A DNA stretch of 64,000 nt from an uncultured Candidatus Saccharibacteria bacterium. Lineage in GTDB: Bacteria > Patescibacteriota > Minisyncoccia > Phycocordibacterales > SW-6-46-9. Positions within the stretch are counted from its first letter, which is position 1, and every line of letters begins with the position of its first letter. The stretch is taken from positions 8,138-72,137 of the forward strand of contig CAZHOI010000002.1 of assembly GCA_964534365.1 (NCBI GenBank), given 5' to 3'. Positions 1 to 64,000 of the stretch are shown one piece after another. The notes under the pieces were generated by a model. The model searched no databases. It saw only the letters and a program-made list of their open reading frames with translations, and was not told the DNA's origin. Made by a program: the position numbers and the translations under genes.

Positions 1-43
1 AAATTAATTTTTGAAGATTATCACACACGAATCCTATATATCT

Positions 44-296
44 GTGTGCTAATAGAAATATGAAATTTCTATGCCATCAAAATGGTTATAGACGATTAAA
101 CGAAACAAAAAATTAACAATGTCTACTTTACGTTCATAATCCCGCTAGTCGGGATTACCTCACTATTGCATAGAAATTAAAATTTCTATTAGCGCACATT
201 TATAAAATTTTGTTTCTTGGCACAGATTATTTAATTTAAAATCCATTAGCATAACGCTAATAGATTTCTAATAGAAATCTATGCCGTTCAAAAGGT
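44..296. repeat. Three copies (44-86, 166-200 inverted, 254-296) of an ~40-bp element GCTAATAGAAAT(n)ATTTCTATGCC-TCAAAAnGGTT, each carrying an internal inverted repeat
   Basis: Direct reading: copies A and C are direct, copy B is the reverse complement; all contain TAGAAAT...ATTTCTA. Confidence 0.6.
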
Positions 297-302
297 TTCA
301 CT

Positions 303-335
303 ACCCCTCACTCACTAAAAATTGAGTGAGGGGAG
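303..335. other. Stable hairpin, 11-bp stem CCCCTCACTCA/TGAGTGAGGGG with an 8-nt loop; no adjacent T-run
   Basis: Perfect inverted repeat seen in the sequence; the same CCCCTCACT arm motif recurs at 50875. Confidence 0.55.
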
Positions 336-567
336 GTGGTTCACTTACAGACCGTAAGTGACTAAATTGTCAAAGGTCAACGATCTAGAATATTACTTGA
401 AACGTTTAACAAAAGCAACTGTTCCCAAGTCTATATTCAGTTGTGTTGTATGGAGTAATTTACCTTGTTAACAAATCGTCATGCGAAATTGTGTATGTGT
501 GGCAGGTATTAATGTCTATTGTAATTTAAAAAAACTAAAATGTAAAGATCTAGTTTAATTCTCAAAA

Positions 568-1473
568 CTAAATTACATAGTTTTGTTTAAATACCCGCTC
601 GAATTGGGCCATGGTTTTCATAAAAATCTCTCGGGTGAGTTCAAACGAACTACCCTCGTGTGCTACTCGATTACGAATCTTGTGAGCTTCCCAAGCATCT
701 CCCAGCCAGCCAGCATTGGCAGTACTAATTTGCTGTAGTTTCTCGGCCACGGTTCGCCCTTCGTAATTAAGACTTTGCAGAAGTTCATCTAACATAATAT
801 CAGCTTCCAGTATTGCGTGTCGCCAATCATTTTGATCATTGCTATCGATCAAATCCTCAATTTGCTTCCAACGGTTATTCCTCGATTGATATTCATTATT
901 TAGATCAGATTCTTTTTGATTTTCTTTAAGTTCTTCGTCGCGATAATTTGCCTGCAACGGTTCGCTAATTTTAATATTTTCTACTGTGGCTGCATCAGCT
1001 GATTTCTCTACCAATTTACCAACGTCTCCCATTACCGACCTGGTTGATACATCAGCATCGCTTTCATCATCAATTTTATAATAACCAATCTCTTCGTCCC
1101 AGGCTCGCATGATCCAGTAATAACGTAGATTGCTATAAATTATTATCAATAAACAGATAAAACTAATCACTGCCGCAAACCACACATACCACGGGGCTAG
1201 CTCGAATATAGAAAAACTGGCTAACCAATTCTGTACCGAGGTGGTAACATCCTCTATCCAGGTACTGGTTGAACTAACCATTGAAGGGTCGACCTCTGTC
1301 TGATTTATATTAACACCTTCAGTCAGTTGTGTTTGATCTGGCACATCTTCGCCTCCCGCAAAATTCCATGAATCGCTAGCCAAATTTCCCAGCAAGGCAA
1401 TGGCAAGCACTCCGCCAAATACCCACAGATACCATTCGAATCCAGCATCTGATCCTTTTTCATCCTCGGCCAT
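568..1473 (-). CDS. Membrane protein with two predicted TM helices, an acidic linker and a C-terminal HEPN-like domain (Rx4H motif RNRVAH)
   Basis: 301-aa ORF; hydrophobic stretches at about aa 15-30 and 95-115; C-terminus ...WEAHKIRNRVAHEG... fits the HEPN Rx4-6H signature. Confidence 0.5.
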   Translation of the reverse strand: MAEDEKGSDAGFEWYLWVFGGVLAIALLGNLASDSWNFAGGEDVPDQTQLTEGVNINQTEVDPSMVSSTSTWIEDVTTSVQNWLASFSIFELAPWYVWFAAVISFICLLIIIYSNLRYYWIMRAWDEEIGYYKIDDESDADVSTRSVMGDVGKLVEKSADAATVENIKISEPLQANYRDEELKENQKESDLNNEYQSRNNRWKQIEDLIDSNDQNDWRHAILEADIMLDELLQSLNYEGRTVAEKLQQISTANAGWLGDAWEAHKIRNRVAHEGSSFELTREIFMKTMAQFERVFKQNYVI

Positions 1474-1551
1474 ATTTACAAATTATACCACTTCAATTTC
1501 GTTCAATTCAGACCCTAAACCAAGGCCGCGGCCCGCGCAGTTCCACAAATG

Positions 1552-2943
1552 CTAAATACTATAAGATTTTTCAACTAGTTCACCTAATCTAAAACACCAG
1601 TTGTCGCGCAAGTGCGGGCACATCAACTGAAAGCCAGTTGGTAGATGACTACCATCAGATAATACCGAACCATTAGGAATCGATATCGCCGGAATTTGGG
1701 CGATATTGGCAGGGATGGTAAAAATATCTTCCAGATACATTTGTACAGGATCGGTAGTCTTTTCTCCTATTTTAAAAGCGGGGCCCGGAGTGGTAGGTGT
1801 TGCAATTCCATGAATTCCAGATTCAAAAATTTTTATAAACTCCCGAGTAATTGCCTCGCGGACTTGTAGGGCCTGACCGTAATATGAATCATAATAGCCG
1901 GCCGACAAGACATACGTGCCCAGCAAAATCCGACGCTGAACTTCATCACCAAAACCGGCTTCGCGTGATTCAAAATAATCATCAATCATATCTCGACCAT
2001 TTACATGCAGACCAAATTTAATTCCATCATAACGACCCAGGTTTGACGATACTTCGGCTGGCATAATGATGTAATAGGCTGGTAGTGAATATTTCATTGT
2101 GGGCAATTCAATATCACGTATCTCGACCCCCTGCGATTTCAAGTTTTCAAGTGTTTGGTTAAAATTTTGTAAAACACCATCATCAATTCCTTCTCTTTCT
2201 ATCTCGGACCACGGAACTCCAATGACCCATTTATTAGGCGCCGAAACCTTATCGGCTTCATGCCATTGCTGATTAGTAATAGTAGTCAGATCATATTGAT
2301 CCTCGCCACGCATAATATTAAAAATAGTTTTACAGTCTTGAACTGTATTTGCCATCGGACCAATTTGATCCAGTGATGACCCCATCGCAATCGCGCCGTA
2401 TCGCGACACCGATCCATACGTTCCCTTCATACCAACTATTCCACACATGGCCGCAGGTTGACGAATAGATCCCGCCGTATCAGTGCCCAGGGCAACTGGA
2501 ACCAGGCCGGCAGCAACCGCTGCAGCGGAACCCCCAGATGATCCTCCCGGAACACGAGTATGATCTAGCGGATTTAAGGTGGGTCCAAAAGCCGAGGTCT
2601 CGGTCGATGACCCCATTGCAAATTCATCCATATTAGCCCTACCGATAAAATAGGCTCCGGCATCTTGCAACCGCTTTAGTGCGGTTGCGGTATATGACGC
2701 TTGATAGATTTCGAGCATTTTAGACGATGCTGATGCTATATGATCTTCCAGTAAGAGATTGTCTTTAATAACAATAGGCACGCCACCCAATGGTCCTGCA
2801 TCATGACTAGTCGGCTCATCATCAAATACATCCACCACTGCATTCAAATCACTTTGATTGATTTTGTCTACCAGTTCATCCCTTAGACTTTGAGAGTCTT
2901 TTTCTCTTGTCTCTTTAATTGTTAGATTGGTGTCGTAAGTCAT
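1552..2943 (-). CDS. gatA: Glutamyl-tRNA(Gln) amidotransferase subunit A
   Basis: Amidase signature GGSSGGSAAAVAAG plus the catalytic Ser/Lys context; gatC lies immediately upstream. Confidence 0.9.
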   Translation of the reverse strand: MTYDTNLTIKETREKDSQSLRDELVDKINQSDLNAVVDVFDDEPTSHDAGPLGGVPIVIKDNLLLEDHIASASSKMLEIYQASYTATALKRLQDAGAYFIGRANMDEFAMGSSTETSAFGPTLNPLDHTRVPGGSSGGSAAAVAAGLVPVALGTDTAGSIRQPAAMCGIVGMKGTYGSVSRYGAIAMGSSLDQIGPMANTVQDCKTIFNIMRGEDQYDLTTITNQQWHEADKVSAPNKWVIGVPWSEIEREGIDDGVLQNFNQTLENLKSQGVEIRDIELPTMKYSLPAYYIIMPAEVSSNLGRYDGIKFGLHVNGRDMIDDYFESREAGFGDEVQRRILLGTYVLSAGYYDSYYGQALQVREAITREFIKIFESGIHGIATPTTPGPAFKIGEKTTDPVQMYLEDIFTIPANIAQIPAISIPNGSVLSDGSHLPTGFQLMCPHLRDNWCFRLGELVEKSYSI

Positions 2944-2955
2944 CAGTTATGGTTA

Positions 2956-3297
2956 TCAGTTATCCGTTTTAGTAATTATCTTCTTAACCTTAAGATAACC
3001 ATCTTTTGAATCAGGGGCTACTCGCATAATTTCATCAGTGTAAGTTCCCGGCTCGATCGGATCCTCATCAGCTCGCAGTCGATTTTTAGTTAATCTGAAA
3101 AAATCTTTTGGTTCGACATCAGGTACGTCAGCCTCGCGAATCTGATCGACAAAGCTTAATACTTTGGTAATGCTTTCATGCAATTCCCTCTCTTGTTCAG
3201 CATCAACTTTAATCCGTGCCAGTTTTGCAATAGATTGAATATCAAAATATGATTTCTTGGTATTTTTATTCATTTCAATAACTATATCAGCAACCAT
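2956..3297 (-). CDS. gatC: Asp/Glu-tRNA amidotransferase subunit C
   Basis: About 100-aa acidic protein directly upstream of gatA with GatC-like motifs (ITKVLSFVDQI...VDVEP). Confidence 0.75.
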   Translation of the reverse strand: MVADIVIEMNKNTKKSYFDIQSIAKLARIKVDAEQERELHESITKVLSFVDQIREADVPDVEPKDFFRLTKNRLRADEDPIEPGTYTDEIMRVAPDSKDGYLKVKKIITKTDN

Positions 3298-3311
3298 ATC
3301 TAGCCTCTAGA

Positions 3312-3327
3312 GTATTATATATAATAC
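3312..3327. promoter_or_regulatory. Perfect 16-bp AT palindrome GTATTATATATAATAC, a candidate operator and/or -10 element upstream of gatCA. Related copies lie at 3893-3908 and 3958-3970
   Basis: Palindrome read directly; near-identical copies sit on both sides of the TrpR-like regulator gene. Confidence 0.4.
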
Positions 3328-3474
3328 TGACTTTATTTTTTAGAAAATAATAATAAACTATCCTAAGACTAAAAAGATAATTTATCCTCCGATTTAAGGA
3401 TCTGAGGTCCACTTTGTGATGTATCTAATATTTATGAACTAAAACTCCCATATTGATATGATACATAATCCCCA

Positions 3475-3894
3475 CTAATTTGATTTTAATAGTCTTTTTG
3501 GCAAATTTTTGTAGCGATCTTTACCTACATAACTCGGCAACCCCATCCGACTAAAAGTCTCGATTAGTTTCCACATTTCATCTCGGGCTTTTTTCTTGTC
3601 CCATAACTTCACTAAATCGTCAAACCTCCCTGATTCCAGGTCAACTTGTAGTCGTTGAACTGTTTGTATTGTTACGCTACACATTTTCGAAATTTTATAA
3701 CTTGACAACCCATCGCCAATCAAAAAAATAATCGACAAACGCTTGGCCAACATAATGCGCTCGGTATCTGTTAACAAACTTCTTACCGCTATTGAAGTAT
3801 TTGATTTTGATAGAGTGTCCAACCAATTGCTAAAATTTTTATCTAAAGTAAATTGCTGTTTATCAGAAAGCTTTTTCTTTGATACGTGAGGCAT
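3475..3894 (-). CDS. TrpR-like (YerC/YecD family) helix-turn-helix regulatory protein
   Basis: 139 aa; ...LTDTERIMLAKRLSIIFLI..GLSSYKISKMCSVTIQTVQR... resembles the Trp-repressor-related fold. Confidence 0.55.
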   Translation of the reverse strand: MPHVSKKKLSDKQQFTLDKNFSNWLDTLSKSNTSIAVRSLLTDTERIMLAKRLSIIFLIGDGLSSYKISKMCSVTIQTVQRLQVDLESGRFDDLVKLWDKKKARDEMWKLIETFSRMGLPSYVGKDRYKNLPKRLLKSN

Positions 3895-3908
3895 ATTATA
3901 TATAATAC
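3893..3908. promoter_or_regulatory. AT palindrome ATATTATATATAATAC overlapping the start codon of the TrpR-like gene; a shorter copy is CTATATATAATAC at 3958-3970
   Basis: Seen in the sequence; same motif as 3312-3327. Confidence 0.35.
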
Positions 3909-4021
3909 CATTGTACCAAATGTTTATTTGAAATGAATTTCATAAACTTATGTAGTGCTATATATAATACTAAAATTCTAATCATAATTTAGTCTTATAT
4001 ACATTAGCTTTCTTTAAAAAT

Positions 4022-5449
4022 CTAGCCCAAAGATTTATAATGCTTTATAGCCACTTCTCTTTCTTCTTTATGACTTACTATTGGTTTTGGGTAATTTGTC
4101 CCCTCGAGGGCAATATCAAGTTCTTCATCTGACATTTCTCCTAGTTTATGAAGTACTTTACATTCAACATCTTTTAACTCGGGGATATATTTTTTAATAT
4201 ACAAACAATTTTTATCAAATTTTTCTTGCTGGGTCCAGGGATTAAATATTCTAAAATATGGTGCCGAGTCCGCGCCTGTCGAGGCCGCCCACTGCCACCC
4301 GCCATTATTATTAGCAGGATCATAATCAACCAAATGATTAGCAAACCAGCGCTCGCCATCGCGCCAATCCAAATGTAAATCCTTAGTTAGAAATGATGCC
4401 ACTATCATGCGCACGCGATTGTGCATCCAACCATCTCGCAATAATTGACGCATTCCAGCATCAATGATAGGAAATCCAGTCATACCCTGTTGCCACCTCT
4501 CTAGTAATTCATCTTTTGAGACATTCGATGTTTCGACTCCTGCCCAGTCCATACCCTGATATTTCTCTTGAAACTCATCACCCAAAACATAGGGAAAAGC
4601 ATAGAGTAAATGTAAATAAAAGTCCCGCCAATACAGCTCGGTAATATATTTGGAAGTCGGACTTCCAAATACTTCAATTGCATGCCAATAAACCTCGCGA
4701 ATCGATAAGGTGCCGAATGTTAAGTGCCCGGATATTTCGCTAGTTGAAATCTCTCCAGGATAATGGCGGTTGGCACGATAATCTGTCAAATCTTTGAGCT
4801 GGGCTAATTTGTTCAGCCCATGTGATCGCCCTCCTATCTGACGTGATGAATTACCCCCTGGATCCAGATCGCTCAAGATTGTTTTATTTGCTAGTAGGCC
4901 GCTTTGCGTTGTAATCAGATTTGCAGCACTAAACTTTGCCGGTTTGGCAACAGTTTGATTTATCGCTTTGCGTTTAAATGGGGTAAAAACTTTATAAGGC
5001 TGACCATCGTTTGTCGCCACCGATCCGGGTGCGGTTAATAAAACGTCAGCGAAAGTCACCAAATCAATCTCTTTACTGTCTATAACCGTTTTAATATTAG
5101 CATCACGTTGCAAGGCATATGGGGTATAGTCATTATTAAAATACACAGCCGCACATTTTTGCTCGACCGCTAAACGAGGAATCTCTTCCCAGGGCAATCC
5201 TTGTAAAAAATGTAACTTTGAACCTTTCTTTTGTAACTCCTCATATAGCTCTCGCAGTGACTCAATTAAAAATCGAAAGCTATTTTCGCCAAAGTAATCA
5301 TTTTGCTGTTTATCATATTGCGCTGGATCAAAACAAAATACTGGGATCACCTCTTGTGAATCTTCGCATGCTTTTATCAAAGCCGTATTGTCCTCTAGGC
5401 GATAATCGCGACGAAAAACAAATAGTGATTTTATATATTTTTTACTCAC
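4022..5449 (-). CDS. phrB: Deoxyribodipyrimidine photolyase (cryptochrome/photolyase family)
   Basis: N-terminal photolyase domain (FVFRRDYRLEDNTAL); C-terminal FAD-binding motifs WQQGMTGFPIIDAGMRQL...GWMHNRVRMIVASFL...NNGGWQWAASTGADSAPYFRIFNP. Confidence 0.9.
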   Translation of the reverse strand: MSKKYIKSLFVFRRDYRLEDNTALIKACEDSQEVIPVFCFDPAQYDKQQNDYFGENSFRFLIESLRELYEELQKKGSKLHFLQGLPWEEIPRLAVEQKCAAVYFNNDYTPYALQRDANIKTVIDSKEIDLVTFADVLLTAPGSVATNDGQPYKVFTPFKRKAINQTVAKPAKFSAANLITTQSGLLANKTILSDLDPGGNSSRQIGGRSHGLNKLAQLKDLTDYRANRHYPGEISTSEISGHLTFGTLSIREVYWHAIEVFGSPTSKYITELYWRDFYLHLLYAFPYVLGDEFQEKYQGMDWAGVETSNVSKDELLERWQQGMTGFPIIDAGMRQLLRDGWMHNRVRMIVASFLTKDLHLDWRDGERWFANHLVDYDPANNNGGWQWAASTGADSAPYFRIFNPWTQQEKFDKNCLYIKKYIPELKDVECKVLHKLGEMSDEELDIALEGTNYPKPIVSHKEEREVAIKHYKSLG

Positions 5450-5481
5450 ATAATTAGTTTATATTTTATTGCCACGGCTTT

Positions 5482-7230
5482 CTACCCGGTTTGTTGTCGC
5501 CACATCGCTCGATACAGTGAATCTCGGGATATCAGCTCCTCATGATTGCCCTGTTCAATTATTTTTCCAGCCCGTAGAACTAGAATTTTATCAGAATCCA
5601 TGATTGTTGATAGTCGGTGAGCAATTTGCACAATCATTAAATTAGGATTAGATTTTCGGATTAATTTTATAGTTTGAACAATTTGTCTTTCGGTAAGTGA
5701 ATCCAGAGCTGAAGTTGCTTCGTCAAATATTAGCAAGCCTGGATCCCTCAACAATGATCGGGCAATAGCCAGACGTTGACGTTCGCCACCGGATAATTTA
5801 ATGCCGGTTTCTCCAATCGTCGCATCCAGTCCAATACCAGTTTCTTTGTCACCACGTGACAATAACCCTTCGGCTTGTGACTGGCGCAGAACTTGCACTA
5901 TCTCCTGATCGGTCGCTTCTGGTTTTACAAAGCGCAAATTTTCTCGGATTGTGCCCGAGAATAATTGAGTGTCTTGTGACACATAACCAATCTGGTGGCG
6001 ATAGGTAGAAAAATTTATTAAATCAGCAGAAATATCATTGATTTGTAGCTGGCCCGCGGTAGGTTGGTACAAACCGACCAGCAATTTTATCAAAGTCGAT
6101 TTACCTGATCCTGACGGACCAACAAATGCAACCGTTTTGCCTGGCTTAATTTCCAAACTTATCTGTGAGACTGCGGTTTGATCAGAGCTGGGATACTTAT
6201 AACTAACCTCGTCTAGCACGATTTTTTGCAACAAATTAACCTGTTGCTCTCCAGTTTCATAATCAGATTTGGGCAATGATAGAATTTTTTCCAGCTCCTC
6301 ATTGGACGCCTTGGCCTGTTGATAAGTAGCTAATACAGTAGAAAGATTATAAAGTGGTCCGAACACGTAAAAGGTGTAAAAAATAAAAATGGTAAATTCA
6401 CCAAGCGTAATATCGCCGGTAAAAATTAGATACAAAGTAACGAACAGTACCAAAACTCGTACCAAATTAACTAAAGTGCCCTGGATAAACGTCAAAGTTC
6501 GCAACAGCACGACTTTTTTTAATTCCAATGACAGTACTTTTTCATTTAGGCCCAGCAATCTGGCTACTTCCTGGGCTACTAATCCCAATGCTTTAACCAA
6601 ACTAATGTTGCGAATTGTTTCGGTGGCCGAACCTGCCAAATCAGCCGATTGCGCCACAATTACTTGTTGAGCGGCACGAATTTTCTTAGATAGGAAGAAA
6701 GTAGTTAATCCAACGACTGGAATCAGTAGTACAAAAGTACTAAAAATATGAGGATGTACTAAATAGGCGTAAACCAACACAAACACCATCGCAATCAAAG
6801 ATAGAAATACATCATTAATTAACGACGTTAAGAATTTCTTCGAGTCATCGCGCGCTTTTTCAATATTTAATAAGATCGACCCTGATCGCTGATCCTCAAG
6901 TGACGAAAACGGCAGGTCAAACACATGCTTGATCGCATCTGCATACAATTCAGTTCCAACTGATTCGGTTAGAACATTTACGTAATAATCTTGAAACGCT
7001 TTGGCGGTGCGTGAAATCAAGGCAGTTGCTACCAACGCCATTAACCAAACCCCTACCCCTTGTAAATATCCTGATTGATTGAATTCACCAAAATTAGTCG
7101 CATAATCATCAATCAAAATCCTCATAATTTGAGGGTCTAGTAAGGAAAATATTTGATTAATAACTGCTAGCAAGATTGCTAGTCCCAAGAGTTTTTTTGA
7201 ACTTAAAGTGTATTTACGTAATAGCTCCAC
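5482..7230 (-). CDS. ABC transporter, fused permease/ATP-binding exporter (MsbA/Type I exporter-like)
   Basis: Six N-terminal TM segments; Walker A GPSGSGKST; ABC signature LSGGERQRLAIAR; Walker B LIFDEATSALD. Confidence 0.85.
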   Translation of the reverse strand: MELLRKYTLSSKKLLGLAILLAVINQIFSLLDPQIMRILIDDYATNFGEFNQSGYLQGVGVWLMALVATALISRTAKAFQDYYVNVLTESVGTELYADAIKHVFDLPFSSLEDQRSGSILLNIEKARDDSKKFLTSLINDVFLSLIAMVFVLVYAYLVHPHIFSTFVLLIPVVGLTTFFLSKKIRAAQQVIVAQSADLAGSATETIRNISLVKALGLVAQEVARLLGLNEKVLSLELKKVVLLRTLTFIQGTLVNLVRVLVLFVTLYLIFTGDITLGEFTIFIFYTFYVFGPLYNLSTVLATYQQAKASNEELEKILSLPKSDYETGEQQVNLLQKIVLDEVSYKYPSSDQTAVSQISLEIKPGKTVAFVGPSGSGKSTLIKLLVGLYQPTAGQLQINDISADLINFSTYRHQIGYVSQDTQLFSGTIRENLRFVKPEATDQEIVQVLRQSQAEGLLSRGDKETGIGLDATIGETGIKLSGGERQRLAIARSLLRDPGLLIFDEATSALDSLTERQIVQTIKLIRKSNPNLMIVQIAHRLSTIMDSDKILVLRAGKIIEQGNHEELISRDSLYRAMWRQQTG

Positions 7231-7241
7231 AAGTTAGGAAA

Positions 7242-9023
7242 TTATTCAATGGTTTGCATCATCCAGACATTGGGACAGTCGTAGCCAAAACCATTCCAGC
7301 GACACACAAAGTTAAGAATATAACCGGGTGTAGTCAATTGAGTTTGTGGTATCTGAGCAAATCCTCCTTCACGCAACCAAGCCGAATTAATCCTACTGCC
7401 ATTGCCGCTAGGTTCCAAAGTAAATGATTGCCACGAATCACCATTCCAGTAATAACCCAAATCGTATATTATGTCACGACCATCATCGACCCCGACCACT
7501 AAATCAACTTGGCTACCGTCGCAATCAGCATTTACCAAATTATTACCATCATTGTCTAATGGATCTGCATATCCCGGTGGCACCTGTGATCCATCCGAGA
7601 TACCATCACAATCACCAATTGCAGTGTTTGAACCAGGTCCGGTATCAAAATCAAGCGAAGTCATAAACAAAGACTCATCAGGCGACCTAGTTGCCAGATA
7701 TATATTATTATCTAATACCGCCAAAGCACTAAATTCCCCTGCTGTAGAATATAGCTCCAAAATTTCTTCAACTGTTTCGCCGTTAGTTCTGTAAACTTTT
7801 TGGGTGCCATTGTGTGGGTGGGATAAAAACATGACCGTATTTTCGTCTGTTTTATAAATATCCAGAACATCTGATACGTAACTTTCGTTGTTCTCAATTT
7901 CAAATATAACTTCTGTAGTACTTGATGTTAAATCAGTCGAGGCATACAATTTACCAGCTCTAGCTATCAAAACCTCTTCTCCGGTTGAATCGATAATGAC
8001 CTCAGCCTCTTCTAGTGCCCAGCTGTAATTACTCAAGCTTTCAGGAAAAACATCGCTACGAAGCCTGGCCTCGGACCTGAATCCCGCCGAGTATTCTGGA
8101 TCGTATTTCATCAAAAAAGTCGCCTGAGGTTCTCCGTCGCGAACACCAAAACTGGTTGGTGGCAAATTTGAGTTAACTGCGTATACGTTACCTTTAAATT
8201 CGAAAATTTCCGTTATACTACCCCCAACTTCATCGTCATTATTATCTGATAATGGTTGTAAATACTGGGTAAAACTTTCTCCATTATCGATACTTACCGC
8301 AATTCCAGGATAACGATGGCGTAATCTACCGCTAGGATATCTACCATCAGTTGTTTTGTCCATGTCAATAAACACTTCGGTATTTTCAGTACTACTATTT
8401 ACCCTTGCGAATGTAGCTCGAGAATGTTCGCCGTTACTAGCCTGTTCAAAATCCCAACTTCCATCTTCGTTACGTCTAAACATTTGAATCCCCCCGCCAA
8501 TGGCATCTAGGCTATTGTAATATAAATTATTATCAATTTCTTGAATGCTTGAAGTTCCTTCTTGAGGCAATCTTCTAATTCTGGTCTCATTATTATTAAC
8601 ATAAACGTCGTGCCCCCATTGTGTTGCCATTACATCATAATAGATTGGAACTACATTTGGCCCATTGGGAAACCCAGTTGCATAAGTAGCTATAAAAACT
8701 TTTTTTTGAGTACTGGTATTAACTGTTGCCAAATCTTGAATGTTGTCTCGATAATCGTCTGGGTTGTTGTAATAAGTTGCATATGGTGATCCCAAGGGTT
8801 CTAATTCAGGGTTCGCTGTTGCAATAGGTCCAGTATTTTCCCCCAATACTAATCCCGGCATTATAATTGGTTTTAACACATTAGCTATCGCAGGACTAGC
8901 AGCAAAACTTATCATTAGCAATGCAGAAATTAATCCAAAACCAGAAAAAATATTCGCAATTTTGATCACTAATAAACATTGTATCACTTTTATTTTAATT
9001 GCTGCTGTAATATACCTTGCCAT
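7242..9023 (-). CDS. Secreted protein with beta-propeller-like body and C-terminal thrombospondin type-3-like Ca-binding repeats (DxDxDGxxD)
   Basis: N-terminal signal/TM; C-terminal DCDGISDGSQV...DPLDNDGNNLVNADCDGSQVD repeats. Confidence 0.5.
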   Translation of the reverse strand: MARYITAAIKIKVIQCLLVIKIANIFSGFGLISALLMISFAASPAIANVLKPIIMPGLVLGENTGPIATANPELEPLGSPYATYYNNPDDYRDNIQDLATVNTSTQKKVFIATYATGFPNGPNVVPIYYDVMATQWGHDVYVNNNETRIRRLPQEGTSSIQEIDNNLYYNSLDAIGGGIQMFRRNEDGSWDFEQASNGEHSRATFARVNSSTENTEVFIDMDKTTDGRYPSGRLRHRYPGIAVSIDNGESFTQYLQPLSDNNDDEVGGSITEIFEFKGNVYAVNSNLPPTSFGVRDGEPQATFLMKYDPEYSAGFRSEARLRSDVFPESLSNYSWALEEAEVIIDSTGEEVLIARAGKLYASTDLTSSTTEVIFEIENNESYVSDVLDIYKTDENTVMFLSHPHNGTQKVYRTNGETVEEILELYSTAGEFSALAVLDNNIYLATRSPDESLFMTSLDFDTGPGSNTAIGDCDGISDGSQVPPGYADPLDNDGNNLVNADCDGSQVDLVVGVDDGRDIIYDLGYYWNGDSWQSFTLEPSGNGSRINSAWLREGGFAQIPQTQLTTPGYILNFVCRWNGFGYDCPNVWMMQTIE

Positions 9024-9053
9024 ATCACCTATTAGTCGTTTTTATAATCGAAT

Positions 9054-11036
<1,983 letters not shown>

Positions 11037-11065
11037 TTATTAATAGTATACGGTTGTTAGTCAGG

Positions 11066-11112
11066 TTTTTTCAAAAAAAAGAACCGCACTCCATGCCCCA
11101 TTGGAGTGCGGT
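11066..11112 (-). terminator. Rho-independent terminator (hairpin ACCGCACTCCA-n7-TGGAGTGCGGT followed by a T-run on the minus strand)
   Basis: Inverted repeat 11083-11112; the A8 run at 11073-11080 is a U-run on the minus transcript; sits at the left edge of the GC-rich island. Confidence 0.6.
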
Positions 11113-11121
11113 GCGGGTACT

Positions 11122-11307
11122 TCATCGGGCAAGCGGCCCGACAGACGTTACTGCTACCAGGTACAGAAACAGTGCCAGGAGCGCGATAGCGCGACCAGCA
11201 TTAGTTCGAAGTACCCAATCTAACAGTTTGCCGGTTTTGGATATTATCCAGTCTTTGCAGTCTGCGCAAAGTGCAGTCCAAAGGACTTGCATTTCTGGAT
11301 TACGCAT
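11122..11307 (-). CDS. Small hypothetical protein with a hydrophobic C-terminus, inside the GC-rich island
   Basis: 61-aa ORF only; composition matches the island. Confidence 0.25.
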   Translation of the reverse strand: MRNPEMQVLWTALCADCKDWIISKTGKLLDWVLRTNAGRAIALLALFLYLVAVTSVGPLAR

Positions 11308-11526
11308 GATTCTAGGGGAAAGGACAAACCACGAGACGGGGCCGCGTATGGCCGGGCTTCATAATCAACTCGAAGCTGGTGAAACCCTGACTAATTGCGG
11401 TCGGATCAGCAGGCTAGCTGGCCAGGTGGCTTGATCTTAATATAGCAAATTAAGCGTTGTAACAAAATACCCCTAAACCAAATCCAAATGGTCAAGGGGT
11501 CGGATCAAAAGAACAGAAGGAACATG

Positions 11527-11964
11527 CTATTCCAACACCTCGTGCTGGGGTGGGACTAATCTCAACTGAACGCAAACCGGGTGGTCGTATTGCGGTGCAA
11601 TGCCCACCGGCTGACCGTCCAAATAAATTATCGCTTTCGGATCAATAATTTGGAAACGATCCCCTAACCACAGTCCGGACGCATCCGGCAGATTTAGCAA
11701 CACCCAATCATATCCAGGGGCAGAAACTTGAACTTCTGGCTGGCTGCGCCAGGCCAGCTGCACCAGCGTTCGATCATAGCAACGCACGCCCGCGATAATG
11801 TAGCGATGACGCAATTCAGATGGAGTCACTTCCTCCAGCCTGGCTTCGGAACTACTATCGTCCCATTGATAGATCAGCTTTGCAGCCGAGGGCTGTTGAT
11901 CGTTAGCGCTATTGGTAGCACACCCGCATAGCAGTAAGGTGGTTAAACAGATGATCGTTTTCAT
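11527..11964 (-). CDS. Putative lipoprotein (signal peptide plus Cys) within the GC-rich island
   Basis: N-terminus MKTIICLTTLLLCGCATNS; about 55% GC versus about 38% background. Confidence 0.5.
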   Translation of the reverse strand: MKTIICLTTLLLCGCATNSANDQQPSAAKLIYQWDDSSSEARLEEVTPSELRHRYIIAGVRCYDRTLVQLAWRSQPEVQVSAPGYDWVLLNLPDASGLWLGDRFQIIDPKAIIYLDGQPVGIAPQYDHPVCVQLRLVPPQHEVLE

Positions 11965-11965
11965 G

Positions 11966-12175
11966 TTAACGGCCAGAAGGGGTTGTGGTTGTATCGGCGG
12001 AGAGCTTTTCTATATAAGCTCTTTTCTCTTTATTAACATTAACTAGGTTTGTTCGCTCGGTAGCGATAGCATATTTAGCACAAAACGGAAAAAACCATAA
12101 AATAAATGCAAGTCCTAATGCATACACTGGAATAGTGCAATACAGCAACTTTGCTGCCTCGGCTAACTTATCCAT
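11966..12175 (-). CDS. Small membrane protein (hypothetical)
   Basis: 69-aa ORF with one hydrophobic helix; start abuts the stop of the lipoprotein gene. Confidence 0.3.
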   Translation of the reverse strand: MDKLAEAAKLLYCTIPVYALGLAFILWFFPFCAKYAIATERTNLVNVNKEKRAYIEKLSADTTTTPSGR

Positions 12176-12302
12176 GGTGATTCGAGCTGGTTTGTGAAAA
12201 CGTCCAATAATAGCTTAACTTAAAAAGCATTTATAAAGCAACAAATAGGGTGAGGGTGATAGGGTGCCAGCCACTCTGACAGATGGCTAATATGTTGTGT
12301 AA

Positions 12303-12905
12303 TTAAATATCGAAATTATACGAATACTCGAGCGCGCGTTCAACCGGCCGGACACTACTGCCGGATTTACCCCTCGCGCGAATTTTCACATATTGCCTTC
12401 CCCCATTTTCATAAGTGTAGAAGGTAACATTAGCACTACTATCATTAGATAATTTCAAACCAAGTGCTCTGTAGCATTTATGAACAGAAGCTGACGAACT
12501 TTCGTTAAAGCCATCACAATTTGTCGCATTAGCTTTTCCGTCATCGTTAGGATTAGTTCCATTAGGATAATCGGGACTAAAGTACTCTAGTTCAAAATCA
12601 CCACCAATATTTGCGCACTTTATTGCTAGTTCACCTGTTTCAGTATCGTCAATATCCCCAAAAAATAAATTGTTTACCAAATCGTGATAGGTAAAACACT
12701 CCAGCGCGGTGTCGGCGGCAAACAATGCAATTGCCGAGTTTTTACCAGTTTGTGAGAGTACATTTTCGCGAAACACAAATCCCGATACTGCCGCCACTAT
12801 GGCAGTAAAGGCGGCCGTTAAAATTACCGCGATCAGCAAGGTTACTCCGCGTTGTGACGGGCGCGATCCGGCAAAGCGCATGAACTTTATCAAACTACAT
12901 TTCAT
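12303..12905 (-). CDS. Secreted protein with pilin-like N-terminal hydrophobic segment (hypothetical)
   Basis: N-terminus ...QRGVTLLIAVILTAAFTAIVAAV resembles a class III signal but lacks Glu5; Cys-rich C-terminal half. Confidence 0.4.
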   Translation of the reverse strand: MKCSLIKFMRFAGSRPSQRGVTLLIAVILTAAFTAIVAAVSGFVFRENVLSQTGKNSAIALFAADTALECFTYHDLVNNLFFGDIDDTETGELAIKCANIGGDFELEYFSPDYPNGTNPNDDGKANATNCDGFNESSSASVHKCYRALGLKLSNDSSANVTFYTYENGGRQYVKIRARGKSGSSVRPVERALEYSYNFDI

Positions 12906-12977
12906 ATCTTCTACCCTTATTCTACCACCATTTAATCACCAAAATATCCCCAGATATTACACCACATATTTAACAAA

Positions 12978-12996
12978 CCCTGGGTGACTGTCACCC
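12978..12996. repeat. REP-like palindrome CCCTGGGTGACTGTCACCC (same family as the RAYT-flanking repeats)
   Basis: Identical core to 27401-27418. Confidence 0.6.
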
Positions 12997-13159
12997 CCTT
13001 CTCACCCCCTTCTTTAGTAATAAGATAAGGATAATAAAAAATCCCATTGCTATACGTAGTAACAACAGGCTTCTACACTTTCTATATCTTTTTCATATTA
13101 CCCAGCACCACTCTTTTAGCAAGAGTGGTGCTGGGTCGTTCGTCTTTGACCTTGGCCTA

Positions 13160-15223
13160 CTAGCGCACTATCGTCAGTCGCTGATTGATCGGCGGCTGAC
13201 CGTCCACGATCAAGCGGACAAAGTAGACCCCCGGTGCGACGTCCGTGAGGTTCAGTGGGTGCTCGGAAGCGCCCACTGGTACCAGACCGCGAACCTTAGC
13301 CACCTGACGGCCGAGGCCATCAAATACCTGGAGGTCCATCAGGGTCGAGGTCAGCACCTCAATGACAGCCGTCACCGGACCCTGGGTAGGGTTGGGCTGA
13401 AGCCGTAGCGCAAGCGCCATTGCTTCGGGCCCATCTTCATCAGGGGTAGCATATACCACCTGCTGGAAAGCAGATGGTGCCGTGACTAACTCGTCCTTCC
13501 AGTCGCGGAAAAGCGGCTGGATAGTGACGTTGCACGCCTGGCCATCGCGGACAGTAGGACCTTCTAGCGGCAATGCATAAACTACCACATCAGGATCGCG
13601 CCTGGCAGTCGAGTGGTCCTGATCAGTGACCGCAAGCGGTCCGATCAAGAACGTGTCACCACAGGTAATCGTGGCATCGAATCGCTCGACCAGCGTGTTG
13701 CTGGAGGTGAACGATAGAGACCCTACTCCATCAGCAGTGAAATCGAGCGAGACCGAAGCCTCGTCAATTTGTGCCCCGGGCGGGGTTGCCGGCAGCAGGT
13801 TAACTGGTGCCGTAATCCGCGTGCCTTCCAGAACCTGACGGTCCTCATAAGTGCCACGACCCCGGGCCACACACGATAGGCTGGCCTGCTGTGCGCCCAG
13901 TCCCAGTCGCGAGAACTGGAAGGTCAGTGTAGTGTCGTCATCCGTCACCCAGCGATCCTGCAGTTCGCGTCCGACGATCAGGCTGATCTGACCCTGGTCA
14001 TTTTCAAACGTGCACTCCAGGTCGTTGACCTGGCGCTGACGATTGATTGTGACCTTGGCCTCGACGATTGCTTCCCCAAAGGGATCAATCGCCTCGAGCC
14101 CAGATAGCTCGGCACCGGGCGCGATGATCTCCACGAACAAGTCCGACAATCTAGACGTACCGCTGACGCGGTGACGACCGATTGTACAAACCGATCCATC
14201 CGACTGCACTTCATAGCCATTGCTGGATTGAAACGCAGCGCCGACCCAAACGTGCACTGAATCGGTTGTCACCTCTGACAGGTTAAAGACGTCGCCGTAG
14301 GGGGCAACGTCGCCATCAAGGCGCGGGATCAGCTGGCGGAACGGATCATTATGCTTAGACTGAACACCAGGGGTGTTCGGGTACAGCACTTGACCATTAG
14401 GATCAACTACCACCAGATGACAGGCCAGGGTCGAGCAATGAAGGTTTAGCCAGATCTGGGATCGCTGATCAGCTGTGTAGCCACTTAGATCCACAGTGAA
14501 CACCTGTCGCTCGACATCTCCTTCGACTCGCTCGAAATTCGGGTCATCAAACCGCGCCAGTACCCCACCGACCAGATTAGGACGGACAGTTGGCCCGTCG
14601 CTCGAGCAGCTCATGTCCCTAATGGGGAGCTCGATCACTCTGGGCGCTACCCGCGAGTCAACCCACATGGTGTGGGTGTCATCAGGAGTAGGGCCAAAGC
14701 CGGGGCCGGTTAGGACCTGGGTAGTTTGTGGGTCGTAGTCAACCCCTTCAATTCCCGTTGCTACCACCAGATCCTCGCAAGCGGGGACGTACTGGTGAAT
14801 TAACGGGAAGTTCATATTTGAAAGGTTGCGGGTCCAGGTACCGCTGGGTAGACTCTGGCCTGTTACCGTATCCGTCCCATTGACCGACCATAACCAAGAT
14901 GTATAAGATCCGCCGGGCTGAGATCCCAATCCCCCAGCTTCCATCGCCAGACGATACAATCGTCCGGTTGAACAGTCGCCCATCATCCGGACGATATCAA
15001 CATCCTGGCGCAGGCCATCCGCATTGGTTTCAACGTCAAAGACAACCGTGCCAATCTGGGTCGCTGATCCAATGGTCGGCGCCTGATTGACGAACGGGGC
15101 AATGTCGCCTGATTCCTCCCAGATCTGCGTGTGCAGATCCGAGTTGTTCCCCTGCGAGAGGGCGAGGTTGTTGGTAAGCATGGCGAACATTCCTGCCGCC
15201 AGTGCGATCATGAAACGTGCCAT
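13160..15223 (-). CDS. Secreted protein with a T9SS (Por-secretion) type-A C-terminal sorting domain; about 60% GC
   Basis: Signal peptide MARFMIALAAGMFAML; C-terminus ...PNPTQGPVTAV..LQVFDGLGRQVAKV..LNLTDVAPGVYFVRLIVDGQ..RLTIVR matches the Por_Secre_tail consensus. Confidence 0.75.
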   Translation of the reverse strand: MARFMIALAAGMFAMLTNNLALSQGNNSDLHTQIWEESGDIAPFVNQAPTIGSATQIGTVVFDVETNADGLRQDVDIVRMMGDCSTGRLYRLAMEAGGLGSQPGGSYTSWLWSVNGTDTVTGQSLPSGTWTRNLSNMNFPLIHQYVPACEDLVVATGIEGVDYDPQTTQVLTGPGFGPTPDDTHTMWVDSRVAPRVIELPIRDMSCSSDGPTVRPNLVGGVLARFDDPNFERVEGDVERQVFTVDLSGYTADQRSQIWLNLHCSTLACHLVVVDPNGQVLYPNTPGVQSKHNDPFRQLIPRLDGDVAPYGDVFNLSEVTTDSVHVWVGAAFQSSNGYEVQSDGSVCTIGRHRVSGTSRLSDLFVEIIAPGAELSGLEAIDPFGEAIVEAKVTINRQRQVNDLECTFENDQGQISLIVGRELQDRWVTDDDTTLTFQFSRLGLGAQQASLSCVARGRGTYEDRQVLEGTRITAPVNLLPATPPGAQIDEASVSLDFTADGVGSLSFTSSNTLVERFDATITCGDTFLIGPLAVTDQDHSTARRDPDVVVYALPLEGPTVRDGQACNVTIQPLFRDWKDELVTAPSAFQQVVYATPDEDGPEAMALALRLQPNPTQGPVTAVIEVLTSTLMDLQVFDGLGRQVAKVRGLVPVGASEHPLNLTDVAPGVYFVRLIVDGQPPINQRLTIVR

Positions 15224-15433
15224 GAGGGTATGGTTAGCAATCTACAGACTCCGTTCGGGCTGTAGAAAAAAGTATAGAAAGTGTCAAAGGACCAGACCAG
15301 AACACATCAGTGCCCAGATCCAATGACCTTGACACTAACATGGTTTGGTTACATAACTATTAAACCATAGTTTTATTAACCATGTAGCAAAAACAGCCTT
15401 GACAGACTGTTCAATAGTTGTATAGATAATGAT

Positions 15434-17779
15434 TTAGAACTCCACTATACCTCCCCCAGCATCATTTAGAATATTGATTGTAACATCTGCGCTGTGTGTA
15501 TTGTTATTATCATCACCGATGGCTGTAAGAATTTTCTTACCACGAGGCATTCTGTTTTGAAGTATGAATTCAACGTTTTGTGCACCACCACAATTGCCGG
15601 CACTACAATTAAATTCTAGATTAGAAGGATTGGTTGTAAAACTGCCAGTACCCAAATCCGAGGAACTAAATGTAACGTCAATTTGTCCGTTGTAACCGGA
15701 TCCTACATCAGGTATGACACGAAATTCTGGTATTGCATCACCGGTTACCCCAGGAACAGTAATTGTTGGTGGGGTTGGGCTAATAATTAATAGTCCATTA
15801 AACCCATCCACTGGGGGGAGGTCTTCGCTACAGTCAATTGCAAAGGTATACGGTTGACCAGATTGAACGTCTTTAAGATTGTCTGGACCAATATTAACAA
15901 CATATCCTGGAACAGGCTCGACAACTAGACGAAACCTTTGTGAATCACCAACTGGAATCGGTTCAGAATGTGAATCAGATTCACCTTGGTCCAGTGATCC
16001 AGTTAAAACAATATTATTACCATTACCCCTGATCAGTTCGAAATCAACCTCTTGACTACAACTGGACTGAACATTTACAGCTGTATTTGGTCCGGCCCCG
16101 GCATTGTAATTACCCTGAACTAATAACTGTCCAGACGCCAGTACTTCCGGAGTGATTAATACGCTAAATATTTTCTGGGTAGTTGTTAATTCATCAACAA
16201 AATCGTCAGGTACTAGCTCATAGGCGATTCTCCCTGGATTTACAGAGTCGCGCCTAGTAGTTTCATTATTTAAATACAGACCCTGATAATCAAGCCCGTC
16301 GGGTACGGCGGTAGGTTCTTCTAGGATAAATTCGATGGTATCTCCAGCTGATACTCCGATTAAAGTGTCAGATACGCCGTTATCGTCATTAAAAGCAACC
16401 TCTTTCTCTTGTGGAACAATTGAAGGAGGCACAGCCCGGAAAGTTTTAGTTTCGGTAGTTAGATCTTCATCAGCTCCAACCGCATTTAATTTATATACCA
16501 CCTCAATATCTCCAGTTATCGGCGTACCCACCCTAGCTGTGGCCGCAAACAGAACATCAATGGCAGACATATGCGATCGGGTTGAAAATCCACTGGTAGG
16601 ATATTCGCAGTCAATTATTAGCCGCTGACTACCTCTTACCAGCACCTTTGTGTCCAAGACAACCTTATTGGCTGCAGAATCATATGTAACATCTGGATCA
16701 GTTATATCAATAGGTCGCATTGCTTTTGGCCAACCGGTATTACATGATTTATAACCTGGGGTTAATTGAACTTGCAAATTAATTTTATCGCCATCTTCTA
16801 GATCAGCGGTACTTACTTGAATTGATGGTATTGCTCCGTCTGATTGATTTGAACTAGTTGACAATGCATTGTTTGTAGTTAATGTAATTACTGGGTTATC
16901 GTTACTATCCGAATACGCAAAGGCCGAGGCGGTACCAGTACCGGCATCATTAGTACACGAAACTTTGTACTCCATCGAGTTTAAAGCGCTGAATTGTCTG
17001 CTACCTGAATTGGCCAGACCAGAGACAGTATTTATAGCGTCAGAATGTCCATAAATATGTTCGGAAATTTGACAAGAATCTGCGTCTTCGCTGGTCCAAG
17101 TAACTTCAATATTGTTAGGAGTTCTGCTTGAAAATAATCCTGATGCTGGTTGGGTTACTTGGGCACTGACAACAGGGACTGATCTTCTAACATCAACAGT
17201 CAATTCATTAACTAAATCCGGAGAACCACTGGACTCTTGCCAGCTGCCGTCATTATCAACCACACATTCCCATTTATACTCTTCACAGAAACCATCGACT
17301 TCGTTTTCACACAGACCCCGGACCTTTTCATAAGGGCGCTCGATTTGTGTTGAAATTAATTCAAAGTCATAACCATCTGATGCTGAAGGGGCTTTTAAAT
17401 TATATGTTCTAGTTGCATTTGACAAGTTGGCTGGCGGACTGTAACCATTAGTTGGAATTGGCCATTCATAACTCATTCTACCCCAGCTACTGTCATGATC
17501 ACCAACACGTTCCAATCTGAATCCCGACGCTACTTCACGACCACATGTTTGCCATTGACTTACCGATCCTTCATTGCCTTCAGTGCGGTAATACCCTTTG
17601 GCAATAACATCAAATGATTGCGTTTTATCAACTGAAATAGACGCTCGTGATCCAACTGAATTTGTATCTATGGTAACGCTAGGAGTTTGAGCATACAAAT
17701 AAGCACTACAACCTAAAATCGCAACTACTGCTAATAGAATTTTGAATACCCTGTTTCGTTTAAAATTTAAGAGTTCCAT
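15434..17779 (-). CDS. Large secreted Ig/beta-sandwich-rich surface protein, possibly pilus-associated adhesin (hypothetical)
   Basis: 781 aa; N-terminal signal peptide; Ser/Thr/Asn-rich; last gene of the pilus operon. Confidence 0.55.
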   Translation of the reverse strand: MELLNFKRNRVFKILLAVVAILGCSAYLYAQTPSVTIDTNSVGSRASISVDKTQSFDVIAKGYYRTEGNEGSVSQWQTCGREVASGFRLERVGDHDSSWGRMSYEWPIPTNGYSPPANLSNATRTYNLKAPSASDGYDFELISTQIERPYEKVRGLCENEVDGFCEEYKWECVVDNDGSWQESSGSPDLVNELTVDVRRSVPVVSAQVTQPASGLFSSRTPNNIEVTWTSEDADSCQISEHIYGHSDAINTVSGLANSGSRQFSALNSMEYKVSCTNDAGTGTASAFAYSDSNDNPVITLTTNNALSTSSNQSDGAIPSIQVSTADLEDGDKINLQVQLTPGYKSCNTGWPKAMRPIDITDPDVTYDSAANKVVLDTKVLVRGSQRLIIDCEYPTSGFSTRSHMSAIDVLFAATARVGTPITGDIEVVYKLNAVGADEDLTTETKTFRAVPPSIVPQEKEVAFNDDNGVSDTLIGVSAGDTIEFILEEPTAVPDGLDYQGLYLNNETTRRDSVNPGRIAYELVPDDFVDELTTTQKIFSVLITPEVLASGQLLVQGNYNAGAGPNTAVNVQSSCSQEVDFELIRGNGNNIVLTGSLDQGESDSHSEPIPVGDSQRFRLVVEPVPGYVVNIGPDNLKDVQSGQPYTFAIDCSEDLPPVDGFNGLLIISPTPPTITVPGVTGDAIPEFRVIPDVGSGYNGQIDVTFSSSDLGTGSFTTNPSNLEFNCSAGNCGGAQNVEFILQNRMPRGKKILTAIGDDNNNTHSADVTINILNDAGGGIVEF

Positions 17780-19800
17780 ATTTCGTTTTGGTTACATTCA
17801 ATTTCAATGACTTTATTATCAGGTACGGTTACTGGTATTGGCTCTGTAGAAGACATAGTGACTAGCCCATCCGTCCAGCTACCACGACACTGATCGGCAT
17901 TAGTAGATGACCATTCTACCCAGATAGTTTCGCCTGGTTGTAATTCAGTATCAGGATCTATTGCTGGACCGCCATTGCTTCGAGAAACGATCAAATCAAC
18001 CTCGGGCAGATCACGCCAGGTATGGATCCTAAAGATCATCTCTTCGATATCACCGTTTGAATTCTTTACCGCCGTTAACTGACTGGCAATAGTGTTAATC
18101 ATACCTTCATTACCGTCGCCTAAATTATCTGAAAAGGCTTGGTATTTATTGGATTCCCTACTACTAGTTATCATCATACCCACTTGTCGTCCGTTTTCAT
18201 AAATAAAGGGGTTTTGTTGAGTTGGAATCAGCCTAAACGGAGATTGACCACAATTTGCCGTTGCATTATCTAAACCATCAACACTAAATACCCTAAATTC
18301 AAGCTCTGGGTCTAGGGCCGAACAATGAACCGTAACGGGAATAGTCTCGCCAGCGGTTGGATCTACTATCAAAGTGACTCGTTCAGTACCAGACCGATTT
18401 CTAAAACTAGGGTTAAATTCTGGATTATTTGTATCTGGCTCCAGGCTTAGCTGTCGAATAATGTTCCTATAACTGTATTCGGATTCAAATCCATAATCAA
18501 CTTCCTTAGAGCTGTGATCGGTTACAAAGTTTTGAGTTTCTACATCTATGAAATAAGTTCCTGCAATAGTAGGTGCGGTGCCTTTGATAACTGCATTTGA
18601 ATGAAAATCTGATTTTGGTAGGCCTGAATAATTATTATAAACATAATTACCAAGTTCTTCGGTGACATAAGGACCACTTTCAGGTAAATTCAATACTTCC
18701 ACACAACCTCCCCCAGAACATCGTTGATGACGACCTTCGGGTAGACCAGCGCCAGGGCGATGCGAAGTTATGTTTGCTCGTTGGCCGTTACTGGCAGTAA
18801 TTGCGCCAGCCGAAAAGGCTTGTCTTTCAAGGACATATTCACTATAGATGCTATTTTCGCCATAAAATGCGGAGTCAGGATTGGCAGTAGCGACATATTC
18901 AAAATTAGCACCAGGGGCCACTGTCAAGGTATCGGGCGCAACATCAAATTCAAATTGTTCTTGTGGTTCGCAAGCATAAGTGGGTATTCTTAAATCAGCA
19001 TATAAAGCTGACATTAATTCCTCAGCCCCATTTGCATTGTCTAATGAAGATTGCTCTGTTAACACACGTGAAACTAGGTTGACTCTGTTACTGTCAATTG
19101 GTATTTCTAAATTAAATTGGGTTTCAAATACAGTGTCATACGGGGCACGACCATCAACTTCGAAATAGACATCATAAAGAGCTTGCGCAAGATCCCACCA
19201 TTCTGGACTCATTTTATTTAGATGTTCAACATCTTCATAGCTGTTACTATTCATGGCCTCAATTGTTCTTGTTATATGCATCCAAAACTCTCTATATTCA
19301 TTATCAACCAAACCATTTATTTCTTCTCCTGGCCAAGTATTACTCAAACTTCTGTCTAAAAAGTAAATTCTACTAGCTCGATTGTATGGAGGTGACGCAT
19401 GATCGCCTTGGTCATGTATATTATAGAGATAGTTCATTACATCACTATCTATACCAGAGATATCAAAATTAACATTCATTGTTGACGCATTGACAGAACA
19501 AGACAATGTTACTTCTGCACCAGAAAAAGTGTTTCCATCAGAAACATCAATGATCCCAAAACTTCTCAATCTATCAACGAGTTGATCATTAAGTTTACAA
19601 GTCAAATTTGAATCAGAACAGTCGTAAGTTTCCGAAAAAGCTTGGGCTTCAACTGGCTGACTTTGCTCAAAGTAAAAAAATCCGACGATCATGGCGGCGA
19701 TTGTAAACACCGATACTGCTGAATGTAATTTATTGTTCGGCTTCATATGGTTTATTCCAGGATACACTAACTTCACTGCCAGTTTCGATCGGAACTGCAA
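17767..19800 (-). CDS. Large secreted/membrane-anchored protein (hypothetical; PilY1-like role is speculative)
   Basis: 677 aa; N-terminal TM after a probable internal start (MKPNNKLHSAVSVFTIAAMIVGFFYF); overlaps the neighbouring genes by a few codons, indicating an operon. Confidence 0.55.
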   Translation of the reverse strand: MQFRSKLAVKLVYPGINHMKPNNKLHSAVSVFTIAAMIVGFFYFEQSQPVEAQAFSETYDCSDSNLTCKLNDQLVDRLRSFGIIDVSDGNTFSGAEVTLSCSVNASTMNVNFDISGIDSDVMNYLYNIHDQGDHASPPYNRASRIYFLDRSLSNTWPGEEINGLVDNEYREFWMHITRTIEAMNSNSYEDVEHLNKMSPEWWDLAQALYDVYFEVDGRAPYDTVFETQFNLEIPIDSNRVNLVSRVLTEQSSLDNANGAEELMSALYADLRIPTYACEPQEQFEFDVAPDTLTVAPGANFEYVATANPDSAFYGENSIYSEYVLERQAFSAGAITASNGQRANITSHRPGAGLPEGRHQRCSGGGCVEVLNLPESGPYVTEELGNYVYNNYSGLPKSDFHSNAVIKGTAPTIAGTYFIDVETQNFVTDHSSKEVDYGFESEYSYRNIIRQLSLEPDTNNPEFNPSFRNRSGTERVTLIVDPTAGETIPVTVHCSALDPELEFRVFSVDGLDNATANCGQSPFRLIPTQQNPFIYENGRQVGMMITSSRESNKYQAFSDNLGDGNEGMINTIASQLTAVKNSNGDIEEMIFRIHTWRDLPEVDLIVSRSNGGPAIDPDTELQPGETIWVEWSSTNADQCRGSWTDGLVTMSSTEPIPVTVPDNKVIEIECNQNEIWNS

Positions 19801-20272
19801 TTACACTAACTGATTGATTGCCATTCTGCGCGCTGTAATAATAGGTTTGCCCATCATCTGGGGTAGTGTAATCGGTATCAGTCACAGCTAACAAATCCTC
19901 GGTTTTTGAAACTAGCTGATCCAGGGCCTGTTCTGGCGTCAGGGTGCTGCGATAATTTATACTAGTGGTAGTGGTTTGACTGCCAAAATCAGAACGGTTA
20001 ACACCAATTACTTCGGCATTATTTGGGACTAAATCTGAGATACCGAAACTGTCCAGATCATCAGAAGTTACTTGCCCAGGATCGCTAAACCGCAGGTTTT
20101 GATTGGTGCGTTCGCCATAGGTTGAAGTCTCGATCGTGGCTGGTTCCAAGTCTGCATTTTCCCCACCGCGCAACACTAACCACAATATCAAACCTACAAT
20201 TAACAACACGACCAATGCCAAAACCGCAAAACTGTATTTGGTTAACTTTCGGGATAACACCATTTGGTTCAT
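19730..20272 (-). CDS. Single-pass membrane protein (hypothetical, pilus-operon member)
   Basis: 180 aa; N-terminal TM FAVLALVVLLIVGLILWLVL. Confidence 0.45.
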   Translation of the reverse strand: MNQMVLSRKLTKYSFAVLALVVLLIVGLILWLVLRGGENADLEPATIETSTYGERTNQNLRFSDPGQVTSDDLDSFGISDLVPNNAEVIGVNRSDFGSQTTTTSINYRSTLTPEQALDQLVSKTEDLLAVTDTDYTTPDDGQTYYYSAQNGNQSVSVIAVPIETGSEVSVSWNKPYEAEQ

Positions 20273-20338
20273 AGTATAGCGATAATGTTAGTAAATGCTG
20301 TTTGGAGTGTTGATAACTAGGAATCTATGGGTTACTGA

Positions 20339-20962
20339 CTATGTAGTAGAGCTGAAATCAGGCAATGGATACAACACCTCTTGCAATACCACCTGACCAT
20401 TTTGGCCGCTTTGTAATTTAAATTGAACAGTAGAGGTGATTTCGTAAATTGTAGTTTCAACAAGGTCTGTGCTTCCATCAGAATCATGATCAAAATCAAT
20501 TTCTACTTTATTAAATTCGATTAAACGCGAGTATAGCGTTATATTTCCGTCATTGATTGTATAATTTCCCCCGGATTGCAAAGTTAATTTAGCATCATCA
20601 TCATCAATGTCATTAACTGAAACGAATGCAGCGCCGCCTGGAATATCGCCGGTAGCATCCACATTACATTTATTAGTTGATTTACAATTATCAGGAAATA
20701 AATTGTCGGAATTAGCAATATTACTTCCCAATAATTCTAGTCGGGCTGAATCACGGTATGCCCTTATTGCCTCGATACCCTCGACCGCTAGATACGAAGC
20801 GGTTGTTTGTTCGGCAGCATAGCGTTGCGCCCGCATCGAATCAAACATAACCGACGTAGCAGCAACAGACACAGTCAAAAATACCGCTATGGCCACTAGG
20901 GTTTCGACCAAGGTAATACCTGAATCAAGGCCTGTTCTACGGTTGTATTGACGGTATTTCAT
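20339..20962 (-). CDS. Type IV pilin-like protein (minor pilin/pseudopilin) with prepilin cleavage motif
   Basis: ...DSG|ITLVETLVAIAVFLTV (G-x-T-L-x-E motif). Confidence 0.75.
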   Translation of the reverse strand: MKYRQYNRRTGLDSGITLVETLVAIAVFLTVSVAATSVMFDSMRAQRYAAEQTTASYLAVEGIEAIRAYRDSARLELLGSNIANSDNLFPDNCKSTNKCNVDATGDIPGGAAFVSVNDIDDDDAKLTLQSGGNYTINDGNITLYSRLIEFNKVEIDFDHDSDGSTDLVETTIYEITSTVQFKLQSGQNGQVVLQEVLYPLPDFSSTT

Positions 20963-20974
20963 ATAAATTATTTA

Positions 20975-21535
20975 TTAGTAGTTATCATACCGTCTTTGGG
21001 TTACTAGGGTTTGATAGGTTACCTCGCGAGCGTCAGGAAAATCACCTTTGGCCGTAATAGATATTAAGGCATGAGGCTGTTCAATGTCAGAACCCGAGTC
21101 ATAACGATCATCCCCCGATACTGCTACATCAAAATTGGTAATAATAATGTTTGATGGAGACAGCGGAATTTCTGGACTGCTACCCCCTAAGTCTCTGGTT
21201 AGTTTAAGTTGGTTGTTGTCTGCTCTTAAACTATATGCTTCGCCTGGGGTAATTATGTCAGTTTTGAAACTAAATGCTCCAGAATTCCAATTATAGTCGT
21301 ATCCAACCCGTGCGTTTCGGGCAACATCCTCTAATACTAAATCCATAGCTTGTGACACTTGCTGTTGTTGACGAATTTCACGATTTGACCGCAAAACCGA
21401 CACGGTCGCTGATGACGAGACCATAACCACAATTAAAAATAATGCCATAGAGACAATCAATTCCACTAAAGAATAGCCATCATTGATATTTTTGCCTTGC
21501 AAACGATTAATTGTGTTTTGAAGCTTTAGGATCAT
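20975..21535 (-). CDS. Type IV pilin-like protein (minor pilin/pseudopilin)
   Basis: ...NDG|YSLVELIVSMALFLIVV. Confidence 0.75.
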   Translation of the reverse strand: MILKLQNTINRLQGKNINDGYSLVELIVSMALFLIVVMVSSSATVSVLRSNREIRQQQQVSQAMDLVLEDVARNARVGYDYNWNSGAFSFKTDIITPGEAYSLRADNNQLKLTRDLGGSSPEIPLSPSNIIITNFDVAVSGDDRYDSGSDIEQPHALISITAKGDFPDAREVTYQTLVTQRRYDNY

Positions 21536-21538
21536 AAT

Positions 21539-22390
21539 TTATTTAACGTAAATTCCCCCACTGGCGTCAATTACTACAAACTGATGATTGCCACTGGGAC
21601 GATCGGCGGTGTCAATTATGATCTCTACCCTTTCAACCTCGAAAATGTCTTCTCGATTGTTTATTAGGATCAAATCATCAGTACTTGAATTAAAATTATT
21701 GATATACTCTGGATCATTACTATAACCGCAGTTTTTAGCAGCAGATATTCTAGGCTGTAATAAAGGTCTAGAGTAAATTATAGACGGATTAAAGCTCGGT
21801 GTATCAGGCTCGATACAAAAGTCGGAATCCCCAATGTAGATTGGCGGCGTTGCACCGTGATAATCGTCTGAACAAAAGGTTGGATTAGATCCTTCACCAA
21901 AAAAACATACTTGCTTAACGACAAGAGGGCTATTCAATTTAATTGGGAAGATTCCATCTTGTTCGGACGAATCCGTATAATAACCATCTTCAATACTGTC
22001 GACAAATTGCACAAATTTAGCGTCGTGTTTGTTGGTTAAATCTAAGTATATACCACGATCATAATCACTATCTGCAGTTGTGACTAGCACATCAGTAGCT
22101 TGTGATTGCTGTTCGCGGAATAAAATAGCCAGTTCATGCGCGGCATTTTTCAGCCTGACACTCTTGTTGAAATCCTGCTGTGACACCACAATCACCCCGC
22201 CCAGCATGGCCATAATTGCGATTGACACCATTAACTCAACTACTGTGAATCCAGCCGATTCCGATTGGATATTTATCTCATTAGTTGAATGAAGGTATTT
22301 GGCTAGCCATTTAATCATATTATTTAATTTATTCATTGAACGCGGCGACACCAAGTTTATTAATCTCTTCGAATGGGACCCGGTATTCAA
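21539..22390 (-). CDS. Type IV pilin-like protein (minor pilin); true start probably an internal Met
   Basis: ...SAG|FTVVELMVSIAIMAMLGG; the ORF's 5' end overlaps the pilB 3' end. Confidence 0.7.
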   Translation of the reverse strand: MNTGSHSKRLINLVSPRSMNKLNNMIKWLAKYLHSTNEINIQSESAGFTVVELMVSIAIMAMLGGVIVVSQQDFNKSVRLKNAAHELAILFREQQSQATDVLVTTADSDYDRGIYLDLTNKHDAKFVQFVDSIEDGYYTDSSEQDGIFPIKLNSPLVVKQVCFFGEGSNPTFCSDDYHGATPPIYIGDSDFCIEPDTPSFNPSIIYSRPLLQPRISAAKNCGYSNDPEYINNFNSSTDDLILINNREDIFEVERVEIIIDTADRPSGNHQFVVIDASGGIYVK

Positions 22391-24068
22391 ACGCTTTTAA
22401 AATAGCGTCTTCGCGCATGGTTAACATCCCGTCGCGTCGGGCCGCATCATAGATCTCGCCCTCGTTCGGGTCTTTTAATAAGATCTCATCAATTTCGCGC
22501 GTCATACGCATTACTTCAAATACCGCTTGACGACCAGATGTGCCTTTGGGACAACGGGCGGTTGGTTCTATCCCAAGCACAAATTCAGGGTAGGTAATAT
22601 GACTACGATATTCTGGCGCCAGATCTTCGAATTCGCTATCAATAATTTTTTTGACTGATCCCTCAATCGGAATTTTACGCCCGGTACCTTTACAAATTTT
22701 TTGAATCAACCGCTGACCGATTGCCAATTTCAAAGTTGGTGCGATTAAATATGGGTCGACCCCCATGTCTACCAGTCGAGGGATTACGCCGGTTGCGGAA
22801 TTGGTGTGAATAGTAGACAGCACTAGGTGGCCAGTTAGAGCCGCCTGGACCGCTAGTTGCGCAGTTTCCTTGTCGCGAATCTCACCCACCATAATAATGT
22901 CGGGGTCTTGACGTAAAACGGTACGTAATCCCGAGGCAAAGGTATAGCCAATATCGCCATTAACGGCTGACTGCGAAACGCCAGGAATTTGATATTCGAC
23001 TGGGTCTTCTAGCGACAGGACGTTCTTGGTCTTGCGATCAACTTGTTCCAGCATGGTGTATAACGTAGTTGATTTACCTGATCCAGTCGGTCCCGAAATC
23101 AGAATTAATCCATAAGGTTCATCAATTGCATTTTTAATCAACTCCAGATTGCGCTGTGACAATCCCAGAGAAGTTAAATCGCTGACATTACGACTAGATT
23201 CTAATAATCGCATTACAATTTTTTCACCAAATGATGTGGGGAATGTCGAGACCCGAAAATCAATTTTATGACCATCAATATGGGCACTGAAACGACCATC
23301 TTGTGGTTTACGTTTTTCGTCAATTCGCAGATTTGCCAGAATCTTTACCCGGGCAACAACAGCGGCATGAGTAGCTGCCGGCAGAGCCAAACTTTGTTTA
23401 AGAGCACCATCAACTCGAAAACGAACCTTGGTTTCGGTTTCGTAGGGCTCGATATGAATATCAGAAGCATGATCTTCTTTGGCATGACGAATAATGGTAG
23501 CTACAATTTTAGTAACGGGGGCAGCATTAGCATCCGGTTCACTGTCAACTGCATTTTCAACTGGTTTATCAGGTTCAAGGATTAACTCGCCCTCTAATTC
23601 AGACAAGGCTGATCCAACTTCGTTAATTAATTGATCAACTGATCCGGTTGCCTGATCAAAATCCAATTTGGTAACTACTAGTATTTTGAACGATAGCCCT
23701 AGGGACGAGGTGATAAAGTCCATGACCTCGCGAGCCCCTTCGCTATGAGGATTAACAAATCCAACTACTAGTTCATGATCTTTTTTATCCAGGGGAATAA
23801 TGCTGTACAGTTCAACTGTTTTGGCTGGAACCATCTTCAAGACTTCTTCTGAGATACTGTTGCCTGTAATCCGCTTACCAGGGAAATTATAGAATTGAGA
23901 TTTTATTTCCAAAACTTGATCCTGGGTAATATTAATTTCATCAAAGGCAATCTCGTAGTAATCGCCCTTTTCTACTTCCGAGCGAACTGTACGGTATTGC
24001 TCGGGGGTCAAAAAACCTTTTTCATTGGCAAAATCTAGGATTGATAGTTGTGTTTCCAGTTCTACCAT
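22329..24068 (-). CDS. pilB: Type IV pilus assembly ATPase PilB (GspE family)
   Basis: N-terminal GSPII_E_N-like domain; Walker A GPTGSGKSTT; Asp/His boxes; C-terminal tetracysteine-like CxxC. Confidence 0.9.
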   Translation of the reverse strand: MVELETQLSILDFANEKGFLTPEQYRTVRSEVEKGDYYEIAFDEINITQDQVLEIKSQFYNFPGKRITGNSISEEVLKMVPAKTVELYSIIPLDKKDHELVVGFVNPHSEGAREVMDFITSSLGLSFKILVVTKLDFDQATGSVDQLINEVGSALSELEGELILEPDKPVENAVDSEPDANAAPVTKIVATIIRHAKEDHASDIHIEPYETETKVRFRVDGALKQSLALPAATHAAVVARVKILANLRIDEKRKPQDGRFSAHIDGHKIDFRVSTFPTSFGEKIVMRLLESSRNVSDLTSLGLSQRNLELIKNAIDEPYGLILISGPTGSGKSTTLYTMLEQVDRKTKNVLSLEDPVEYQIPGVSQSAVNGDIGYTFASGLRTVLRQDPDIIMVGEIRDKETAQLAVQAALTGHLVLSTIHTNSATGVIPRLVDMGVDPYLIAPTLKLAIGQRLIQKICKGTGRKIPIEGSVKKIIDSEFEDLAPEYRSHITYPEFVLGIEPTARCPKGTSGRQAVFEVMRMTREIDEILLKDPNEGEIYDAARRDGMLTMREDAILKAFEYRVPFEEINKLGVAAFNE

Positions 24069-24094
24069 AAATTACTAATTTTTAGTGTCACAAA

Positions 24095-24601
24095 TTAAAA
24101 CGAAGGTACATTCCCATTAAATGCCGGGACCTGATTATTTGAATTTGTTGCGGGTGCAGTTGAGTTTGGCGAATTAGTCGATGCTTGATTGGTTGAAGTC
24201 TGATTAGTCGCTTGTGTTGGGCTAGATTGTGGTACAAATGTGTTATTAGTTGGAATCGTGGTGTTTCGCTGCTCGATAATAACACGAGCATCAATTGGTG
24301 AAAAAGGATTAGAACGACCAGCTTCAATTTCACTTAATTCGACAGTGTTATCTTGCAATTGTTGAAATTCTGGATTATCTAGAACCTGAGCTTGTGATAA
24401 ATCTATTTGTTGCAATTGCTGGATTTGGTTTATAAATAATGTTTCCGACTGGGCCAGGTTTTGATCTATTGGCAAACCAGAGTCAACTACCAATTCGGAA
24501 TCTGTACGCGAAAAGGTATCGCCTATTGATGGCATTAGTACAATTAAGATGACAATAACAATTGCAACTGCACCGATTATAATTAAGTGTTTCTTTTTCA
24601 T
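24095..24601 (-). CDS. Bitopic pilus-assembly accessory protein (PilP-like?), Gln/Asn/Thr-rich tail
   Basis: N-terminal TM; GRSNPF motif; position between pilO and pilB. Confidence 0.4.
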   Translation of the reverse strand: MKKKHLIIIGAVAIVIVILIVLMPSIGDTFSRTDSELVVDSGLPIDQNLAQSETLFINQIQQLQQIDLSQAQVLDNPEFQQLQDNTVELSEIEAGRSNPFSPIDARVIIEQRNTTIPTNNTFVPQSSPTQATNQTSTNQASTNSPNSTAPATNSNNQVPAFNGNVPSF

Positions 24602-24614
24602 AACGTTTTATAGC

Positions 24615-25241
24615 TTAAGTTCCTAGCCAATAAGTTCGTAATACTACTTGGTAGTTGTTCAAATTGGTACCAGATTCGCTGTTTGCGTTTTCTGAATTGT
24701 CTACAGTCACAGATTGAATGTCAGTTAAGCGTAAATTATTTTCGAGACGGGTTAGAAAATTTTTAAATTCGTCATAGTTCCCGGTAGCTGACAAGGTCAT
24801 ATCTACTGAGGAATAATCAGCTCCTGACTGGATTGAAGAGGTGTCGTCGCCTGTGTCTTCGGAATTCTCACTATCAGAACTTTCGTTACTGGTGGTTGTG
24901 TCAGCAAAAGAGAATTCTTCGATTTCTATCCCGGTTGTATCAGCAATTGAAGACACTTCGATCGTTAGTCGAACTGTATCAATATTTCGCGGTAGAAACT
25001 TCTCGAGCCGATCTCTTTTTTGTGCATCAATTGATTCTAGCTGCTCTTGCAAATCATTTCTAAGTTCGGCTAATTCATCAGCTTGCTGGAGGGCGGTTTC
25101 ATAAGACTCGGCTTCGGCCTTTAGAGTTTGATAAACCTGGTACTCTGAGCGAGTATAAGACAGAGTCAAACCAATGGCTACAATTATTAAAACAATTGAA
25201 AGTATAAATTTATTCATAGATATTAATATTAACAGCTGCAA
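24615..25241 (-). CDS. pilO: PilO-like pilus assembly protein (TM plus coiled coil)
   Basis: N-terminal TM; coiled-coil region; synteny pilN-pilO. Confidence 0.55.
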   Translation of the reverse strand: MQLLILISMNKFILSIVLIIVAIGLTLSYTRSEYQVYQTLKAEAESYETALQQADELAELRNDLQEQLESIDAQKRDRLEKFLPRNIDTVRLTIEVSSIADTTGIEIEEFSFADTTTSNESSDSENSEDTGDDTSSIQSGADYSSVDMTLSATGNYDEFKNFLTRLENNLRLTDIQSVTVDNSENANSESGTNLNNYQVVLRTYWLGT

Positions 25242-25851
25242 CCGATTCGGGATTGTCCAATTGATTTTCTGATTGATCTAATAGGGCTAAATCAATTAGA
25301 AATGAATACTCAAAAGATATAAAATCTTCTTCGTTTCGATTAAATTCAGTAAAAATTGGATTGGAAATAAATGAGCTTTTAGTAAATTCGTCTGATTGCA
25401 AAGCTAAAGCCTCAAAATTATACGCTTCACCCTCGCCTGACACTTTAATAGTATTATTGTTGTCGTATCCTACCTGGGCGGTTTTTAACTGTACCGTAGT
25501 TAGAACATATGATTCGATTTCTTCAAATACCGGACTTATTTCCTGGTGTTGATTTAATAGCTGATTCACCGCCGCCAACCTTTTATCAAATCGATTTAGT
25601 TCAGCAATTTCTTCAGGAGCGTAAGTTTGTTTAGCATCACTTAACCTCGCTTGACGTTCGGCCAATTCGTCGGTGGCCAGATTTTTAAACAGAAATGAAA
25701 ACAAGGCTCCAGCAACCGCTAGTACAAAGATTACTGATGCAACAAATAAAGCGGCATTCAAATAAGCGCGAATTCGGTCAATATTACGCCGAGCGCTTTT
25801 TTTCTCATCTTGCTTTGGGATAAAGCTAGGAGTTTTTGGTTCAGAGCTCAT
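25210..25851 (-). CDS. pilN: PilN-like pilus assembly protein
   Basis: Short cytoplasmic N-terminus, single TM, periplasmic coiled coil; synteny. Confidence 0.55.
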   Translation of the reverse strand: MSSEPKTPSFIPKQDEKKSARRNIDRIRAYLNAALFVASVIFVLAVAGALFSFLFKNLATDELAERQARLSDAKQTYAPEEIAELNRFDKRLAAVNQLLNQHQEISPVFEEIESYVLTTVQLKTAQVGYDNNNTIKVSGEGEAYNFEALALQSDEFTKSSFISNPIFTEFNRNEEDFISFEYSFLIDLALLDQSENQLDNPESVAAVNINIYE

Positions 25852-25926
25852 GAGTCTAGCAATATCATACCACGCACATGTAAAACTAAATTACGGTTGT
25901 TAACAAGTTAAATATTTTGATACTGC

Positions 25927-26727
25927 CTATAGCAAGAAAAGGTTAAAATTATCCAACAAATCTAGTTTGGGAATACTGACAATTATATACCCGGTAATTA
26001 AGTATGGCCCAAATGGCACCGCTGACTTCATTCCCAACTGTTTGCCAGAAGACTGATTCGGCATAAGTTTCTGCCCCGCTAGAATAATTAGCGACACTGC
26101 AGCCCCAATCCAAAAAGCTAGTAATACCGCCGTCGCACCAGCCGATAGACCCAATAACCAGCCGATTGATAGTGATAGTGTCCCATCAGCAAATCCCATT
26201 CCTCGACCTTTGGTAATTGCCCATAATAACCAGAAAAATCCGGCTAAAATTGGTCCGGCTAGTAATTCCAAAACGGTTGGATAGGTTGGCAATAAATGGA
26301 TAGGATCAAAAAACAATAATAGAAAAGAAATAAGGATTAAAGGAAGAGATAGTTCGTGCGGAATAATAAATTGATCCAAATCAATTAATGCAATCATGAT
26401 CATTATCAACGCTATTATTGAACTTACGACAAATCCAGACCAGCTGGCAGCACTTAGCCAGATAGCAACTAATATTGCCGCTGTAGCGACCTCAACCAAG
26501 GGATAACGCGGTGATAATCGACTGTGACACGCCGAACATTTCCCCTGCTGCCATAACCACGACAATACAGGGATTAAATTTTTTGCCCGCAGGGTTTGTC
26601 CGCAGGTAAAACATTTAGATCGTCTGGCATTCTGCCGACTAGTCCCCCACCGCCCTGCGGTAGCATTTAAATACGACCCTACGATTAATCCAAATATTCC
26701 TATAAAAATAATTACCAGTAAGTCCAT
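25927..26727 (-). CDS. pilD: Prepilin peptidase/N-methyltransferase (A24 family)
   Basis: N-terminal TM; Zn-binding CFTCGQ...CSACHS motif; polytopic C-terminal domain. Confidence 0.85.
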   Translation of the reverse strand: MDLLVIIFIGIFGLIVGSYLNATAGRWGTSRQNARRSKCFTCGQTLRAKNLIPVLSWLWQQGKCSACHSRLSPRYPLVEVATAAILVAIWLSAASWSGFVVSSIIALIMIMIALIDLDQFIIPHELSLPLILISFLLLFFDPIHLLPTYPTVLELLAGPILAGFFWLLWAITKGRGMGFADGTLSLSIGWLLGLSAGATAVLLAFWIGAAVSLIILAGQKLMPNQSSGKQLGMKSAVPFGPYLITGYIIVSIPKLDLLDNFNLFLL

Positions 26728-26756
26728 TAATCCAACTTAACAGAAATACGGCAGCC

Positions 26757-26780
26757 CTAGGGGTGACAGTCACCCAGCGA
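26757..26780. repeat. REP-like palindrome GGGTGACAGTCACCC flanking the 3' end of the RAYT gene
   Basis: Perfect inverted repeat seen in the sequence. Confidence 0.7.
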
Positions 26781-26782
26781 GT

Positions 26783-27358
26783 TTATTTTTTTGAGGTATA
26801 ATTTTTTATATTTTCCTTCTCTGTTGTAGTCAGATTTCTGTTCAAATCTTCCAAATATGTAGTCGGTAGATCAATCGGTAAGTCATTGTCAACAATTTTG
26901 TATCTGGCAAATCTGCGATTATGCGCACTCCCCCATTTCCAATCTTCTGCCTTATCTACTAAATTTGCCCTTTTTGCATTTCGTTCAATATAGCGAAGTA
27001 GATTGTAAAAATACTTATCGTCTCTAATATGAAAAGATTTATAACGACCTTGGTATAAATGACCAAATCCCACTTGACTATACTTAGATTTAAACCTTTT
27101 AACGTGAGTATTGGTTAGTCGGCGCATAAAATTACCTAATTCACCATTAATTTGTGGTGACACTAAAAGGTGCCAATGATTAGGCATTACGCAAAAACCC
27201 AAGACTTTGACATTGAACAAATCTTTGGTTTCATCAATTAATAATAGAAATTCTTGATAATCATTATTATCTTTAAAAATTTTAATCTTGTTATTTGATC
27301 GATTTAATACATGATAATACTCGCCTGCAATATCTGTTCTAGGTAAGCGGCCCATCAA
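26783..27358 (-). mobile_element. IS200/IS605-type HUH Y1 transposase, REP-associated tyrosine transposase (RAYT)-like
   Basis: HUH motif VMPNHWHLLV; conserved N-terminal YHVLNRSNN; C-terminal catalytic Tyr region; flanked on both sides by REP palindromes. Confidence 0.8.
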
Positions 27359-27380
27359 TCTAATTATACAACATATTTTT

Positions 27381-27426
27381 AATACTGCTGGGTGACTACT
27401 GGGTGACTGTCACCCAGCAGTATTAG
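27381..27426. repeat. Compound REP: AATACTGCTGGGTGAC-TACTGGGTGACT-GTCACCCAGCAGTATT (16-bp perfect arms) at the 5' flank of the RAYT
   Basis: Seen in the sequence. Confidence 0.75.
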
Positions 27427-27779
27427 CAAGTTTCAAAGGTTGAGTTGGGATTGGTGCTAGTGACGCAAATTTGTTGATTACCTGATAACTGGGCGCTTAC
27501 CTGATAATGTTGGTTGGTGCTAGAGCAACTATAGTAATCAAAATTAATCGAAGACACGTAAGCCTCTTGAGCAATTTTTTCACAGACTCGATCATAATTG
27601 CCATTATTAACCTGATGTAACATAGCAATGGCTGGCACAGAGGATATAAAACTAATTAGGCGACTGTCTTCAGCATCCGCAATTGTTTGGACTGAGAAGA
27701 TGCTAAAAATAGCGACTATGCCCAGAATAAACAGCAGGGTCAGTAATTGCAGACTGGAACGAACGCTTTTACGAGTCAT
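27423..27779 (-). CDS. Small secreted Cys-containing protein (possibly a degenerate pilin-like protein)
   Basis: 118 aa; N-terminal hydrophobic helix LQLLTLLFILGIVAIFSIF; four Cys in the C-terminal half. Confidence 0.4.
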   Translation of the reverse strand: MTRKSVRSSLQLLTLLFILGIVAIFSIFSVQTIADAEDSRLISFISSVPAIAMLHQVNNGNYDRVCEKIAQEAYVSSINFDYYSCSSTNQHYQVSAQLSGNQQICVTSTNPNSTFETC

Positions 27780-27886
27780 TTATAGCCAAGTATAACCGAA
27801 GACTTTGACCATCCTTTAACCAGCCGTGGATAAAGTTGTGTGTTCGAAAATTATTATACAATGAACTTAGCAATCCGCTGGGTGAC

Positions 27887-27960
27887 AGTCAATTATTGTG
27901 TCACTTATTGCACTATCACCTATTGCAAAATTGTGGGTGGCTGTCACCCATTGCACCTTT
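27887..27960. repeat. Two degenerate REP copies (GCTGGGTGACAGTC at 27887-27900; GTGGGTGGCTGTCACCCA at 27943-27960) just downstream of pilin gene 2
   Basis: Seen in the sequence. Confidence 0.5.
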
Positions 27961-27964
27961 TGCA

Positions 27965-28459
27965 CTACAAACATTCTGCGACGACCCCAGTACCACCACC
28001 AGTCGCCTCGCCGGTTCCCCGATACCCTGATGAATCCGCACACCAATTTTGAGATATCCCATTTTCATCTAAATATTCTACAGATACTGCATACGAGCCT
28101 CCGTCCTCCCCTACTGCACATGTGGCCTCAATCCCTTCTGATTCTGCACCTAAAACAATTTCAGATACATTATATTCATTAGCTGTATCTGAGTTGAAGA
28201 TACTTATAGTATCACCAGTAGAATGGTCGCAAACCAATGGATCAGCAGCAACAGCTGTTCCAAACCCGCTGTTTTGACCGCGGTAAAATTCACTCTGACC
28301 AGTTAAGTTAGCTAATGATGCCTTAACTGCGGCTTCTGAACCACTACTCCTGGCATCGCCGAGTGACCCCAATACAATGCTACCAATAATTCCGATGATG
28401 GCAATTACTACCAATAATTCTAGCAAAGTAAACCCTTTTTTGTATATATCAACCTTCAT
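27965..28459 (-). CDS. pilA: Type IV major pilin (PilA-like), second tandem copy
   Basis: MKVDIYKKG|FTLLELLVVIAIIGIIGSIV: canonical prepilin leader, Glu5 and hydrophobic helix. Confidence 0.85.
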   Translation of the reverse strand: MKVDIYKKGFTLLELLVVIAIIGIIGSIVLGSLGDARSSGSEAAVKASLANLTGQSEFYRGQNSGFGTAVAADPLVCDHSTGDTISIFNSDTANEYNVSEIVLGAESEGIEATCAVGEDGGSYAVSVEYLDENGISQNWCADSSGYRGTGEATGGGTGVVAECL

Positions 28460-28477
28460 TATTTATTAAGTATACAA

Positions 28478-28501
28478 CAAAAAAACCACTGAAAGTGGTT
28501 T
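28478..28501 (-). terminator. Intrinsic terminator between the two tandem pilin genes (AACCACTTTCAGTGGTT plus U-run on the minus strand)
   Basis: 7-bp stem with T-run immediately after the first pilin stop. Confidence 0.6.
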
Positions 28502-28519
28502 AAATGTAATTACTATGAA

Positions 28520-28972
28520 TTAGATTGTACAGTCTGCGTCACCAGATCCAATTCCAACAGCAGCTTGTTCGCCTCCGTAACCTGATGAGTCAATACAGTA
28601 GAAATCACCGCCCAATAATGGAGAAGATATGGCATACCCAGTACCTGTTGAAACACATGTAGCGGTTCCACCACCGTTTTGTGAATTAACTTGAGTTATC
28701 GCATTATTAAAAGCGTCAGTAGCAAACATGTCGGTATTACAACCAACACCCGCAGCTCCGTAAGTATTATCACCCACACCACTATAGTATAGCTCTGCCT
28801 GAGCTCGCATGTTGTTTAGAGATGATTGAACAGATGCATCTGAACCAGAGGTTCGAGCTGAGTTCAATGAAGCCAGAACAACAGAGGCCAAGATTCCGAT
28901 GATGGCAATTACTACCAACAGCTCGATCAAGGTGAATCCCTTGTCCTTAGCTTTAAAGTTAAGAGTTTTCAT
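28520..28972 (-). CDS. pilA: Type IV major pilin (PilA-like), first and promoter-proximal copy, with C-terminal disulfide loop
   Basis: MKTLNFKAKDKG|FTLIELLVVIAIIGILASVV; C-terminal Cys pairs. Confidence 0.88.
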   Translation of the reverse strand: MKTLNFKAKDKGFTLIELLVVIAIIGILASVVLASLNSARTSGSDASVQSSLNNMRAQAELYYSGVGDNTYGAAGVGCNTDMFATDAFNNAITQVNSQNGGGTATCVSTGTGYAISSPLLGGDFYCIDSSGYGGEQAAVGIGSGDADCTI

Positions 28973-28994
28973 TTAATTAATTAATTATATTTTT

Positions 28995-29035
28995 AATATT
29001 GAAGTGCATTTAACACTATCAATTCGAATTGATCA
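28995..29035 (-). promoter_or_regulatory. Candidate sigma70-type pilin promoter (TTGATA-18 nt-TATTAA; -10 about 20 nt from the ATG) overlapped by a perfect 14-bp palindrome TCAATTCGAATTGA (29019-29032)
   Basis: Read on the minus strand upstream of pilA at 28972. Confidence 0.4.
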
Positions 29036-29106
29036 TGTTTAATGATCTGATATTAAGTATACGGGGTTTATAAACATGTCCAGAACTCGACTGTGTATAA
29101 CATTGC

Positions 29107-29148
29107 GTAGCACGTAGCACGTAGCACGTAGCACGTAGCACGTAGCAC
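29107..29148. repeat. Heptanucleotide tandem repeat (GTAGCAC)x6, about 135-175 bp upstream of the major pilin start
   Basis: Six perfect copies seen in the sequence. Confidence 0.9.
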
Positions 29149-29479
29149 TATAAACAATAGTTCAAACCGATAAATTAACGACAAATAGTTGGTAGCATTT
29201 AATTCCAGATTGATGAAGTGATAAATTTTGGCAAGAGGCTGCTGAAATATGAGGCATCTAGAAATTTGTGCCGGAGCCTTGTATTAATAAGGTGAACAAA
29301 CAAATTACTGATAAAAATGACAATATTTATACCAGATTGATGAAGTTCTTGATAGCGAGCTAATGTAAGGATAGGAGATTTGGATAAAATGCGCGGCGCT
29401 AGGTTTTTTGGACTAGAGCGGTATTCATTTATACCGCGATATAACAAAAAACTGCAGTAACAAAGCAGTTTGCCAAATC

Positions 29480-30682
29480 TTAAATGCCGGTGGAGATGTT
29501 GTAAATTGGGAACAATACCGCCGCCAACAACGTCCCTACCCCGATTCCTAAAAATACTATCATCGCTGGTTCGATCAAATCAACCAACGAATCCACCGCC
29601 CGGGTTACCTCGTCTTTGTAGTATTTCGACAAAGTACCCAGAATAGTGCCGATTTTACCACTTTCTTCGCCAACACGGATCATTTGAACCAATACCCCTG
29701 GGATATAATCCGGGTAATTTGACAATGCATCTGAGAGCGACTTCCCAGACCTGACTTCTTCGATTGAATCAGAAATTATACCAGCATAAACTTTATTGCC
29801 GATGACTTCTCGGGAAGTTTCCAAGGCATGAAGCATCGAGATACCAGATGAGAGCATGGTATGCATATTATCAGCAAACCGCGCCAGATAAATTTTACGA
29901 TATAGATTGCCGACAAAAGGAGTATGTAGGGCAAATACCGTTAGACGCTCGCGGTTAGTCGGTTGACGCAAAAAGTAAATTAATCCAGCGACAGCAAGTA
30001 TTAGCAGCGTCAGCAGAATAAAACCATAATTGACTAGAAAGGCACTGGTTCCTAATACAATTTTAGTATAAACCGGCAAATCCTGACCTGATTCAGTCAA
30101 AATTACCCCAATTTTAGGAATAATGTAGGTCAGCATCAAAATCATTACGATAAAGAAGGTAAAGACCACAAATACCGGGTAAGTTAAAGCGCTTCGAGCC
30201 TTGCTGGCCAGTTCATAATTGCGCTCGAGGTATTCGGCCAGGTATTGAAAGGTTTGTGGCAGACGACCAGTCTCTTCGCCCGAGGCGATCATATTGACAT
30301 AAAATTTGGAAAATACTTTAGGGTGTTTAGCCAGACTGACCGAGAGTTGCTGGCCGGCTTCCAGATCAGCGACAATTTCTTCAAGGATTTCTTTGAGGCG
30401 AGGATTGTCAACTTCTTCGGACAATAACGAGAAAATTCGCAGGGTTGAAATATTGGCGTTAAACAGTGTGGCCAGCTGTCGCGATAATAGTACGACGTCT
30501 TTGGTTTGAACGCGGTTTATTATATTAAATTCCAGCTCGCCCAGGGATTTTTTTTCTGTGATTTTAGAGACTACTAAACCAGATCCACGCAGAGCACGCA
30601 ATGCTGCCTCGCGGTCATCAGCTTCGTAGACCCCTTTTGTAGGAGCGCCGTCAGCAGTAGTAGCAATGTATTCAAATTTCAT
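29480..30682 (-). CDS. pilC: Type IV pilus assembly platform protein PilC (GspF family)
   Basis: Two GspF repeats, three TM segments; typical length and synteny. Confidence 0.9.
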   Translation of the reverse strand: MKFEYIATTADGAPTKGVYEADDREAALRALRGSGLVVSKITEKKSLGELEFNIINRVQTKDVVLLSRQLATLFNANISTLRIFSLLSEEVDNPRLKEILEEIVADLEAGQQLSVSLAKHPKVFSKFYVNMIASGEETGRLPQTFQYLAEYLERNYELASKARSALTYPVFVVFTFFIVMILMLTYIIPKIGVILTESGQDLPVYTKIVLGTSAFLVNYGFILLTLLILAVAGLIYFLRQPTNRERLTVFALHTPFVGNLYRKIYLARFADNMHTMLSSGISMLHALETSREVIGNKVYAGIISDSIEEVRSGKSLSDALSNYPDYIPGVLVQMIRVGEESGKIGTILGTLSKYYKDEVTRAVDSLVDLIEPAMIVFLGIGVGTLLAAVLFPIYNISTGI

Positions 30683-30685
30683 AAA

Positions 30686-31750
30686 TTATTTTAGGTAGCG
30701 CTGAAAAATAGCGGGATTATGGGCATAACGCATGGCAGCGGATTCTTCGACCTGGTTATTTTTTACCAGCTGGGCCAAGGATCGATCCATGTCAATCATA
30801 CCCTGATCCATGCCAGTTTCGATTACCGACCGCAATTCATGGGTGCGTTCATCACGAATCAAGTTGGCTACGGCAGCATTGTTAATTAGCAACTCATAGG
30901 CTGGCACTACACCTGATTCGTTGCTGGGGATTAACCGTTGGGACAAGATACCCGACAGCGCGGCTGACAACTGTGATCGAATTTGGCGTTGTTGACCGGT
31001 CGGAAATACGTCAATAATTCGATCAATAGTTTGCGGGGCGTCGTTTGTATGCAAGGTCGCAAATACCAAGTGACCAGTTTCGGCTGCAGTAATGGCCGAT
31101 GAAATCGTATCCAGATTACGCAGCTCACCCAACATGATTACGTTGGCATCCTGTCGGAATGCCGAATGCAGCGCCTGGTCAAAACCATCAGTATCAAGAC
31201 CAACTTCACGCTGATCAATAATTGATTCTTTTTGCACGTGAATATATTCGATTGGGTCCTCGATAGTCAGAATGTGTTCTTGTCTGGTGGTATTGATTAG
31301 ATCAATCATCGCCGCCAAGGTAGTTGTTTTACCCTGACCGACTGGTCCTACTACTAGAAAGAATCCTTGTTTTTGAAGGGCAAAATCTTTAAGGATCTCG
31401 GGCAAGCCAAGTTCTGATAAAGAAGGAATTTTGCGTGGGATATAGCGCAAAGCGATGCCTACCCCACCACGTTGAATAAAGGCATTACCCCGAAATCTGG
31501 TAATATCATCGGCTGAATACGAATAATCAAGCTCTTTATCTTCTAGGAAGCGGTCTTTTTGTTCTTTGGATAGCATTAGGGTTAAAAACTCCAAAGTATC
31601 ACTGCCGCTAAGCACCGGAAGATTTTGTAATGGGATCAGGGTTCCGGCGACTCGAATAGTAGGATGTCTGCCGATCGAAAAATGAACGTCAGAAGCCGCT
31701 TGCGAACGGACAATCTCGATTATTTGATCTAGTGTCTGTTTGTAGTTCAT
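30686..31750 (-). CDS. pilT: Twitching-motility retraction ATPase PilT
   Basis: Walker A GPVGQGKTTT; PilT-specific GMIDMDRSLAQL region; about 350 aa. Confidence 0.9.
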   Translation of the reverse strand: MNYKQTLDQIIEIVRSQAASDVHFSIGRHPTIRVAGTLIPLQNLPVLSGSDTLEFLTLMLSKEQKDRFLEDKELDYSYSADDITRFRGNAFIQRGGVGIALRYIPRKIPSLSELGLPEILKDFALQKQGFFLVVGPVGQGKTTTLAAMIDLINTTRQEHILTIEDPIEYIHVQKESIIDQREVGLDTDGFDQALHSAFRQDANVIMLGELRNLDTISSAITAAETGHLVFATLHTNDAPQTIDRIIDVFPTGQQRQIRSQLSAALSGILSQRLIPSNESGVVPAYELLINNAAVANLIRDERTHELRSVIETGMDQGMIDMDRSLAQLVKNNQVEESAAMRYAHNPAIFQRYLK

Positions 31751-32863
31751 TTAAATGTTGTGAATGTATTTAAGTGCGAGTCCCGCTGCAACGGCATATT
31801 CAGGACCAGTCTCTACCAGTAGTTTATCAAGAAATTCCGGCGCTTCGGCATTTATGAATGGTTGACAAATAGTTATTTTGGAATCCAATGTTTTTGCAAC
31901 ATATTCTGGCAACCCATATAACAGTGAACCACCCCCGCATAAATAAATAGGCAGTGATTTTTCATCACTAAATTCAGCCCGAACCCGACGAATGTCAGCT
32001 ACAATTTTATCAATTTGTGCTTTTAAAGCATCGCCCACTGGCAATCCATCTAGATCAGCTAATTTTAAATTTCGTTTAAGTTTCTCGGCCTTGGCAAAAT
32101 CAATGCCCAGACTAGTCTGTAACACTTTGCTAAATTCAACCCCACCATTGAGTTTTTTATGAGCCGAAATGATTTTATCACCCTCAATGGCATAAATTTT
32201 AGTATAGCGGGCGCCAATATCAACAATTATAGCCTGATCGACATTGTGACCAATCGCGGAACGCATCACGGAATAGGCTTCCAGTTCGAAATAAGTAACT
32301 GGTAATTCTAGATTATTAAGCACTGTTTTATACGTATCAATTATTTCTTTATTTATCACAAAGGCCAACACATTCCGAGTGACATTGTTTTGAGAAATCG
32401 GTTTAGCATCAGGTTTTTGATCTTGCGGTTTATCAATTACTTGCCAATCAATATAAACCTGTGAAATCGGAACAGGAATTTCGGATTTAAGCCTGGCATG
32501 AACTAGTCTATCGAGCTCGGCATCATTATTGCCAGCTTTTATCTGCAGGGGTACTACCAAAGTGGCAGACAGCGGTATTGCCACCGCGACCGCCTCGGGA
32601 TTATTAATCGGCGTATTGGCTAGCAAAGCGGTTAGAGCCTGTTGTAGTTTGGGGGCATCAAGGTTGGCCACAAATCCAGCGGGTTTTTCAACAAGGGGTC
32701 CCAAGTCTAATTCCCCATAATTACCTAGCTGCACTTTGCCTTTGTCTTCGATGAATTGAACTAGCTTGATCGATGATGACCCTAGTTCGATACCAACCGA
32801 AGTAATCCGATGACCTTGACTGGCTTGTTTAATTGCCTTGAAAAATGATTGCAATTTGGGCAT
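31751..32863 (-). CDS. pilM: Type IV pilus assembly protein PilM (actin-like ATPase fold)
   Basis: N-terminal VGIELGSSSIKLV; ...DIGARYTKIYA...; C-terminal GGGS; head of the pil operon. Confidence 0.85.
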   Translation of the reverse strand: MPKLQSFFKAIKQASQGHRITSVGIELGSSSIKLVQFIEDKGKVQLGNYGELDLGPLVEKPAGFVANLDAPKLQQALTALLANTPINNPEAVAVAIPLSATLVVPLQIKAGNNDAELDRLVHARLKSEIPVPISQVYIDWQVIDKPQDQKPDAKPISQNNVTRNVLAFVINKEIIDTYKTVLNNLELPVTYFELEAYSVMRSAIGHNVDQAIIVDIGARYTKIYAIEGDKIISAHKKLNGGVEFSKVLQTSLGIDFAKAEKLKRNLKLADLDGLPVGDALKAQIDKIVADIRRVRAEFSDEKSLPIYLCGGGSLLYGLPEYVAKTLDSKITICQPFINAEAPEFLDKLLVETGPEYAVAAGLALKYIHNI

Positions 32864-33439
32864 ATGAAAGTGCTAGAATTAATAATAATGATACCACGGA
32901 CTTGGCAAGAGGTGTCGGGTAGTTTGTGTACAAGCCTGGTTCGACCAAATCATTTCTACCTAGTTGATTATCAATACCACCAGAAACTGGTAATTAAAAC
33001 TAAATATAGTTTGAATTTAACTGCGGTAAATCAAATCACCAACCTAATTGCTGACGACCTTAATGTTCAGATTCAGGAACTATATCCGCTGGAGCAAAAT
33101 TGGACGATTACGCCAGTGCCACTATATTGGTTATCACGTTTAAAACGACAATTTTGTTTAAATTCAATTATTTGCAAAAAAGTAGCTCATAGATGTGGTC
33201 TAAATTTTGCCAAACTACTGAGCAATACCTCGCCACAAACCCAAGGTCAGTGCCGTGATCGCGCCTCGCGGATTAAAAACGCCCAGCATAAATTCAAGCT
33301 ACGTCGTCAGATTAAGGTACCACGAAATATTATTATATTTGATGATGTCGTTGCCACTGGATCGACCATGAAGACTTGCGAGAAATTGCTGAGGCAAAAA
33401 GGTGCGAAAAATATTATTTGGTTATCGCTGGCCCATTAG
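32849..33439 (+). CDS. comFC: ComF-family phosphoribosyltransferase-domain protein (ComFC-like competence protein); start likely at an internal Met
   Basis: C-terminal PRTase motif IIIFDDVVATGSTMKTC; divergent from pilM. Confidence 0.65.
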   Translation: MQFGHMKVLELIIMIPRTWQEVSGSLCTSLVRPNHFYLVDYQYHQKLVIKTKYSLNLTAVNQITNLIADDLNVQIQELYPLEQNWTITPVPLYWLSRLKRQFCLNSIICKKVAHRCGLNFAKLLSNTSPQTQGQCRDRASRIKNAQHKFKLRRQIKVPRNIIIFDDVVATGSTMKTCEKLLRQKGAKNIIWLSLAH

Positions 33440-33590
33440 ATACCTTTATATTTGAATAGTTTTAGATATTTTCATCTTGTAAACCTTGTCACACCAGTTT
33501 AGGGTTCGCTATTGCCTCCAGGCGGACTGTGTCCGCCGTAGGGAGCTATGGCGACCGAAGCCAGTGAGTGAGGCCTGCCTTCCGCAGGCA

Positions 33591-33646
33591 GGGATTGGAA
33601 CCCTCGGTACCAATAAAGGTACGCTTCCTTAGCAGGGAAGCCCATT
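33591..33646 (-). pseudogene. Truncated tRNA-Ser-like fragment (anticodon arm, variable arm and T-arm only). It is a 56-nt paralogue of the adjacent tRNA-Ser 3' portion with compensatory changes in the variable-arm stem
   Basis: Identical 23-mer CTTCCTTAGCAGGGAAGCCCATT; variable stem GGTACC/GGTAC versus AGGCC/GGCCT; lacks the acceptor 5' strand and D-arm. Confidence 0.55.
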
Positions 33647-33665
33647 TTTACCCGACACACCAATG

Positions 33666-33752
33666 CGGAGGAAGAGGGATTCGAACCCTCGAGGCCCGTA
33701 AAGGCCTACTTCCTTAGCAGGGAAGCCCATTCGACCGCTCTGGCATTCCTCC
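33666..33752 (-). tRNA. tRNA-Ser (anticodon GCT), class II with long variable arm
   Basis: Minus-strand reading GGAGGAATGCCAGAGCGGTCGAATGGGCTTCCCTGCTAAGGAAG-(long var arm)-CGAGGGTTCGAATCCCTCTTCCTCCG; anticodon loop CT-GCT-AA. Confidence 0.75.
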
Positions 33753-33821
33753 GCATTGGTGTCTGGGCGAGCCACTATACGCAACTCTCCAATGTTGACT
33801 AATATATCGCAACTAAAAACA

Positions 33822-35138
33822 TCAAGCCACTTTAACCTCGAACATTTGCTCTAGCCGACGTATATCAGCTAATAATTTTGAACGATCTGAGTTGTGTAGT
33901 AAAACCTTGGCAATACTACGACCACCATGTTTGGCAAATTTGGCCTTGTCACCTGATCGCGCGGGCTTGGACAGAAATTTAACAAAAGATTCAAGAGTTT
34001 TCATTTTTTGAATCCCCTTGACCGAGGTGATTTTCCCTTCTGATTTTGCATATAGTTTCATTGCAGCGGTATAACCTTTAACCTTGCGCTGAATTATTGG
34101 TTTGCGACCCATTCTAATTCGTAAATCATTTAGACCATAGTCAAAGCCATATGACAATTTATACAAATCATCACGGAACCCCCCAACCCTAGGAGCGACT
34201 TCGATAATCTTCCAGCCAAGTTCAGTCCTTATTAATTCGGCATGCACGGTGGTTGATCGCAAACCCAAAGCATGAACTGCCTTGGCAGCAACCGCTTCCA
34301 TTTTCTCCACGGTGGTTTTTTTTAATTTAGTCGGGGTCATTTGCCGATAACCAAAGTAATCATCGAAACCAATCTGTTTGCCAGTTTTTATATGAACAGG
34401 GGGACAAAAATATGATTTTCCTTTGGAATTAACAAAACAGTCTATGGAATACTGCGATCCTTCCATCAATTCCTCTACCAACAATCCTTCTGGTCCCACC
34501 TTGTCATTTTCACGATGTATTTGCGATAACTTTTTAAAAGACCGCTCTAGGGTTTTTTTAAGCTCTTCGCGATGATACACATTAGTAACCAATAGCGACT
34601 GAGCGAGACCATAGGGTTTAACCACCATTGGATAAGGTACTGTCTTTTCAATCTTGTCCAGCTCATCTTCGCTGACATTTTTTACTTCACGAAATTTGGG
34701 AGTAATTTTTGAATTATGTCTTCGAAAACGTCGACGCATCTGTAATTTATTAACCGACCACAGCAATGATTCTTTGGTTGGTAATTTAACGTATGGAATC
34801 TGAGCCACCAATTCTGCTAGTTTTGGAATATAGCTTTCAGAACGACATATCACCCCAAGAATTTTTCGATCATATGGCAGTAATACCTGTTGTAATTCTC
34901 CTGGGTTAAAAAAGTTTACCCGATGCACATAGTCAAAGTAATGTAGTTTGGCTTGATTGGCGGCTGAAATATTAGAACGATCATGCAATAGAACTAGTTT
35001 AGTTAAATAATTATTAACCTTATTCTCGTTTTTAACAAATTCAGCATAATTTTCAAGCGCTAATTCGGGAACAAATTCAACTATTAGAATATATTTTGAA
35101 GACTTTTCTGACATAGAGACTATATACGCTAACAGCAT
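33822..35138 (-). CDS. ATP-grasp domain enzyme (ligase of unknown substrate)
   Basis: ATP-grasp motifs ...PMVVKPYGLAQSLLV..., LLVEELMEGSQYSIDCF, KIIEVAPRVGGF. Confidence 0.6.
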   Translation of the reverse strand: MLLAYIVSMSEKSSKYILIVEFVPELALENYAEFVKNENKVNNYLTKLVLLHDRSNISAANQAKLHYFDYVHRVNFFNPGELQQVLLPYDRKILGVICRSESYIPKLAELVAQIPYVKLPTKESLLWSVNKLQMRRRFRRHNSKITPKFREVKNVSEDELDKIEKTVPYPMVVKPYGLAQSLLVTNVYHREELKKTLERSFKKLSQIHRENDKVGPEGLLVEELMEGSQYSIDCFVNSKGKSYFCPPVHIKTGKQIGFDDYFGYRQMTPTKLKKTTVEKMEAVAAKAVHALGLRSTTVHAELIRTELGWKIIEVAPRVGGFRDDLYKLSYGFDYGLNDLRIRMGRKPIIQRKVKGYTAAMKLYAKSEGKITSVKGIQKMKTLESFVKFLSKPARSGDKAKFAKHGGRSIAKVLLHNSDRSKLLADIRRLEQMFEVKVA

Positions 35139-35222
35139 TTAGGCTCGTAGTAAAGGGTTGGGCGCAAAAAAATTTACTCGTAAAGTCGTAAAAAGTGGTG
35201 TAGATCGATAAACTACAATTAA

Positions 35223-37409
35223 ATGAATCAGATCACTTCTAAAACTTTGGTTCAGGATTATTTCAAACGTGCTAAACCAGCGACTTTAAAGGGGTTAAAG
35301 CGTTTCGGTATCAACACCCTATCAGATTTGCTATATCATTTTCCTACCCGACACGTCACTATTTCAGGAACCAAGCCGATAAAACAGGCTGAAGTCGGTG
35401 AGGTATTAGTATTGTTTGGCAGTGTCCATAATCTTAAAGCTACCAAGGCCTATCGAAAAAAAACCACAATGGCGACTGCTAGACTGGAAGACGCCACCGG
35501 ATACATTGATCTGGTTTGGTTTAACCAACCATATATAGCCAAAGTGCTAAATGAAGGCTCCACAGTAAAGGTCGAGGGCAAGGTTGCCGAGCGCCGTGGC
35601 AAACCATATTTATCAAACCCTCAATTCGAGGTCATCAAAGAATTGCCTACAATTGCAGGTAATAATTTATTTGCTGAAACTACCCCCAAACCGGCCCGTC
35701 AGAAAATAGATGATAAATTTATTACTACTACCTATTCTGAATCACGAGGTGTTAGTTCCAATTGGATTAGTTTTGCCGTTGAAAAATTGTTTGCAGAAGG
35801 ATTACATCATAAATTGCCAGACCCGATTCCCCTGGCGATCCAGGAAAAACTGCAGTTGCCTGGCCTGGCTAATGCTATGGTATGGCTGCATCATCCCCGC
35901 CAGACCAGTGATGCCCAAGTCGCTCGCAAGCGTTTCGCCTTTCAAGAAATTTTTGCACTACAGGTAATAAATGCCCAAGAACAATATCAACTACAAAGAC
36001 AGCAGGGTTTTGCAGTGGATGATATAGATTTGACACCGGTGCGTGAATCCCTGGGATTTAATCTAACTAACGCGCAACAACGATCGCTTGACGAAATCTT
36101 GCACGACCTTCACCAGCCTCGGCCAATGAACCGACTATTGGAGGGTGATGTCGGATCTGGTAAAACGGCTGTGGCAGCGCAGACTCTGTTTGCCACCACT
36201 CAGTCAACGGCCGGCAAAGACTTTGAAGTCCTACAAGCGGCCATGATGGCTCCAACCGAAATACTAGCAACACAACATTTTGAAAGTTTAATTAATTTAC
36301 TGGCTAAAAGCGGCACGTCAATTGGATTGTTAGTTGGTTCTGGAGCCCGCCTATACCCATCGAAATTAAAACCCAATGATTGGACCAAAATCTCCAAGGC
36401 TCAATTGAAACGTTATGTCGAGCGCGGCGATATTGACATTCTGGTTGGTACTCATGCCCTGATATACAAAACGGTACAATTCAAACGCTTGGCCTTGGTG
36501 ATAATTGACGAACAGCACCGATTTGGAGTCCGGCAACGTCAGGCGCTGGCCCGTAGCAAAGAAGGCCGCTTACCCCATCTGCTGTCAATGACTGCCACCC
36601 CAATTCCTCGTACGCTAGCATTAACAATTTACGGTGATCTGGATTTATCAATCATCGACGAAATGCCCCCAGGACGTAAACCAGTTAAAACACAGCTAAT
36701 TACCGGATCTGATCGTGAGGCAGTTTATCTAAAAATTAGGGCAGAATTAGAAGCTGGCCGACAAGCGTATGTAATTTGTGCCCGTAAAACTGCCAGCGAC
36801 CCTGATTCTGCATCTGCTCTTGATTTAGCATCAGTTGAAGAGACTGCCGAGCGTCTCCAGAATGAGATATTTCCGAATTATTCAATTGGCCAATTACACG
36901 GTTCAATGACACCGAATAAAAAGGAGGCTATTATGCAGCAATTTTTGGATCATGAAATTGATATCTTGGTATCTACTACCGTAGTCGAAGTCGGGGTAAA
37001 TGTTGCCAACGCATCCATTATCCTGATCGAAGATGCCGAGCGTTATGGCCTGTCGCAATTACATCAGCTGCGCGGTCGAGTTCAGCGGTCTAATCATCAA
37101 TCCTTTTGCTATGTCGCCACAAAATCTACATCAGAAAAATCAATTGATCGACTACGCTTGTTCGCTAGTTCGCACAATGGATTTGATTTGGCTGAAGCTG
37201 ATTTGAAACGACGCGGACCGGGAGCATTGATCGGCAAACGACAATCAGGTTTATCAGATACTGCAATGTTGGCCCTGCAAAATAAAAAATTGATTCAAGT
37301 AGCCAGGAAATCAGCCAGCGAATTAATAGCCCAAGATCCTGAACTTAAAAACTACCCGGACCTGGCAAATTATGTCGCTGATATTCGCGCGCAACTGCAT
37401 TTGGAATAG
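35223..37409 (+). CDS. recG: ATP-dependent DNA helicase RecG
   Basis: N-terminal wedge/OB domain; helicase motifs GDVGSGKT, DEQHRFG, SATPIPRTL, QLHGSM, HQLRGRVQR. Confidence 0.9.
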   Translation: MNQITSKTLVQDYFKRAKPATLKGLKRFGINTLSDLLYHFPTRHVTISGTKPIKQAEVGEVLVLFGSVHNLKATKAYRKKTTMATARLEDATGYIDLVWFNQPYIAKVLNEGSTVKVEGKVAERRGKPYLSNPQFEVIKELPTIAGNNLFAETTPKPARQKIDDKFITTTYSESRGVSSNWISFAVEKLFAEGLHHKLPDPIPLAIQEKLQLPGLANAMVWLHHPRQTSDAQVARKRFAFQEIFALQVINAQEQYQLQRQQGFAVDDIDLTPVRESLGFNLTNAQQRSLDEILHDLHQPRPMNRLLEGDVGSGKTAVAAQTLFATTQSTAGKDFEVLQAAMMAPTEILATQHFESLINLLAKSGTSIGLLVGSGARLYPSKLKPNDWTKISKAQLKRYVERGDIDILVGTHALIYKTVQFKRLALVIIDEQHRFGVRQRQALARSKEGRLPHLLSMTATPIPRTLALTIYGDLDLSIIDEMPPGRKPVKTQLITGSDREAVYLKIRAELEAGRQAYVICARKTASDPDSASALDLASVEETAERLQNEIFPNYSIGQLHGSMTPNKKEAIMQQFLDHEIDILVSTTVVEVGVNVANASIILIEDAERYGLSQLHQLRGRVQRSNHQSFCYVATKSTSEKSIDRLRLFASSHNGFDLAEADLKRRGPGALIGKRQSGLSDTAMLALQNKKLIQVARKSASELIAQDPELKNYPDLANYVADIRAQLHLE

Positions 37410-37504
37410 ACTTCATTAATAAAGCTTGTCAACTGTCCCTGGCACCCTTTTCATGGCAGAGGTTACTTTAAAGCTAATTCTTCTCTTTCATAAAAGTCAC
37501 TACG

Positions 37505-37577
37505 TGCGCCCACCAGGACTTGAACCTGGGACCACAGAGGTATAAGCTCTGCGCTCTACCAACTGAGCTATAGGCGC
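37505..37577 (-). tRNA. tRNA with anticodon TAT (predicted tRNA-Ile reading AUA)
   Basis: Minus-strand GCGCCTA-TA-GCTCAGTTGGTAGAGC-G-CAGAG-CTTATAC-CTCTG-TGGTC-CCAGGTTCAAGTCCTGG-TGGGCGC-A; cloverleaf with one G-U in the acceptor stem. Confidence 0.7.
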
Positions 37578-37712
37578 GCGTAACTACTTTTATCTTGATT
37601 AAATTGTCAAGGTCGGTACTTGGACCCTATCCGCAGTTAGGCGGAAGCTAAAGCTATAAACGCTTTAATAAATGAAATAGTACCAAGAAAATTACCGCTT
37701 CGCTCGTCAAGT

Positions 37713-37741
37713 TAAAAACCACCTGTAAAGGTGGTTTTTAA
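37713..37741. terminator. Bidirectional intrinsic terminator AAAAACCACC-TGTAAA-GGTGGTTTTT
   Basis: Perfect 8-bp stem flanked by A-run and T-run. Confidence 0.65.
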
Positions 37742-37756
37742 TTACAAATGCACTTC

Positions 37757-39670
37757 TTAGCGATTCTTTAACTTGTTAAGAATGTCCAGCACATCTTTCA
37801 GCGGTGCGGCCTGCGCATCGTTAGCAGATGTGGCCCCTTGAACCTGACCTTTAGAAGGAGAGGTGCCGACCTGGCCTGGGGTGGCCATAACACAAGTATA
37901 TTTAGTAACTTCATTAACAACATTACCCTTTTGGTTTTTAACACTTATTACCCTACCAGAACTGTCTAGGGCCTGAATCCTAAACTCGAACTCGTAACAG
38001 TAGCCACGTGATTCACCGGCGTTTGGTTTAGTGCCGGTCGAGAGGATGCTTTGATAGACTCGATTGGTGGTAGTCGCCGAGCCATAATAATCTCGACGAT
38101 TGGTGGTAACCAGATATGACGACGCCCCAGCAACATCATTCCAATCCAGGGTCACACCTACACTAGTTCCATCTTGACCATAGGGTTGGGTAGTGGCGGT
38201 TAATTTAGGTTCTGATGGAAGCAAATTTATATCATTAACACTGATAAACCTACTTTTAAGATCTTTGCCAATGGAAGTTACAGATTTACTTTGTCCAGGT
38301 TGTAAATAGTAATCAACATGTTCACCTAGTACAAATCTATATGAACCATTCTGATTAGGTTTAAGTTCCCCATTTAGCCTAAAAGATTCTGTTTGACCTT
38401 CTTTGATAACATAATACAAGCCATCTTTTGAGGCAGTGGTTGATACAAGTCTGTATTTGTCATCTCCCAAATTCTTTGAAGCTCCGTTCTTATTTTCAAA
38501 ATATAAATCAAAAGGATTTGTATCATTTAGCAAATAGACATCTTCCTCAAAGGCACTTAACTCAACTTCAATATCGGCTAATACTACATCATTATTTGCG
38601 CCATCATGATCACTTAGCCAAGATATAGAATCCCAATCAACTAAAGTTAAGCCGGCTATTGCCAGGTTATGTGTTTCGGATTCTGCATAGCCTTTAACCG
38701 GCACCTTAACTGAGATATTTTCTGGCATTATTTCAGCGTATATCTCTTGACCAGATTCATAATTACCTAATTGAGATTCAAACTCTACCAACAATGAAAT
38801 ATCTACATCATCATTCGCGCCAATACGATAATCTACCCCAAAATCGTAAATTGCTACCTCATCATTAATTTGACGATCATGACTACCCTCAAAGTCTCGA
38901 CCGTTTATTTCAAGCCAGGTTTCTGCAATTACATCTCTTGGATCACTATCATCAGTATTAATAACAACTTGCATATAACCTAAATCTACAATGTTACCCG
39001 TATCATTTTCTAAATTAAAAGTAAAAATACCATAGGTATCAGAAGTATTATTTTCTTCTACCAAAATAGTAGAGCTATTAGGATTATTTGAAGATTCAGA
39101 GATTTGCAGTGTGCCATTCGTTGGAACTGGTGGCGGATTTGTTGATCCGCCGGCGCTGTCGATAAAATCATCCATCAGTTCAACTGCCTGATCTAATCTG
39201 CTGGCTAGCAACCTCTTAATCAGAAGATCTAGATCATTACTGAATCCCAGAAACATAAGCATTTGATTAGAATCCTGCACTTTTCCCAAAGCTGCTTCGT
39301 ACAAATCCATATCAGCCTTCTCGTCTTTGGTATAATCAATTACTTCATTTAGAAAATTATTATCAGCCATTCGATCATACATATTGGAAACAGATGATTT
39401 AATTCTGGCGTTTGAACTAGATAATACTTCTTGCGACAAATCATCCAGGTCGTCTGCCAAGTCTTCTAAACGATCTTCGAGTGATCCATCGTCATAGCAG
39501 CCAAGGTCCAAATTACCGCCCAATAGTGAAGCAAATAATTGAGCTTCGACTTTAGTTAAACCAGTAGCTTTTAGCTCTTCACAGCTTAAACCTCCCTGTG
39601 CGGAAGCGCTGGGAACTAATACCATGGCAAATCCAGCCGCGATAAATAGAGTTGATAAAAGATATTTCAT
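37757..39670 (-). CDS. Secreted protein (hypothetical), signal peptide, beta-rich
   Basis: 637 aa; N-terminal signal MKYLLSTLFIAAGFAMVLVPSASA. Confidence 0.5.
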   Translation of the reverse strand: MKYLLSTLFIAAGFAMVLVPSASAQGGLSCEELKATGLTKVEAQLFASLLGGNLDLGCYDDGSLEDRLEDLADDLDDLSQEVLSSSNARIKSSVSNMYDRMADNNFLNEVIDYTKDEKADMDLYEAALGKVQDSNQMLMFLGFSNDLDLLIKRLLASRLDQAVELMDDFIDSAGGSTNPPPVPTNGTLQISESSNNPNSSTILVEENNTSDTYGIFTFNLENDTGNIVDLGYMQVVINTDDSDPRDVIAETWLEINGRDFEGSHDRQINDEVAIYDFGVDYRIGANDDVDISLLVEFESQLGNYESGQEIYAEIMPENISVKVPVKGYAESETHNLAIAGLTLVDWDSISWLSDHDGANNDVVLADIEVELSAFEEDVYLLNDTNPFDLYFENKNGASKNLGDDKYRLVSTTASKDGLYYVIKEGQTESFRLNGELKPNQNGSYRFVLGEHVDYYLQPGQSKSVTSIGKDLKSRFISVNDINLLPSEPKLTATTQPYGQDGTSVGVTLDWNDVAGASSYLVTTNRRDYYGSATTTNRVYQSILSTGTKPNAGESRGYCYEFEFRIQALDSSGRVISVKNQKGNVVNEVTKYTCVMATPGQVGTSPSKGQVQGATSANDAQAAPLKDVLDILNKLKNR

Positions 39671-39779
39671 AATTGATTGAATAGTTAAATAATTTTGTTT
39701 GTAACTGTCAATAAGTATAGACGACCAAAACCGCCCTTTATTACTTGATCAATAACTAAAGTGGATAACTTTTTCCCGA

Positions 39780-41903
39780 TTATTCGGCAATTACAATAGC
39801 CGGCTGGGCTGGGGTTTCTTTTTTCGGCTTCAAACCGTGTTTAGTTATCAGTTTATTGAATTCTTCACGCTCGATCGTTTCTTGGTCAATTAATCGATGG
39901 GCAATTTCATCCAGTAGATCGCGATGCTTTTTTATTGCTGATGCCGCACGATCTTTGGCTTCATTAATTAGACGTGACACTTCAAAGTCAATCGCCTTGG
40001 CGACTTCCTCGGAATATTCAGACTGGTTTTTCATGCCATATAGTGGTGATCCCGTTTCCGTCTCCAGTGCAATTGGACCAATGTCATCAGACATCCCATA
40101 TCTGGCGACCATTGACCTGGCATTAGAGGTTACTTTTTCCAAATCATTTGATGGACCAGTTGACAGGTCGTCAAAAACTAGTTTTTCGGTAACGTAACCT
40201 CCTAATGACATTGCCATAATGTCGCGGAATTGTTTGCGAGTGCGTAGTTTTTTGTCTTCAAGCGGTAATGATAATACATAACCCAACGCTCGACCGCGCG
40301 ATACTATTGTGACCTTGTGTACGGGATCAGTATGTTCCAGGGCGGCTGAAACGACCGCGTGCCCCGCCTCGTGATAAGCTGTAACCCGCTTTTCTTGATC
40401 AGATAAAAGATGAGAACGCCGTTCAGGACCTAGCAGCACCTTTTCAATGGCCGCAGTAAAGTCCGATTGATCGATGGTTTTTTTATCATGGCGGGCCGCC
40501 AAAATTGCTGCTTCATTTACCAATGAATAAATGTCAGCGCCCGAGAATCCTGGTGTCCGTTCGGCGATCGTTTTGAAATTAACGTCCTCGGAAAGTGGTT
40601 TATTTTTAGCCTGAATTTCCAGGATCTTTTCGCGCCCCTTTCGATCGGGTGAATCCACCGTTACGCGACGATCGAATCGGCCGGGACGCAGTAGTGCGGG
40701 ATCCAGAACATCAGGGCGATTAGTGGCAGCCATAATAATTACTGTTTGATTTGGTTCAAACCCATCCATTTCCACTAAAATCTGGTTTAGGGTTTGTTCC
40801 CGTTCGTCGTTCCCACCGCCAGTTCCAATACCGCGCGAACGGCCCACCGCATCAATTTCATCAATAAATACAATTGCTGGGGCAACTTTTTTGGCCATTT
40901 TAAATAGATCACGCACCCTAGATGCTCCAACACCAACAAACATCTCGACAAATTCTGATCCTGAAATCGAGAAAAATGGCACTCCAGCCTCGCCAGCTAC
41001 GGCGCGCGCTAGCAATGTCTTTCCCGTTCCTGGCGCCCCCATCAGCAACACCCCTTTGGGAATTTGGGCTCCAATTTCGAGGAATTTTTTTGGGGTTTTC
41101 AGAAATTGAACAATCTCGACTAGCTCTTCTTTGGCTTCGTTAACGCCGGCAACGTCATCAAAAGTAACCTTTTTGCGGGGATCTTTGGGATCAATCATCC
41201 TGGCCTTGGACTGCCCAAAATTAAATGGCTGCATCCCCCCGCCACCCTTGACCTGGCGTGAAAGGTACCAAAATATGGCAATAATAATTAATAACGGCAG
41301 CAAAATTGGCAATAAATATCCTAGCCAGCTAGCGAGGGCTGAAGGGGCATGTTCGGTTATATCAATCGATCGCAATTGCTCGGAGCTCACCCCAAAATTT
41401 ATCAGCGAATCGGTAATTGCCGCATCGCTTTCTTTGCGGGTTTCGTAGCGGATTTCTTCTGTTTGGGTCAAGGCAACAACTTCATTGCCATCAACCTCCA
41501 ATTCAGTCACTTCACCAGCTTGAATTAAATTGGCCAGTTCTGACAATGAGATTTCTTCGGGATTAGTTTCGCTGGGATTGAGAACATTAAAAAATGAATA
41601 GGCCAGTAGCAGGATAATAAAAGTATTGATAAAGGCATTCATTTTGGGAGACCCCATAAAATACATCATATTTTTTGATGGTTTTTTGCTAGTTTTTGAT
41701 TTTTTGTTGCTACCACTAGACTTTGGACGTTTCAGTTTCAGTTTGTCAGACGGTCGACTACCTTTATTATTTTTTGATTTAATTTTATCTTTACTTCCTT
41801 TTTCCTTGGCTGATTTATCCTTTTTCTGGTCAGCTGGATCGGAACGATTGGCGTCTGGGGACATATAAAAGGTATTATGGACCAACAATAGCCAAAGTGC
41901 CAA
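39780..41903 (-). CDS. ftsH: ATP-dependent zinc metalloprotease FtsH, with unusually long Lys/Ser-rich N-terminal extension (real start may be Met14 at 41864 or later)
   Basis: AAA Walker [24 protein letters not shown]; SRH; HExxH (HEAGHA); two TM segments. Confidence 0.9.
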
Positions 41904-42382
41904 AAAACTATCTTTTGACCATGAAAAAAACTTCTAATCAATTTGCCAGCAATCAGCCCGCTAGCCAAAAGTATCGTCGCCTAGAATGTTACGAGGCGGG
42001 TATTAAATTGCTAGGTAGCGAGGTCAAGGCAGTCAAGGCAGGGCTTGCCGCAATAACCGGAGCATATGTGGTCGTGCGCGGCGGCGAAGCGTACGCAATT
42101 AATGTCACTATTCCCCAGTGGCAATCAAATAATCCTAGTTCGGCTCATGAACCAGAACGCCCTAAAAAACTACTGTTATCTAAAAAACAACTGCGCAAGT
42201 TGGAAGATTATGACCAGAAGAAAGGTTTTGCCTTGGTGGTTTATTCGTTGTATAATAAAAACGGTTTAATCAAGGTTGATTTGTGCGTGTCTGTTAATAA
42301 GACCACCCGCGACAAACGTCAAGAAATAAAACGACGTGATCAGGCGCGTGATATTAGACGGCAAACCAAATACAACCTTTAG
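41897..42382 (+). CDS. smpB: SsrA-binding protein SmpB
   Basis: GIKLLGSEVKAVK, PERPKKLLLSKKQL, C-terminal basic tail; tmRNA gene 460 bp downstream. Confidence 0.85.
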   Translation: MPKNYLLTMKKTSNQFASNQPASQKYRRLECYEAGIKLLGSEVKAVKAGLAAITGAYVVVRGGEAYAINVTIPQWQSNNPSSAHEPERPKKLLLSKKQLRKLEDYDQKKGFALVVYSLYNKNGLIKVDLCVSVNKTTRDKRQEIKRRDQARDIRRQTKYNL

Positions 42383-42429
42383 AGTACTTTCGCACTTTGA
42401 AATTTCAAATACAGTCATTCGCTTAAAGT

Positions 42430-42699
42430 ATGAATTACTATGTCTATATTCTATATAGTGAAAAAGACGGCAACTTATATGTTGGGTGTACATCTAATCT
42501 CAATAAAAGGATTAGATATCACTGCTTGGGTCATGTAAAAACAACCAAGCATCGTCGTCCTTTAAAGCTAATCCACAAAGAATTATTTGTAGAAAAGGGG
42601 CAAGCCTATAATCGAGAAAGGTTTTTAAAAAGTCTATGGGGATCTAGGGAAAAACAAAAAATTAAGAGGGAGTTTCTTGATAAGAAAAACCGAATTTAA
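42430..42699 (+). CDS. GIY-YIG domain nuclease-family protein (stand-alone, about 89 aa)
   Basis: YVYILYS...GNLYVGCTSNLNKRIRYH... matches GIY-YIG. Confidence 0.7.
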   Translation: MNYYVYILYSEKDGNLYVGCTSNLNKRIRYHCLGHVKTTKHRRPLKLIHKELFVEKGQAYNRERFLKSLWGSREKQKIKREFLDKKNRI

Positions 42700-42842
42700 A
42701 TTACCTACTCACAATAAAGATAGTTAAGACTAATTTCTTAATACTGAAGTCTCGAACAGTTTACGCGATAAGCAATGTTTTAGTGGCTAATCCCGCATTG
42801 CGGGACGCCAGAACATAAATTACTGGGTAATTTATGTTTTAG

Positions 42843-43239
42843 GGGGATGACTGGTATCGCCTCGAATAATTGTCAATCCAATGGCCAAACGGAAAACGCT
42901 GCCTACTTCCTTAAACTGGCAGTAACCAATACATGCAGACGAAAACTCTGTAGCGAGCCCATACTTTAATGGTGTTCGCGCATTTGCCTAAGTCGAGTTC
43001 GCTCCTTAGCAATGCCGGATAAAGCCTCTGGCTGACATTACTATGTTTTGTCCGTATCACCTTAATGTCTCGAGTTGGTGATCGTTAATCGCTGACTTTA
43101 AAAACTTAACTCGGATTTAGGATGTATTTGGATATTTGACCTCAACCTAGATCTTAAATTCCCTAACAAATATCCTTGGTTTGGGACACCATAAATTGGC
43201 ATTATTCGAACACGGGGGTTCAATCTCCCCATCTCCACA
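42843..43239 (+). ncRNA. ssrA: tmRNA (ssrA); predicted tag ADENSVASPYFNGVRAFA (resume codon GCA near 42945, stop TAA)
   Basis: 5' GGGGATGA...; 3' tRNA-like end GGGGGTTCAATCTCCCCATCTCCACA pairing with the 5' GGGGATG; internal ORF ending ...AFA-TAA; adjacent smpB. Confidence 0.75.
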
Positions 43240-43252
43240 TTGTAAATCCACG

Positions 43253-43273
43253 ACTGCCGTTTGGCAGTTTTTG
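43253..43273 (+). terminator. Intrinsic terminator after the tmRNA (CTGCCGTTTGGCAG plus TTTTT)
   Basis: Seen in the sequence. Confidence 0.6.
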
Positions 43274-43394
43274 ATTTGCAAATTGAGGAATGAGAGATTG
43301 AAAGACGGAATGACGCTGCCAGCGGCAGATTAAGTCATGAGTCCGGGTAGGAGCCACTTATGAGCAAAGCGAAATAGTGAGCTGACACCGATCC

Positions 43395-43406
43395 CCCCAT
43401 CTCCAC
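43395..43406 (+). repeat. Direct repeat of the tmRNA 3' terminus (CCCCATCTCCAC), about 168 bp downstream of the first copy, followed by a second terminator hairpin (43421-43447)
   Basis: 12-nt exact match to 43227-43238. Confidence 0.55.
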
Positions 43407-43756
43407 TCGACTTCATAATAAAACCAGACTTTTGTCTGGTTTTATTATTGCGCTCGTGGCAAACCACCTCGATCATACTGCACAAACATCCTTAACCTCA
43501 TACATTGTTTTAAAAGTAGTTACAAGAAGTCGAAGTGCCCTTAGTGAACATAGTGATAAGTAGTATCAAACCGGTCTCGAAACGAAGACCTGAAACTTAC
43601 CCAGTATCCAGATGGAAGACATGCTCATAGTAAGTAAAGATTAATCAAATAAAAGTTACCTAAGTAGAATGATTTTTTATTTAGGGGTCGGACCGCTAAA
43701 TTTTGGGGTAACCAGAAGTTGGTAGGGTTGCCATCATAAGCTACAATGATTGATAC

Positions 43757-45088
43757 ATGCGTCAGCGCTGGATGATGAAAAAAATCGTGGCAATTGTCGG
43801 ATTTGTAGCTATTTTTTCATTTCTTTCAATAGAAATGTGGCTATATGATTTAAATAATAATCCCCCACTAGCACAAGCATTGTCGGCCGTTGATAATTTT
43901 GATACTAATAAGCAAATTTTAAATAGCAAAATTTATCCTCAGACAATTGATCAGCCAGATTCTCTAACCACAATCGATATAATCAAGCCGCTGGATGCCT
44001 ACATTGACCAAATTCCAGACGATGGTGGATTCATCGTAATTGACTTGGGAACCGAAGACCTGATGTTGTACCAGGACGGTGAATTGGATTTTCGTACCAA
44101 ATTCAAATCACAAGGAGAGTTTGGATCATTTTGGCAAACTCCTACCGGATATTATGAAATCTCGTACGCTAATCGCAACCATCGGTCGTCAATTGGAAAT
44201 GTTGATATGCCATATTCGTTGCAATTTTCTGGCAATTTCTTCATCCATGGTTGGCCAACTAACCCCGATGGCACACCCGTTCCCGAGGGGTTTTCTGGGG
44301 GTTGCGTAAGACTCTCCACCAGTGACGCCAAGACAGTATTTGAATCTAGCCCGGTTGGTACCAAAGTGCTAGTGGTAAATTCTAATACAGTTCAAACAGA
44401 TCAGATTAATCACCCTAATTTAGAAAATTGGCAGACCACTGCCCCGTCCTATTTGGTCGCCAATCTAAAAACTGGCCAGGTTTATCAAGGACAAAATTAC
44501 CGCAATCAACCGTTTCCTTTGGGATCAATAAGTAATTTTATACTTGCAATCAAAACAAATGAATGGATTAGTTACAACTCGCAAATACCACTGTATGCCA
44601 CAAGTAATAACAAATTTTATCAAACTACTCAAACGCAAACTCCCAAGGAAATATATCCAAATTTATTAAACTTGGACCAGCAAGCAGACGCATTGAATTT
44701 ATCAGTCAGCAACTATCATGGTCGTGGGTTTGGTATATCTAAAACTACTACCAAACACCAATCAATAGGAATGGATGAAACTAAATTAATCAGCTCCGTA
44801 AATGAATTAGAACCGCTACGCTTCAGCGGACCATTAGATGAGTGGTTTCATTTGATTAGATATCTACATTTTCAGAAACCATTCCTGCTAGAGACGGCCA
44901 CCGGAATTGATCAATTGACTAAAGGATTGAAAGTGTTTACTACGTCTACTGCCGAGGATACATTATCTGGATTTGCCATCGCGATTGATGACAGCAACGA
45001 TCCAGTGGTTTATCTAGCCTTTGATGACCCTAATTTTGTTAATAATGCCAGTCAGTTAAAAGCATTACTAGATCAATTGCCTAATTAA
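43757..45088 (+). CDS. L,D-transpeptidase (YkuD domain) with N-terminal TM anchor
   Basis: Catalytic motif HGWPTNPDGTPVPEGFSGGCVRL (His/Cys). Confidence 0.7.
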   Translation: MRQRWMMKKIVAIVGFVAIFSFLSIEMWLYDLNNNPPLAQALSAVDNFDTNKQILNSKIYPQTIDQPDSLTTIDIIKPLDAYIDQIPDDGGFIVIDLGTEDLMLYQDGELDFRTKFKSQGEFGSFWQTPTGYYEISYANRNHRSSIGNVDMPYSLQFSGNFFIHGWPTNPDGTPVPEGFSGGCVRLSTSDAKTVFESSPVGTKVLVVNSNTVQTDQINHPNLENWQTTAPSYLVANLKTGQVYQGQNYRNQPFPLGSISNFILAIKTNEWISYNSQIPLYATSNNKFYQTTQTQTPKEIYPNLLNLDQQADALNLSVSNYHGRGFGISKTTTKHQSIGMDETKLISSVNELEPLRFSGPLDEWFHLIRYLHFQKPFLLETATGIDQLTKGLKVFTTSTAEDTLSGFAIAIDDSNDPVVYLAFDDPNFVNNASQLKALLDQLPN

Positions 45089-45986
45089 TTCCGCCTGCTA
45101 CTACCTCGGTATCAAGTAAAAACATGGTTGCAGCAAATAAAATTATTAGAATGGCAACCGCCAAAGCGCTTTGCAATAGTATTTGTCGTTGGTTGGTTCG
45201 GGTTTGGCATCGCAGATAAGAACGGAAACTCAAGGCTAGTACTACGATCATCAATAGCAAAAACAGCGTTCCGTAAATTCGATCTGGTTGCACCATTAAT
45301 TTATCAACCACGCCAACTTGACCAACTGCTGCTATCAAATTTTCGGCATCGGCAATGGCTTGGCTTTTTTCAGCGGCTGTAACCGGACGGCCGAGCAAGC
45401 TTTCTAGTTCTGAATAATCCCGTTGTGGTCCATAAGGAGTACCAAAATGTTGCGCCACATAAGTTGATCGTTGATTTTTATACTGCCCTGTCGCCGTAGC
45501 AATGCCAATTTGGCTATAATTATTATTAATAATATTATCGCGATGAGTCGGCGAATTCATCCAGGCGCGAGTAACAGATCCCGAATCTCGAAAATTCACT
45601 GCCAAATTCTCGCCGGCGTAACTAAATCGATATCCAGCCTGTTCGAACCAATGCCAAGGTGATAAACCACTGGGCGAAACGTGGGCAAAATACGATTGAT
45701 CAGCCATGTCATTAGCCTTTAGTTGAGCTGATACGGTTAACAATATATTTGGTTCCAAAGGGGGCAGGTCGTCAGTAGCGCGTTCGTCATTAGTTTGATC
45801 GACTAGGACAGCCGCAATCACAGCCGCATAATCAGAACCAGCATATCGCTGCAAAACCTCGCCATGTATTCCGGCTAAAATAAATAATCCAAATGCAGCA
45901 ATAACAATAATTCCGACTTCGCCCAATCGAATCAGGTTTCTAAATTTAGTGCTAGTTGCGCGATTCACTTTATTGAATTTATCCAT
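45081..45986 (-). CDS. CAP/SCP/PR-1 domain protein with N-terminal TM anchor
   Basis: YFAHVSPSG...ENL...SPTHRDNIIN.NYSQIGIA CAP motifs. Confidence 0.6.
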   Translation of the reverse strand: MDKFNKVNRATSTKFRNLIRLGEVGIIVIAAFGLFILAGIHGEVLQRYAGSDYAAVIAAVLVDQTNDERATDDLPPLEPNILLTVSAQLKANDMADQSYFAHVSPSGLSPWHWFEQAGYRFSYAGENLAVNFRDSGSVTRAWMNSPTHRDNIINNNYSQIGIATATGQYKNQRSTYVAQHFGTPYGPQRDYSELESLLGRPVTAAEKSQAIADAENLIAAVGQVGVVDKLMVQPDRIYGTLFLLLMIVVLALSFRSYLRCQTRTNQRQILLQSALAVAILIILFAATMFLLDTEVVAGGIN

Positions 45987-46060
45987 GTGTGCATAATACT
46001 ATGTTTTAAAGCCGATACAAAAACCCCATTTGGGGTTAAAGATTAAAATAAGAGTTGAGT

Positions 46061-49000
46061 TTATTCTTCTTCTAATTTCGCAAAAGTTTGATTAGTCAGT
46101 GTAGTTACCGCTGATTGATTCGGGGCCGTACCGCCATGACCGGTGGCAACACCGCCTACTGGCATAACCGCCACCTGATCCCCTAATACTTCACCATCAT
46201 CGTGACGCTGGCGCAATAAATCAGCTAGCCGCTCGAGCATATCGATACGATCGGGGGAAGCAGTCCCTGGAGCAATAGTAGAGGCTCCTAATACCCCACC
46301 CTCATTATTATCATCGTCGTCGTCATCGTCTGAGCCACCAGAGCTACCAGATGAGCTGGTAAAGCTAGTTGCTACTGGGCCACCAGAAGCTGATTCTGTT
46401 TGGTTTGATCCGTCACCAGGAGTATCACCATCATCTGGATTAATTTCACATTCGGCTTCTAGACCAGATACTACCACTATGTCATCACCGCCAGTTACGA
46501 ACAGATCAAATACAATTCCGTCTCCAGCAGTATTTAGTTCAAACGTGTCTGGGGAGTTGAATGTCGAACCTAGCTCCAAGCCCTCAACTGAATCAGGGGT
46601 AATCGTTGGAGTTGATAACAGAGCTCCGCCAGAGAATAGAATCTCGCCGGAAACATTACGTAATTGATCACTGCCGCCAATAAGGGTAATTACCAATTCA
46701 TTATCTGCGTTTAGCACTACCGAGAACTCGCCCTCTTCATCAGCCGTTTCACCCAGTGGCGCAATGTTGACATTGGTGTCGGTCAATACATCGACATTTG
46801 ATTCCACATCGACATCTAATTCAATTTCGGCAAAACATTGATTGTCATTTGGTTCGCCGCCACATTCAACTGCCCCTACTCCGGCAACATCAAATCCGTC
46901 TCGGGTTCCTGGACCAGCGTTTGGACTGGTTATGTCTACTATTTTAATAAAGCTGGCTTCAGGTAGTACTCCTAAATCAAATGTATAATTTGCATTAGGA
47001 TCATTAGTATTGTCAACCGTAGCCACTCCAAGCAGTTCATAGTTTATCCCATCAACTGACGCATAGACTTCGGCTTTTTCTGGGTGATTATTAACGGTTG
47101 GATTACCGTAACTAGTTTCAAACACTCGGATGTCATCACCGGCTACATTCTGCAGCGGTTGTTCAAATTCAATTGTAATATCACCACCTATTCCTAGTGA
47201 ATAGAAGTCGATCGCTTCATCAGGTTGTGAATCTGGACCAGTGGCCTTTGATTCAACTGATCGGTCGGCCGGAACATCGGTTCCATCAGCTCGTTGACCT
47301 TGATTAGCTGATACTACTTCGCCGGCAAAACATTGCAGAACTAGATCAGGATCAGAATTATTACCTTCTTCTTCACACAGATTCTCCTCTAGCAATTGTT
47401 CGTGGGCACCGCCAAGTTTACGATCGCCATAGCGTTGACCGTTAAAGTCTTCGATTAAATCACCATAGAATACATCAATCTGGTAGGCACAAGATGGCAC
47501 ATCAATATTAAAGGTAACGGGTTCACTTGGATCTAGCGTTTCCAGTTCACTATCAAATAATTCCTGAGTATCGATGTCTAGATTATTGTCATTATTAGTT
47601 TTATTTGTATCTTTGTATTCGAACGCTTTATAAGACGCAATTCCGACATCATATACACAGGTATCCGAAGTATTTTCAATTGTTACCATTCCGGTAACCG
47701 GGTCAAAGCCAGTCACAACTAGATTTGATTCGTGATTGGCTTCGCACTGTTCAGTTTGATCTGAATTATTAATTGTGAAATTTTGAGTAAGTCGTATATT
47801 ACTATCATCTTCGTCTTCTACTGGGTTGAAAGCAAAACAGTAATCACCATTATCAAATTGAGTTGAATCGAATTCAGCAGTAAAGATCGTGCCATCAAAT
47901 TGAAAATCATCATCTTGATCGTTTACATTTCCGAACACAGTCGGATTTGAGGCATCACAACTACCCTGCCGCACCGCAAACTTTACTTCATCATCATTAT
48001 CACCGTTTTCGTCCACATAAGTAGCCTCTAGAGTAATAGTTCCCGACACCTCCTCGCCCTCGGATGGATTAGTAATTTCTGATTCAGCTGGCGCATCGTC
48101 ATCACAACTGCCATCTACTGAAGTTTCTGATGATTCTGCTTCTTCACACAACCATGGATTGTAATCAACTTGCTCACCTACTAGGGCGCCATCTGAATCA
48201 GTTTCGCCAAATGGACCAGCAGGACCTTCGGAATCATTCCAATAATTTTCCTCGGCCGACAAAATGTCAGTTTCGCCAGTCGTACCAACATCATAATTAA
48301 CCCCAGCTACTCCTTCAGATTCATCAAAGAAGAAGTTGTTCTGCTCGATCGTCATGGTTGAGACATCAGCATCATTCCCGGTTCTTTTATTAACGCTTAT
48401 TGCTACCGGAGGAAGATTAATCGCCGAGAAATTTTCAAAATCATTTAATCGCACTACAACATTTGGTGTATCCGCATCCAGTCCAATACCAACAGTATAT
48501 GATGCATCCCCTAAATTAGTTATTTCATTATTTTCAACCACCAAATCATTAGTGTCTTCATTTACAGTAATTCCGAATGCACCTTTGGTGTCACCTCCCT
48601 CTATATTTGAAATTTTGTTGTTTAAAATACTTATATTATCGAGCGATTCATCACTAGCTCCTATTAAAATACCCTGAGCGGTATTAGTTAATGAAGTTAA
48701 ATTAGTTATTTCATTGTTTGATACTTCGACATTGCTTCCAGCCTCTAACCAAATTCCAGCAATAGTATCATTTTCTTCATAGCCATCAACAATATTATTC
48801 GTAATTACTACATCGGAATACAGTCCTCCATTATCAGTCAATACAATACCTAGCGCTGGCGAAGGATCGGTTGAACTTTGGGTTACAGTGAAACCATCTA
48901 TCGTCGTATTTGAGGCTTCAATCAACAACCTTCCTTCAATAATTGTAGAGGTAGCACTATTTTCCGATTGAATCGTTAGTTCTTTGTCGACAGTAATAAT

Positions 49001-49627
49001 CTCTGGATATGTCCCATCGTCGACTTCGATCACGTCGCCATCATCAGTACCACAGTCATCAATTGCTTCTTGTATAGTCGTAAAATCCTCACCGGTGTCA
49101 GTGTTTTCTACCGGTAGTGTATCGTTATCAGAGCCAAAATCATCACCTGAACAATCGTCTCCTGGTTCGGTTGTAACAGGAGTTACTGATTCGGCTTGAA
49201 AATTAACCACGATAGGACTTTCAGCCGCTGCATCGCTGTAATCTTGACTAGCAACTTCAGATCCATTTTCAGTAATAAATAGGGTATCTCCGCCATCATT
49301 CCAAGTACCGGAACCACTTAGAGTCGGATCGTCACAAGTCTCGCTTGTCTCACAAAACGTGTATGAGCTACCAGAAGTCAAAACAACGCCAGCTAGACTA
49401 TAAGCATTGTTGTTATTTTCATCGCCAAAGCCGTAATCGCTGAGGTCAACGGTTTCTGAACCATTATTGGTAAATGTAATAGACTCAGGATTAGTGGCAG
49501 TTAAACTAGCCTCAATGTCTTGAGGAGCGGCCATAGCAGTTGGTACCGCAAATCCAGCGGGGGCAAAGGTAGTCGCCAGAAAGGTAAAGGCGGTTAATAA
49601 TGAGAGTAATTTTTTGAATTTGTTCAT
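46061..49627 (-). CDS. Giant (1188 aa) secreted, highly acidic surface protein with right-handed parallel beta-helix (PbH1-like NNxITN) repeats
   Basis: Signal peptide; repeated ...VENNEITNL.. / ..ILNNKISNI.. units; poly-Asp tract; C-terminal Gly-rich tail. Confidence 0.6.
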   Translation of the reverse strand: MNKFKKLLSLLTAFTFLATTFAPAGFAVPTAMAAPQDIEASLTATNPESITFTNNGSETVDLSDYGFGDENNNNAYSLAGVVLTSGSSYTFCETSETCDDPTLSGSGTWNDGGDTLFITENGSEVASQDYSDAAAESPIVVNFQAESVTPVTTEPGDDCSGDDFGSDNDTLPVENTDTGEDFTTIQEAIDDCGTDDGDVIEVDDGTYPEIITVDKELTIQSENSATSTIIEGRLLIEASNTTIDGFTVTQSSTDPSPALGIVLTDNGGLYSDVVITNNIVDGYEENDTIAGIWLEAGSNVEVSNNEITNLTSLTNTAQGILIGASDESLDNISILNNKISNIEGGDTKGAFGITVNEDTNDLVVENNEITNLGDASYTVGIGLDADTPNVVVRLNDFENFSAINLPPVAISVNKRTGNDADVSTMTIEQNNFFFDESEGVAGVNYDVGTTGETDILSAEENYWNDSEGPAGPFGETDSDGALVGEQVDYNPWLCEEAESSETSVDGSCDDDAPAESEITNPSEGEEVSGTITLEATYVDENGDNDDEVKFAVRQGSCDASNPTVFGNVNDQDDDFQFDGTIFTAEFDSTQFDNGDYCFAFNPVEDEDDSNIRLTQNFTINNSDQTEQCEANHESNLVVTGFDPVTGMVTIENTSDTCVYDVGIASYKAFEYKDTNKTNNDNNLDIDTQELFDSELETLDPSEPVTFNIDVPSCAYQIDVFYGDLIEDFNGQRYGDRKLGGAHEQLLEENLCEEEGNNSDPDLVLQCFAGEVVSANQGQRADGTDVPADRSVESKATGPDSQPDEAIDFYSLGIGGDITIEFEQPLQNVAGDDIRVFETSYGNPTVNNHPEKAEVYASVDGINYELLGVATVDNTNDPNANYTFDLGVLPEASFIKIVDITSPNAGPGTRDGFDVAGVGAVECGGEPNDNQCFAEIELDVDVESNVDVLTDTNVNIAPLGETADEEGEFSVVLNADNELVITLIGGSDQLRNVSGEILFSGGALLSTPTITPDSVEGLELGSTFNSPDTFELNTAGDGIVFDLFVTGGDDIVVVSGLEAECEINPDDGDTPGDGSNQTESASGGPVATSFTSSSGSSGGSDDDDDDDNNEGGVLGASTIAPGTASPDRIDMLERLADLLRQRHDDGEVLGDQVAVMPVGGVATGHGGTAPNQSAVTTLTNQTFAKLEEE

Positions 49628-49876
49628 ATTTTTTAAATTTTTTAATAATTTATGACTATTTAATAACTCTTTGCCGTCAAATCAAGATCCAGAAGCAATA
49701 ATTTAATGACCTTAATTTAACTACAATATAGTTATCTCTTATCATTATGGGGGGTAGGTACTAAAAGTGCAAACTGTACAAATGGGCATAAAGTGGTTTA
49801 TAACCAGTTGATAAGTGTGTATAGCTAATCATTGATACTCCTAAACTTAAAACCCAAGCAAAATAGGACAACATCT

Positions 49877-49885
49877 GCTATAATA
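49877..49885 (+). promoter_or_regulatory. Extended -10 element TGCTATAAT about 30 nt upstream of the infC start
   Basis: Seen in the sequence. Confidence 0.35.
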
Positions 49886-49914
49886 ATCAACATTAAACTT
49901 AACCTAGCAAGAAT

Positions 49915-50475
49915 TTGAGTAGAAATAATAACCGACGCAACTATAGTCCAAAAACTTTAATTAATGATCAGATCCGCGCCCGAGAATTGCGGGTAATTGA
50001 TGAAAATGGCGACAACGTAGGGGTAATCAATACTGACGAGGCGATTAAACGCGCCAGAACCGCTGGACTAGATTTAATCGAAATATCCCCCAAGGCTAAA
50101 CCGCCAGTTGCCAAAATTACCGATTATGGTAAATGGAAGTACGAACAAGCTAAAAAAGCCAAAGCCATTAAAGCTAAGTCAAATCGCACGGAAACAAAAG
50201 AAGTGCAAATAAAGGTTGGTACTTCAGACCATGACGTGGAATTAAAAGCCAAACGAGCCAGCGAATGGTTAAAAGATGGCGATCGAGTCAAAGTCGAGCT
50301 ATTTTTGCGCGGTCGCACTAAATACGTGATGGGCGAGGATTTTTTCCAGGAAAAACTAAATCGAGTGTTAAAACTGCTAACAATAAATTATCGAATAGCC
50401 GAGAATATGCGCAAAGGCCCCAAAGGTTATTACATGATTATCGAAAAGGGATCGAGTAAAAAAACTGACCACTGA
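49915..50475 (+). CDS. infC: Translation initiation factor IF-3; apparent non-AUG (TTG) start
   Basis: LINDQIRARELRVIDENG...KEVQIK...DHDVELK IF3 N-terminal and C-terminal domains; first in-frame codon is TTG. Confidence 0.9.
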   Translation: MSRNNNRRNYSPKTLINDQIRARELRVIDENGDNVGVINTDEAIKRARTAGLDLIEISPKAKPPVAKITDYGKWKYEQAKKAKAIKAKSNRTETKEVQIKVGTSDHDVELKAKRASEWLKDGDRVKVELFLRGRTKYVMGEDFFQEKLNRVLKLLTINYRIAENMRKGPKGYYMIIEKGSSKKTDH

Positions 50476-50644
50476 TCACAAAGTATAATATTTACCATGT
50501 TGGAAAAACCTCATATTGTAATTTCGCTAACTCTGGCTGATGGCGACACGCTAAGTAGTTAAGTAAGAATTACTTCAAAATTACTTGAAAATTACTTTAA
50601 GGGGTTTGATATTTGCAATTTGCTATAGTACCCTACTGCCTATC

Positions 50645-50845
50645 ATGGCTCAGAAAACTAATAAATCATACAGCAAAAGGGTCAAGGTGACTGGTTCTGG
50701 TAAATTGGTTACGCGAACCCCTGGCAAGAACCATTATAATGCCAAGACCACTCGTGGTGATTTACAATCCAAAAAAGGCACTTCCGAAGCAAACCTGCCC
50801 AATAAAGTAATTATTAACAATCTGCCACACGCCAAAACAAAATAA
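50645..50845 (+). CDS. rpmI: 50S ribosomal protein L35 (start at internal Met of the listed ORF)
   Basis: MAQKTNKSYSKRVKVTGSGKLVTR..GKNHYNAKTT basic L35 pattern; infC-rpmI-rplT synteny. Confidence 0.7.
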   Translation: MAQKTNKSYSKRVKVTGSGKLVTRTPGKNHYNAKTTRGDLQSKKGTSEANLPNKVIINNLPHAKTK

Positions 50846-50874
50846 AAAGCTTTTAGCGACTATATTTCGTTTGA

Positions 50875-50974
50875 CCCCTCACTTGAGGATCGAGTTTACT
50901 TGAATAAAATTAGCAAATAAAGTATTGTTTTTCTATCTTAATTTAGTATTAATAACAAATTTTCAAGTGAGGGG
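50875..50974 (+). promoter_or_regulatory. Long-range 12-bp perfect inverted repeat CCCCTCACTTGA...(76 nt)...TCAAGTGAGGGG in the rpmI-rplT intergenic region
   Basis: Seen in the sequence; the arm motif resembles the hairpin at 303-335. Confidence 0.45.
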
Positions 50975-51021
50975 TAATGATTTTCTAAATTCATTGTCAT
51001 TCATTAATAAAAATCAATTAT

Positions 51022-51372
51022 ATGCCACGAGTTAAACGAGGAACCCTAAAAAACAAAAAACGTCGCGCTACCCTGCAACAAACCAAGGGGTATCGATTTG
51101 GACGTAAAGCTAAAAAGCGCGAAGCCTACGAGGCTATTAATCATGCTGGTAATCATGCCTTTGCCCACCGTAGACGTCGCAAGGGAGTAATTCGGCGCGA
51201 TTGGCAAGTAGCCATTTCGGCAGGGTTAGGCAGAATCGAATCTGGCTTGTCTTACAGCAAATTCATCAACGCCCTTAACCAAAAAAACATTGAATTGGAT
51301 CGAAAGATATTAGCAGATTTAGCTAAAAATGACGAGTCGTCTTTCAAAGCTGTGGTTGAGACCGCTCGGTAA
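51022..51372 (+). CDS. rplT: 50S ribosomal protein L20
   Basis: MPRVKRG...[11 protein letters not shown]... conserved L20 sequence. Confidence 0.92.
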
Positions 51373-51416
51373 TAGTTTAGTCTGGGTATGTCGCCGCTTA
51401 ACTAGCGGTTTTTTTA

Positions 51417-52790
51417 TTATAATTCAAGCACTTGTTTCAATTCAGGCGTCAGAACCTGGGCTTTGATTTCATCACTATTAATCAACAGGTTTGAAAATTC
51501 CAGGGCGGTTTTAGGCTCGGACAAAACTACGGCAATAAATTTGGTTCCGTAATCAGCGGCAGTTTTGGCAAATTCATATAAATTTTGTTGGTCTTTGTGT
51601 GAAGAATAGGACAACAAACTCTCGACCGCGGCTCGGACCTTGATTCGGCGCCCTTTGATACGAACCTGTTTATTACCTTCCAACATTTGTCGCCCTACCG
51701 TTCCTGGCGCTTGGTAGCCGATGAATAAAATAGTGGTATCAGTCTGATCCAAATATTCCAATTCATGAAATAGCACGCGCCCAGCGTGGGACATACCCGA
51801 GCCGGCGATTATTATTTTTGGACCCCCCACCCCTTTGATTGCCTGTGACTCTTGTTTGGTTTTAGTAATTTCCAGACCGGGAAAATCAAAAATGTTATCA
51901 CCACTGTTAATGTCAGACTGAACGGAATCTTTGAAATATTTGCTAGAACGGCGATAAATTTCTAACACTTTGATTGCCAGTGGTGAATCCAAAAATACTG
52001 GGATCGAGGGTAATTGTCCGGATTCAACCAATTCGTTTAATTCATACAGCAGCATCTGGGTACGTTCCAGCGAGAACGCGGGAATAATAATTGCACCTCC
52101 ACGATCGATGGCGCGCTGTAGGATTTCATTTAATTTTTGCTGCCGAACAGCAGTATCATCATGATTGCGATTGCCATACACGGCTTCCATAATTAAATAT
52201 TCTGAATCAGTGATTGATTCGGTATTACGCAATAGAACTGATGGTGAATTACCTAGATCCCCGGTAAAAGTCACCACATTATCGGGGGTGGTTATTTTGG
52301 CCATAGCCGAGCCCAGAATATGACCGGCATCAAAGTATTCAACCGTAGTTAGCTGATCGGATAATTTAAACGGACTATGATATTCAAAAGTTTTCCATTT
52401 GCTAAAGGCCGATTGTAAATGCGAATCATCCCACAATGGCTCGACCTCCATGCGTTTGGCATCGTGGCGCATAATCTGCAAACCATCAGCCAACATCACT
52501 TGGGCTAAATCTTTGGTTGCCTGGGTGGAATAAATCTGGCCTTTGAACCCTTCGGCAATTAATTTACCGATTAAACCAATATGATCCATATGCGCATGGG
52601 TCACAATTAAATCACCAACGGCACTAGGGTCATAGGCAAAAGGTTGCCAATTACGGCGTTCTAATTCGTCAGAACCCTGTGTCAACCCACAATCAATTAG
52701 CATTTGGTGACCAGCGGCGGTTTGCAGCATAAAATTCGACCCAGTAACTGCATCCGCACCTCCGTAAAATTTAATTTGATCAGTGGTCAT
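51417..52790 (-). CDS. MBL-fold beta-CASP family hydrolase (RNA-metabolising metallo-beta-lactamase, RNase J/CPSF-like)
   Basis: HxHxDH motif VTHAHMDHIG; beta-CASP-like middle domain; about 457 aa. Confidence 0.65.
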   Translation of the reverse strand: MTTDQIKFYGGADAVTGSNFMLQTAAGHQMLIDCGLTQGSDELERRNWQPFAYDPSAVGDLIVTHAHMDHIGLIGKLIAEGFKGQIYSTQATKDLAQVMLADGLQIMRHDAKRMEVEPLWDDSHLQSAFSKWKTFEYHSPFKLSDQLTTVEYFDAGHILGSAMAKITTPDNVVTFTGDLGNSPSVLLRNTESITDSEYLIMEAVYGNRNHDDTAVRQQKLNEILQRAIDRGGAIIIPAFSLERTQMLLYELNELVESGQLPSIPVFLDSPLAIKVLEIYRRSSKYFKDSVQSDINSGDNIFDFPGLEITKTKQESQAIKGVGGPKIIIAGSGMSHAGRVLFHELEYLDQTDTTILFIGYQAPGTVGRQMLEGNKQVRIKGRRIKVRAAVESLLSYSSHKDQQNLYEFAKTAADYGTKFIAVVLSEPKTALEFSNLLINSDEIKAQVLTPELKQVLEL

Positions 52791-52850
52791 TCAATAGTCA
52801 TTCTATCATCGATTCATCCGTTATTAATTTATCTATTATTGATTTATTTA

Positions 52851-53267
52851 TCACTGATTTACTGATGGCTTCTTGGTTCGAAAATTTATTACCCCCACCA
52901 TGATCGCCCCAATGACAGCACCAATGAAATCTGCCAGCAGATCAGTAATAGTATCTAGTTGCAGGGACGGATTTGGCTCGTGCAGTTTAAGGTAAAATTC
53001 CAGATACTCCCAACCAACACCAATAAATAATGACCACCAGATAATGTAGTAATAAAATATAAATGAATCAGTATTATTTGTTCTGAAATAGAGGATTAGC
53101 GAAATTAATAGCGCCGAGATGAATCCCCCAATTAAATGCAGTGGTGTGTCCAACCAGTCATGAAAATAAAACAAATCATTTTGCAAAATATAAAAATAGC
53201 CTAACCATAGTCCATAGGTTAAAAGTATTAGCAAACTCCCGACAATAGCCTTTCGCATTAAGTTCAC
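52851..53267 (-). CDS. Polytopic membrane protein (hypothetical)
   Basis: 138 aa; four hydrophobic helices. Confidence 0.45.
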   Translation of the reverse strand: MNLMRKAIVGSLLILLTYGLWLGYFYILQNDLFYFHDWLDTPLHLIGGFISALLISLILYFRTNNTDSFIFYYYIIWWSLFIGVGWEYLEFYLKLHEPNPSLQLDTITDLLADFIGAVIGAIMVGVINFRTKKPSVNQ

Positions 53268-53474
53268 GTTGTGTCAAGTATATCTTATCAAGCTAGCAAT
53301 ACAAATTAAAAAGCCCACTTTGACAGTGAGCGTCTTGATGCTGCCGGCTCAAATCCTGATATATTCAGGTGGGTGCTCGCAGTTTGATATGCCCGAACAA
53401 ATCAAGCACATACCAAACGATGATAAAGCTCCCTAGAGAAAGATTGTTGGAAATGAATCTCCCGGCAGCTAATT

Positions 53475-53509
53475 AACTATAACTGATAACTATAACTATA
53501 ACTATAACA
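53475..53509. repeat. Hexanucleotide tandem repeat (ATAACT)n, about 5-6 units
   Basis: Seen in the sequence, between the ndk 3' end and the upstream region of the membrane-protein gene. Confidence 0.8.
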
Positions 53510-53698
53510 ATTGACAAATGACTTATGAAGGTTAAGTTAAATAGTGAAGAGACATAAAAGTTTGCTCTGAAATTCATGCCTTATTTTAAAATAGTTTTAC
53601 GATAAAGTTCGAGAAGGCAAAATCCTTATGCATGAGGCGTATACGTTATACGATGAGTGGATAAGAATTGCAGATGACAAAGAAATTTGAAGTAAAAA

Positions 53699-54307
53699 CT
53701 ATTCTAAAATGCCGTCGAGGTTTACGTCGTATAAAATCCTTTCTTGTACTAGGCGATAATCCAAGACCTTGTCTTCCGATAGCCACAAATCAATTTCGCG
53801 CTCGGCCTCGTCTGGAGCATCCGAACAATGAATCAAATTACGAACCGCGCGATCATCAATGGCAGCAATATTGTATGAATCCAACGTCAAGTCACCTCGG
53901 ATAGTACCAACATCTGATGTCGCTGGTTCGGTTCCCCCTACTAATTTCTTGACCACAGCAACAGCTTGATTACCCTCCAGCACCATTACTATAACTGGAC
54001 CTGCCGTCATAAACTGTACTAGAGCGCGAATAATGTCTTTACCAAATTCAGCGTCAGCTCGAGATTCATCGTATTCCTTACCCGCATTCTTTAAATCTTC
54101 CTTGATCCCCGCTCCTTTGCGTTCAAACCATTCATTGTCTTTGTCATAATGTTTCCACAATTTGTCACTGTCAAGCATCGCCATATTTAAATAGGCAATT
54201 TTTAGCCCAGCCCGTTCAAACCGGCCAATAATCTCTCCTATTAATGACCGCTGAACTCCATCTGGTTTTACAATTACAAAACTGCGTTCCTTTTTTACGT
54301 GTTGCAT
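53699..54307 (-). CDS. ndk: Nucleoside diphosphate kinase with an about 50-aa internal insertion
   Basis: FVIVKPDGV..., ...NLIHCSDAPDEA (NxxH[G/C]SD active-site His); 202 aa versus the typical about 140. Confidence 0.8.
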   Translation of the reverse strand: MQHVKKERSFVIVKPDGVQRSLIGEIIGRFERAGLKIAYLNMAMLDSDKLWKHYDKDNEWFERKGAGIKEDLKNAGKEYDESRADAEFGKDIIRALVQFMTAGPVIVMVLEGNQAVAVVKKLVGGTEPATSDVGTIRGDLTLDSYNIAAIDDRAVRNLIHCSDAPDEAEREIDLWLSEDKVLDYRLVQERILYDVNLDGILE

Positions 54308-54357
54308 ATGACTGTGCAGTATAACAACGTTGCTGTATTAAATCTAATTTGCCTGTT

Positions 54358-55767
54358 CTATCGTTTAACTGCACTGGTAGCCAAACCATTGAAATTTGTC
54401 GAGTTTCGACTAATTGCGCGGGCCCGTCCATATGAATTTTGCTGTTTCATCATCGACCACGGGGAAGCAGTCCTGATTTTTGATTCCCCTTTTAGAACCG
54501 CTTGTTGATACTGTTTCATGGCAATAACATCCTTGAGAGCGGTTTGATTTTCGCTATCGCCAGCAGAATTAGCCATCAATGATTCTTCCAGCCGCAAGAG
54601 CAAGGCGGCATAATCTTTATTTGGTTGCATTAACTTATCATTTCGCTCCAGAACTTCATTGACAGTATAGTAAACCAATTGGGGGTCATAATTGCCGGAT
54701 GATAATTCATGGCTAAGAGTATCAATTTCAGACCTCGAAGCTGATTGCGACATAAACAGTTTCGCCAAATCAGCCGCCTGACGCACGGTCATTTTTTCGA
54801 ACTCAGATACTGGGCGCTCGTTGGTACTAGCAGAAACAGGATCTACAGTGGCCTCGTGATTGTTTGCAGACTTGTTTTCTTTATATGAAGTAGATTTGTC
54901 ATCGGCGGAAACTTCTGTTTCTGAACTCGAGCCACCTTCTTCTGCCACATCCCCTTCAACTACTAAATTAGGTTTTTCCTTATTGTAATCAGTTACTAAA
55001 TCATCAATCAATTCAACATCGGGCTTGTTTGTCTCTGGCTCAACTTCTTGTCTTGAGGTTTCCTCCATCAACTTGCCCTCATTCGAGTTTTTTTCCGATT
55101 GGGGATTGCGCAATCCTTTACTATCTTGATAACTTTGTTGATATCTAGCGCGGCGTTTGTCTTCGGCTGTTTTGCCATCTAGTTTATCCATCAATAATTG
55201 AGTCAAATTAGTCAACTTGTCCAACCCTTCCTTTACTGTTTCTAACCCATCCTCTAGTGATTTCAGTTTTTCAATTGCCATCGCTGTCATCTCTTCATCG
55301 GATTCATCAGAAACCGCTAAATCCTCGGCTAAACTAGCCTCGGCTTCGCCAAGGTCAGTTTTTTGTTCTGAATTGGACCATCGATCTCTAATCCCCTTTA
55401 AAAACCGAGCCTTTTTACTACGTTGCTCAATCGCCTTTTGTTTCAGTGCCTGCGCCTCAACATCCTCAGAATCATCGGGCAATAATCCCGCTTCTCTTAA
55501 AAGCTCTACATCCTTATCATCAAGCTTGCTTTGATATTCTAAAAACAGTTTACCATCAGGCATTGATAGATTGTTTAAAATAGCATCAGCATTATTCTGT
55601 GCTGCCTGAGTTTCCTGAGTTGCCTGAGTCGCCTCGGCTGCCTCGACTGATAAACCTGCGGAGAGGTTAGAATTTTCAATTGCTGAGGTTGCTAAATCAG
55701 AATCCACGATACTATCGCGATTAGTTTGGTCGTCCCCAGAAGTTAAATTATGTTCAAATGATGACAT
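54358..55767 (-). CDS. Acidic, coiled-coil-rich cytoplasmic protein (hypothetical), operon member
   Basis: 469 aa; no TM; Glu/Asp/Ser-rich; 2-bp gap to the next gene. Confidence 0.5.
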   Translation of the reverse strand: MSSFEHNLTSGDDQTNRDSIVDSDLATSAIENSNLSAGLSVEAAEATQATQETQAAQNNADAILNNLSMPDGKLFLEYQSKLDDKDVELLREAGLLPDDSEDVEAQALKQKAIEQRSKKARFLKGIRDRWSNSEQKTDLGEAEASLAEDLAVSDESDEEMTAMAIEKLKSLEDGLETVKEGLDKLTNLTQLLMDKLDGKTAEDKRRARYQQSYQDSKGLRNPQSEKNSNEGKLMEETSRQEVEPETNKPDVELIDDLVTDYNKEKPNLVVEGDVAEEGGSSSETEVSADDKSTSYKENKSANNHEATVDPVSASTNERPVSEFEKMTVRQAADLAKLFMSQSASRSEIDTLSHELSSGNYDPQLVYYTVNEVLERNDKLMQPNKDYAALLLRLEESLMANSAGDSENQTALKDVIAMKQYQQAVLKGESKIRTASPWSMMKQQNSYGRARAISRNSTNFNGLATSAVKR

Positions 55768-55768
55768 A

Positions 55769-56062
55769 TTAAATATTTAGCTTTTTACGCAACTCGGCCA
55801 AACGCTCTTCATCAGACATCGGTAAGTTGGAGGCATCACTGGATTTAGCTGATGGAGTGGGTGAAGTAGCTGGGGCAGCATCCAAATTATTAGACGGAAT
55901 CGAATCGGGCTTTTCGGAATTTTGTCGGTAGGCGGCAATTTTGGCGATCAATTCATCGTATTCAGCCATTAATTTTTGATACTGTTGCTTGTCCTCATCG
56001 GTAAGTGAACTCATGTAAAAAGTATAACAGACAAGTCGCTGGAAGTAGGTGTGGATTATCAA
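55769..56062 (-). CDS. Small coiled-coil protein (hypothetical), operon member
   Basis: 97 aa; tight spacing. Confidence 0.4.
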   Translation of the reverse strand: MIIHTYFQRLVCYTFYMSSLTDEDKQQYQKLMAEYDELIAKIAAYRQNSEKPDSIPSNNLDAAPATSPTPSAKSSDASNLPMSDEERLAELRKKLNI

Positions 56063-56068
56063 AATTTT

Positions 56069-58948
56069 TTAGAAAAATGGCGAGGCGGCGAATGGGTCTG
56101 GGCCGGCGGCTTTCTTTTCGTAGCGTTTCTTTATCTCGGCCTCGACTTCTGATCGAGGTCGACCGAATTTAAGATATGACAATTCTTTTAATGCATCCAA
56201 ATGTTCAGTAGAACCTTCTGGGGGTGGCAGGGTTGCCATCGAAAACGGCTTGACCGGGGTTCCCACTGCCAACATCTTCATATAAGCGTTCCAGTTGGGA
56301 ATGTTGGCAATGTCTCGTTGCGAGAATATTGGACCCAACATCTTTTCAAACACTTCGGCATCTTCGGTAGAGACACGAAATACGGCCATTGATCCGACGT
56401 TACCGAATACCGCATTACGAATTGATTCCTCTAGCTGTTTAATGTATTGGTGCGCTGCAATTAGTCCCAGATTATATTTTCTAGCTTCGGAGAGTATGAC
56501 TGCAATCGAATCAGTAGTAACGTTCTGAAATTCGTCAATATATAAATAAAACGGTGGCAAGTCCTGACCAAATGAATCTACCCGCGACATCGCTGCCATG
56601 GTGATCTTGCCCACAATTATTAGTCCTAATAAATTCGAGTTGATATCCCCTAACCGCCCTTTAGCCAAATTTACCAGCAAAATCTTGCGATCATCCATGA
56701 TCTCGCGGAATTTTAGGCTGGACTGTTCTTGGGCAATGATTGGACGCATATAATCATTGGACAGAAAGCCATCAAATTTCGAGGTAATATACGGCACAAT
56801 ATTTTCAAGTGATGCCTCACCACCAGCTTTTCCTGCAATTTCGTTCCAAAATTGATTGACGATAAAATTATTAGATTTGGCTAATTTGTCCTTGCGAAAT
56901 TGTTCATCGGCTAATACTCGCGATATATCTAGCAAAGTATTACCTGATGCCGGGTCTTCCATTACCAAACCGGTCGCATTACGAAAATACTGTTCAAACA
57001 TCGGCCCGCCAGCAGTTTTCATGTCGAATAATTTGTTGAAAATCCCTAGCAGCTCGTTAATAACAAATGTTTTCTGTTCCGGAAAGAGCTCGTCATATTC
57101 CAGCATATTCAACGCCATCGGCCGGGCCAAATGCGATGGATCAAAATAAATGACATCTTCGTATCTGTGGGGTGGGATATTAGATAAAATATATTGCACA
57201 TCTGATCCATGTGGGTCGATAAAACAACAACCCTCACCTGCCTGGATATCTTGCAAAATCATGTTGGTTAACATCACCGATTTACCGGTACCAGTTTGTC
57301 CAATCACATACATATGCCTAACTCGATCCTTTGGGGTCATGTGGATGTCCAACTCCGTGCCGCGATGTTTGTTGACGCCCAATAGAATTCCATCTTTTGG
57401 CATATCAATGGGTGCCGGTGCGGTAACTGATCGTTGTTCTTTGATCTCGCGCGCCCCTTCTAATGATCTAACCGGAAAATGATATAGGGTTGATAGTTCA
57501 GTTAAATTCAGTGGCATCGCCTGTTTATCATTAAATAACCGAAATGAATACTGATGCAGAAATTCATCCAACCGGCGATCATTAACGTCCCGAAACGCGA
57601 TTTCATTACCCAGCGGATTTTCGAATTGACGAAAGGCTGATTTTAGAATGGTTAATAGCTCACCCGCGCGGTGTCTGGTGGGGGCTGATACCACAATTCG
57701 AATATTGACATGACTCAATGGCGAGGCAATTTTTTTCTGCAGAGCCTCGATTGAAGCTTGTCGGCGCGCCTGGGCTTCGGTAGTTTCGTCTTTACTATCA
57801 TCTTTGTCAGGATCGGAAATTACGTCTTTGATGACGTCTTTGCCCACCTTCCAGAATTCGCGCACCAGTGACGTATTGATCGCATCTTTAATGTCCTCAC
57901 CGCGCTCGATCTGTTTCATCGCATGTTCATAAGACTTACGTTGACTCTCTGGCGCCTCGCGGAATATCACCTGAATAGCACAGCCTTCACCTACTTCGGC
58001 CAGTTTTGAAAACGCATTTAAAATAACCGACAGTGGATCGTGGTCAAATTCATCATAGGTTTTTAGAGGGAAAGCAGCCTCGTCATCAACCTGGGCGGTT
58101 GACCCCACTGTTACACCCTCGTCGTTGAAGACATTGTAGTCATTTTTGACCACTTCGATTCTGGCATTGGTAAAAATCGACTGGACCTGGCGTTCAAATA
58201 ATCCCCGCCGGGCATCCGGTACTGCACAGTAAAATGATATCTCTTCGCCGACGTGTGATACGGCAATTTCAAATGAAAAGTATTCTCGAATTCGACCTTT
58301 GTCTGAACCGTGTGGCAGTAGTCCCGCAAATACTTGCTCCATTGACGACACCAAATTTTTAAGCTCTTTCTTATCAGACTCATCATTGGCTGGTGGCAAT
58401 ACTACCTCATATAATGTCATGTGCAGGGCGCGATACAATGGCATCGAATCTTTTAGTCCCTGAATTTGATAACCGCCTTTTAAATATTGCACCAAAAATC
58501 GATGGAAGTCGTCCTCGACATGAGGGTTGTCTAATTGATCAACCACCGACAGAGCGTTTTTGATTCCCCGCTGTTGCATCACCTTAACCAGCTCGGCCAT
58601 TTGCCAATCGTGTTCTTCGGGTTCCAACTCGAGCCCTAATTGCCTAATCTCTTGCTCGCTAGTTTGATAGTCATTATGCAATACATTTTCAGCCGGCGAT
58701 GCCTGATACTCGCGTGTTACCGCTGCGGCGGCCTCATTACCCCTTTCATGTGCTGCCGTAGGGCCAGATCGTTCGTAATTACCCTGTTGCAACTGAGCCT
58801 CGCGTTCGGCAATTTGTTGGCGCAAATACGCCACCTCTTCCTCGGGAGTCGAGAATTTCGGTTGTTCGCTGGCACTTGATTGCGCGGTTTTTTCGATACC
58901 CAAATCGGACCTAATCGAATCCAATGAACTACTTTGATGCAATGCCAT
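56069..58948 (-). CDS. Large P-loop ATPase of the VirB4/VirD4(TraG)/HerA-FtsK superfamily (AAA_10/DUF87-like) with about 530-aa N-terminal non-ATPase region
   Basis: Walker A VIGQTGTGKSVML followed by FIDPHGSD; Walker B PFYLYIDEFQNV; ARKYNLGLIAAHQ (RK..G...Q motif). Confidence 0.7.
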   Translation of the reverse strand: MALHQSSSLDSIRSDLGIEKTAQSSASEQPKFSTPEEEVAYLRQQIAEREAQLQQGNYERSGPTAAHERGNEAAAAVTREYQASPAENVLHNDYQTSEQEIRQLGLELEPEEHDWQMAELVKVMQQRGIKNALSVVDQLDNPHVEDDFHRFLVQYLKGGYQIQGLKDSMPLYRALHMTLYEVVLPPANDESDKKELKNLVSSMEQVFAGLLPHGSDKGRIREYFSFEIAVSHVGEEISFYCAVPDARRGLFERQVQSIFTNARIEVVKNDYNVFNDEGVTVGSTAQVDDEAAFPLKTYDEFDHDPLSVILNAFSKLAEVGEGCAIQVIFREAPESQRKSYEHAMKQIERGEDIKDAINTSLVREFWKVGKDVIKDVISDPDKDDSKDETTEAQARRQASIEALQKKIASPLSHVNIRIVVSAPTRHRAGELLTILKSAFRQFENPLGNEIAFRDVNDRRLDEFLHQYSFRLFNDKQAMPLNLTELSTLYHFPVRSLEGAREIKEQRSVTAPAPIDMPKDGILLGVNKHRGTELDIHMTPKDRVRHMYVIGQTGTGKSVMLTNMILQDIQAGEGCCFIDPHGSDVQYILSNIPPHRYEDVIYFDPSHLARPMALNMLEYDELFPEQKTFVINELLGIFNKLFDMKTAGGPMFEQYFRNATGLVMEDPASGNTLLDISRVLADEQFRKDKLAKSNNFIVNQFWNEIAGKAGGEASLENIVPYITSKFDGFLSNDYMRPIIAQEQSSLKFREIMDDRKILLVNLAKGRLGDINSNLLGLIIVGKITMAAMSRVDSFGQDLPPFYLYIDEFQNVTTDSIAVILSEARKYNLGLIAAHQYIKQLEESIRNAVFGNVGSMAVFRVSTEDAEVFEKMLGPIFSQRDIANIPNWNAYMKMLAVGTPVKPFSMATLPPPEGSTEHLDALKELSYLKFGRPRSEVEAEIKKRYEKKAAGPDPFAASPFF

Positions 58949-58971
58949 TAGGTACTAGTGTAGCAGACCTC

Positions 58972-59946
58972 CTAATTCAGAGAAGAGGTATTAATTAAAT
59001 CAATTATCTGCCTACGGTAATTAACAGCATTAACAGGATCAAAATCTGATCCAGATTCGTCTATAAGCCATTTTTGAACCAGTCCATATTCTAGCTGGTG
59101 ATCTCTGCGTAATGCTTCAGGATTATTTAAATAGTCCTTAACTATATCCGCATACCATTCAGTCAAAGCCATCAGTTTATCTAGACTTTTGTCATCACTA
59201 AATTCTTCTCTTACTCTTTCACTATATTCGCTCCTGTAACGATTAGGTTGCTGGTAAACTATTAACGCTTCATTAAGAAAAGCGACTCGTTGCTCATAAG
59301 TTAGATATCGCGCACCGTTCCAATCAGTTTTATGGCCTAATTCGTGTGCAATAGTTTGAAATATCGTTTCAGCCTTTGTAACACCTTTTGTATTATAGTC
59401 ATTTATTAATTCATTCATAGGAACAGAAATTACGATCGAATCTGCTGATAAAGTAACCCTACCATATTCGAACTGATAGCTATCGGGGCCAGTTATCTCA
59501 ATACTAGATTCGATATAAGCTATAACATCAATATTGCCATTCACGACTGATTCAGGTAAAGAGGAAGAGCCGATTAAGTTTTGTACTAACTTTTTATTAA
59601 TGCCAATTCTTTCAAACCCTTGTATTTCTGGTTCTTCTGGAAATTTTTCCTTTGTGTCCTCAACTCTTTCAACCTCCGAACTAATGTAGCCAAGAGTTAA
59701 AATTGATCCCAAACGTCCTAAGCGTTCATTCATATTCTTACTATAAAACTGAGTCTGTTCTTCCGTTAATTGAGCCCCTGCATGATCTTCATCGAAGCCC
59801 TCCATTGCTGCTTTGGTTGTTCCCTCACAGCCAGTTGCACCAATTGTCAACAACCCAAGTGCAAGTATACGCATACGATAAGAGACCGATTTGAAAAATT
59901 TTGGTATTTTACCTTCTTTAGTATTAGACTGATTGAAAACTTCCAT
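58972..59946 (-). CDS. Secreted lipoprotein with zincin HExxH metallopeptidase motif
   Basis: Signal/lipobox ...LLTIGATGCEG; TIAHELGHKTDWNG. Confidence 0.55.
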   Translation of the reverse strand: MEVFNQSNTKEGKIPKFFKSVSYRMRILALGLLTIGATGCEGTTKAAMEGFDEDHAGAQLTEEQTQFYSKNMNERLGRLGSILTLGYISSEVERVEDTKEKFPEEPEIQGFERIGINKKLVQNLIGSSSLPESVVNGNIDVIAYIESSIEITGPDSYQFEYGRVTLSADSIVISVPMNELINDYNTKGVTKAETIFQTIAHELGHKTDWNGARYLTYEQRVAFLNEALIVYQQPNRYRSEYSERVREEFSDDKSLDKLMALTEWYADIVKDYLNNPEALRRDHQLEYGLVQKWLIDESGSDFDPVNAVNYRRQIIDLINTSSLN

Positions 59947-59962
59947 AAAGTTAATTATTTGC

Positions 59963-62797
59963 CTAACTCACGTAAGCATTAATATCAATACTATTTTCTT
60001 CTGCTACTGCATTAATTCGATCCAACAAATTTTCATAGTTTTCAGTCATACTTTCTGCATTTAAATTAGCACTACTAGGATTTTGCATTTCAGTAACAGT
60101 TTCTGGATCAAAGCCAAAGAGACCAAATATTGAAACCCTATTACCTTCAAACATAACTTGTGGAGCAGATTGAGTTATATCTGGATTATTTAACCATTCA
60201 GTAATATCAGGCATAACATTATAAATTACATTTCGAATAGTCTCGGGATTCATACGATTAGCAAATCGATTAGACCAAAATTCAAGAATTTCATCGTAGT
60301 GGTCAATCCGATCAGTCGTAGCAGCATTTAAAATTTCTTCTAATTTTTCATATTCAGTGTTTTCTAGAAATAAGTTTAGTTCAGGGTTAGATAGTTGATC
60401 TAGTTCCGGTACGTCATCTGGGATATTAAATACACCGTCATCTAACCCAACAATATTACCTTCAGTATCTACTGAAATTCCGTTAGAGGCTTTATCGGGA
60501 ATCATAATATCGCCATCGGTATCTACATAACTACTGCCCAGTTCCTGACCAACCTTGTAATCAGCTTCAGGTGCATCTTGCCATACCTCGTCACTAAGCT
60601 CTTCTGGGGTAAAATCGCTTCCACTGGCTTGCTGCCATAAAGTATCTACCTCGCCGTCAGCATGAACTAGCCTAATTTCGTCATCAATTAATTCAAGTTT
60701 GTCGCCAGGATGGATCACCACGCTCTCGTGTTCAAATTCAGGACGATAGCCGCCCAGTTTTTGCGCCAAGGCTTCACGATCCATGTCCAGCAGTTCTTGA
60801 TATTGCAATCTTTGCGCTGGTTCTAGTTGTCTGATTTGATCTTGCAGGTCACCTGACGCTTCGATAAAGGTGCTAGCTGAACCACTGCCGTCAATCCCAT
60901 CATAGTCAGTCCACTGATCTACATTAACTACCAATGGCATGTGCGAATCTGGCACATTTGGCGCATTGTTTGGACCATCTGCCCGATCAACCAAGTCATC
61001 TATAATATCATCTTCAGTTATTGGTGAACCTGTGGGATCGGGCAAATCTTCTGAACTTACTAAATTACCTACCCCATGAGTAACAAATGGCAAAGCTGCG
61101 GCCAATCCTCCTACGCCAGCTGCGGCCAACCTTCTTTTAATTCTATTTGAGCGTTCAATGGAAACTGAATCAGCCTCGTCTTCGACCAGCGAGTCAAGCT
61201 CGCGGTCAAAATCTTCCATAATAACTGCAAATTTCTCTTGCTCGTCCGCTGTTTTAACCTTTTCTCGCAAAATTTCTTGGCGTTTTTTCAATATTGCCGC
61301 AACTACCGCTTGATCTAATTTACTATTTTCTAGGCTAGACTCAACAAAAGCTGTTTTGCGTTCAATTTGCAACGCTTGCAGTCTAGCGGCTTCTTTTAGG
61401 ACTTCTTCATCACCTAGTTTGCCGACATAATCATTGTATACAGACTCTTCAGAGATAGTTTGATTTGGTTTGAAACTTTTTCTGATCTCTTTGACAATTT
61501 CATCTGTTTTACCTCGGTGCGACCAGCGACCAAATTGTTCTAGGAGAGATTCGGTCGCTAAATATCCTCCAACCCCCCGTGATAAAGCGCTTACCGCGGC
61601 TCGTAACGCGGTTAGAGGCGCAAAAAAGAATCCGGCAACACCCAAGGTGCCACCTATTGCATAGCGCGTCTTTCTAGCCCCAGAACTAAACCATTTATTT
61701 CTAAACTTGGTCAGCAATGAATCATCGGCGTTTTCAGTAATAAACAAATCAACTTGACTTTGTTCTTCTTCCAAAAACTTTTGCACCAGATCTTGGGCGG
61801 CCTCCTGATTTAGCTTATCTCTAGCTGATTCAACTTTTTTGGTTTGTTGATTCAGTTGCTCGTTAATCTGAGTCAGATCAGTTTTTAATGAATTTAGCTT
61901 ATCTTCATCAATGTCTTCGCCATTTGTTTTGCTTAATTCCAATTTAGCAATCTCGTCTTCGAGTTTGATTTTATTTTTTTCCAACTCTACTAATTTGTAC
62001 CTCTCGGACTCAAAACTGTCCCTGTCATCAGCACCGCCGGCTTTTACCTCAGCAGCGATGGCCACACTCATCGCCTGGTAATACTCTTGTCCTAGCTGTT
62101 CATTCTTTTCTGCTTGCTCGGCCCTTTTATTACCCCACCATCCTAGTGGTAGCAGTCTTCTATGCTCTATCAGTGCTTGAAAATATCTTTTTCTTTTATT
62201 ATCTAAAACTTTTCTAAGCCCACCCATGTCAGCCAAAGATTCTGCCCTATTAGGATCAGATGCCCCATCAGCAGAGACTACTTCTAATTTGTCTTCGTCT
62301 GCTTTGTTCTTTTCATCTTCATCTTTATCCTCTGCAGTAGCTGCCGGCTCATCCTCAATCTCGCTACTTACTACTTCATCTGATTCTTTGTTAATTTCTT
62401 TGTCATTCCTGTTTGCTTTATCATCTTCATCCTCTAACTTGTTAGATTCTGTAAATTTTGCCTCTTGTTCAAATTTTTTTACTGAATCTGCCACGTCTTT
62501 TGTCAGCTTAGTTATTTCTCCGGTGTTGATACCACTAAAAAGCAAAGAGTCGCTGACGTCTCCCAAGATTAGTTGATTTGGTGAAAAAGTACCTTTCTTA
62601 AGCCTCTCAGTGACTGCGTCAAGCAGCCTCTCCTTTGCTTTATCCATTGATGAAGTTACCTCGGACAGGTTAGCTTTTAGATCTAAACTTTCCTCCCTAT
62701 CTGTTTTTTTTTCTTTAGAATTTTCTCTCTCTAAAACCCCTCCTCCTTGAGATTTAAATCTTTCAAGACCTGGTTTTTTAGGACCCTTTTCTGACAT
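59963..62797 (-). CDS. Very large (944 aa) acidic coiled-coil protein with two internal hydrophobic segments (hypothetical), operon member
   Basis: Hydrophobic stretches YAIGGTLGVAGFFFAPLTALRAAV and LAAAGVGGLAAALPFV; long heptad-like Glu/Lys regions. Confidence 0.5.
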   Translation of the reverse strand: MSEKGPKKPGLERFKSQGGGVLERENSKEKKTDREESLDLKANLSEVTSSMDKAKERLLDAVTERLKKGTFSPNQLILGDVSDSLLFSGINTGEITKLTKDVADSVKKFEQEAKFTESNKLEDEDDKANRNDKEINKESDEVVSSEIEDEPAATAEDKDEDEKNKADEDKLEVVSADGASDPNRAESLADMGGLRKVLDNKRKRYFQALIEHRRLLPLGWWGNKRAEQAEKNEQLGQEYYQAMSVAIAAEVKAGGADDRDSFESERYKLVELEKNKIKLEDEIAKLELSKTNGEDIDEDKLNSLKTDLTQINEQLNQQTKKVESARDKLNQEAAQDLVQKFLEEEQSQVDLFITENADDSLLTKFRNKWFSSGARKTRYAIGGTLGVAGFFFAPLTALRAAVSALSRGVGGYLATESLLEQFGRWSHRGKTDEIVKEIRKSFKPNQTISEESVYNDYVGKLGDEEVLKEAARLQALQIERKTAFVESSLENSKLDQAVVAAILKKRQEILREKVKTADEQEKFAVIMEDFDRELDSLVEDEADSVSIERSNRIKRRLAAAGVGGLAAALPFVTHGVGNLVSSEDLPDPTGSPITEDDIIDDLVDRADGPNNAPNVPDSHMPLVVNVDQWTDYDGIDGSGSASTFIEASGDLQDQIRQLEPAQRLQYQELLDMDREALAQKLGGYRPEFEHESVVIHPGDKLELIDDEIRLVHADGEVDTLWQQASGSDFTPEELSDEVWQDAPEADYKVGQELGSSYVDTDGDIMIPDKASNGISVDTEGNIVGLDDGVFNIPDDVPELDQLSNPELNLFLENTEYEKLEEILNAATTDRIDHYDEILEFWSNRFANRMNPETIRNVIYNVMPDITEWLNNPDITQSAPQVMFEGNRVSIFGLFGFDPETVTEMQNPSSANLNAESMTENYENLLDRINAVAEENSIDINAYVS

Positions 62798-62798
62798 A

Positions 62799-63110
62799 TT
62801 AAACCTTTACCGCCCCATAAGTTTCTAATAGCTGTTTTTTCAAGTTGGCTAATATGTTGGCTGCCATTGTTTCTATTTCGGGAAGCTGTTTTTTCAAAAA
62901 TAAATAGATCTCTCCATTACTAGAGTCATTATCAATCATTTTATCAAGTCGCTCTGCCTGATCGTCATTTAACCGGGAATAAACCTGTACCAACAATCTT
63001 TGCTCAGCTACCTGAGACATTTTGGTCGCTAATTGTTCCTGCTGATCTGTGGGTAGATCTTGCAATTCTAGTGCTTCTAAAAGATTTATATTGAGATAAT
63101 CAGTGATCAT
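62799..63110 (-). CDS. Small hypothetical protein, operon member
   Basis: 103 aa; 2-bp gap. Confidence 0.4.
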   Translation of the reverse strand: MITDYLNINLLEALELQDLPTDQQEQLATKMSQVAEQRLLVQVYSRLNDDQAERLDKMIDNDSSNGEIYLFLKKQLPEIETMAANILANLKKQLLETYGAVKV

Positions 63111-63124
63111 ATGAAACTATTATA

Positions 63125-63940
63125 TCAGAGCCAATTAGCAATTTTGACCAGCTCCTCGATAGCGTGCTGCTTGACACTGCTATCCTCTAAAGAGTCATAG
63201 ATACCCAATAGAATTAATATGTGATCGCGATTGATCTTTTTTTCGAAACTTGCTTGTTGGCCGCCACGCAGTTTTGCTCCGGTTACTTCATCTAATAATT
63301 GATTTGCTTCATTTTCTGATATCACCTCCTGCTGCACTGCCAATCTAGCCGCCTGACTAGCTAGCAACCTTAAAATAGCTCTGCGCTCTATTGTTTCTTC
63401 GAAACGTTTCTTTTTCTCGGGCGATAAAGGTTTTGGTACACTTTTGGACTCATTTATTGCTTCTAATATCTTCACTAAATTTTTTCTAGCTTCATGCCGG
63501 CTAATCTCATCAATTAACGGTAACTCTGCGTAATCTTTTATTACAACTAAAGGATCATCGGCAAATCTGTTTGCCAAATCAGGATAGAGTACTAATCTAG
63601 TTTTAAAATATTTAATAACTTCCCGTAAATCTTTAGTTTTATTTGTTGAAAGCACATTAATTAATTGATCGAGATTTAATTCTGATGCTTGTCGCCAAAT
63701 ATCACCATTAACTGGTGTAGGATAATTATTCTCAAAACCACTTTTGACTGAATCAGCTTTTTTTTGTGATTTAACTTTTTCATCCTCGGGCGGCAAGCCA
63801 CCTTTTATACGATTAATTAGCTCCTGCGGCCTTTCTATAAACTCAGCTAGGTCTAAAACCGACTCAATTCTACCTCTTCTAGCTTCAATGGTTTTTGTCT
63901 TTACCCAGGACCGAATCTGATCCTGATCGTTTTTACTCAA
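63125..63940 (-). CDS. Hypothetical protein, operon member
   Basis: 271 aa; 14-bp gap; the operon continues past the window end. Confidence 0.45.
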   Translation of the reverse strand: MSKNDQDQIRSWVKTKTIEARRGRIESVLDLAEFIERPQELINRIKGGLPPEDEKVKSQKKADSVKSGFENNYPTPVNGDIWRQASELNLDQLINVLSTNKTKDLREVIKYFKTRLVLYPDLANRFADDPLVVIKDYAELPLIDEISRHEARKNLVKILEAINESKSVPKPLSPEKKKRFEETIERRAILRLLASQAARLAVQQEVISENEANQLLDEVTGAKLRGGQQASFEKKINRDHILILLGIYDSLEDSSVKQHAIEELVKIANWL

Positions 63941-64000
63941 ATCATCAATTATTCTCTCAACTGGCTTTGGAAGCGTAAAGGGATTATGAACTTTTTGTAT

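Follow-up and report, generated by a model that had tools for sequence, protein, structure and literature searches.

A repeated tmRNA 3' end in a Candidatus Saccharibacteria genome bounds a candidate miniature ORF-less cassette

The genes for tRNA and tmRNA are the main points at which islands and prophages enter bacterial chromosomes. To our knowledge, the elements found at these genes are kb-sized and encode their own integrase, and the CPR mobilome is barely characterised. Why, then, does the 3' terminus of a tmRNA gene recur a short distance downstream of the gene, with no ORF between the two copies? The question is raised by the ssrA locus in a 64,000-nt stretch of a Candidatus Saccharibacteria contig (hereafter the window). 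Our preferred answer, to which we assign a probability of about 0.55, is that 43239–43406 is a 168-bp ORF-less cassette at the ssrA 3' end, a member of a miniature CPR family that would insert by site-specific recombination in trans.

The features of the locus are as follows:

41921–42382, + strand: smpB (SsrA-binding protein), 153 aa from ATG 41921; PF01668, 1.4e-38
42430–42699, + strand: stand-alone GIY-YIG nuclease-domain protein, 89 aa, between smpB and ssrA; PF01541, 2.2e-15
42843–43238, + strand: ssrA (tmRNA gene), tag reading frame 42935–42991; ARAGORN, Rfam RF00023
43223–43238, + strand: repeat copy 1 (attL-like core), the final 16 nt of ssrA (mid T-loop through the discriminator, plus C)
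43252–43273, + strand: terminator 1, inside the inserted segment, hairpin 43252–43269 plus T-run (terminator scan)
43285–43302, + strand: INV, degenerate, reverse-complemented copy of the ssrA 3' end (GAGGAATGAGAGATTGAA versus GTGGAGATGGGGAGATTGAA), from inverted repeat I1
43297–43390, + strand: cassette body, no ORF, conserved motifs and two weak hairpins
43391–43406, + strand: repeat copy 2 (DIR, attR-like), ATCCCCCCATCTCCAC, from the repeat analysis
43407–43448, + strand: native ssrA 3' flank, TCGACTTCA plus bidirectional terminator 2; the flank lies directly after ssrA in L130

The tmRNA gene and its neighbours

The tmRNA gene is intact. ARAGORN places it at 42843–43238 with the tag peptide ADENSVASPYFNGVRAFA followed by a stop, and Rfam RF00023 matches 42843–43240 over the full model (1–374), scoring 62.5 bits where the gathering score is 47. 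Along with this full-length covariance match, the gene has a T-arm, a tag ORF and the acceptor stem GGGGATG/CATCTCC with G3:U70, followed by the discriminator A; CCA is only partially encoded (…CCAC/ATT). The two placements and the acceptor stem therefore put the tmRNA downstream of smpB and its 3' end where the earlier note, made by reading the sequence alone, had put them. We rejected the possibility of a group I intron or a permuted two-piece tmRNA: the tmRNA model aligns end to end with no 3'-side insertion, and the permuted model yielded only E 0.22 on L091.

While the smpB call itself stands, its proposed start at 41897 does not: the start is likely ATG 41921, because three public assemblies of the window's organism, with identical contigs, all give smpB a length of 153 aa. 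GTG 41897 is an in-frame upstream alternative start.

The GIY-YIG gene is indeed a stand-alone gene between smpB and ssrA, and its PF01541 match, spanning residues 2–72 of the 89, identifies the catalytic domain that GIY-YIG homing endonucleases (I-TevI type) have. The earlier suggestion of a mobile homing module is unsupported, because the catalytic domain stands alone, there is no intron or intein context and cassettes often occur without GIY-YIG: the protein has this one domain and no C-terminal DNA-binding domain, and Rfam detected no intron. The gene is found at the smpB–ssrA position in L128, L048, L104 and L112 and is absent from that position in L127, L129 and L130. A correlation between GIY-YIG and the cassette holds in the five closest relatives and fails in L004, L011, L012, L027, L061 and L091. 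As for GIY-YIG being cassette cargo, the DIR-like sequence after the L339 gene differs by 5 edits in 19, not above chance, and L051 has none. We accordingly rejected both ideas and treat the gene as context for the duplication, with no demonstrated membership in it.

Anatomy of the repeated ssrA 3' end

The 12-nt terminus CCCCATCTCCAC is, as claimed earlier, repeated exactly: it occurs twice in the 64 kb, at 43227–43238 and 43395–43406, and still only twice with one mismatch allowed, with a shuffle expectation of 0.22 (two matches were reached in 0 of 100 shuffles). Allowing one mismatch, the repeat extends to 16 nt (ATC[T/C]CCCCATCTCCAC, spacing 168) and begins within the T-loop of ssrA. The repeat of the Dehalococcoides ssrA islands similarly begins mid T-loop (PMC3146451). 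Together with the preceding CG, copy 2 (43389–43406) resembles the T-loop-to-3'-end segment of relatives' ssrA: the genes of L127 and L129 terminate in …AATCCCCCCATCTCCAC, and the T-loop of L130 is TTCGATC.

Each copy is followed by its own terminator (43252–43273 and 43415–43448), in agreement with the earlier reading. Termination of ssrA is now predicted to occur at terminator 1, as judged by the terminator scan. Terminator 2 is a perfect 15-nt inverted repeat (43415–43429/43434–43448) with A and T runs on either side. A 40-nt inverted repeat, I1 (43219–43258/43263–43302, 73% complementary), is centred on terminator 1, and so the spacer carries an inverted, degenerate tmRNA 3' end at 43285–43302; I1 is absent from the earlier note. 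A search for a displaced tmRNA fragment in the spacer found homology to the tmRNA limited to the 16-nt match.

The 155-bp spacer has no ORF, and neither it nor the intact cassettes gave an Rfam match near threshold to a known RNA family. The body carries the motifs ATTGAAAGACGGAA (43297–43310), GAGTCCGGGT (43339–43348) and GACACCGA, and weak hairpins at about 43315–43328 and 43351–43383. Since its fold z-score is only -0.6 to -0.75, we consider the window copy degenerate: it lacks the first hairpin and most of the fold, and is probably an immobile fossil.

Empty and occupied sites in relatives

In L130 the ssrA end is joined straight to TCGACTTCA and an A/T-flanked terminator, which in the window come after copy 2 (nhmmer matches window 43386–43439 to L130 2055–2108, E 2e-3). 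The tmRNA end thus meets the copy-2 flank, and so the repeat delimits 43239–43406 as an inserted or deleted segment, which bears out the earlier view that the ssrA 3' end is duplicated as at an att site. L127 and L129 likewise have no insert; in L128 a homologous insert is present, its second repeat copy decayed. As at island attachment sites, occupied (window, L128) and empty (L130, L127, L129) sites differ with boundaries at the repeat, the 16-nt repeat with its one mismatch bounds the insert, and ssrA is regenerated. Gain of the segment fits this presence/absence pattern, and its loss by recombination between the repeats fits equally well. The larger insertions that the earlier note envisaged at this site did not materialise: in every relative the site is either empty or holds the same small ORF-less unit.

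A family of ORF-less units downstream of ssrA in CPR

Homologous ORF-less units of about 110–200 nt follow ssrA in CPR lineages distant from one another: in L128, in the Saccharibacteria L011 and L004, in L012 and in a Yanofskybacteria-like group; with the window body, nhmmer detects L011 at E 1.4e-4, L128 at E 7e-3 and, in iteration 2, L004 at 6e-5. The units share one anatomy (terminator, inverted ssrA 3'-end copy, hairpins and a direct copy beginning mid T-loop) and are found in tandem, variously ordered and truncated. INV is perfect elsewhere: 12/12 in L004 and 13/13 plus 10/10 in L091. About 60 distinct ssrA loci of CPR were compared. In the window, L004, L008, L012, L027 and L061 the ssrA end is found again 129–200 nt downstream with a score of at least 11; none of the remaining loci scores above 9, and most stay at or below 7.5. 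Further loci with such recurrence are L091, L128, L011 and L342. The spacer, which had been read as the remnant of an excised or decayed element, does appear to be what remains of an inserted element, yet as a member of a conserved, structured cassette family that recurs at ssrA across CPR phyla, and not as debris of a big one.

Two body types, A and B, are combined into different arrays: A, B in L061; B, A fragment, B fragment in L091; B, truncated A in L342; and A alone in L027. Three different arrangements are present among strains with SmpB at least 90% identical. The B cassette is 93% identical between L061 and L091 and the A cassette 91% identical between L027 and L061, while the last 200 nt of the tmRNA are 79–81% identical: the cassettes are better conserved between hosts than the adjacent functional RNA. 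For window-type bodies versus the tmRNA, a global comparison of identity is uninformative at such divergence. The direct copy follows the host's acceptor variant (CAGATCC in L061 and L008, CATCTCC in L027); as it does so even though A has no internal partner for it, this fits recombination or duplication and not RNA pairing.

The cassettes are strongly structured (fold z-scores of -3 to -9). In hp1, a hairpin with 100% pairing, both sides have changed in 6 of the 9 pairs, a result equalled in 0 of 500 shuffles. The B subtypes combine a conserved framework with swapped hairpin stems and a conserved CGGAAG loop. As term-B precedes the B body in L061 and L091 but term-C does so in L342 and L112, no single simple model fully accounts for where the units begin and end. 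Counted by strand, G:U pairs number 31 versus 29, with no strand bias; strand-specific folding was dropped as an RNA-versus-DNA test for want of G:U asymmetry.

Searches for a recombinase and a parent element

In the Yanofskybacteria-like group a tyrosine recombinase gene lies 0.4–2 kb downstream of ssrA, with variable cargo in between and without a flanking distal repeat: no distal att copy was found beyond the ssrA-linked recombinase at up to 3 mismatches in 16, and a match in L027 at +3288 was discarded, as it lies inside a coding region. The recombinase gene of L027 occupies 8125–9048 on the minus strand. In the window, neither tblastn with the L027 enzyme nor Pfam scans of ten candidate ORFs detected a recombinase, and the 155-bp spacer, being free of ORFs, holds no integrase. 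No full-length parent element or phage with cassette ends was found in the GenBank phage collection (blastn) or in two pattern scans of IMG/VR, of which that for ATTGAAAGACGGAA gave chance matches only and that for two CCATCTCCAC copies 140–170 nt apart gave 83 matches, none with a tmRNA. We rejected a phage or plasmid origin on the strength of these unproductive searches.

Origin of the cassettes

Judging from the comparison of loci, the units are most likely miniature non-autonomous integrative cassettes. Each comprises a terminator, an inverted ssrA T-loop/T-stem/acceptor 3' strand, two to three hairpins and a directly repeated ssrA end. This last would undergo site-specific recombination with the gene's own end, in the reaction used by tRNA- and tmRNA-targeting islands. 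Catalysis would be in trans, because the cassette encodes nothing; and since the cassette brings its own intrinsic terminator, ssrA would stay intact and terminated after insertion. The predicted empty-site junction is …GGGGGTTCAATC[T/C]CCCCATCTCCAC joined to TCGACTTCATAAT, and the predicted circle junction …GAGCTGACACCGATC[C/T]CCCCATCTCCAC joined to ATTGTAAATCCACGAC; among the assembled contigs, of which the three for this organism are identical, neither an excised circle nor an empty-site read or junction was seen. The anatomy, the polymorphism with its exact boundaries, and the family with its tandem, shuffled arrays and high conservation are observed; mobility itself, the recombinase and the substrate, double- or single-stranded, are matters that we infer. 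A bolder version, which we hold only tentatively and consider rather doubtful, is that CPR harbour an undescribed class of ORF-less ssrA cassettes in which INV and the direct copy pair as a mimic of a double-stranded attachment site for an Xer-like tyrosine recombinase acting in trans; as the two copies can pair in this way, the cassette would in essence be an attP that folds on itself.

The locus could also be the ordinary scar of a large integrase-bearing island or prophage, in which an internal deletion left attL/attR-adjacent DNA; the units would then be fused, immobile island ends, conserved as arm and core sites for the recombinase of a single, widespread family of CPR islands. A mid-T-loop repeat and a replacement 3' end with a terminator are standard island anatomy (PMC4383910, PMC3146451), truncated units are common, and in one clade a tyrosine recombinase and variable cargo do lie downstream of ssrA. 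We nevertheless regard such a scar as unlikely: no full-length element with both ends was found in about 145 CPR loci, the phage database and IMG/VR, the 110–200-nt size repeats across unrelated lineages, and complete units are tandem, differently ordered and 91–93% identical between hosts, a pattern that independent deletions would not yield. An accident of purely local kind, already disfavoured, we hold to be very improbable: here the 12-mer would recur by chance, or slippage or template switching around the terminator hairpin would have duplicated it, and no element would have taken part. While general local alignment of the tmRNA with the 520 nt downstream gives a z of only about 3, with one shuffle scoring higher, and fold-back synthesis could produce an inverted copy beside a hairpin, the match stops precisely at the ssrA 3' terminus, what follows copy 2 is the native flank in L130, and both the arrangement and the homologous spacer recur in many independent lineages.

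A further possibility is that the unit works as a structured RNA, or as a cis-acting module on the 3' side of the ssrA locus. It would be made by read-through or from its own promoter and fold as a rod or three-way junction, with a closing helix that uses the ssrA-like 3' end, for instance to affect termination or the 3' processing of the tmRNA, or to serve as a decoy resembling a tRNA. The very low folding energies, the compensatory changes in hp1, the conserved framework with swapped stems and CGGAAG loop of the B subtypes, and the position of every unit between two terminators on the ssrA strand are all consistent with such an RNA. Against it, the INV–DIR helix is the gene's DNA duplex (A3-U70, T-loop paired) and not the tmRNA fold (G3:U70, T-arm hairpin), the G:U counts (31 versus 29) lack strand bias, a terminator lies upstream of INV, and scan and sequence reading found no consistent promoter. 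As the units are moreover patchy among close relatives, match no Rfam family and, in the window, barely fold, we consider an RNA function improbable, and retain the integrative-cassette reading.

Relation to known systems

Like the ssrA islands (PMC3146451) and tDNA islands at large (Islander, PMC4383910), the cassettes target the 3' end of a single-copy gene, that of the tmRNA, and restore it; and, as with the ssrA islands (PMC3146451), tandem arrays lie downstream of ssrA, some units of which have no recombination genes. The known islands, however, are kb-sized and carry an integrase (serine, CcrB-like DsiB, or tyrosine), whereas the cassettes are 110–200 nt long, have no ORF, and bring their own terminator and an inverted target copy.

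CIMEs are att-flanked, integrase-less elements moved by the enzymes of a related element; they are kb-sized deletion derivatives of ICEs and carry cargo. The cassettes resemble them in having attL/attR-like repeats and tandem 'accretion' at the same site: the units are ORF-less, bounded by ssrA-end copies and free of recombination and transfer genes. The CIME idea is cited in PMC3146451. Unlike for CIMEs, no parent ICE or island is known for the cassettes, the trans-mobilisation of which is putative.

If mobile, the cassettes would come close to the minimum of information for site-specific insertion, a terminator, hairpins and two target copies being apparently sufficient. The family would offer a way into the mobile DNA of CPR bacteria and would point to a candidate pair of recombinase and target, perhaps a tool for organisms without genetics. 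Annotators should note that a tmRNA 3' end met twice in a CPR genome marks a cassette and is to be taken neither for an assembly error nor for a second gene. Within this one window the biological effect is slight: the cassette looks dead, and ssrA is whole.

Integron attC and the CTX-phi attP(+) hairpin are folded single-strand recombination sites. By analogy with these, the inverted target-like half-sites of the cassettes, tens of nt apart, could pair to mimic a double-stranded target; further likenesses are that structure is kept more than sequence and that ORF-less cassettes are arrayed beside one fixed site. Unlike in integrons, sequence reading and Pfam labels reveal in these loci no integron integrase (IntI) with attI and no RYYYAAC/GTTRRRY cores, the cores being ssrA-end copies; unlike for CTX-phi attP(+), there is no dif or Xer target, and the G:U counts show no strand preference.

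Like MITEs, finally, the cassettes are non-autonomous units of small size that have no ORF, end in inverted sequences and are flanked by direct repeats. MITEs, however, have many dispersed copies and short target duplications of fixed length, whereas the cassette repeats are 12–58-nt copies of the gene end, and body and hairpin searches of the 64-kb window and about 145 loci matched only ssrA-adjacent positions. A REP/RAYT (REPIN) origin was rejected, as the cassette hairpins are not dispersed. A Y1 transposase is encoded in the window (26783–27358), and another adjoins ssrA in L075.

Duplication of the ssrA 3' end in the window

The source organism is an uncultured CPR/Patescibacteria bacterium; its SmpB is at most 44% identical to the best matches in species-representative genomes, which belong to Saccharibacteria, Harrisonbacteria and lineages like them. 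The region is 100% identical in three public contigs. The full-length tmRNA gene, with its 3' end where the earlier note had placed it, was recovered by both ARAGORN and Rfam:

5' of ssrA: smpB, start most likely ATG 41921
42430-42699: GIY-YIG-domain gene, 89 aa
42843-43238/43240: ssrA (tmRNA), full-length, ARAGORN and Rfam concordant

The duplication of the tmRNA terminus was also borne out: the 64 kb contain exactly two copies of the terminal 12-mer CCCCATCTCCAC (0.22 expected), each followed by its own terminator hairpin. If one mismatch is allowed, the repeat is 16 nt long (copy 1, 43223-43238; copy 2, 43391-43406), its 5' boundary falling inside the T-loop. A 40-nt, 73%-complementary inverted repeat, absent from the earlier note, relates the 3'-terminal 20 nt of ssrA, together with terminator 1, to 43263-43302, and the spacer therefore also contains a degenerate inverted copy of the ssrA end (43285-43302).

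Five syntenic loci were reached through SmpB homologues (51-66% identity; loci are given L-numbers). In L130 the ssrA end runs directly into TCGACTTCA and an A/T-flanked terminator, which is the sequence found after copy 2 in the window (nhmmer E 2e-3), and the site is unoccupied in L127 and L129 too. L128 carries a spacer homologous to that of the window (nhmmer E 7e-3), with the second copy decayed to AATCTCCCTATTTCCTC. Thus the repeat delimits an indel, 43239-43406, and the proposed att-like scar was right in substance, the L130 ssrA end being joined to the copy-2 flank. Copy 2, together with the flank behind it, would be the older 3' end. Its mismatch base, C, yields a perfect GGGGG/CCCCC T-stem and is the state in ssrA of L127 and L129; the T of copy 1 is the state in ssrA of L128 and L130.

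The flank TCGACT(T/C), right after the ssrA end or its displaced copy, is common to very distant CPR lineages (shared motifs at window 43407-43415 and 43453-43467, L011 7074-7105, L075 8850-8860 and L130 2085-2093). Farther downstream the window and L011 have CTCGTGGCAA(A/G)CCAC in common, and L051 and L113 carry related motifs, CTCGCTTACGCTC along with a GTGCAA(A)GCAC hairpin. From terminator 2 to the YkuD gene, ~300 nt (43449-43756) are non-coding and lack a homologue in relatives; the corresponding place in L128 holds an unrelated ORF (138 aa, family unknown). Elsewhere in the window, ARAGORN predicts two overlapping tRNA-Ser(GCT) genes, 33580-33669 and 33665-33752 (-), of which Rfam finds only the second, and a tRNA-Ile at 37504-37577 (-) has the anticodon TAT, unusual for bacteria.

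A family of cassettes at CPR ssrA ends

The interesting part is the wider family to which this ORF-less unit, hereafter cassette, belongs. In a set of ~60 distinct CPR ssrA loci, collected by way of SmpB, the ssrA end is repeated 129-200 nt downstream with a score of at least 11 in the window, L004, L008, L012, L027 and L061; the remaining loci score at most 9, mostly at most 7.5. Further cases are L091/L093, L011, L128 and L342. The window spacer has homologues in two Saccharibacteria loci, L011 (E 1.4e-4) and L004 (6e-5, iteration 2), and in L128; they have in common the motifs ATTGAAAGACGGAA, GAGTCNGGGT and GACCGA, the last with the direct copy after it. A Yanofskybacteria-like group has two further cassette types, A and B, built on the same plan: a terminator; INV, an inverted copy of three parts of ssrA (T-loop, 3' strand of the T-stem and 3' strand of the acceptor); two hairpins; and DIR, a direct copy of the ssrA end starting at C56 of the T-loop. 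A hairpin named hp1 splits INV in B, L011 and L004. Cassette bodies match no Rfam family, and we found no description of the family in the literature searched.

Unit order varies, a sign of turnover: L061 has A, B; L091 has B, an A fragment and a B fragment; L342 has B and a truncated A, all among strains with SmpB at least 90% identical. L027 and L334 have A only, and L339-L341 have no cassette units. The L061 and L091 copies of B are 93% identical and the L027 and L061 copies of A 91%, as against only 79-81% for the last 200 nt of tmRNA in the same pairs. In L004 the repeat reaches 58 nt, terminator included.

The Yanofskybacteria-like group encodes a tyrosine recombinase (PF00589, SAM-like N-terminal domains) on the opposite strand 0.4-2 kb 3' of ssrA, upstream of rpsO, with ORFs that vary from strain to strain in between:

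ssrA-rpsO syntenic tyrosine recombinase: L027 8125-9048 (-); L112 2360-3265; L342 7274-8194; L344 5862-6902; L061 2314-2436

The gene adjoins the B cassette in L061, and L339 has neither recombinase nor cassettes. We detected no distal repeat beyond the ssrA-linked recombinase, and no tyrosine recombinase in the window ORFs tested; the window does encode an IS200-like Y1 transposase (26783-27358 (-), PF01797, 1.6e-17). Between the recombinase start and rpsO lies a ~300-nt conserved, structured-looking non-coding stretch without an Rfam match. In L075 a RAYT-like Y1 gene (8915-9619) sits between palindromes 65 nt past the ssrA end.

What the cassette may be

We favour, at a probability of roughly 55%, a miniature, non-autonomous, site-specific integrative cassette, the window copy now being a fossil; its mobility, the enzyme and whether the substrate is single- or double-stranded are our inferences. 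The inverted target copy would, we presume, be comparable to the folded sites of attC and CTX-phi. Islands that target ssrA and tRNA genes serve as the model for its action (PMC3146451, PMC4383910): they share the target, the mid-T-loop repeat boundary, the regenerated gene and tandem arrays, whereas the cassette lacks an integrase of its own and is smaller by one to two orders of magnitude. That it represents the fused ends of such a conventional island after deletion seems to us rather doubtful.

A functional RNA or cis module is less likely still, and mere accident is very improbable.

Every cassette but that of the window folds with z-scores of -3 to -9 against shuffles, on both strands. 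For hp1, eight distinct sequences show 100% pairing, and 6/9 pairs are changed on both sides (reached by 0/500 shuffles). G:U pairs are equally frequent on the two strands (31 vs 29), thus giving no evidence for an RNA or ssDNA strand as the selected form. INV carries GGAGATG, which is complementary to the gene strand in the Watson-Crick sense, and not GGGGATG of the tmRNA 5' strand; INV-DIR pairing therefore mimics the DNA duplex of the gene rather than the RNA fold. DIR of type A agrees with the host acceptor variant (CAGATCC or CATCTCC) though A offers nothing complementary for it to pair with, which suggests that recombination or duplication took place at the site rather than RNA pairing. 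INV mirrors the T-loop/T-stem sequence of its own host, for instance at 12/12 positions in L004 and at 13/13 plus 10/10 in L091. Lacking hp1, with INV degenerate and z of -0.6 to -0.75 (no better than chance), the window cassette looks like a decayed member of the family.

GIY-YIG genes and other ssrA-side features

GIY-YIG homologues adjoin ssrA on either side in several CPR lineages. The suggestion that the window gene is a homing module found no support: its product is a bare catalytic domain. Cassettes are common without a GIY-YIG gene, so its role is unproven. Genes of this kind (~85-91 aa, GIY-YIG only) occur in several unrelated CPR lineages, between smpB and ssrA or just 3' of ssrA:

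Small GIY-YIG-only genes: window 42430-42699; L128 2268-2543; L048 532-783; L104 8434-8676; L112 525-788; L051 7379-7603; L340 2782-3039
tmRNA genes with an extra stem-loop (see below): L091 2091-2668; L107/L108; L342 4443-4955; L344-L346

The GIY-YIG gene is missing from the closest relatives, L127, L129 and L130, and in the window is inserted right after the conserved AGTCATTCGCTTAAAG (42413-42428). The 9-mer ATGTTTTAG immediately 5' of the tmRNA (42834-42842) recurs 59 nt farther upstream (42775-42783), where the 3' region of the GIY-YIG gene lies, and L048 has three copies within ~85-nt units (790-960). These may represent a leader, promoter or 5'-boundary sequence whose duplication is tied to GIY-YIG insertion. 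One Yanofskybacteria-like subgroup carries an extra ~170-nt stem-loop in the 5' (pseudoknot 1) region of tmRNA; ARAGORN misses these genes or gives an extended tag (AVERRPSG...ANYNSNYALAYA).

Follow-up and report, generated by a model that had tools for sequence, protein, structure and literature searches.

A widely conserved DUF8128 P-loop ATPase at the core of a variable gene cluster in Parcubacteria-type genomes

A tightly packed minus-strand gene cluster at the end of the 64,000-nt window (the whole stretch of DNA analyzed here, whose positions are used throughout) is centered on a 959-aa ATPase that is found in hundreds of related species. We lean towards reading the cluster as variable, fast-evolving genes gathered around an ancient and vertically inherited core gene of the Parcubacteria type, i.e., a domesticated conjugation-type motor. 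On this reading, the product of the core gene is a soluble P-loop ATPase of the ring type, within the VirB4/VirD4 branch of the HerA-FtsK superfamily. Since its nearest relatives outside the Patescibacteria occur in Bacillus plasmids and phages beside Replic_Relax and/or T4SS genes, the Patescibacteria gene is most simply explained as a motor of that type taken over by the chromosome.

Overall, ORF calling confirmed the seven consecutive minus-strand genes described in the earlier note, with gaps of 1–23 nt. Two of the gene lengths given there had to be revised. The “271-aa” gene is cut off by the end of the window: a longer public contig (L001) carries 722 aa of it, starting inside a (DVE)n repeat, so that its acidic product has at least 722 aa, and every public contig or assembly covering it breaks within this repeat, upstream of the part inside the window. 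For the 97-aa ORF, the true gene is probably one of 81 aa starting at an internal ATG, as called on public contigs. Because ndk lies only 50 nt away on the same strand, the transcription unit may exceed these seven genes; a promoter and terminator scan yielded no more sites than shuffled sequence and no convincing pattern delimiting the unit. The features are as follows:

53699–54307, minus strand: ndk (202 aa), conserved downstream neighbor of the ATPase
54358–55767, minus strand: ORF for a 469-aa acidic protein
55769–56062, minus strand: 97-aa ORF, with an 81-aa gene at 55772–56014 probable instead
56069–58948, minus strand: 959-aa DUF8128 and T4CP-like P-loop ATPase, conserved and central to the cluster
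56120–57400, minus strand: ATPase C-terminal RecA-like domain (residues 517–943), with Walker A at 57278–57301, Walker B at 56522–56551, and the RK...AHQ motif at 56447–56482
57401–58663, minus strand: DUF8128 N-terminal domain of the ATPase (residues 96–516), with a VirB4 N-terminal-domain-like fold
58664–58948, minus strand: ATPase N-terminal extension (residues 1–95), a low-confidence start followed by two predicted helices
58972–59946, minus strand: 324-aa putative lipoprotein, a lineage-specific insertion with HELGH at 59332–59346 (residues 201–205) and LNEA at 59266–59277 (residues 224–227)
59963–62797, minus strand: 944-aa acidic protein, with an acidic N-terminal third (61901–62797), two core hydrophobic segments (61583–61663 and 61058–61129), and a C-terminal domain (59993–60955)
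62799–63110, minus strand: 103-aa DUF5663 protein, a recurrent ATPase neighbor
63125–64000, minus strand: 3′ part of the gene of at least 722 aa, its frame open to the window edge

All the ATPase motifs named in the earlier note could be located, i.e., Walker A GQTGTGKS (residues 550–557), DPHGSD (578–583), Walker B FYLYIDEFQN (800–809), and the RK...AHQ motif RKYNLGLIAAHQ (823–834). They lie in a C-terminal RecA-like nucleotide-binding domain matched by the Pfam models TrwB_AAD_bind (8.7e-7), DUF87 (1.4e-5), and TraG-D_C (2e-4). Profile, sequence, and structure comparisons agree that this domain belongs to the HerA/FtsK/VirB4/VirD4 superfamily, as had been proposed: coupling proteins such as TrwB and DotL are the closest by sequence, and only the ATPase core matches HerA in structure. 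The N-terminal region, previously thought to be of no recognizable family, corresponds to PF26449 (DUF8128), an assignment taken from the precomputed annotation of an identical protein (P0001) and of all 120 homologs listed, the model not being reported by the local Pfam scan. In the predicted structure, the best fold match of this region is the VirB4 N-terminal domain, not HerA. The protein thus joins a VirB4-type N-terminal fold to a C-terminal RecA-like ATPase domain, and has the Pfam DUF8128-ATPase architecture, in which a DUF8128 domain precedes a DUF87/T4CP-like P-loop domain. Its N-terminal extension probably starts disordered, judging from AF2 pLDDT values <50 at residues 1–28 and 57–67. 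The model also contains a helical insertion of ~130 residues (624–752), which may correspond to the all-alpha domain inserted in the nucleotide-binding domain of T4CPs, and 359 of 420 TrwB residues align to the model. The first 700 residues of the window ATPase, and of six orthologs, showed no hydrophobic segment or membrane helix. The moderate confidence of the AF2 models from which these structural features are read (pLDDT ~76) counts against our preferred reading.

The ATPase is both widespread and strongly conserved. More than 1,486 homologs are 52–55% identical over the full length, orthologs at 47–57% identity occur in at least 597 GTDB species, all of the Parcubacteria/Paceibacteria type, and the family comprises 20,364 cluster representatives at E ≤ 1e-3. 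Family members of ~800 aa match the query only from residue ~170 onward, and hence lack the N-terminal extension as well as the beginning of the DUF8128 region. Identity to the related loci L007/L008/L009 is 78/75/57% for the ATPase, versus 70–76/50% for NDK, L20, IF3, and beta-CASP; its conservation is thus at the level of L20, IF3, and NDK, and tracks housekeeping divergence. About half of the orthologs also keep a housekeeping position across Parcubacteria-type genomes, in the recurrent order ribosomal (spc) operon–secY–adk–map, ATPase, ndk–DUF2238–beta-CASP–L20/L35/IF3. Map is upstream in 31 of 64 loci, NDK downstream in 32 of the 61 loci with enough flank (≤400 nt away in 19), and both are present in 24 of 52; many relatives have the ATPase alone between map and ndk. 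In L007, the 78%-identical relative, the corresponding region begins after map, and cmk and pyrH are found upstream in L007 and L009 besides adk. All orthologs form one group, with the map/ndk context spread across most identity clusters, and this clustering suggests that loci without map/ndk reflect lineage-specific rearrangement rather than two ancient paralog clades. Since bacteria generally have adk–map behind secY, part of this synteny may lack functional meaning. More distant members of the family were also seen directly upstream of gyrB-gyrA.

This distribution bears on two rival explanations. The earlier note had considered a degenerate integrative-conjugative element, to which a prophage remnant may be added, and distant ATPase homologs are indeed found in plasmids and phages. 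However, profile searches detected no integrase, relaxase, or Replic_Relax gene at the cluster, which has no tRNA, repeat boundary, or composition shift: its GC equals that of the remaining window in a composition scan, and the two tRNAs of the window lie at 33.7 and 37.5 kb. Both flanks consist of housekeeping genes in an order shared with distant relatives, and the ATPase follows housekeeping-protein divergence. Contradicted by this conserved synteny, a mobile-element remnant was rejected as extremely improbable. A HerA-type anti-phage defense or conflict module could be argued from hits of PADLOC mad8 (4e-14) and weaker HerA models to the ATPase domain, and from a Bradyrhizobium homolog of the C-terminal domain that sits among CHAT and TPR genes. 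Yet a near-universal, syntenic distribution with housekeeping-level conservation is the opposite of a patchy defense spread, and there is no nuclease, Sir2, or methylase effector partner. As hundreds of species have this gene at one and the same locus, we rejected the defense function on gene distribution and consider it very unlikely.

The genes surrounding the ATPase show a different pattern, with two of them recurring beside it. The 103-aa protein is a DUF5663 member (PF18908; 24.5 bits vs a gathering cutoff of 23.7, E 4e-5, profile positions 1–81 of 84), and a DUF5663 homolog lies beside the ATPase in L005, L007, L008, L009, L039, L064, L074, and L090. The 944-aa protein, correctly described in the earlier note as acidic with two hydrophobic segments (pI 4.45, 21% D+E; residues 379–405 and 557–580), has homologs of 536–1401 aa that adjoin the ATPase in L007, L008, L009, L015, and L046. 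DUF5663 and a large protein adjoin the ATPase in at least four different arrangements. The 944-aa protein matched no Pfam, PHROG, or PADLOC family. As a full-length query it retrieved zero database homologs, probably because acidic low-complexity words swamp candidate selection, and its non-acidic part retrieved only two distant matches. The large ATPase neighbors of L064, L074, L090, L044, and L055 showed no link to it (BLAST, jackhmmer, and hhalign negative or insignificant). Two observations count here against our preferred reading, i.e., the hhalign probability of 20% between the two groups of large neighbors, at which homology is not demonstrable, and the many genomes in which the ATPase has neither DUF5663 nor a large protein adjacent. 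The latter implies that these partners are either optional or encoded at other loci.

The remaining genes are more restricted still. For the 324-aa protein, previously proposed to be a zincin lipoprotein, HELGH and a candidate lipobox (LLTIGATGC, residues 32–40) are present, but the match to Peptidase_M1 falls below the cutoff (17 bits vs 27.7, E 0.0048); HELGH and LNEA resemble the M1 gluzincin pattern, HExxH-x18-E/LNEG. No homolog of it was found in L007, L008, L009, the PDB, or plasmids. The small hydrophilic 81-aa protein has 28–40% identical counterparts at the same position in L007 and L008, and none in L009. Only the C-terminal ~150 aa of the 469-aa protein are conserved (54361–54819): residues 317–469 are 46–47% identical to a 418-aa protein encoded at the corresponding position of L007, while the protein is absent from L008 and L009 and matches no family. 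The 81-aa and 469-aa genes are common only to near relatives, and the protein of at least 722 aa has no homolog in related loci, including the 75–78% identical relatives. Compared across L007, L008, and L009, the partner genes diverge at several times the rate of the ATPase.

It is thus hard to sustain across relatives that the seven genes form a new T4SS-like machine, complete in itself, for export or transfer during host interaction. In such a machine, the very large acidic proteins would serve as structural components or as substrates, and the HExxH lipoprotein would act as an effector or a maturation protease. The tight same-strand packing, the DUF5663–large protein–ATPase trio retained in the clade of the window, a gene with a lipoprotein-type signal and a zincin motif, and the reliance of Patescibacteria on unusual envelope machines (PMC12857230) all speak for it. 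Against this, relatives with a 57–78% identical ATPase lack four of the six partners, the HExxH and ≥722-aa proteins having no counterpart even at 75–78%; the ATPase is solitary at the same locus in many genomes; and the partners evolve much faster than it does. As had been anticipated, the partners are unlike canonical VirB/Tra components, with no match to a VirB/Tra family in profile searches including Pfam, PHROG, and PADLOC, and the cluster contains no gene for a polytopic channel protein, pilin, VirB6/VirB8-like protein, or peptidoglycan hydrolase. Of the seven-gene apparatus, then, the recurrence of two partners stands and the unit as a whole is weakly supported: the phyletic check suggested in the earlier note finds the ATPase in hundreds of species and a cluster that relatives share only in part. 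We regard such an apparatus as unlikely. The accompanying search for relaxase, integrase, VirB6, and VirB8 genes, extended to VirB4, found none in the cluster, among the large window ORFs that were scanned, or in the ±6 kb flanking each of 80 orthologs (the latter at BLAST level); that T4SS genes are missing from the latter two sets also counts against a domesticated conjugation-type motor.

How might such a domesticated motor work? We propose that the ATPase would assemble as a hexamer, and that DUF8128 may dock it at the cytoplasmic face of the membrane, by analogy with the VirB4 N-terminal domain on VirB3/VirB8. Powered by ATP, it would push a polymer, most likely a nucleic acid, towards or through a membrane conduit encoded at another locus, for which the Patescibacteria T4SS or another channel are candidates. 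In the lineage of the window, the co-transcribed DUF5663 and 944-aa proteins would be its likeliest membrane partners.

Alternatively, the ATPase could be a cytoplasmic HerA/FtsK-like motor acting on the cell’s own or scavenged DNA or RNA with no secretion channel, e.g., to segregate or resolve chromosomes, resect ends, or supply the nearby beta-CASP nuclease with substrate, with nucleotides then passing to Ndk and Adk. The lack of membrane helices, the housekeeping-level conservation, the gyrB-gyrA neighborhood of distant members, and the conserved neighbors, i.e., ndk and a metallo-beta-lactamase nuclease of the beta-CASP type downstream and adk upstream (joined by cmk and pyrH in L007/L009), are all consistent with this. 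However, the synteny may be partly uninformative given the general adk–map order, the N-terminal domain matches that of VirB4 rather than a HAS-barrel, no NurA-like partner is found, by sequence the ATPase stands closest to coupling proteins and to ATPases of mobile elements linked with T4SS or Replic_Relax genes, and the recurrent hydrophobic-segment partner points to the membrane. We consider a purely cytoplasmic role possible but rather doubtful.

A further, distinctly improbable version is that the DUF8128 ATPase is a cytoplasmic motor pulling host RNA or DNA into Patescibacteria via a T4SS- or pilus-type conduit. The nucleotide kinases (adk, cmk, pyrH; ndk) and beta-CASP would then mark an uptake and salvage supra-operon, and DUF5663 and the large hydrophobic-segment proteins would act as membrane adaptors particular to certain lineages. 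Patescibacteria account for much of bacterial diversity, cannot make their own nucleotides, and take macromolecules from their hosts. Feeding on host RNA has been reported in a cultivated member, with the uptake mechanism called unresolved by the authors (bioRxiv 10.64898/2026.06.21.733656); if the uptake version were true, the ATPase would offer a molecular handle on it.

Taken together, a conjugation-type motor with ribosomal-protein-level conservation and a fixed position in hundreds of species, which has lost its membrane anchor and relaxase partner, is an obvious yet unstudied candidate for a core role in transport or in the handling of nucleic acids. The VirB4-like fold of DUF8128, the mobile relatives paired with Replic_Relax or T4SS genes, and the two recurring partners make it a target for biochemistry and genetics. 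We found no mention of DUF8128 in the literature searched, nor of DUF87 or DUF5663 in the papers listed for the combined topics.

Published surveys provide the closest comparison. VirD4-like T4CP homologs were reported in 2,918 of 3,035 Patescibacteria genomes, seldom near virB4, with their function left open by the authors (PMC12102498). Such “T4CP homologues” in genome surveys are not evidence of conjugation. The Southlakia epibionticum homolog was reported as non-essential (PMC12102498), which would count against a domesticated core motor if that gene belongs to the DUF8128 family; the Southlakia Tn-seq paper does not mention a coupling protein, and an archaeal-parasite transcriptome study gave no further information. 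The survey of Quinonero-Coronel et al. 2025 (PMC12102498) describes neither the DUF8128/VirB4-like N-terminal domain and missing membrane anchor nor the fixed map–ndk position, the DUF5663 and large-protein partners, or the Replic_Relax-linked relatives. Its Patescibacteria VirB4 clade sits near dnaA/dnaN rather than between map and ndk (PMC12102498); with this context and the failure of VirB4 profiles, identity with that already described VirB4 was rejected.

Among characterized systems, T4CPs (TrwB of R388, VirD4, TraD, DotL) have N-terminal TM helices, in place of which the window ATPase has a VirB4-like N-terminal domain of ~420 aa; in Patescibacteria its gene is conserved and chromosomal, not carried by a mobile element, with no relaxase or T4SS linkage in the operon, scanned ORFs, or ortholog flanks searched. 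Unlike VirB4/TrwK, it fails the corresponding profiles (TIGR00929, 19.5 bits vs a 643-bit cutoff; AAA_10, E 0.071), reaches an hhalign probability of only ~1% to canonical monoderm VirB4, and has no virB2/virB3/virB6/virB8-type genes next to it. It differs from HerA by its VirB4-like N-terminal domain instead of a HAS-barrel and the lack of a NurA-like gene in the cluster, and from FtsK/SpoIIIE by the lack of a gamma (KOPS-binding) domain or membrane anchor. The same full architecture is found in DUF8128-DUF87 ATPases of Bacillota plasmids and phages, none of which, to our knowledge, has been characterized experimentally. A B. subtilis plasmid DUF87 protein (NZ_CP032854, WP_121549396) matches with an hhalign probability of 99.8% (E 5e-28, 648 columns), phrog_5156 matches nearly the full length (2.9e-78), and tblastn alignments to plasmid and phage relatives cover residues ~190–950; these relatives are nevertheless only ~22–27% identical, and the first ~185–200 residues of the window ATPase do not align to them. 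Their genes travel on mobile elements and have Replic_Relax and/or T4SS genes as partners, both absent at the window cluster: a Replic_Relax gene comes next after both the B. subtilis plasmid protein and SPO1 gp27.4, and the C. botulinum plasmid and phage G (gp156) homologs follow VirB2-like and VirB-like genes.

Overall, ORF calling confirmed the genes that an earlier note had listed on the minus strand at 54358–64000 and their tight packing, with intergenic gaps of 1–23 nt; GC content across the cluster (0.38–0.44) is at the level of the remaining window. Two gene lengths had to be revised. The gene given as 271 aa has a frame still open at the window edge, and reaches at least 722 aa on L001, a public contig identical to the window in this region, where its start falls inside a (DVE)n repeat. 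All nine public contigs with the locus break at this repeat, which forms a perfect tandem of at least 10 copies within the coding sequence (L001 1–100). The 97-aa ORF is also present, an 81-aa gene from an internal ATG being more likely. Since only 50 nt separate the cluster from a downstream ndk of the same orientation, the transcription unit may not end at 54358; a consensus scan for promoters and terminators returned no more sites than in shuffled sequence. The product of ndk (53699–54307) is a long NDK of 202 aa.

The 959-aa ATPase (56069–58948, minus strand) contains all the motifs previously quoted for it, and its assignment to the VirB4/VirD4–HerA clade was right. The P-loop region gave a short above-cutoff match to Pfam TrwB_AAD_bind and further matches to DUF87 and TraG-D_C, and a profile of 28 orthologues retrieved TrwB and DotL as best solved structures; NCBIfam TraD/VirD4 models matched at 1e-7 to 1e-11, far under their full-length cutoffs. 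Sequence profiles group this region with type IV coupling proteins (T4CPs). The N-terminus contains no membrane helices. At residues 110–151 (window 58496–58621), a small helical region with invariant PEEHD and HxEDDFHRF opens the DUF8128 stretch; it is not aligned by the ~800-aa family members or by the plasmid or phage relatives, and could be a candidate metal-binding or partner-binding site.

Homologues of the ATPase number more than 1,486, the best 120 being full-length at 52–55% identity. An exhaustive search at E ≤ 1e-3 yielded 20,364 cluster representatives, of which 5,067 remain at E ≤ 1e-30; when a single genome was scanned for each species, at least 597 species had the gene. All 80 orthologues inspected (47–54% identity) belong to Parcubacteria/Paceibacteria-type MAGs. 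In distant relatives, the ribosomal spc operon–secY–adk–map is followed directly by the ATPase gene, then directly by ndk–DUF2238–β-CASP nuclease and a divergent L20–L35–IF3; the window has the part after the ATPase in the same order, and in the window's clade extra genes fill the map–ndk interval. Across these 80 loci, NDK was found downstream in 32 of the 61 whose flanks were long enough, Map upstream in 31 of 64, and both together in 24 of 52. Most sequence clusters contain loci with this context, suggesting that it is ancestral. Identity of the ATPase to the relatives L007, L008 and L009 is 78, 75 and 57%, equal to or above that of NDK, L20, IF3 and β-CASP. In 36 of the 80 loci, the ATPase shows synteny with the β-CASP metallo-beta-lactamase protein (51417–52790 in the window), which has Anti-Pycsar_Apyc1 among its precomputed Pfam matches.

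At BLAST level, no relaxase, Replic_Relax, integrase, VirB4 or gyrase gene lies near any of the 80 orthologues, and the scanned large genes of the window include no T4SS genes; a type IV pilus cluster is present there. Given the conserved position, the conservation of the protein and the lack of mobility or T4SS genes nearby, we reject the proposal of an integrative-conjugative element (ICE): the ATPase is a conserved chromosomal gene at a housekeeping site, and a remnant of such an element fits the data less well and is hardly credible. Outside the cluster, the window contains the following features.

19700–32900, minus strand, type IV pilus gene cluster
22329–24068, minus strand, PilB
29480–30682, minus strand, PilC
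30686–31750, minus strand, PilT
31751–32863, minus strand, PilM
33666–33752, minus strand, tRNA gene
37505–37577, minus strand, tRNA gene
42843–43240, plus strand, tmRNA gene

Many small ORFs at 20–28 kb may be candidate pilins. Both tRNA genes of the window lie elsewhere than the ATPase cluster, near which none was found. GC content rises to 0.46–0.50 at 10–16 kb (vs ~0.40), a stretch containing no rRNA. No Pfam family was found for three consecutive large minus-strand genes at 13160–19800 (687, 781 and 677 aa) or for a 200-aa gene at 12303–12905.

The seven genes had also been presented as one unit; the ORFs are essentially correct and the coherence was overstated, two partners being shared with near relatives only and two having no counterpart. 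The 103-aa protein belongs to Pfam DUF5663 (4e-5), and the order DUF5663, large acidic protein with two hydrophobic segments, ATPase recurs in L007, L008 and L009, with the first two proteins sharing just 26–41% identity over alignable parts. In other clades, DUF5663 lies downstream of the ATPase (L005), is divergently oriented beside it with a 1,367-aa protein (L039), or the order is ATPase, 862–997-aa protein, DUF5663 (L064, L074 and L090). This adjacency, persisting despite rearrangement, is our main evidence for a functional link between DUF5663 and the ATPase. Homology of the large proteins of those other clades to the 944-aa protein was not demonstrable, and in many genomes neither DUF5663 nor a large protein adjoins the ATPase. 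The 81-aa and 469-aa genes have counterparts in the nearest relatives only, and for the putative HExxH lipoprotein and the ≥722-aa protein there are none in L007, L008 or L009. Neither of the latter two has a match in PHROGs or PADLOC or an above-cutoff one in Pfam, and for the HExxH protein the PDB and plasmids gave none either; the HELGH…LNEA spacing in this 324-aa protein resembles that of M1 gluzincins, but its profile score falls under the cutoff. A new secretion apparatus made of all seven genes fits these data less well and appears improbable, and a defence system, fitting less well too, is very improbable. Next to IF3, a 1,188-aa protein (46061–49627, minus strand) that matches the Lamin Tail Domain weakly has barely alignable counterparts at the same position in L007 and L008, and is another fast-evolving giant at a conserved locus.

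Beyond Patescibacteria, phrog_5156 matched the ATPase over nearly its full length (2.9e-78), and tblastn recovered members covering both domains at ~22–27% identity in Bacillus phages (SPO1 gp27.4, phage G gp156 and PBC1), small Bacillus plasmids, Clostridium botulinum plasmids and Streptomyces; haloarchaeal, Sulfolobus and proteobacterial plasmids matched in the C-terminal domain only. The hhalign comparison with the B. subtilis plasmid protein gave a probability of 99.8% (E 5e-28, 648 columns). Loci of these relatives and of more distant Patescibacteria members were as follows.

L091 (B. subtilis plasmid NZ_CP032854), 7842–11401, DUF8128-type ATPase and Replic_Relax (PF13814) module
L092 (phage SPO1), 5890–9427, the same module (gp27.4–gp27.3)
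L094, 3776–8945, distant DUF8128 ATPase, 35–37% identity, directly upstream of gyrB(-gyrA)
L095, 8001–21237, as L094
L100 (Bradyrhizobium sp. 131 plasmid p131_1), 6104–8230, 708-aa protein, 34% identity, ATPase C-terminal domain only

Downstream of the ATPase homologue, the B. subtilis plasmid carries a Replic_Relax gene and a Tcp/VirB4-type conjugation module; the gene next after gp27.4 in SPO1, gp27.3, is also Replic_Relax. On a C. botulinum plasmid, a TrbC/VirB2 pilin gene precedes the homologue, as does a 'VirB-like' gene in phage G. From these Replic_Relax and T4SS neighbours in phages and plasmids, we conclude that the family originally belonged to DNA-transfer machinery carried by monoderm mobile elements. 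The two-gene module is shared, in conserved form, by SPO1, a lytic phage, and the small B. subtilis plasmid, and may be an unrecognised coupling-protein/relaxase pair; on NZ_CP032854 it heads the conjugation module, yet the MOB-suite type is non-mobilizable. CHAT-domain and TPR genes surround that of the Bradyrhizobium protein, a context that looks like a conflict system.

More distant Patescibacteria members (35–45% identity) have as neighbours either gyrB–gyrA or ComFC together with a type IV pilus cluster; in the relatives L093 and L030, the orthologue directly adjoins a pilus cluster and a ComFC-like gene. One ATPase of L094/L095 has 2,006 aa, including a ~1,200-aa C-terminal extension, and one cluster of gyrB-linked DUF8128 ATPases holds 336 member sequences. 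The synteny with gyrase, ndk and β-CASP, together with a top HerA match and the lack of a membrane anchor, suggests the main rival reading, which we consider rather unlikely: the protein would act like HerA or FtsK, solely in the cytoplasm, to process the chromosome or nucleic acids. The reading with the best support, held with moderate confidence, is that the ATPase is a domesticated conjugation-type ring motor; its fold, motifs, conservation and gene neighbourhoods are findings, and its oligomeric state, substrate, direction and contacts are inferred. It would dock through its VirB4-like N-domain onto membrane partners, in the window's lineage probably DUF5663 and the 944-aa protein, and drive a polymer, probably nucleic acid, to or across a conduit whose genes lie elsewhere. 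That this motor takes up host RNA or DNA seems doubtful; for a cultivated member, the authors of a recent preprint call the uptake mechanism unresolved (bioRxiv 10.64898/2026.06.21.733656).

Quiñonero-Coronel et al. 2025 (PMC12102498) found 2,918 of 3,035 Patescibacteria genomes to carry VirD4-like T4CP homologues, 5,713 in all, of which only 148 lie close to virB4, with the Patescibacteria T4SS usually near dnaA/dnaN and without relaxase, and suggested that these T4CPs were possibly exapted. The ATPase gene is very probably among these homologues. To our knowledge, neither that study nor the literature searched describes the VirB4 N-terminal-domain fold of DUF8128, the missing membrane anchor, the map–ndk anchoring at a conservation of housekeeping level, the pairing with DUF5663 and large proteins, or the Replic_Relax-linked phage and plasmid relatives. 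The ATPase has a two-domain architecture like that of VirB4 and a T4CP-like P-loop sequence. It fails VirB4 sequence models, and hhalign found no profile similarity to canonical monoderm VirB4 (probability ~1%). Compared with the Bacillota plasmid and phage homologues, which keep their DNA-transfer partners, the Patescibacteria gene has lost them.
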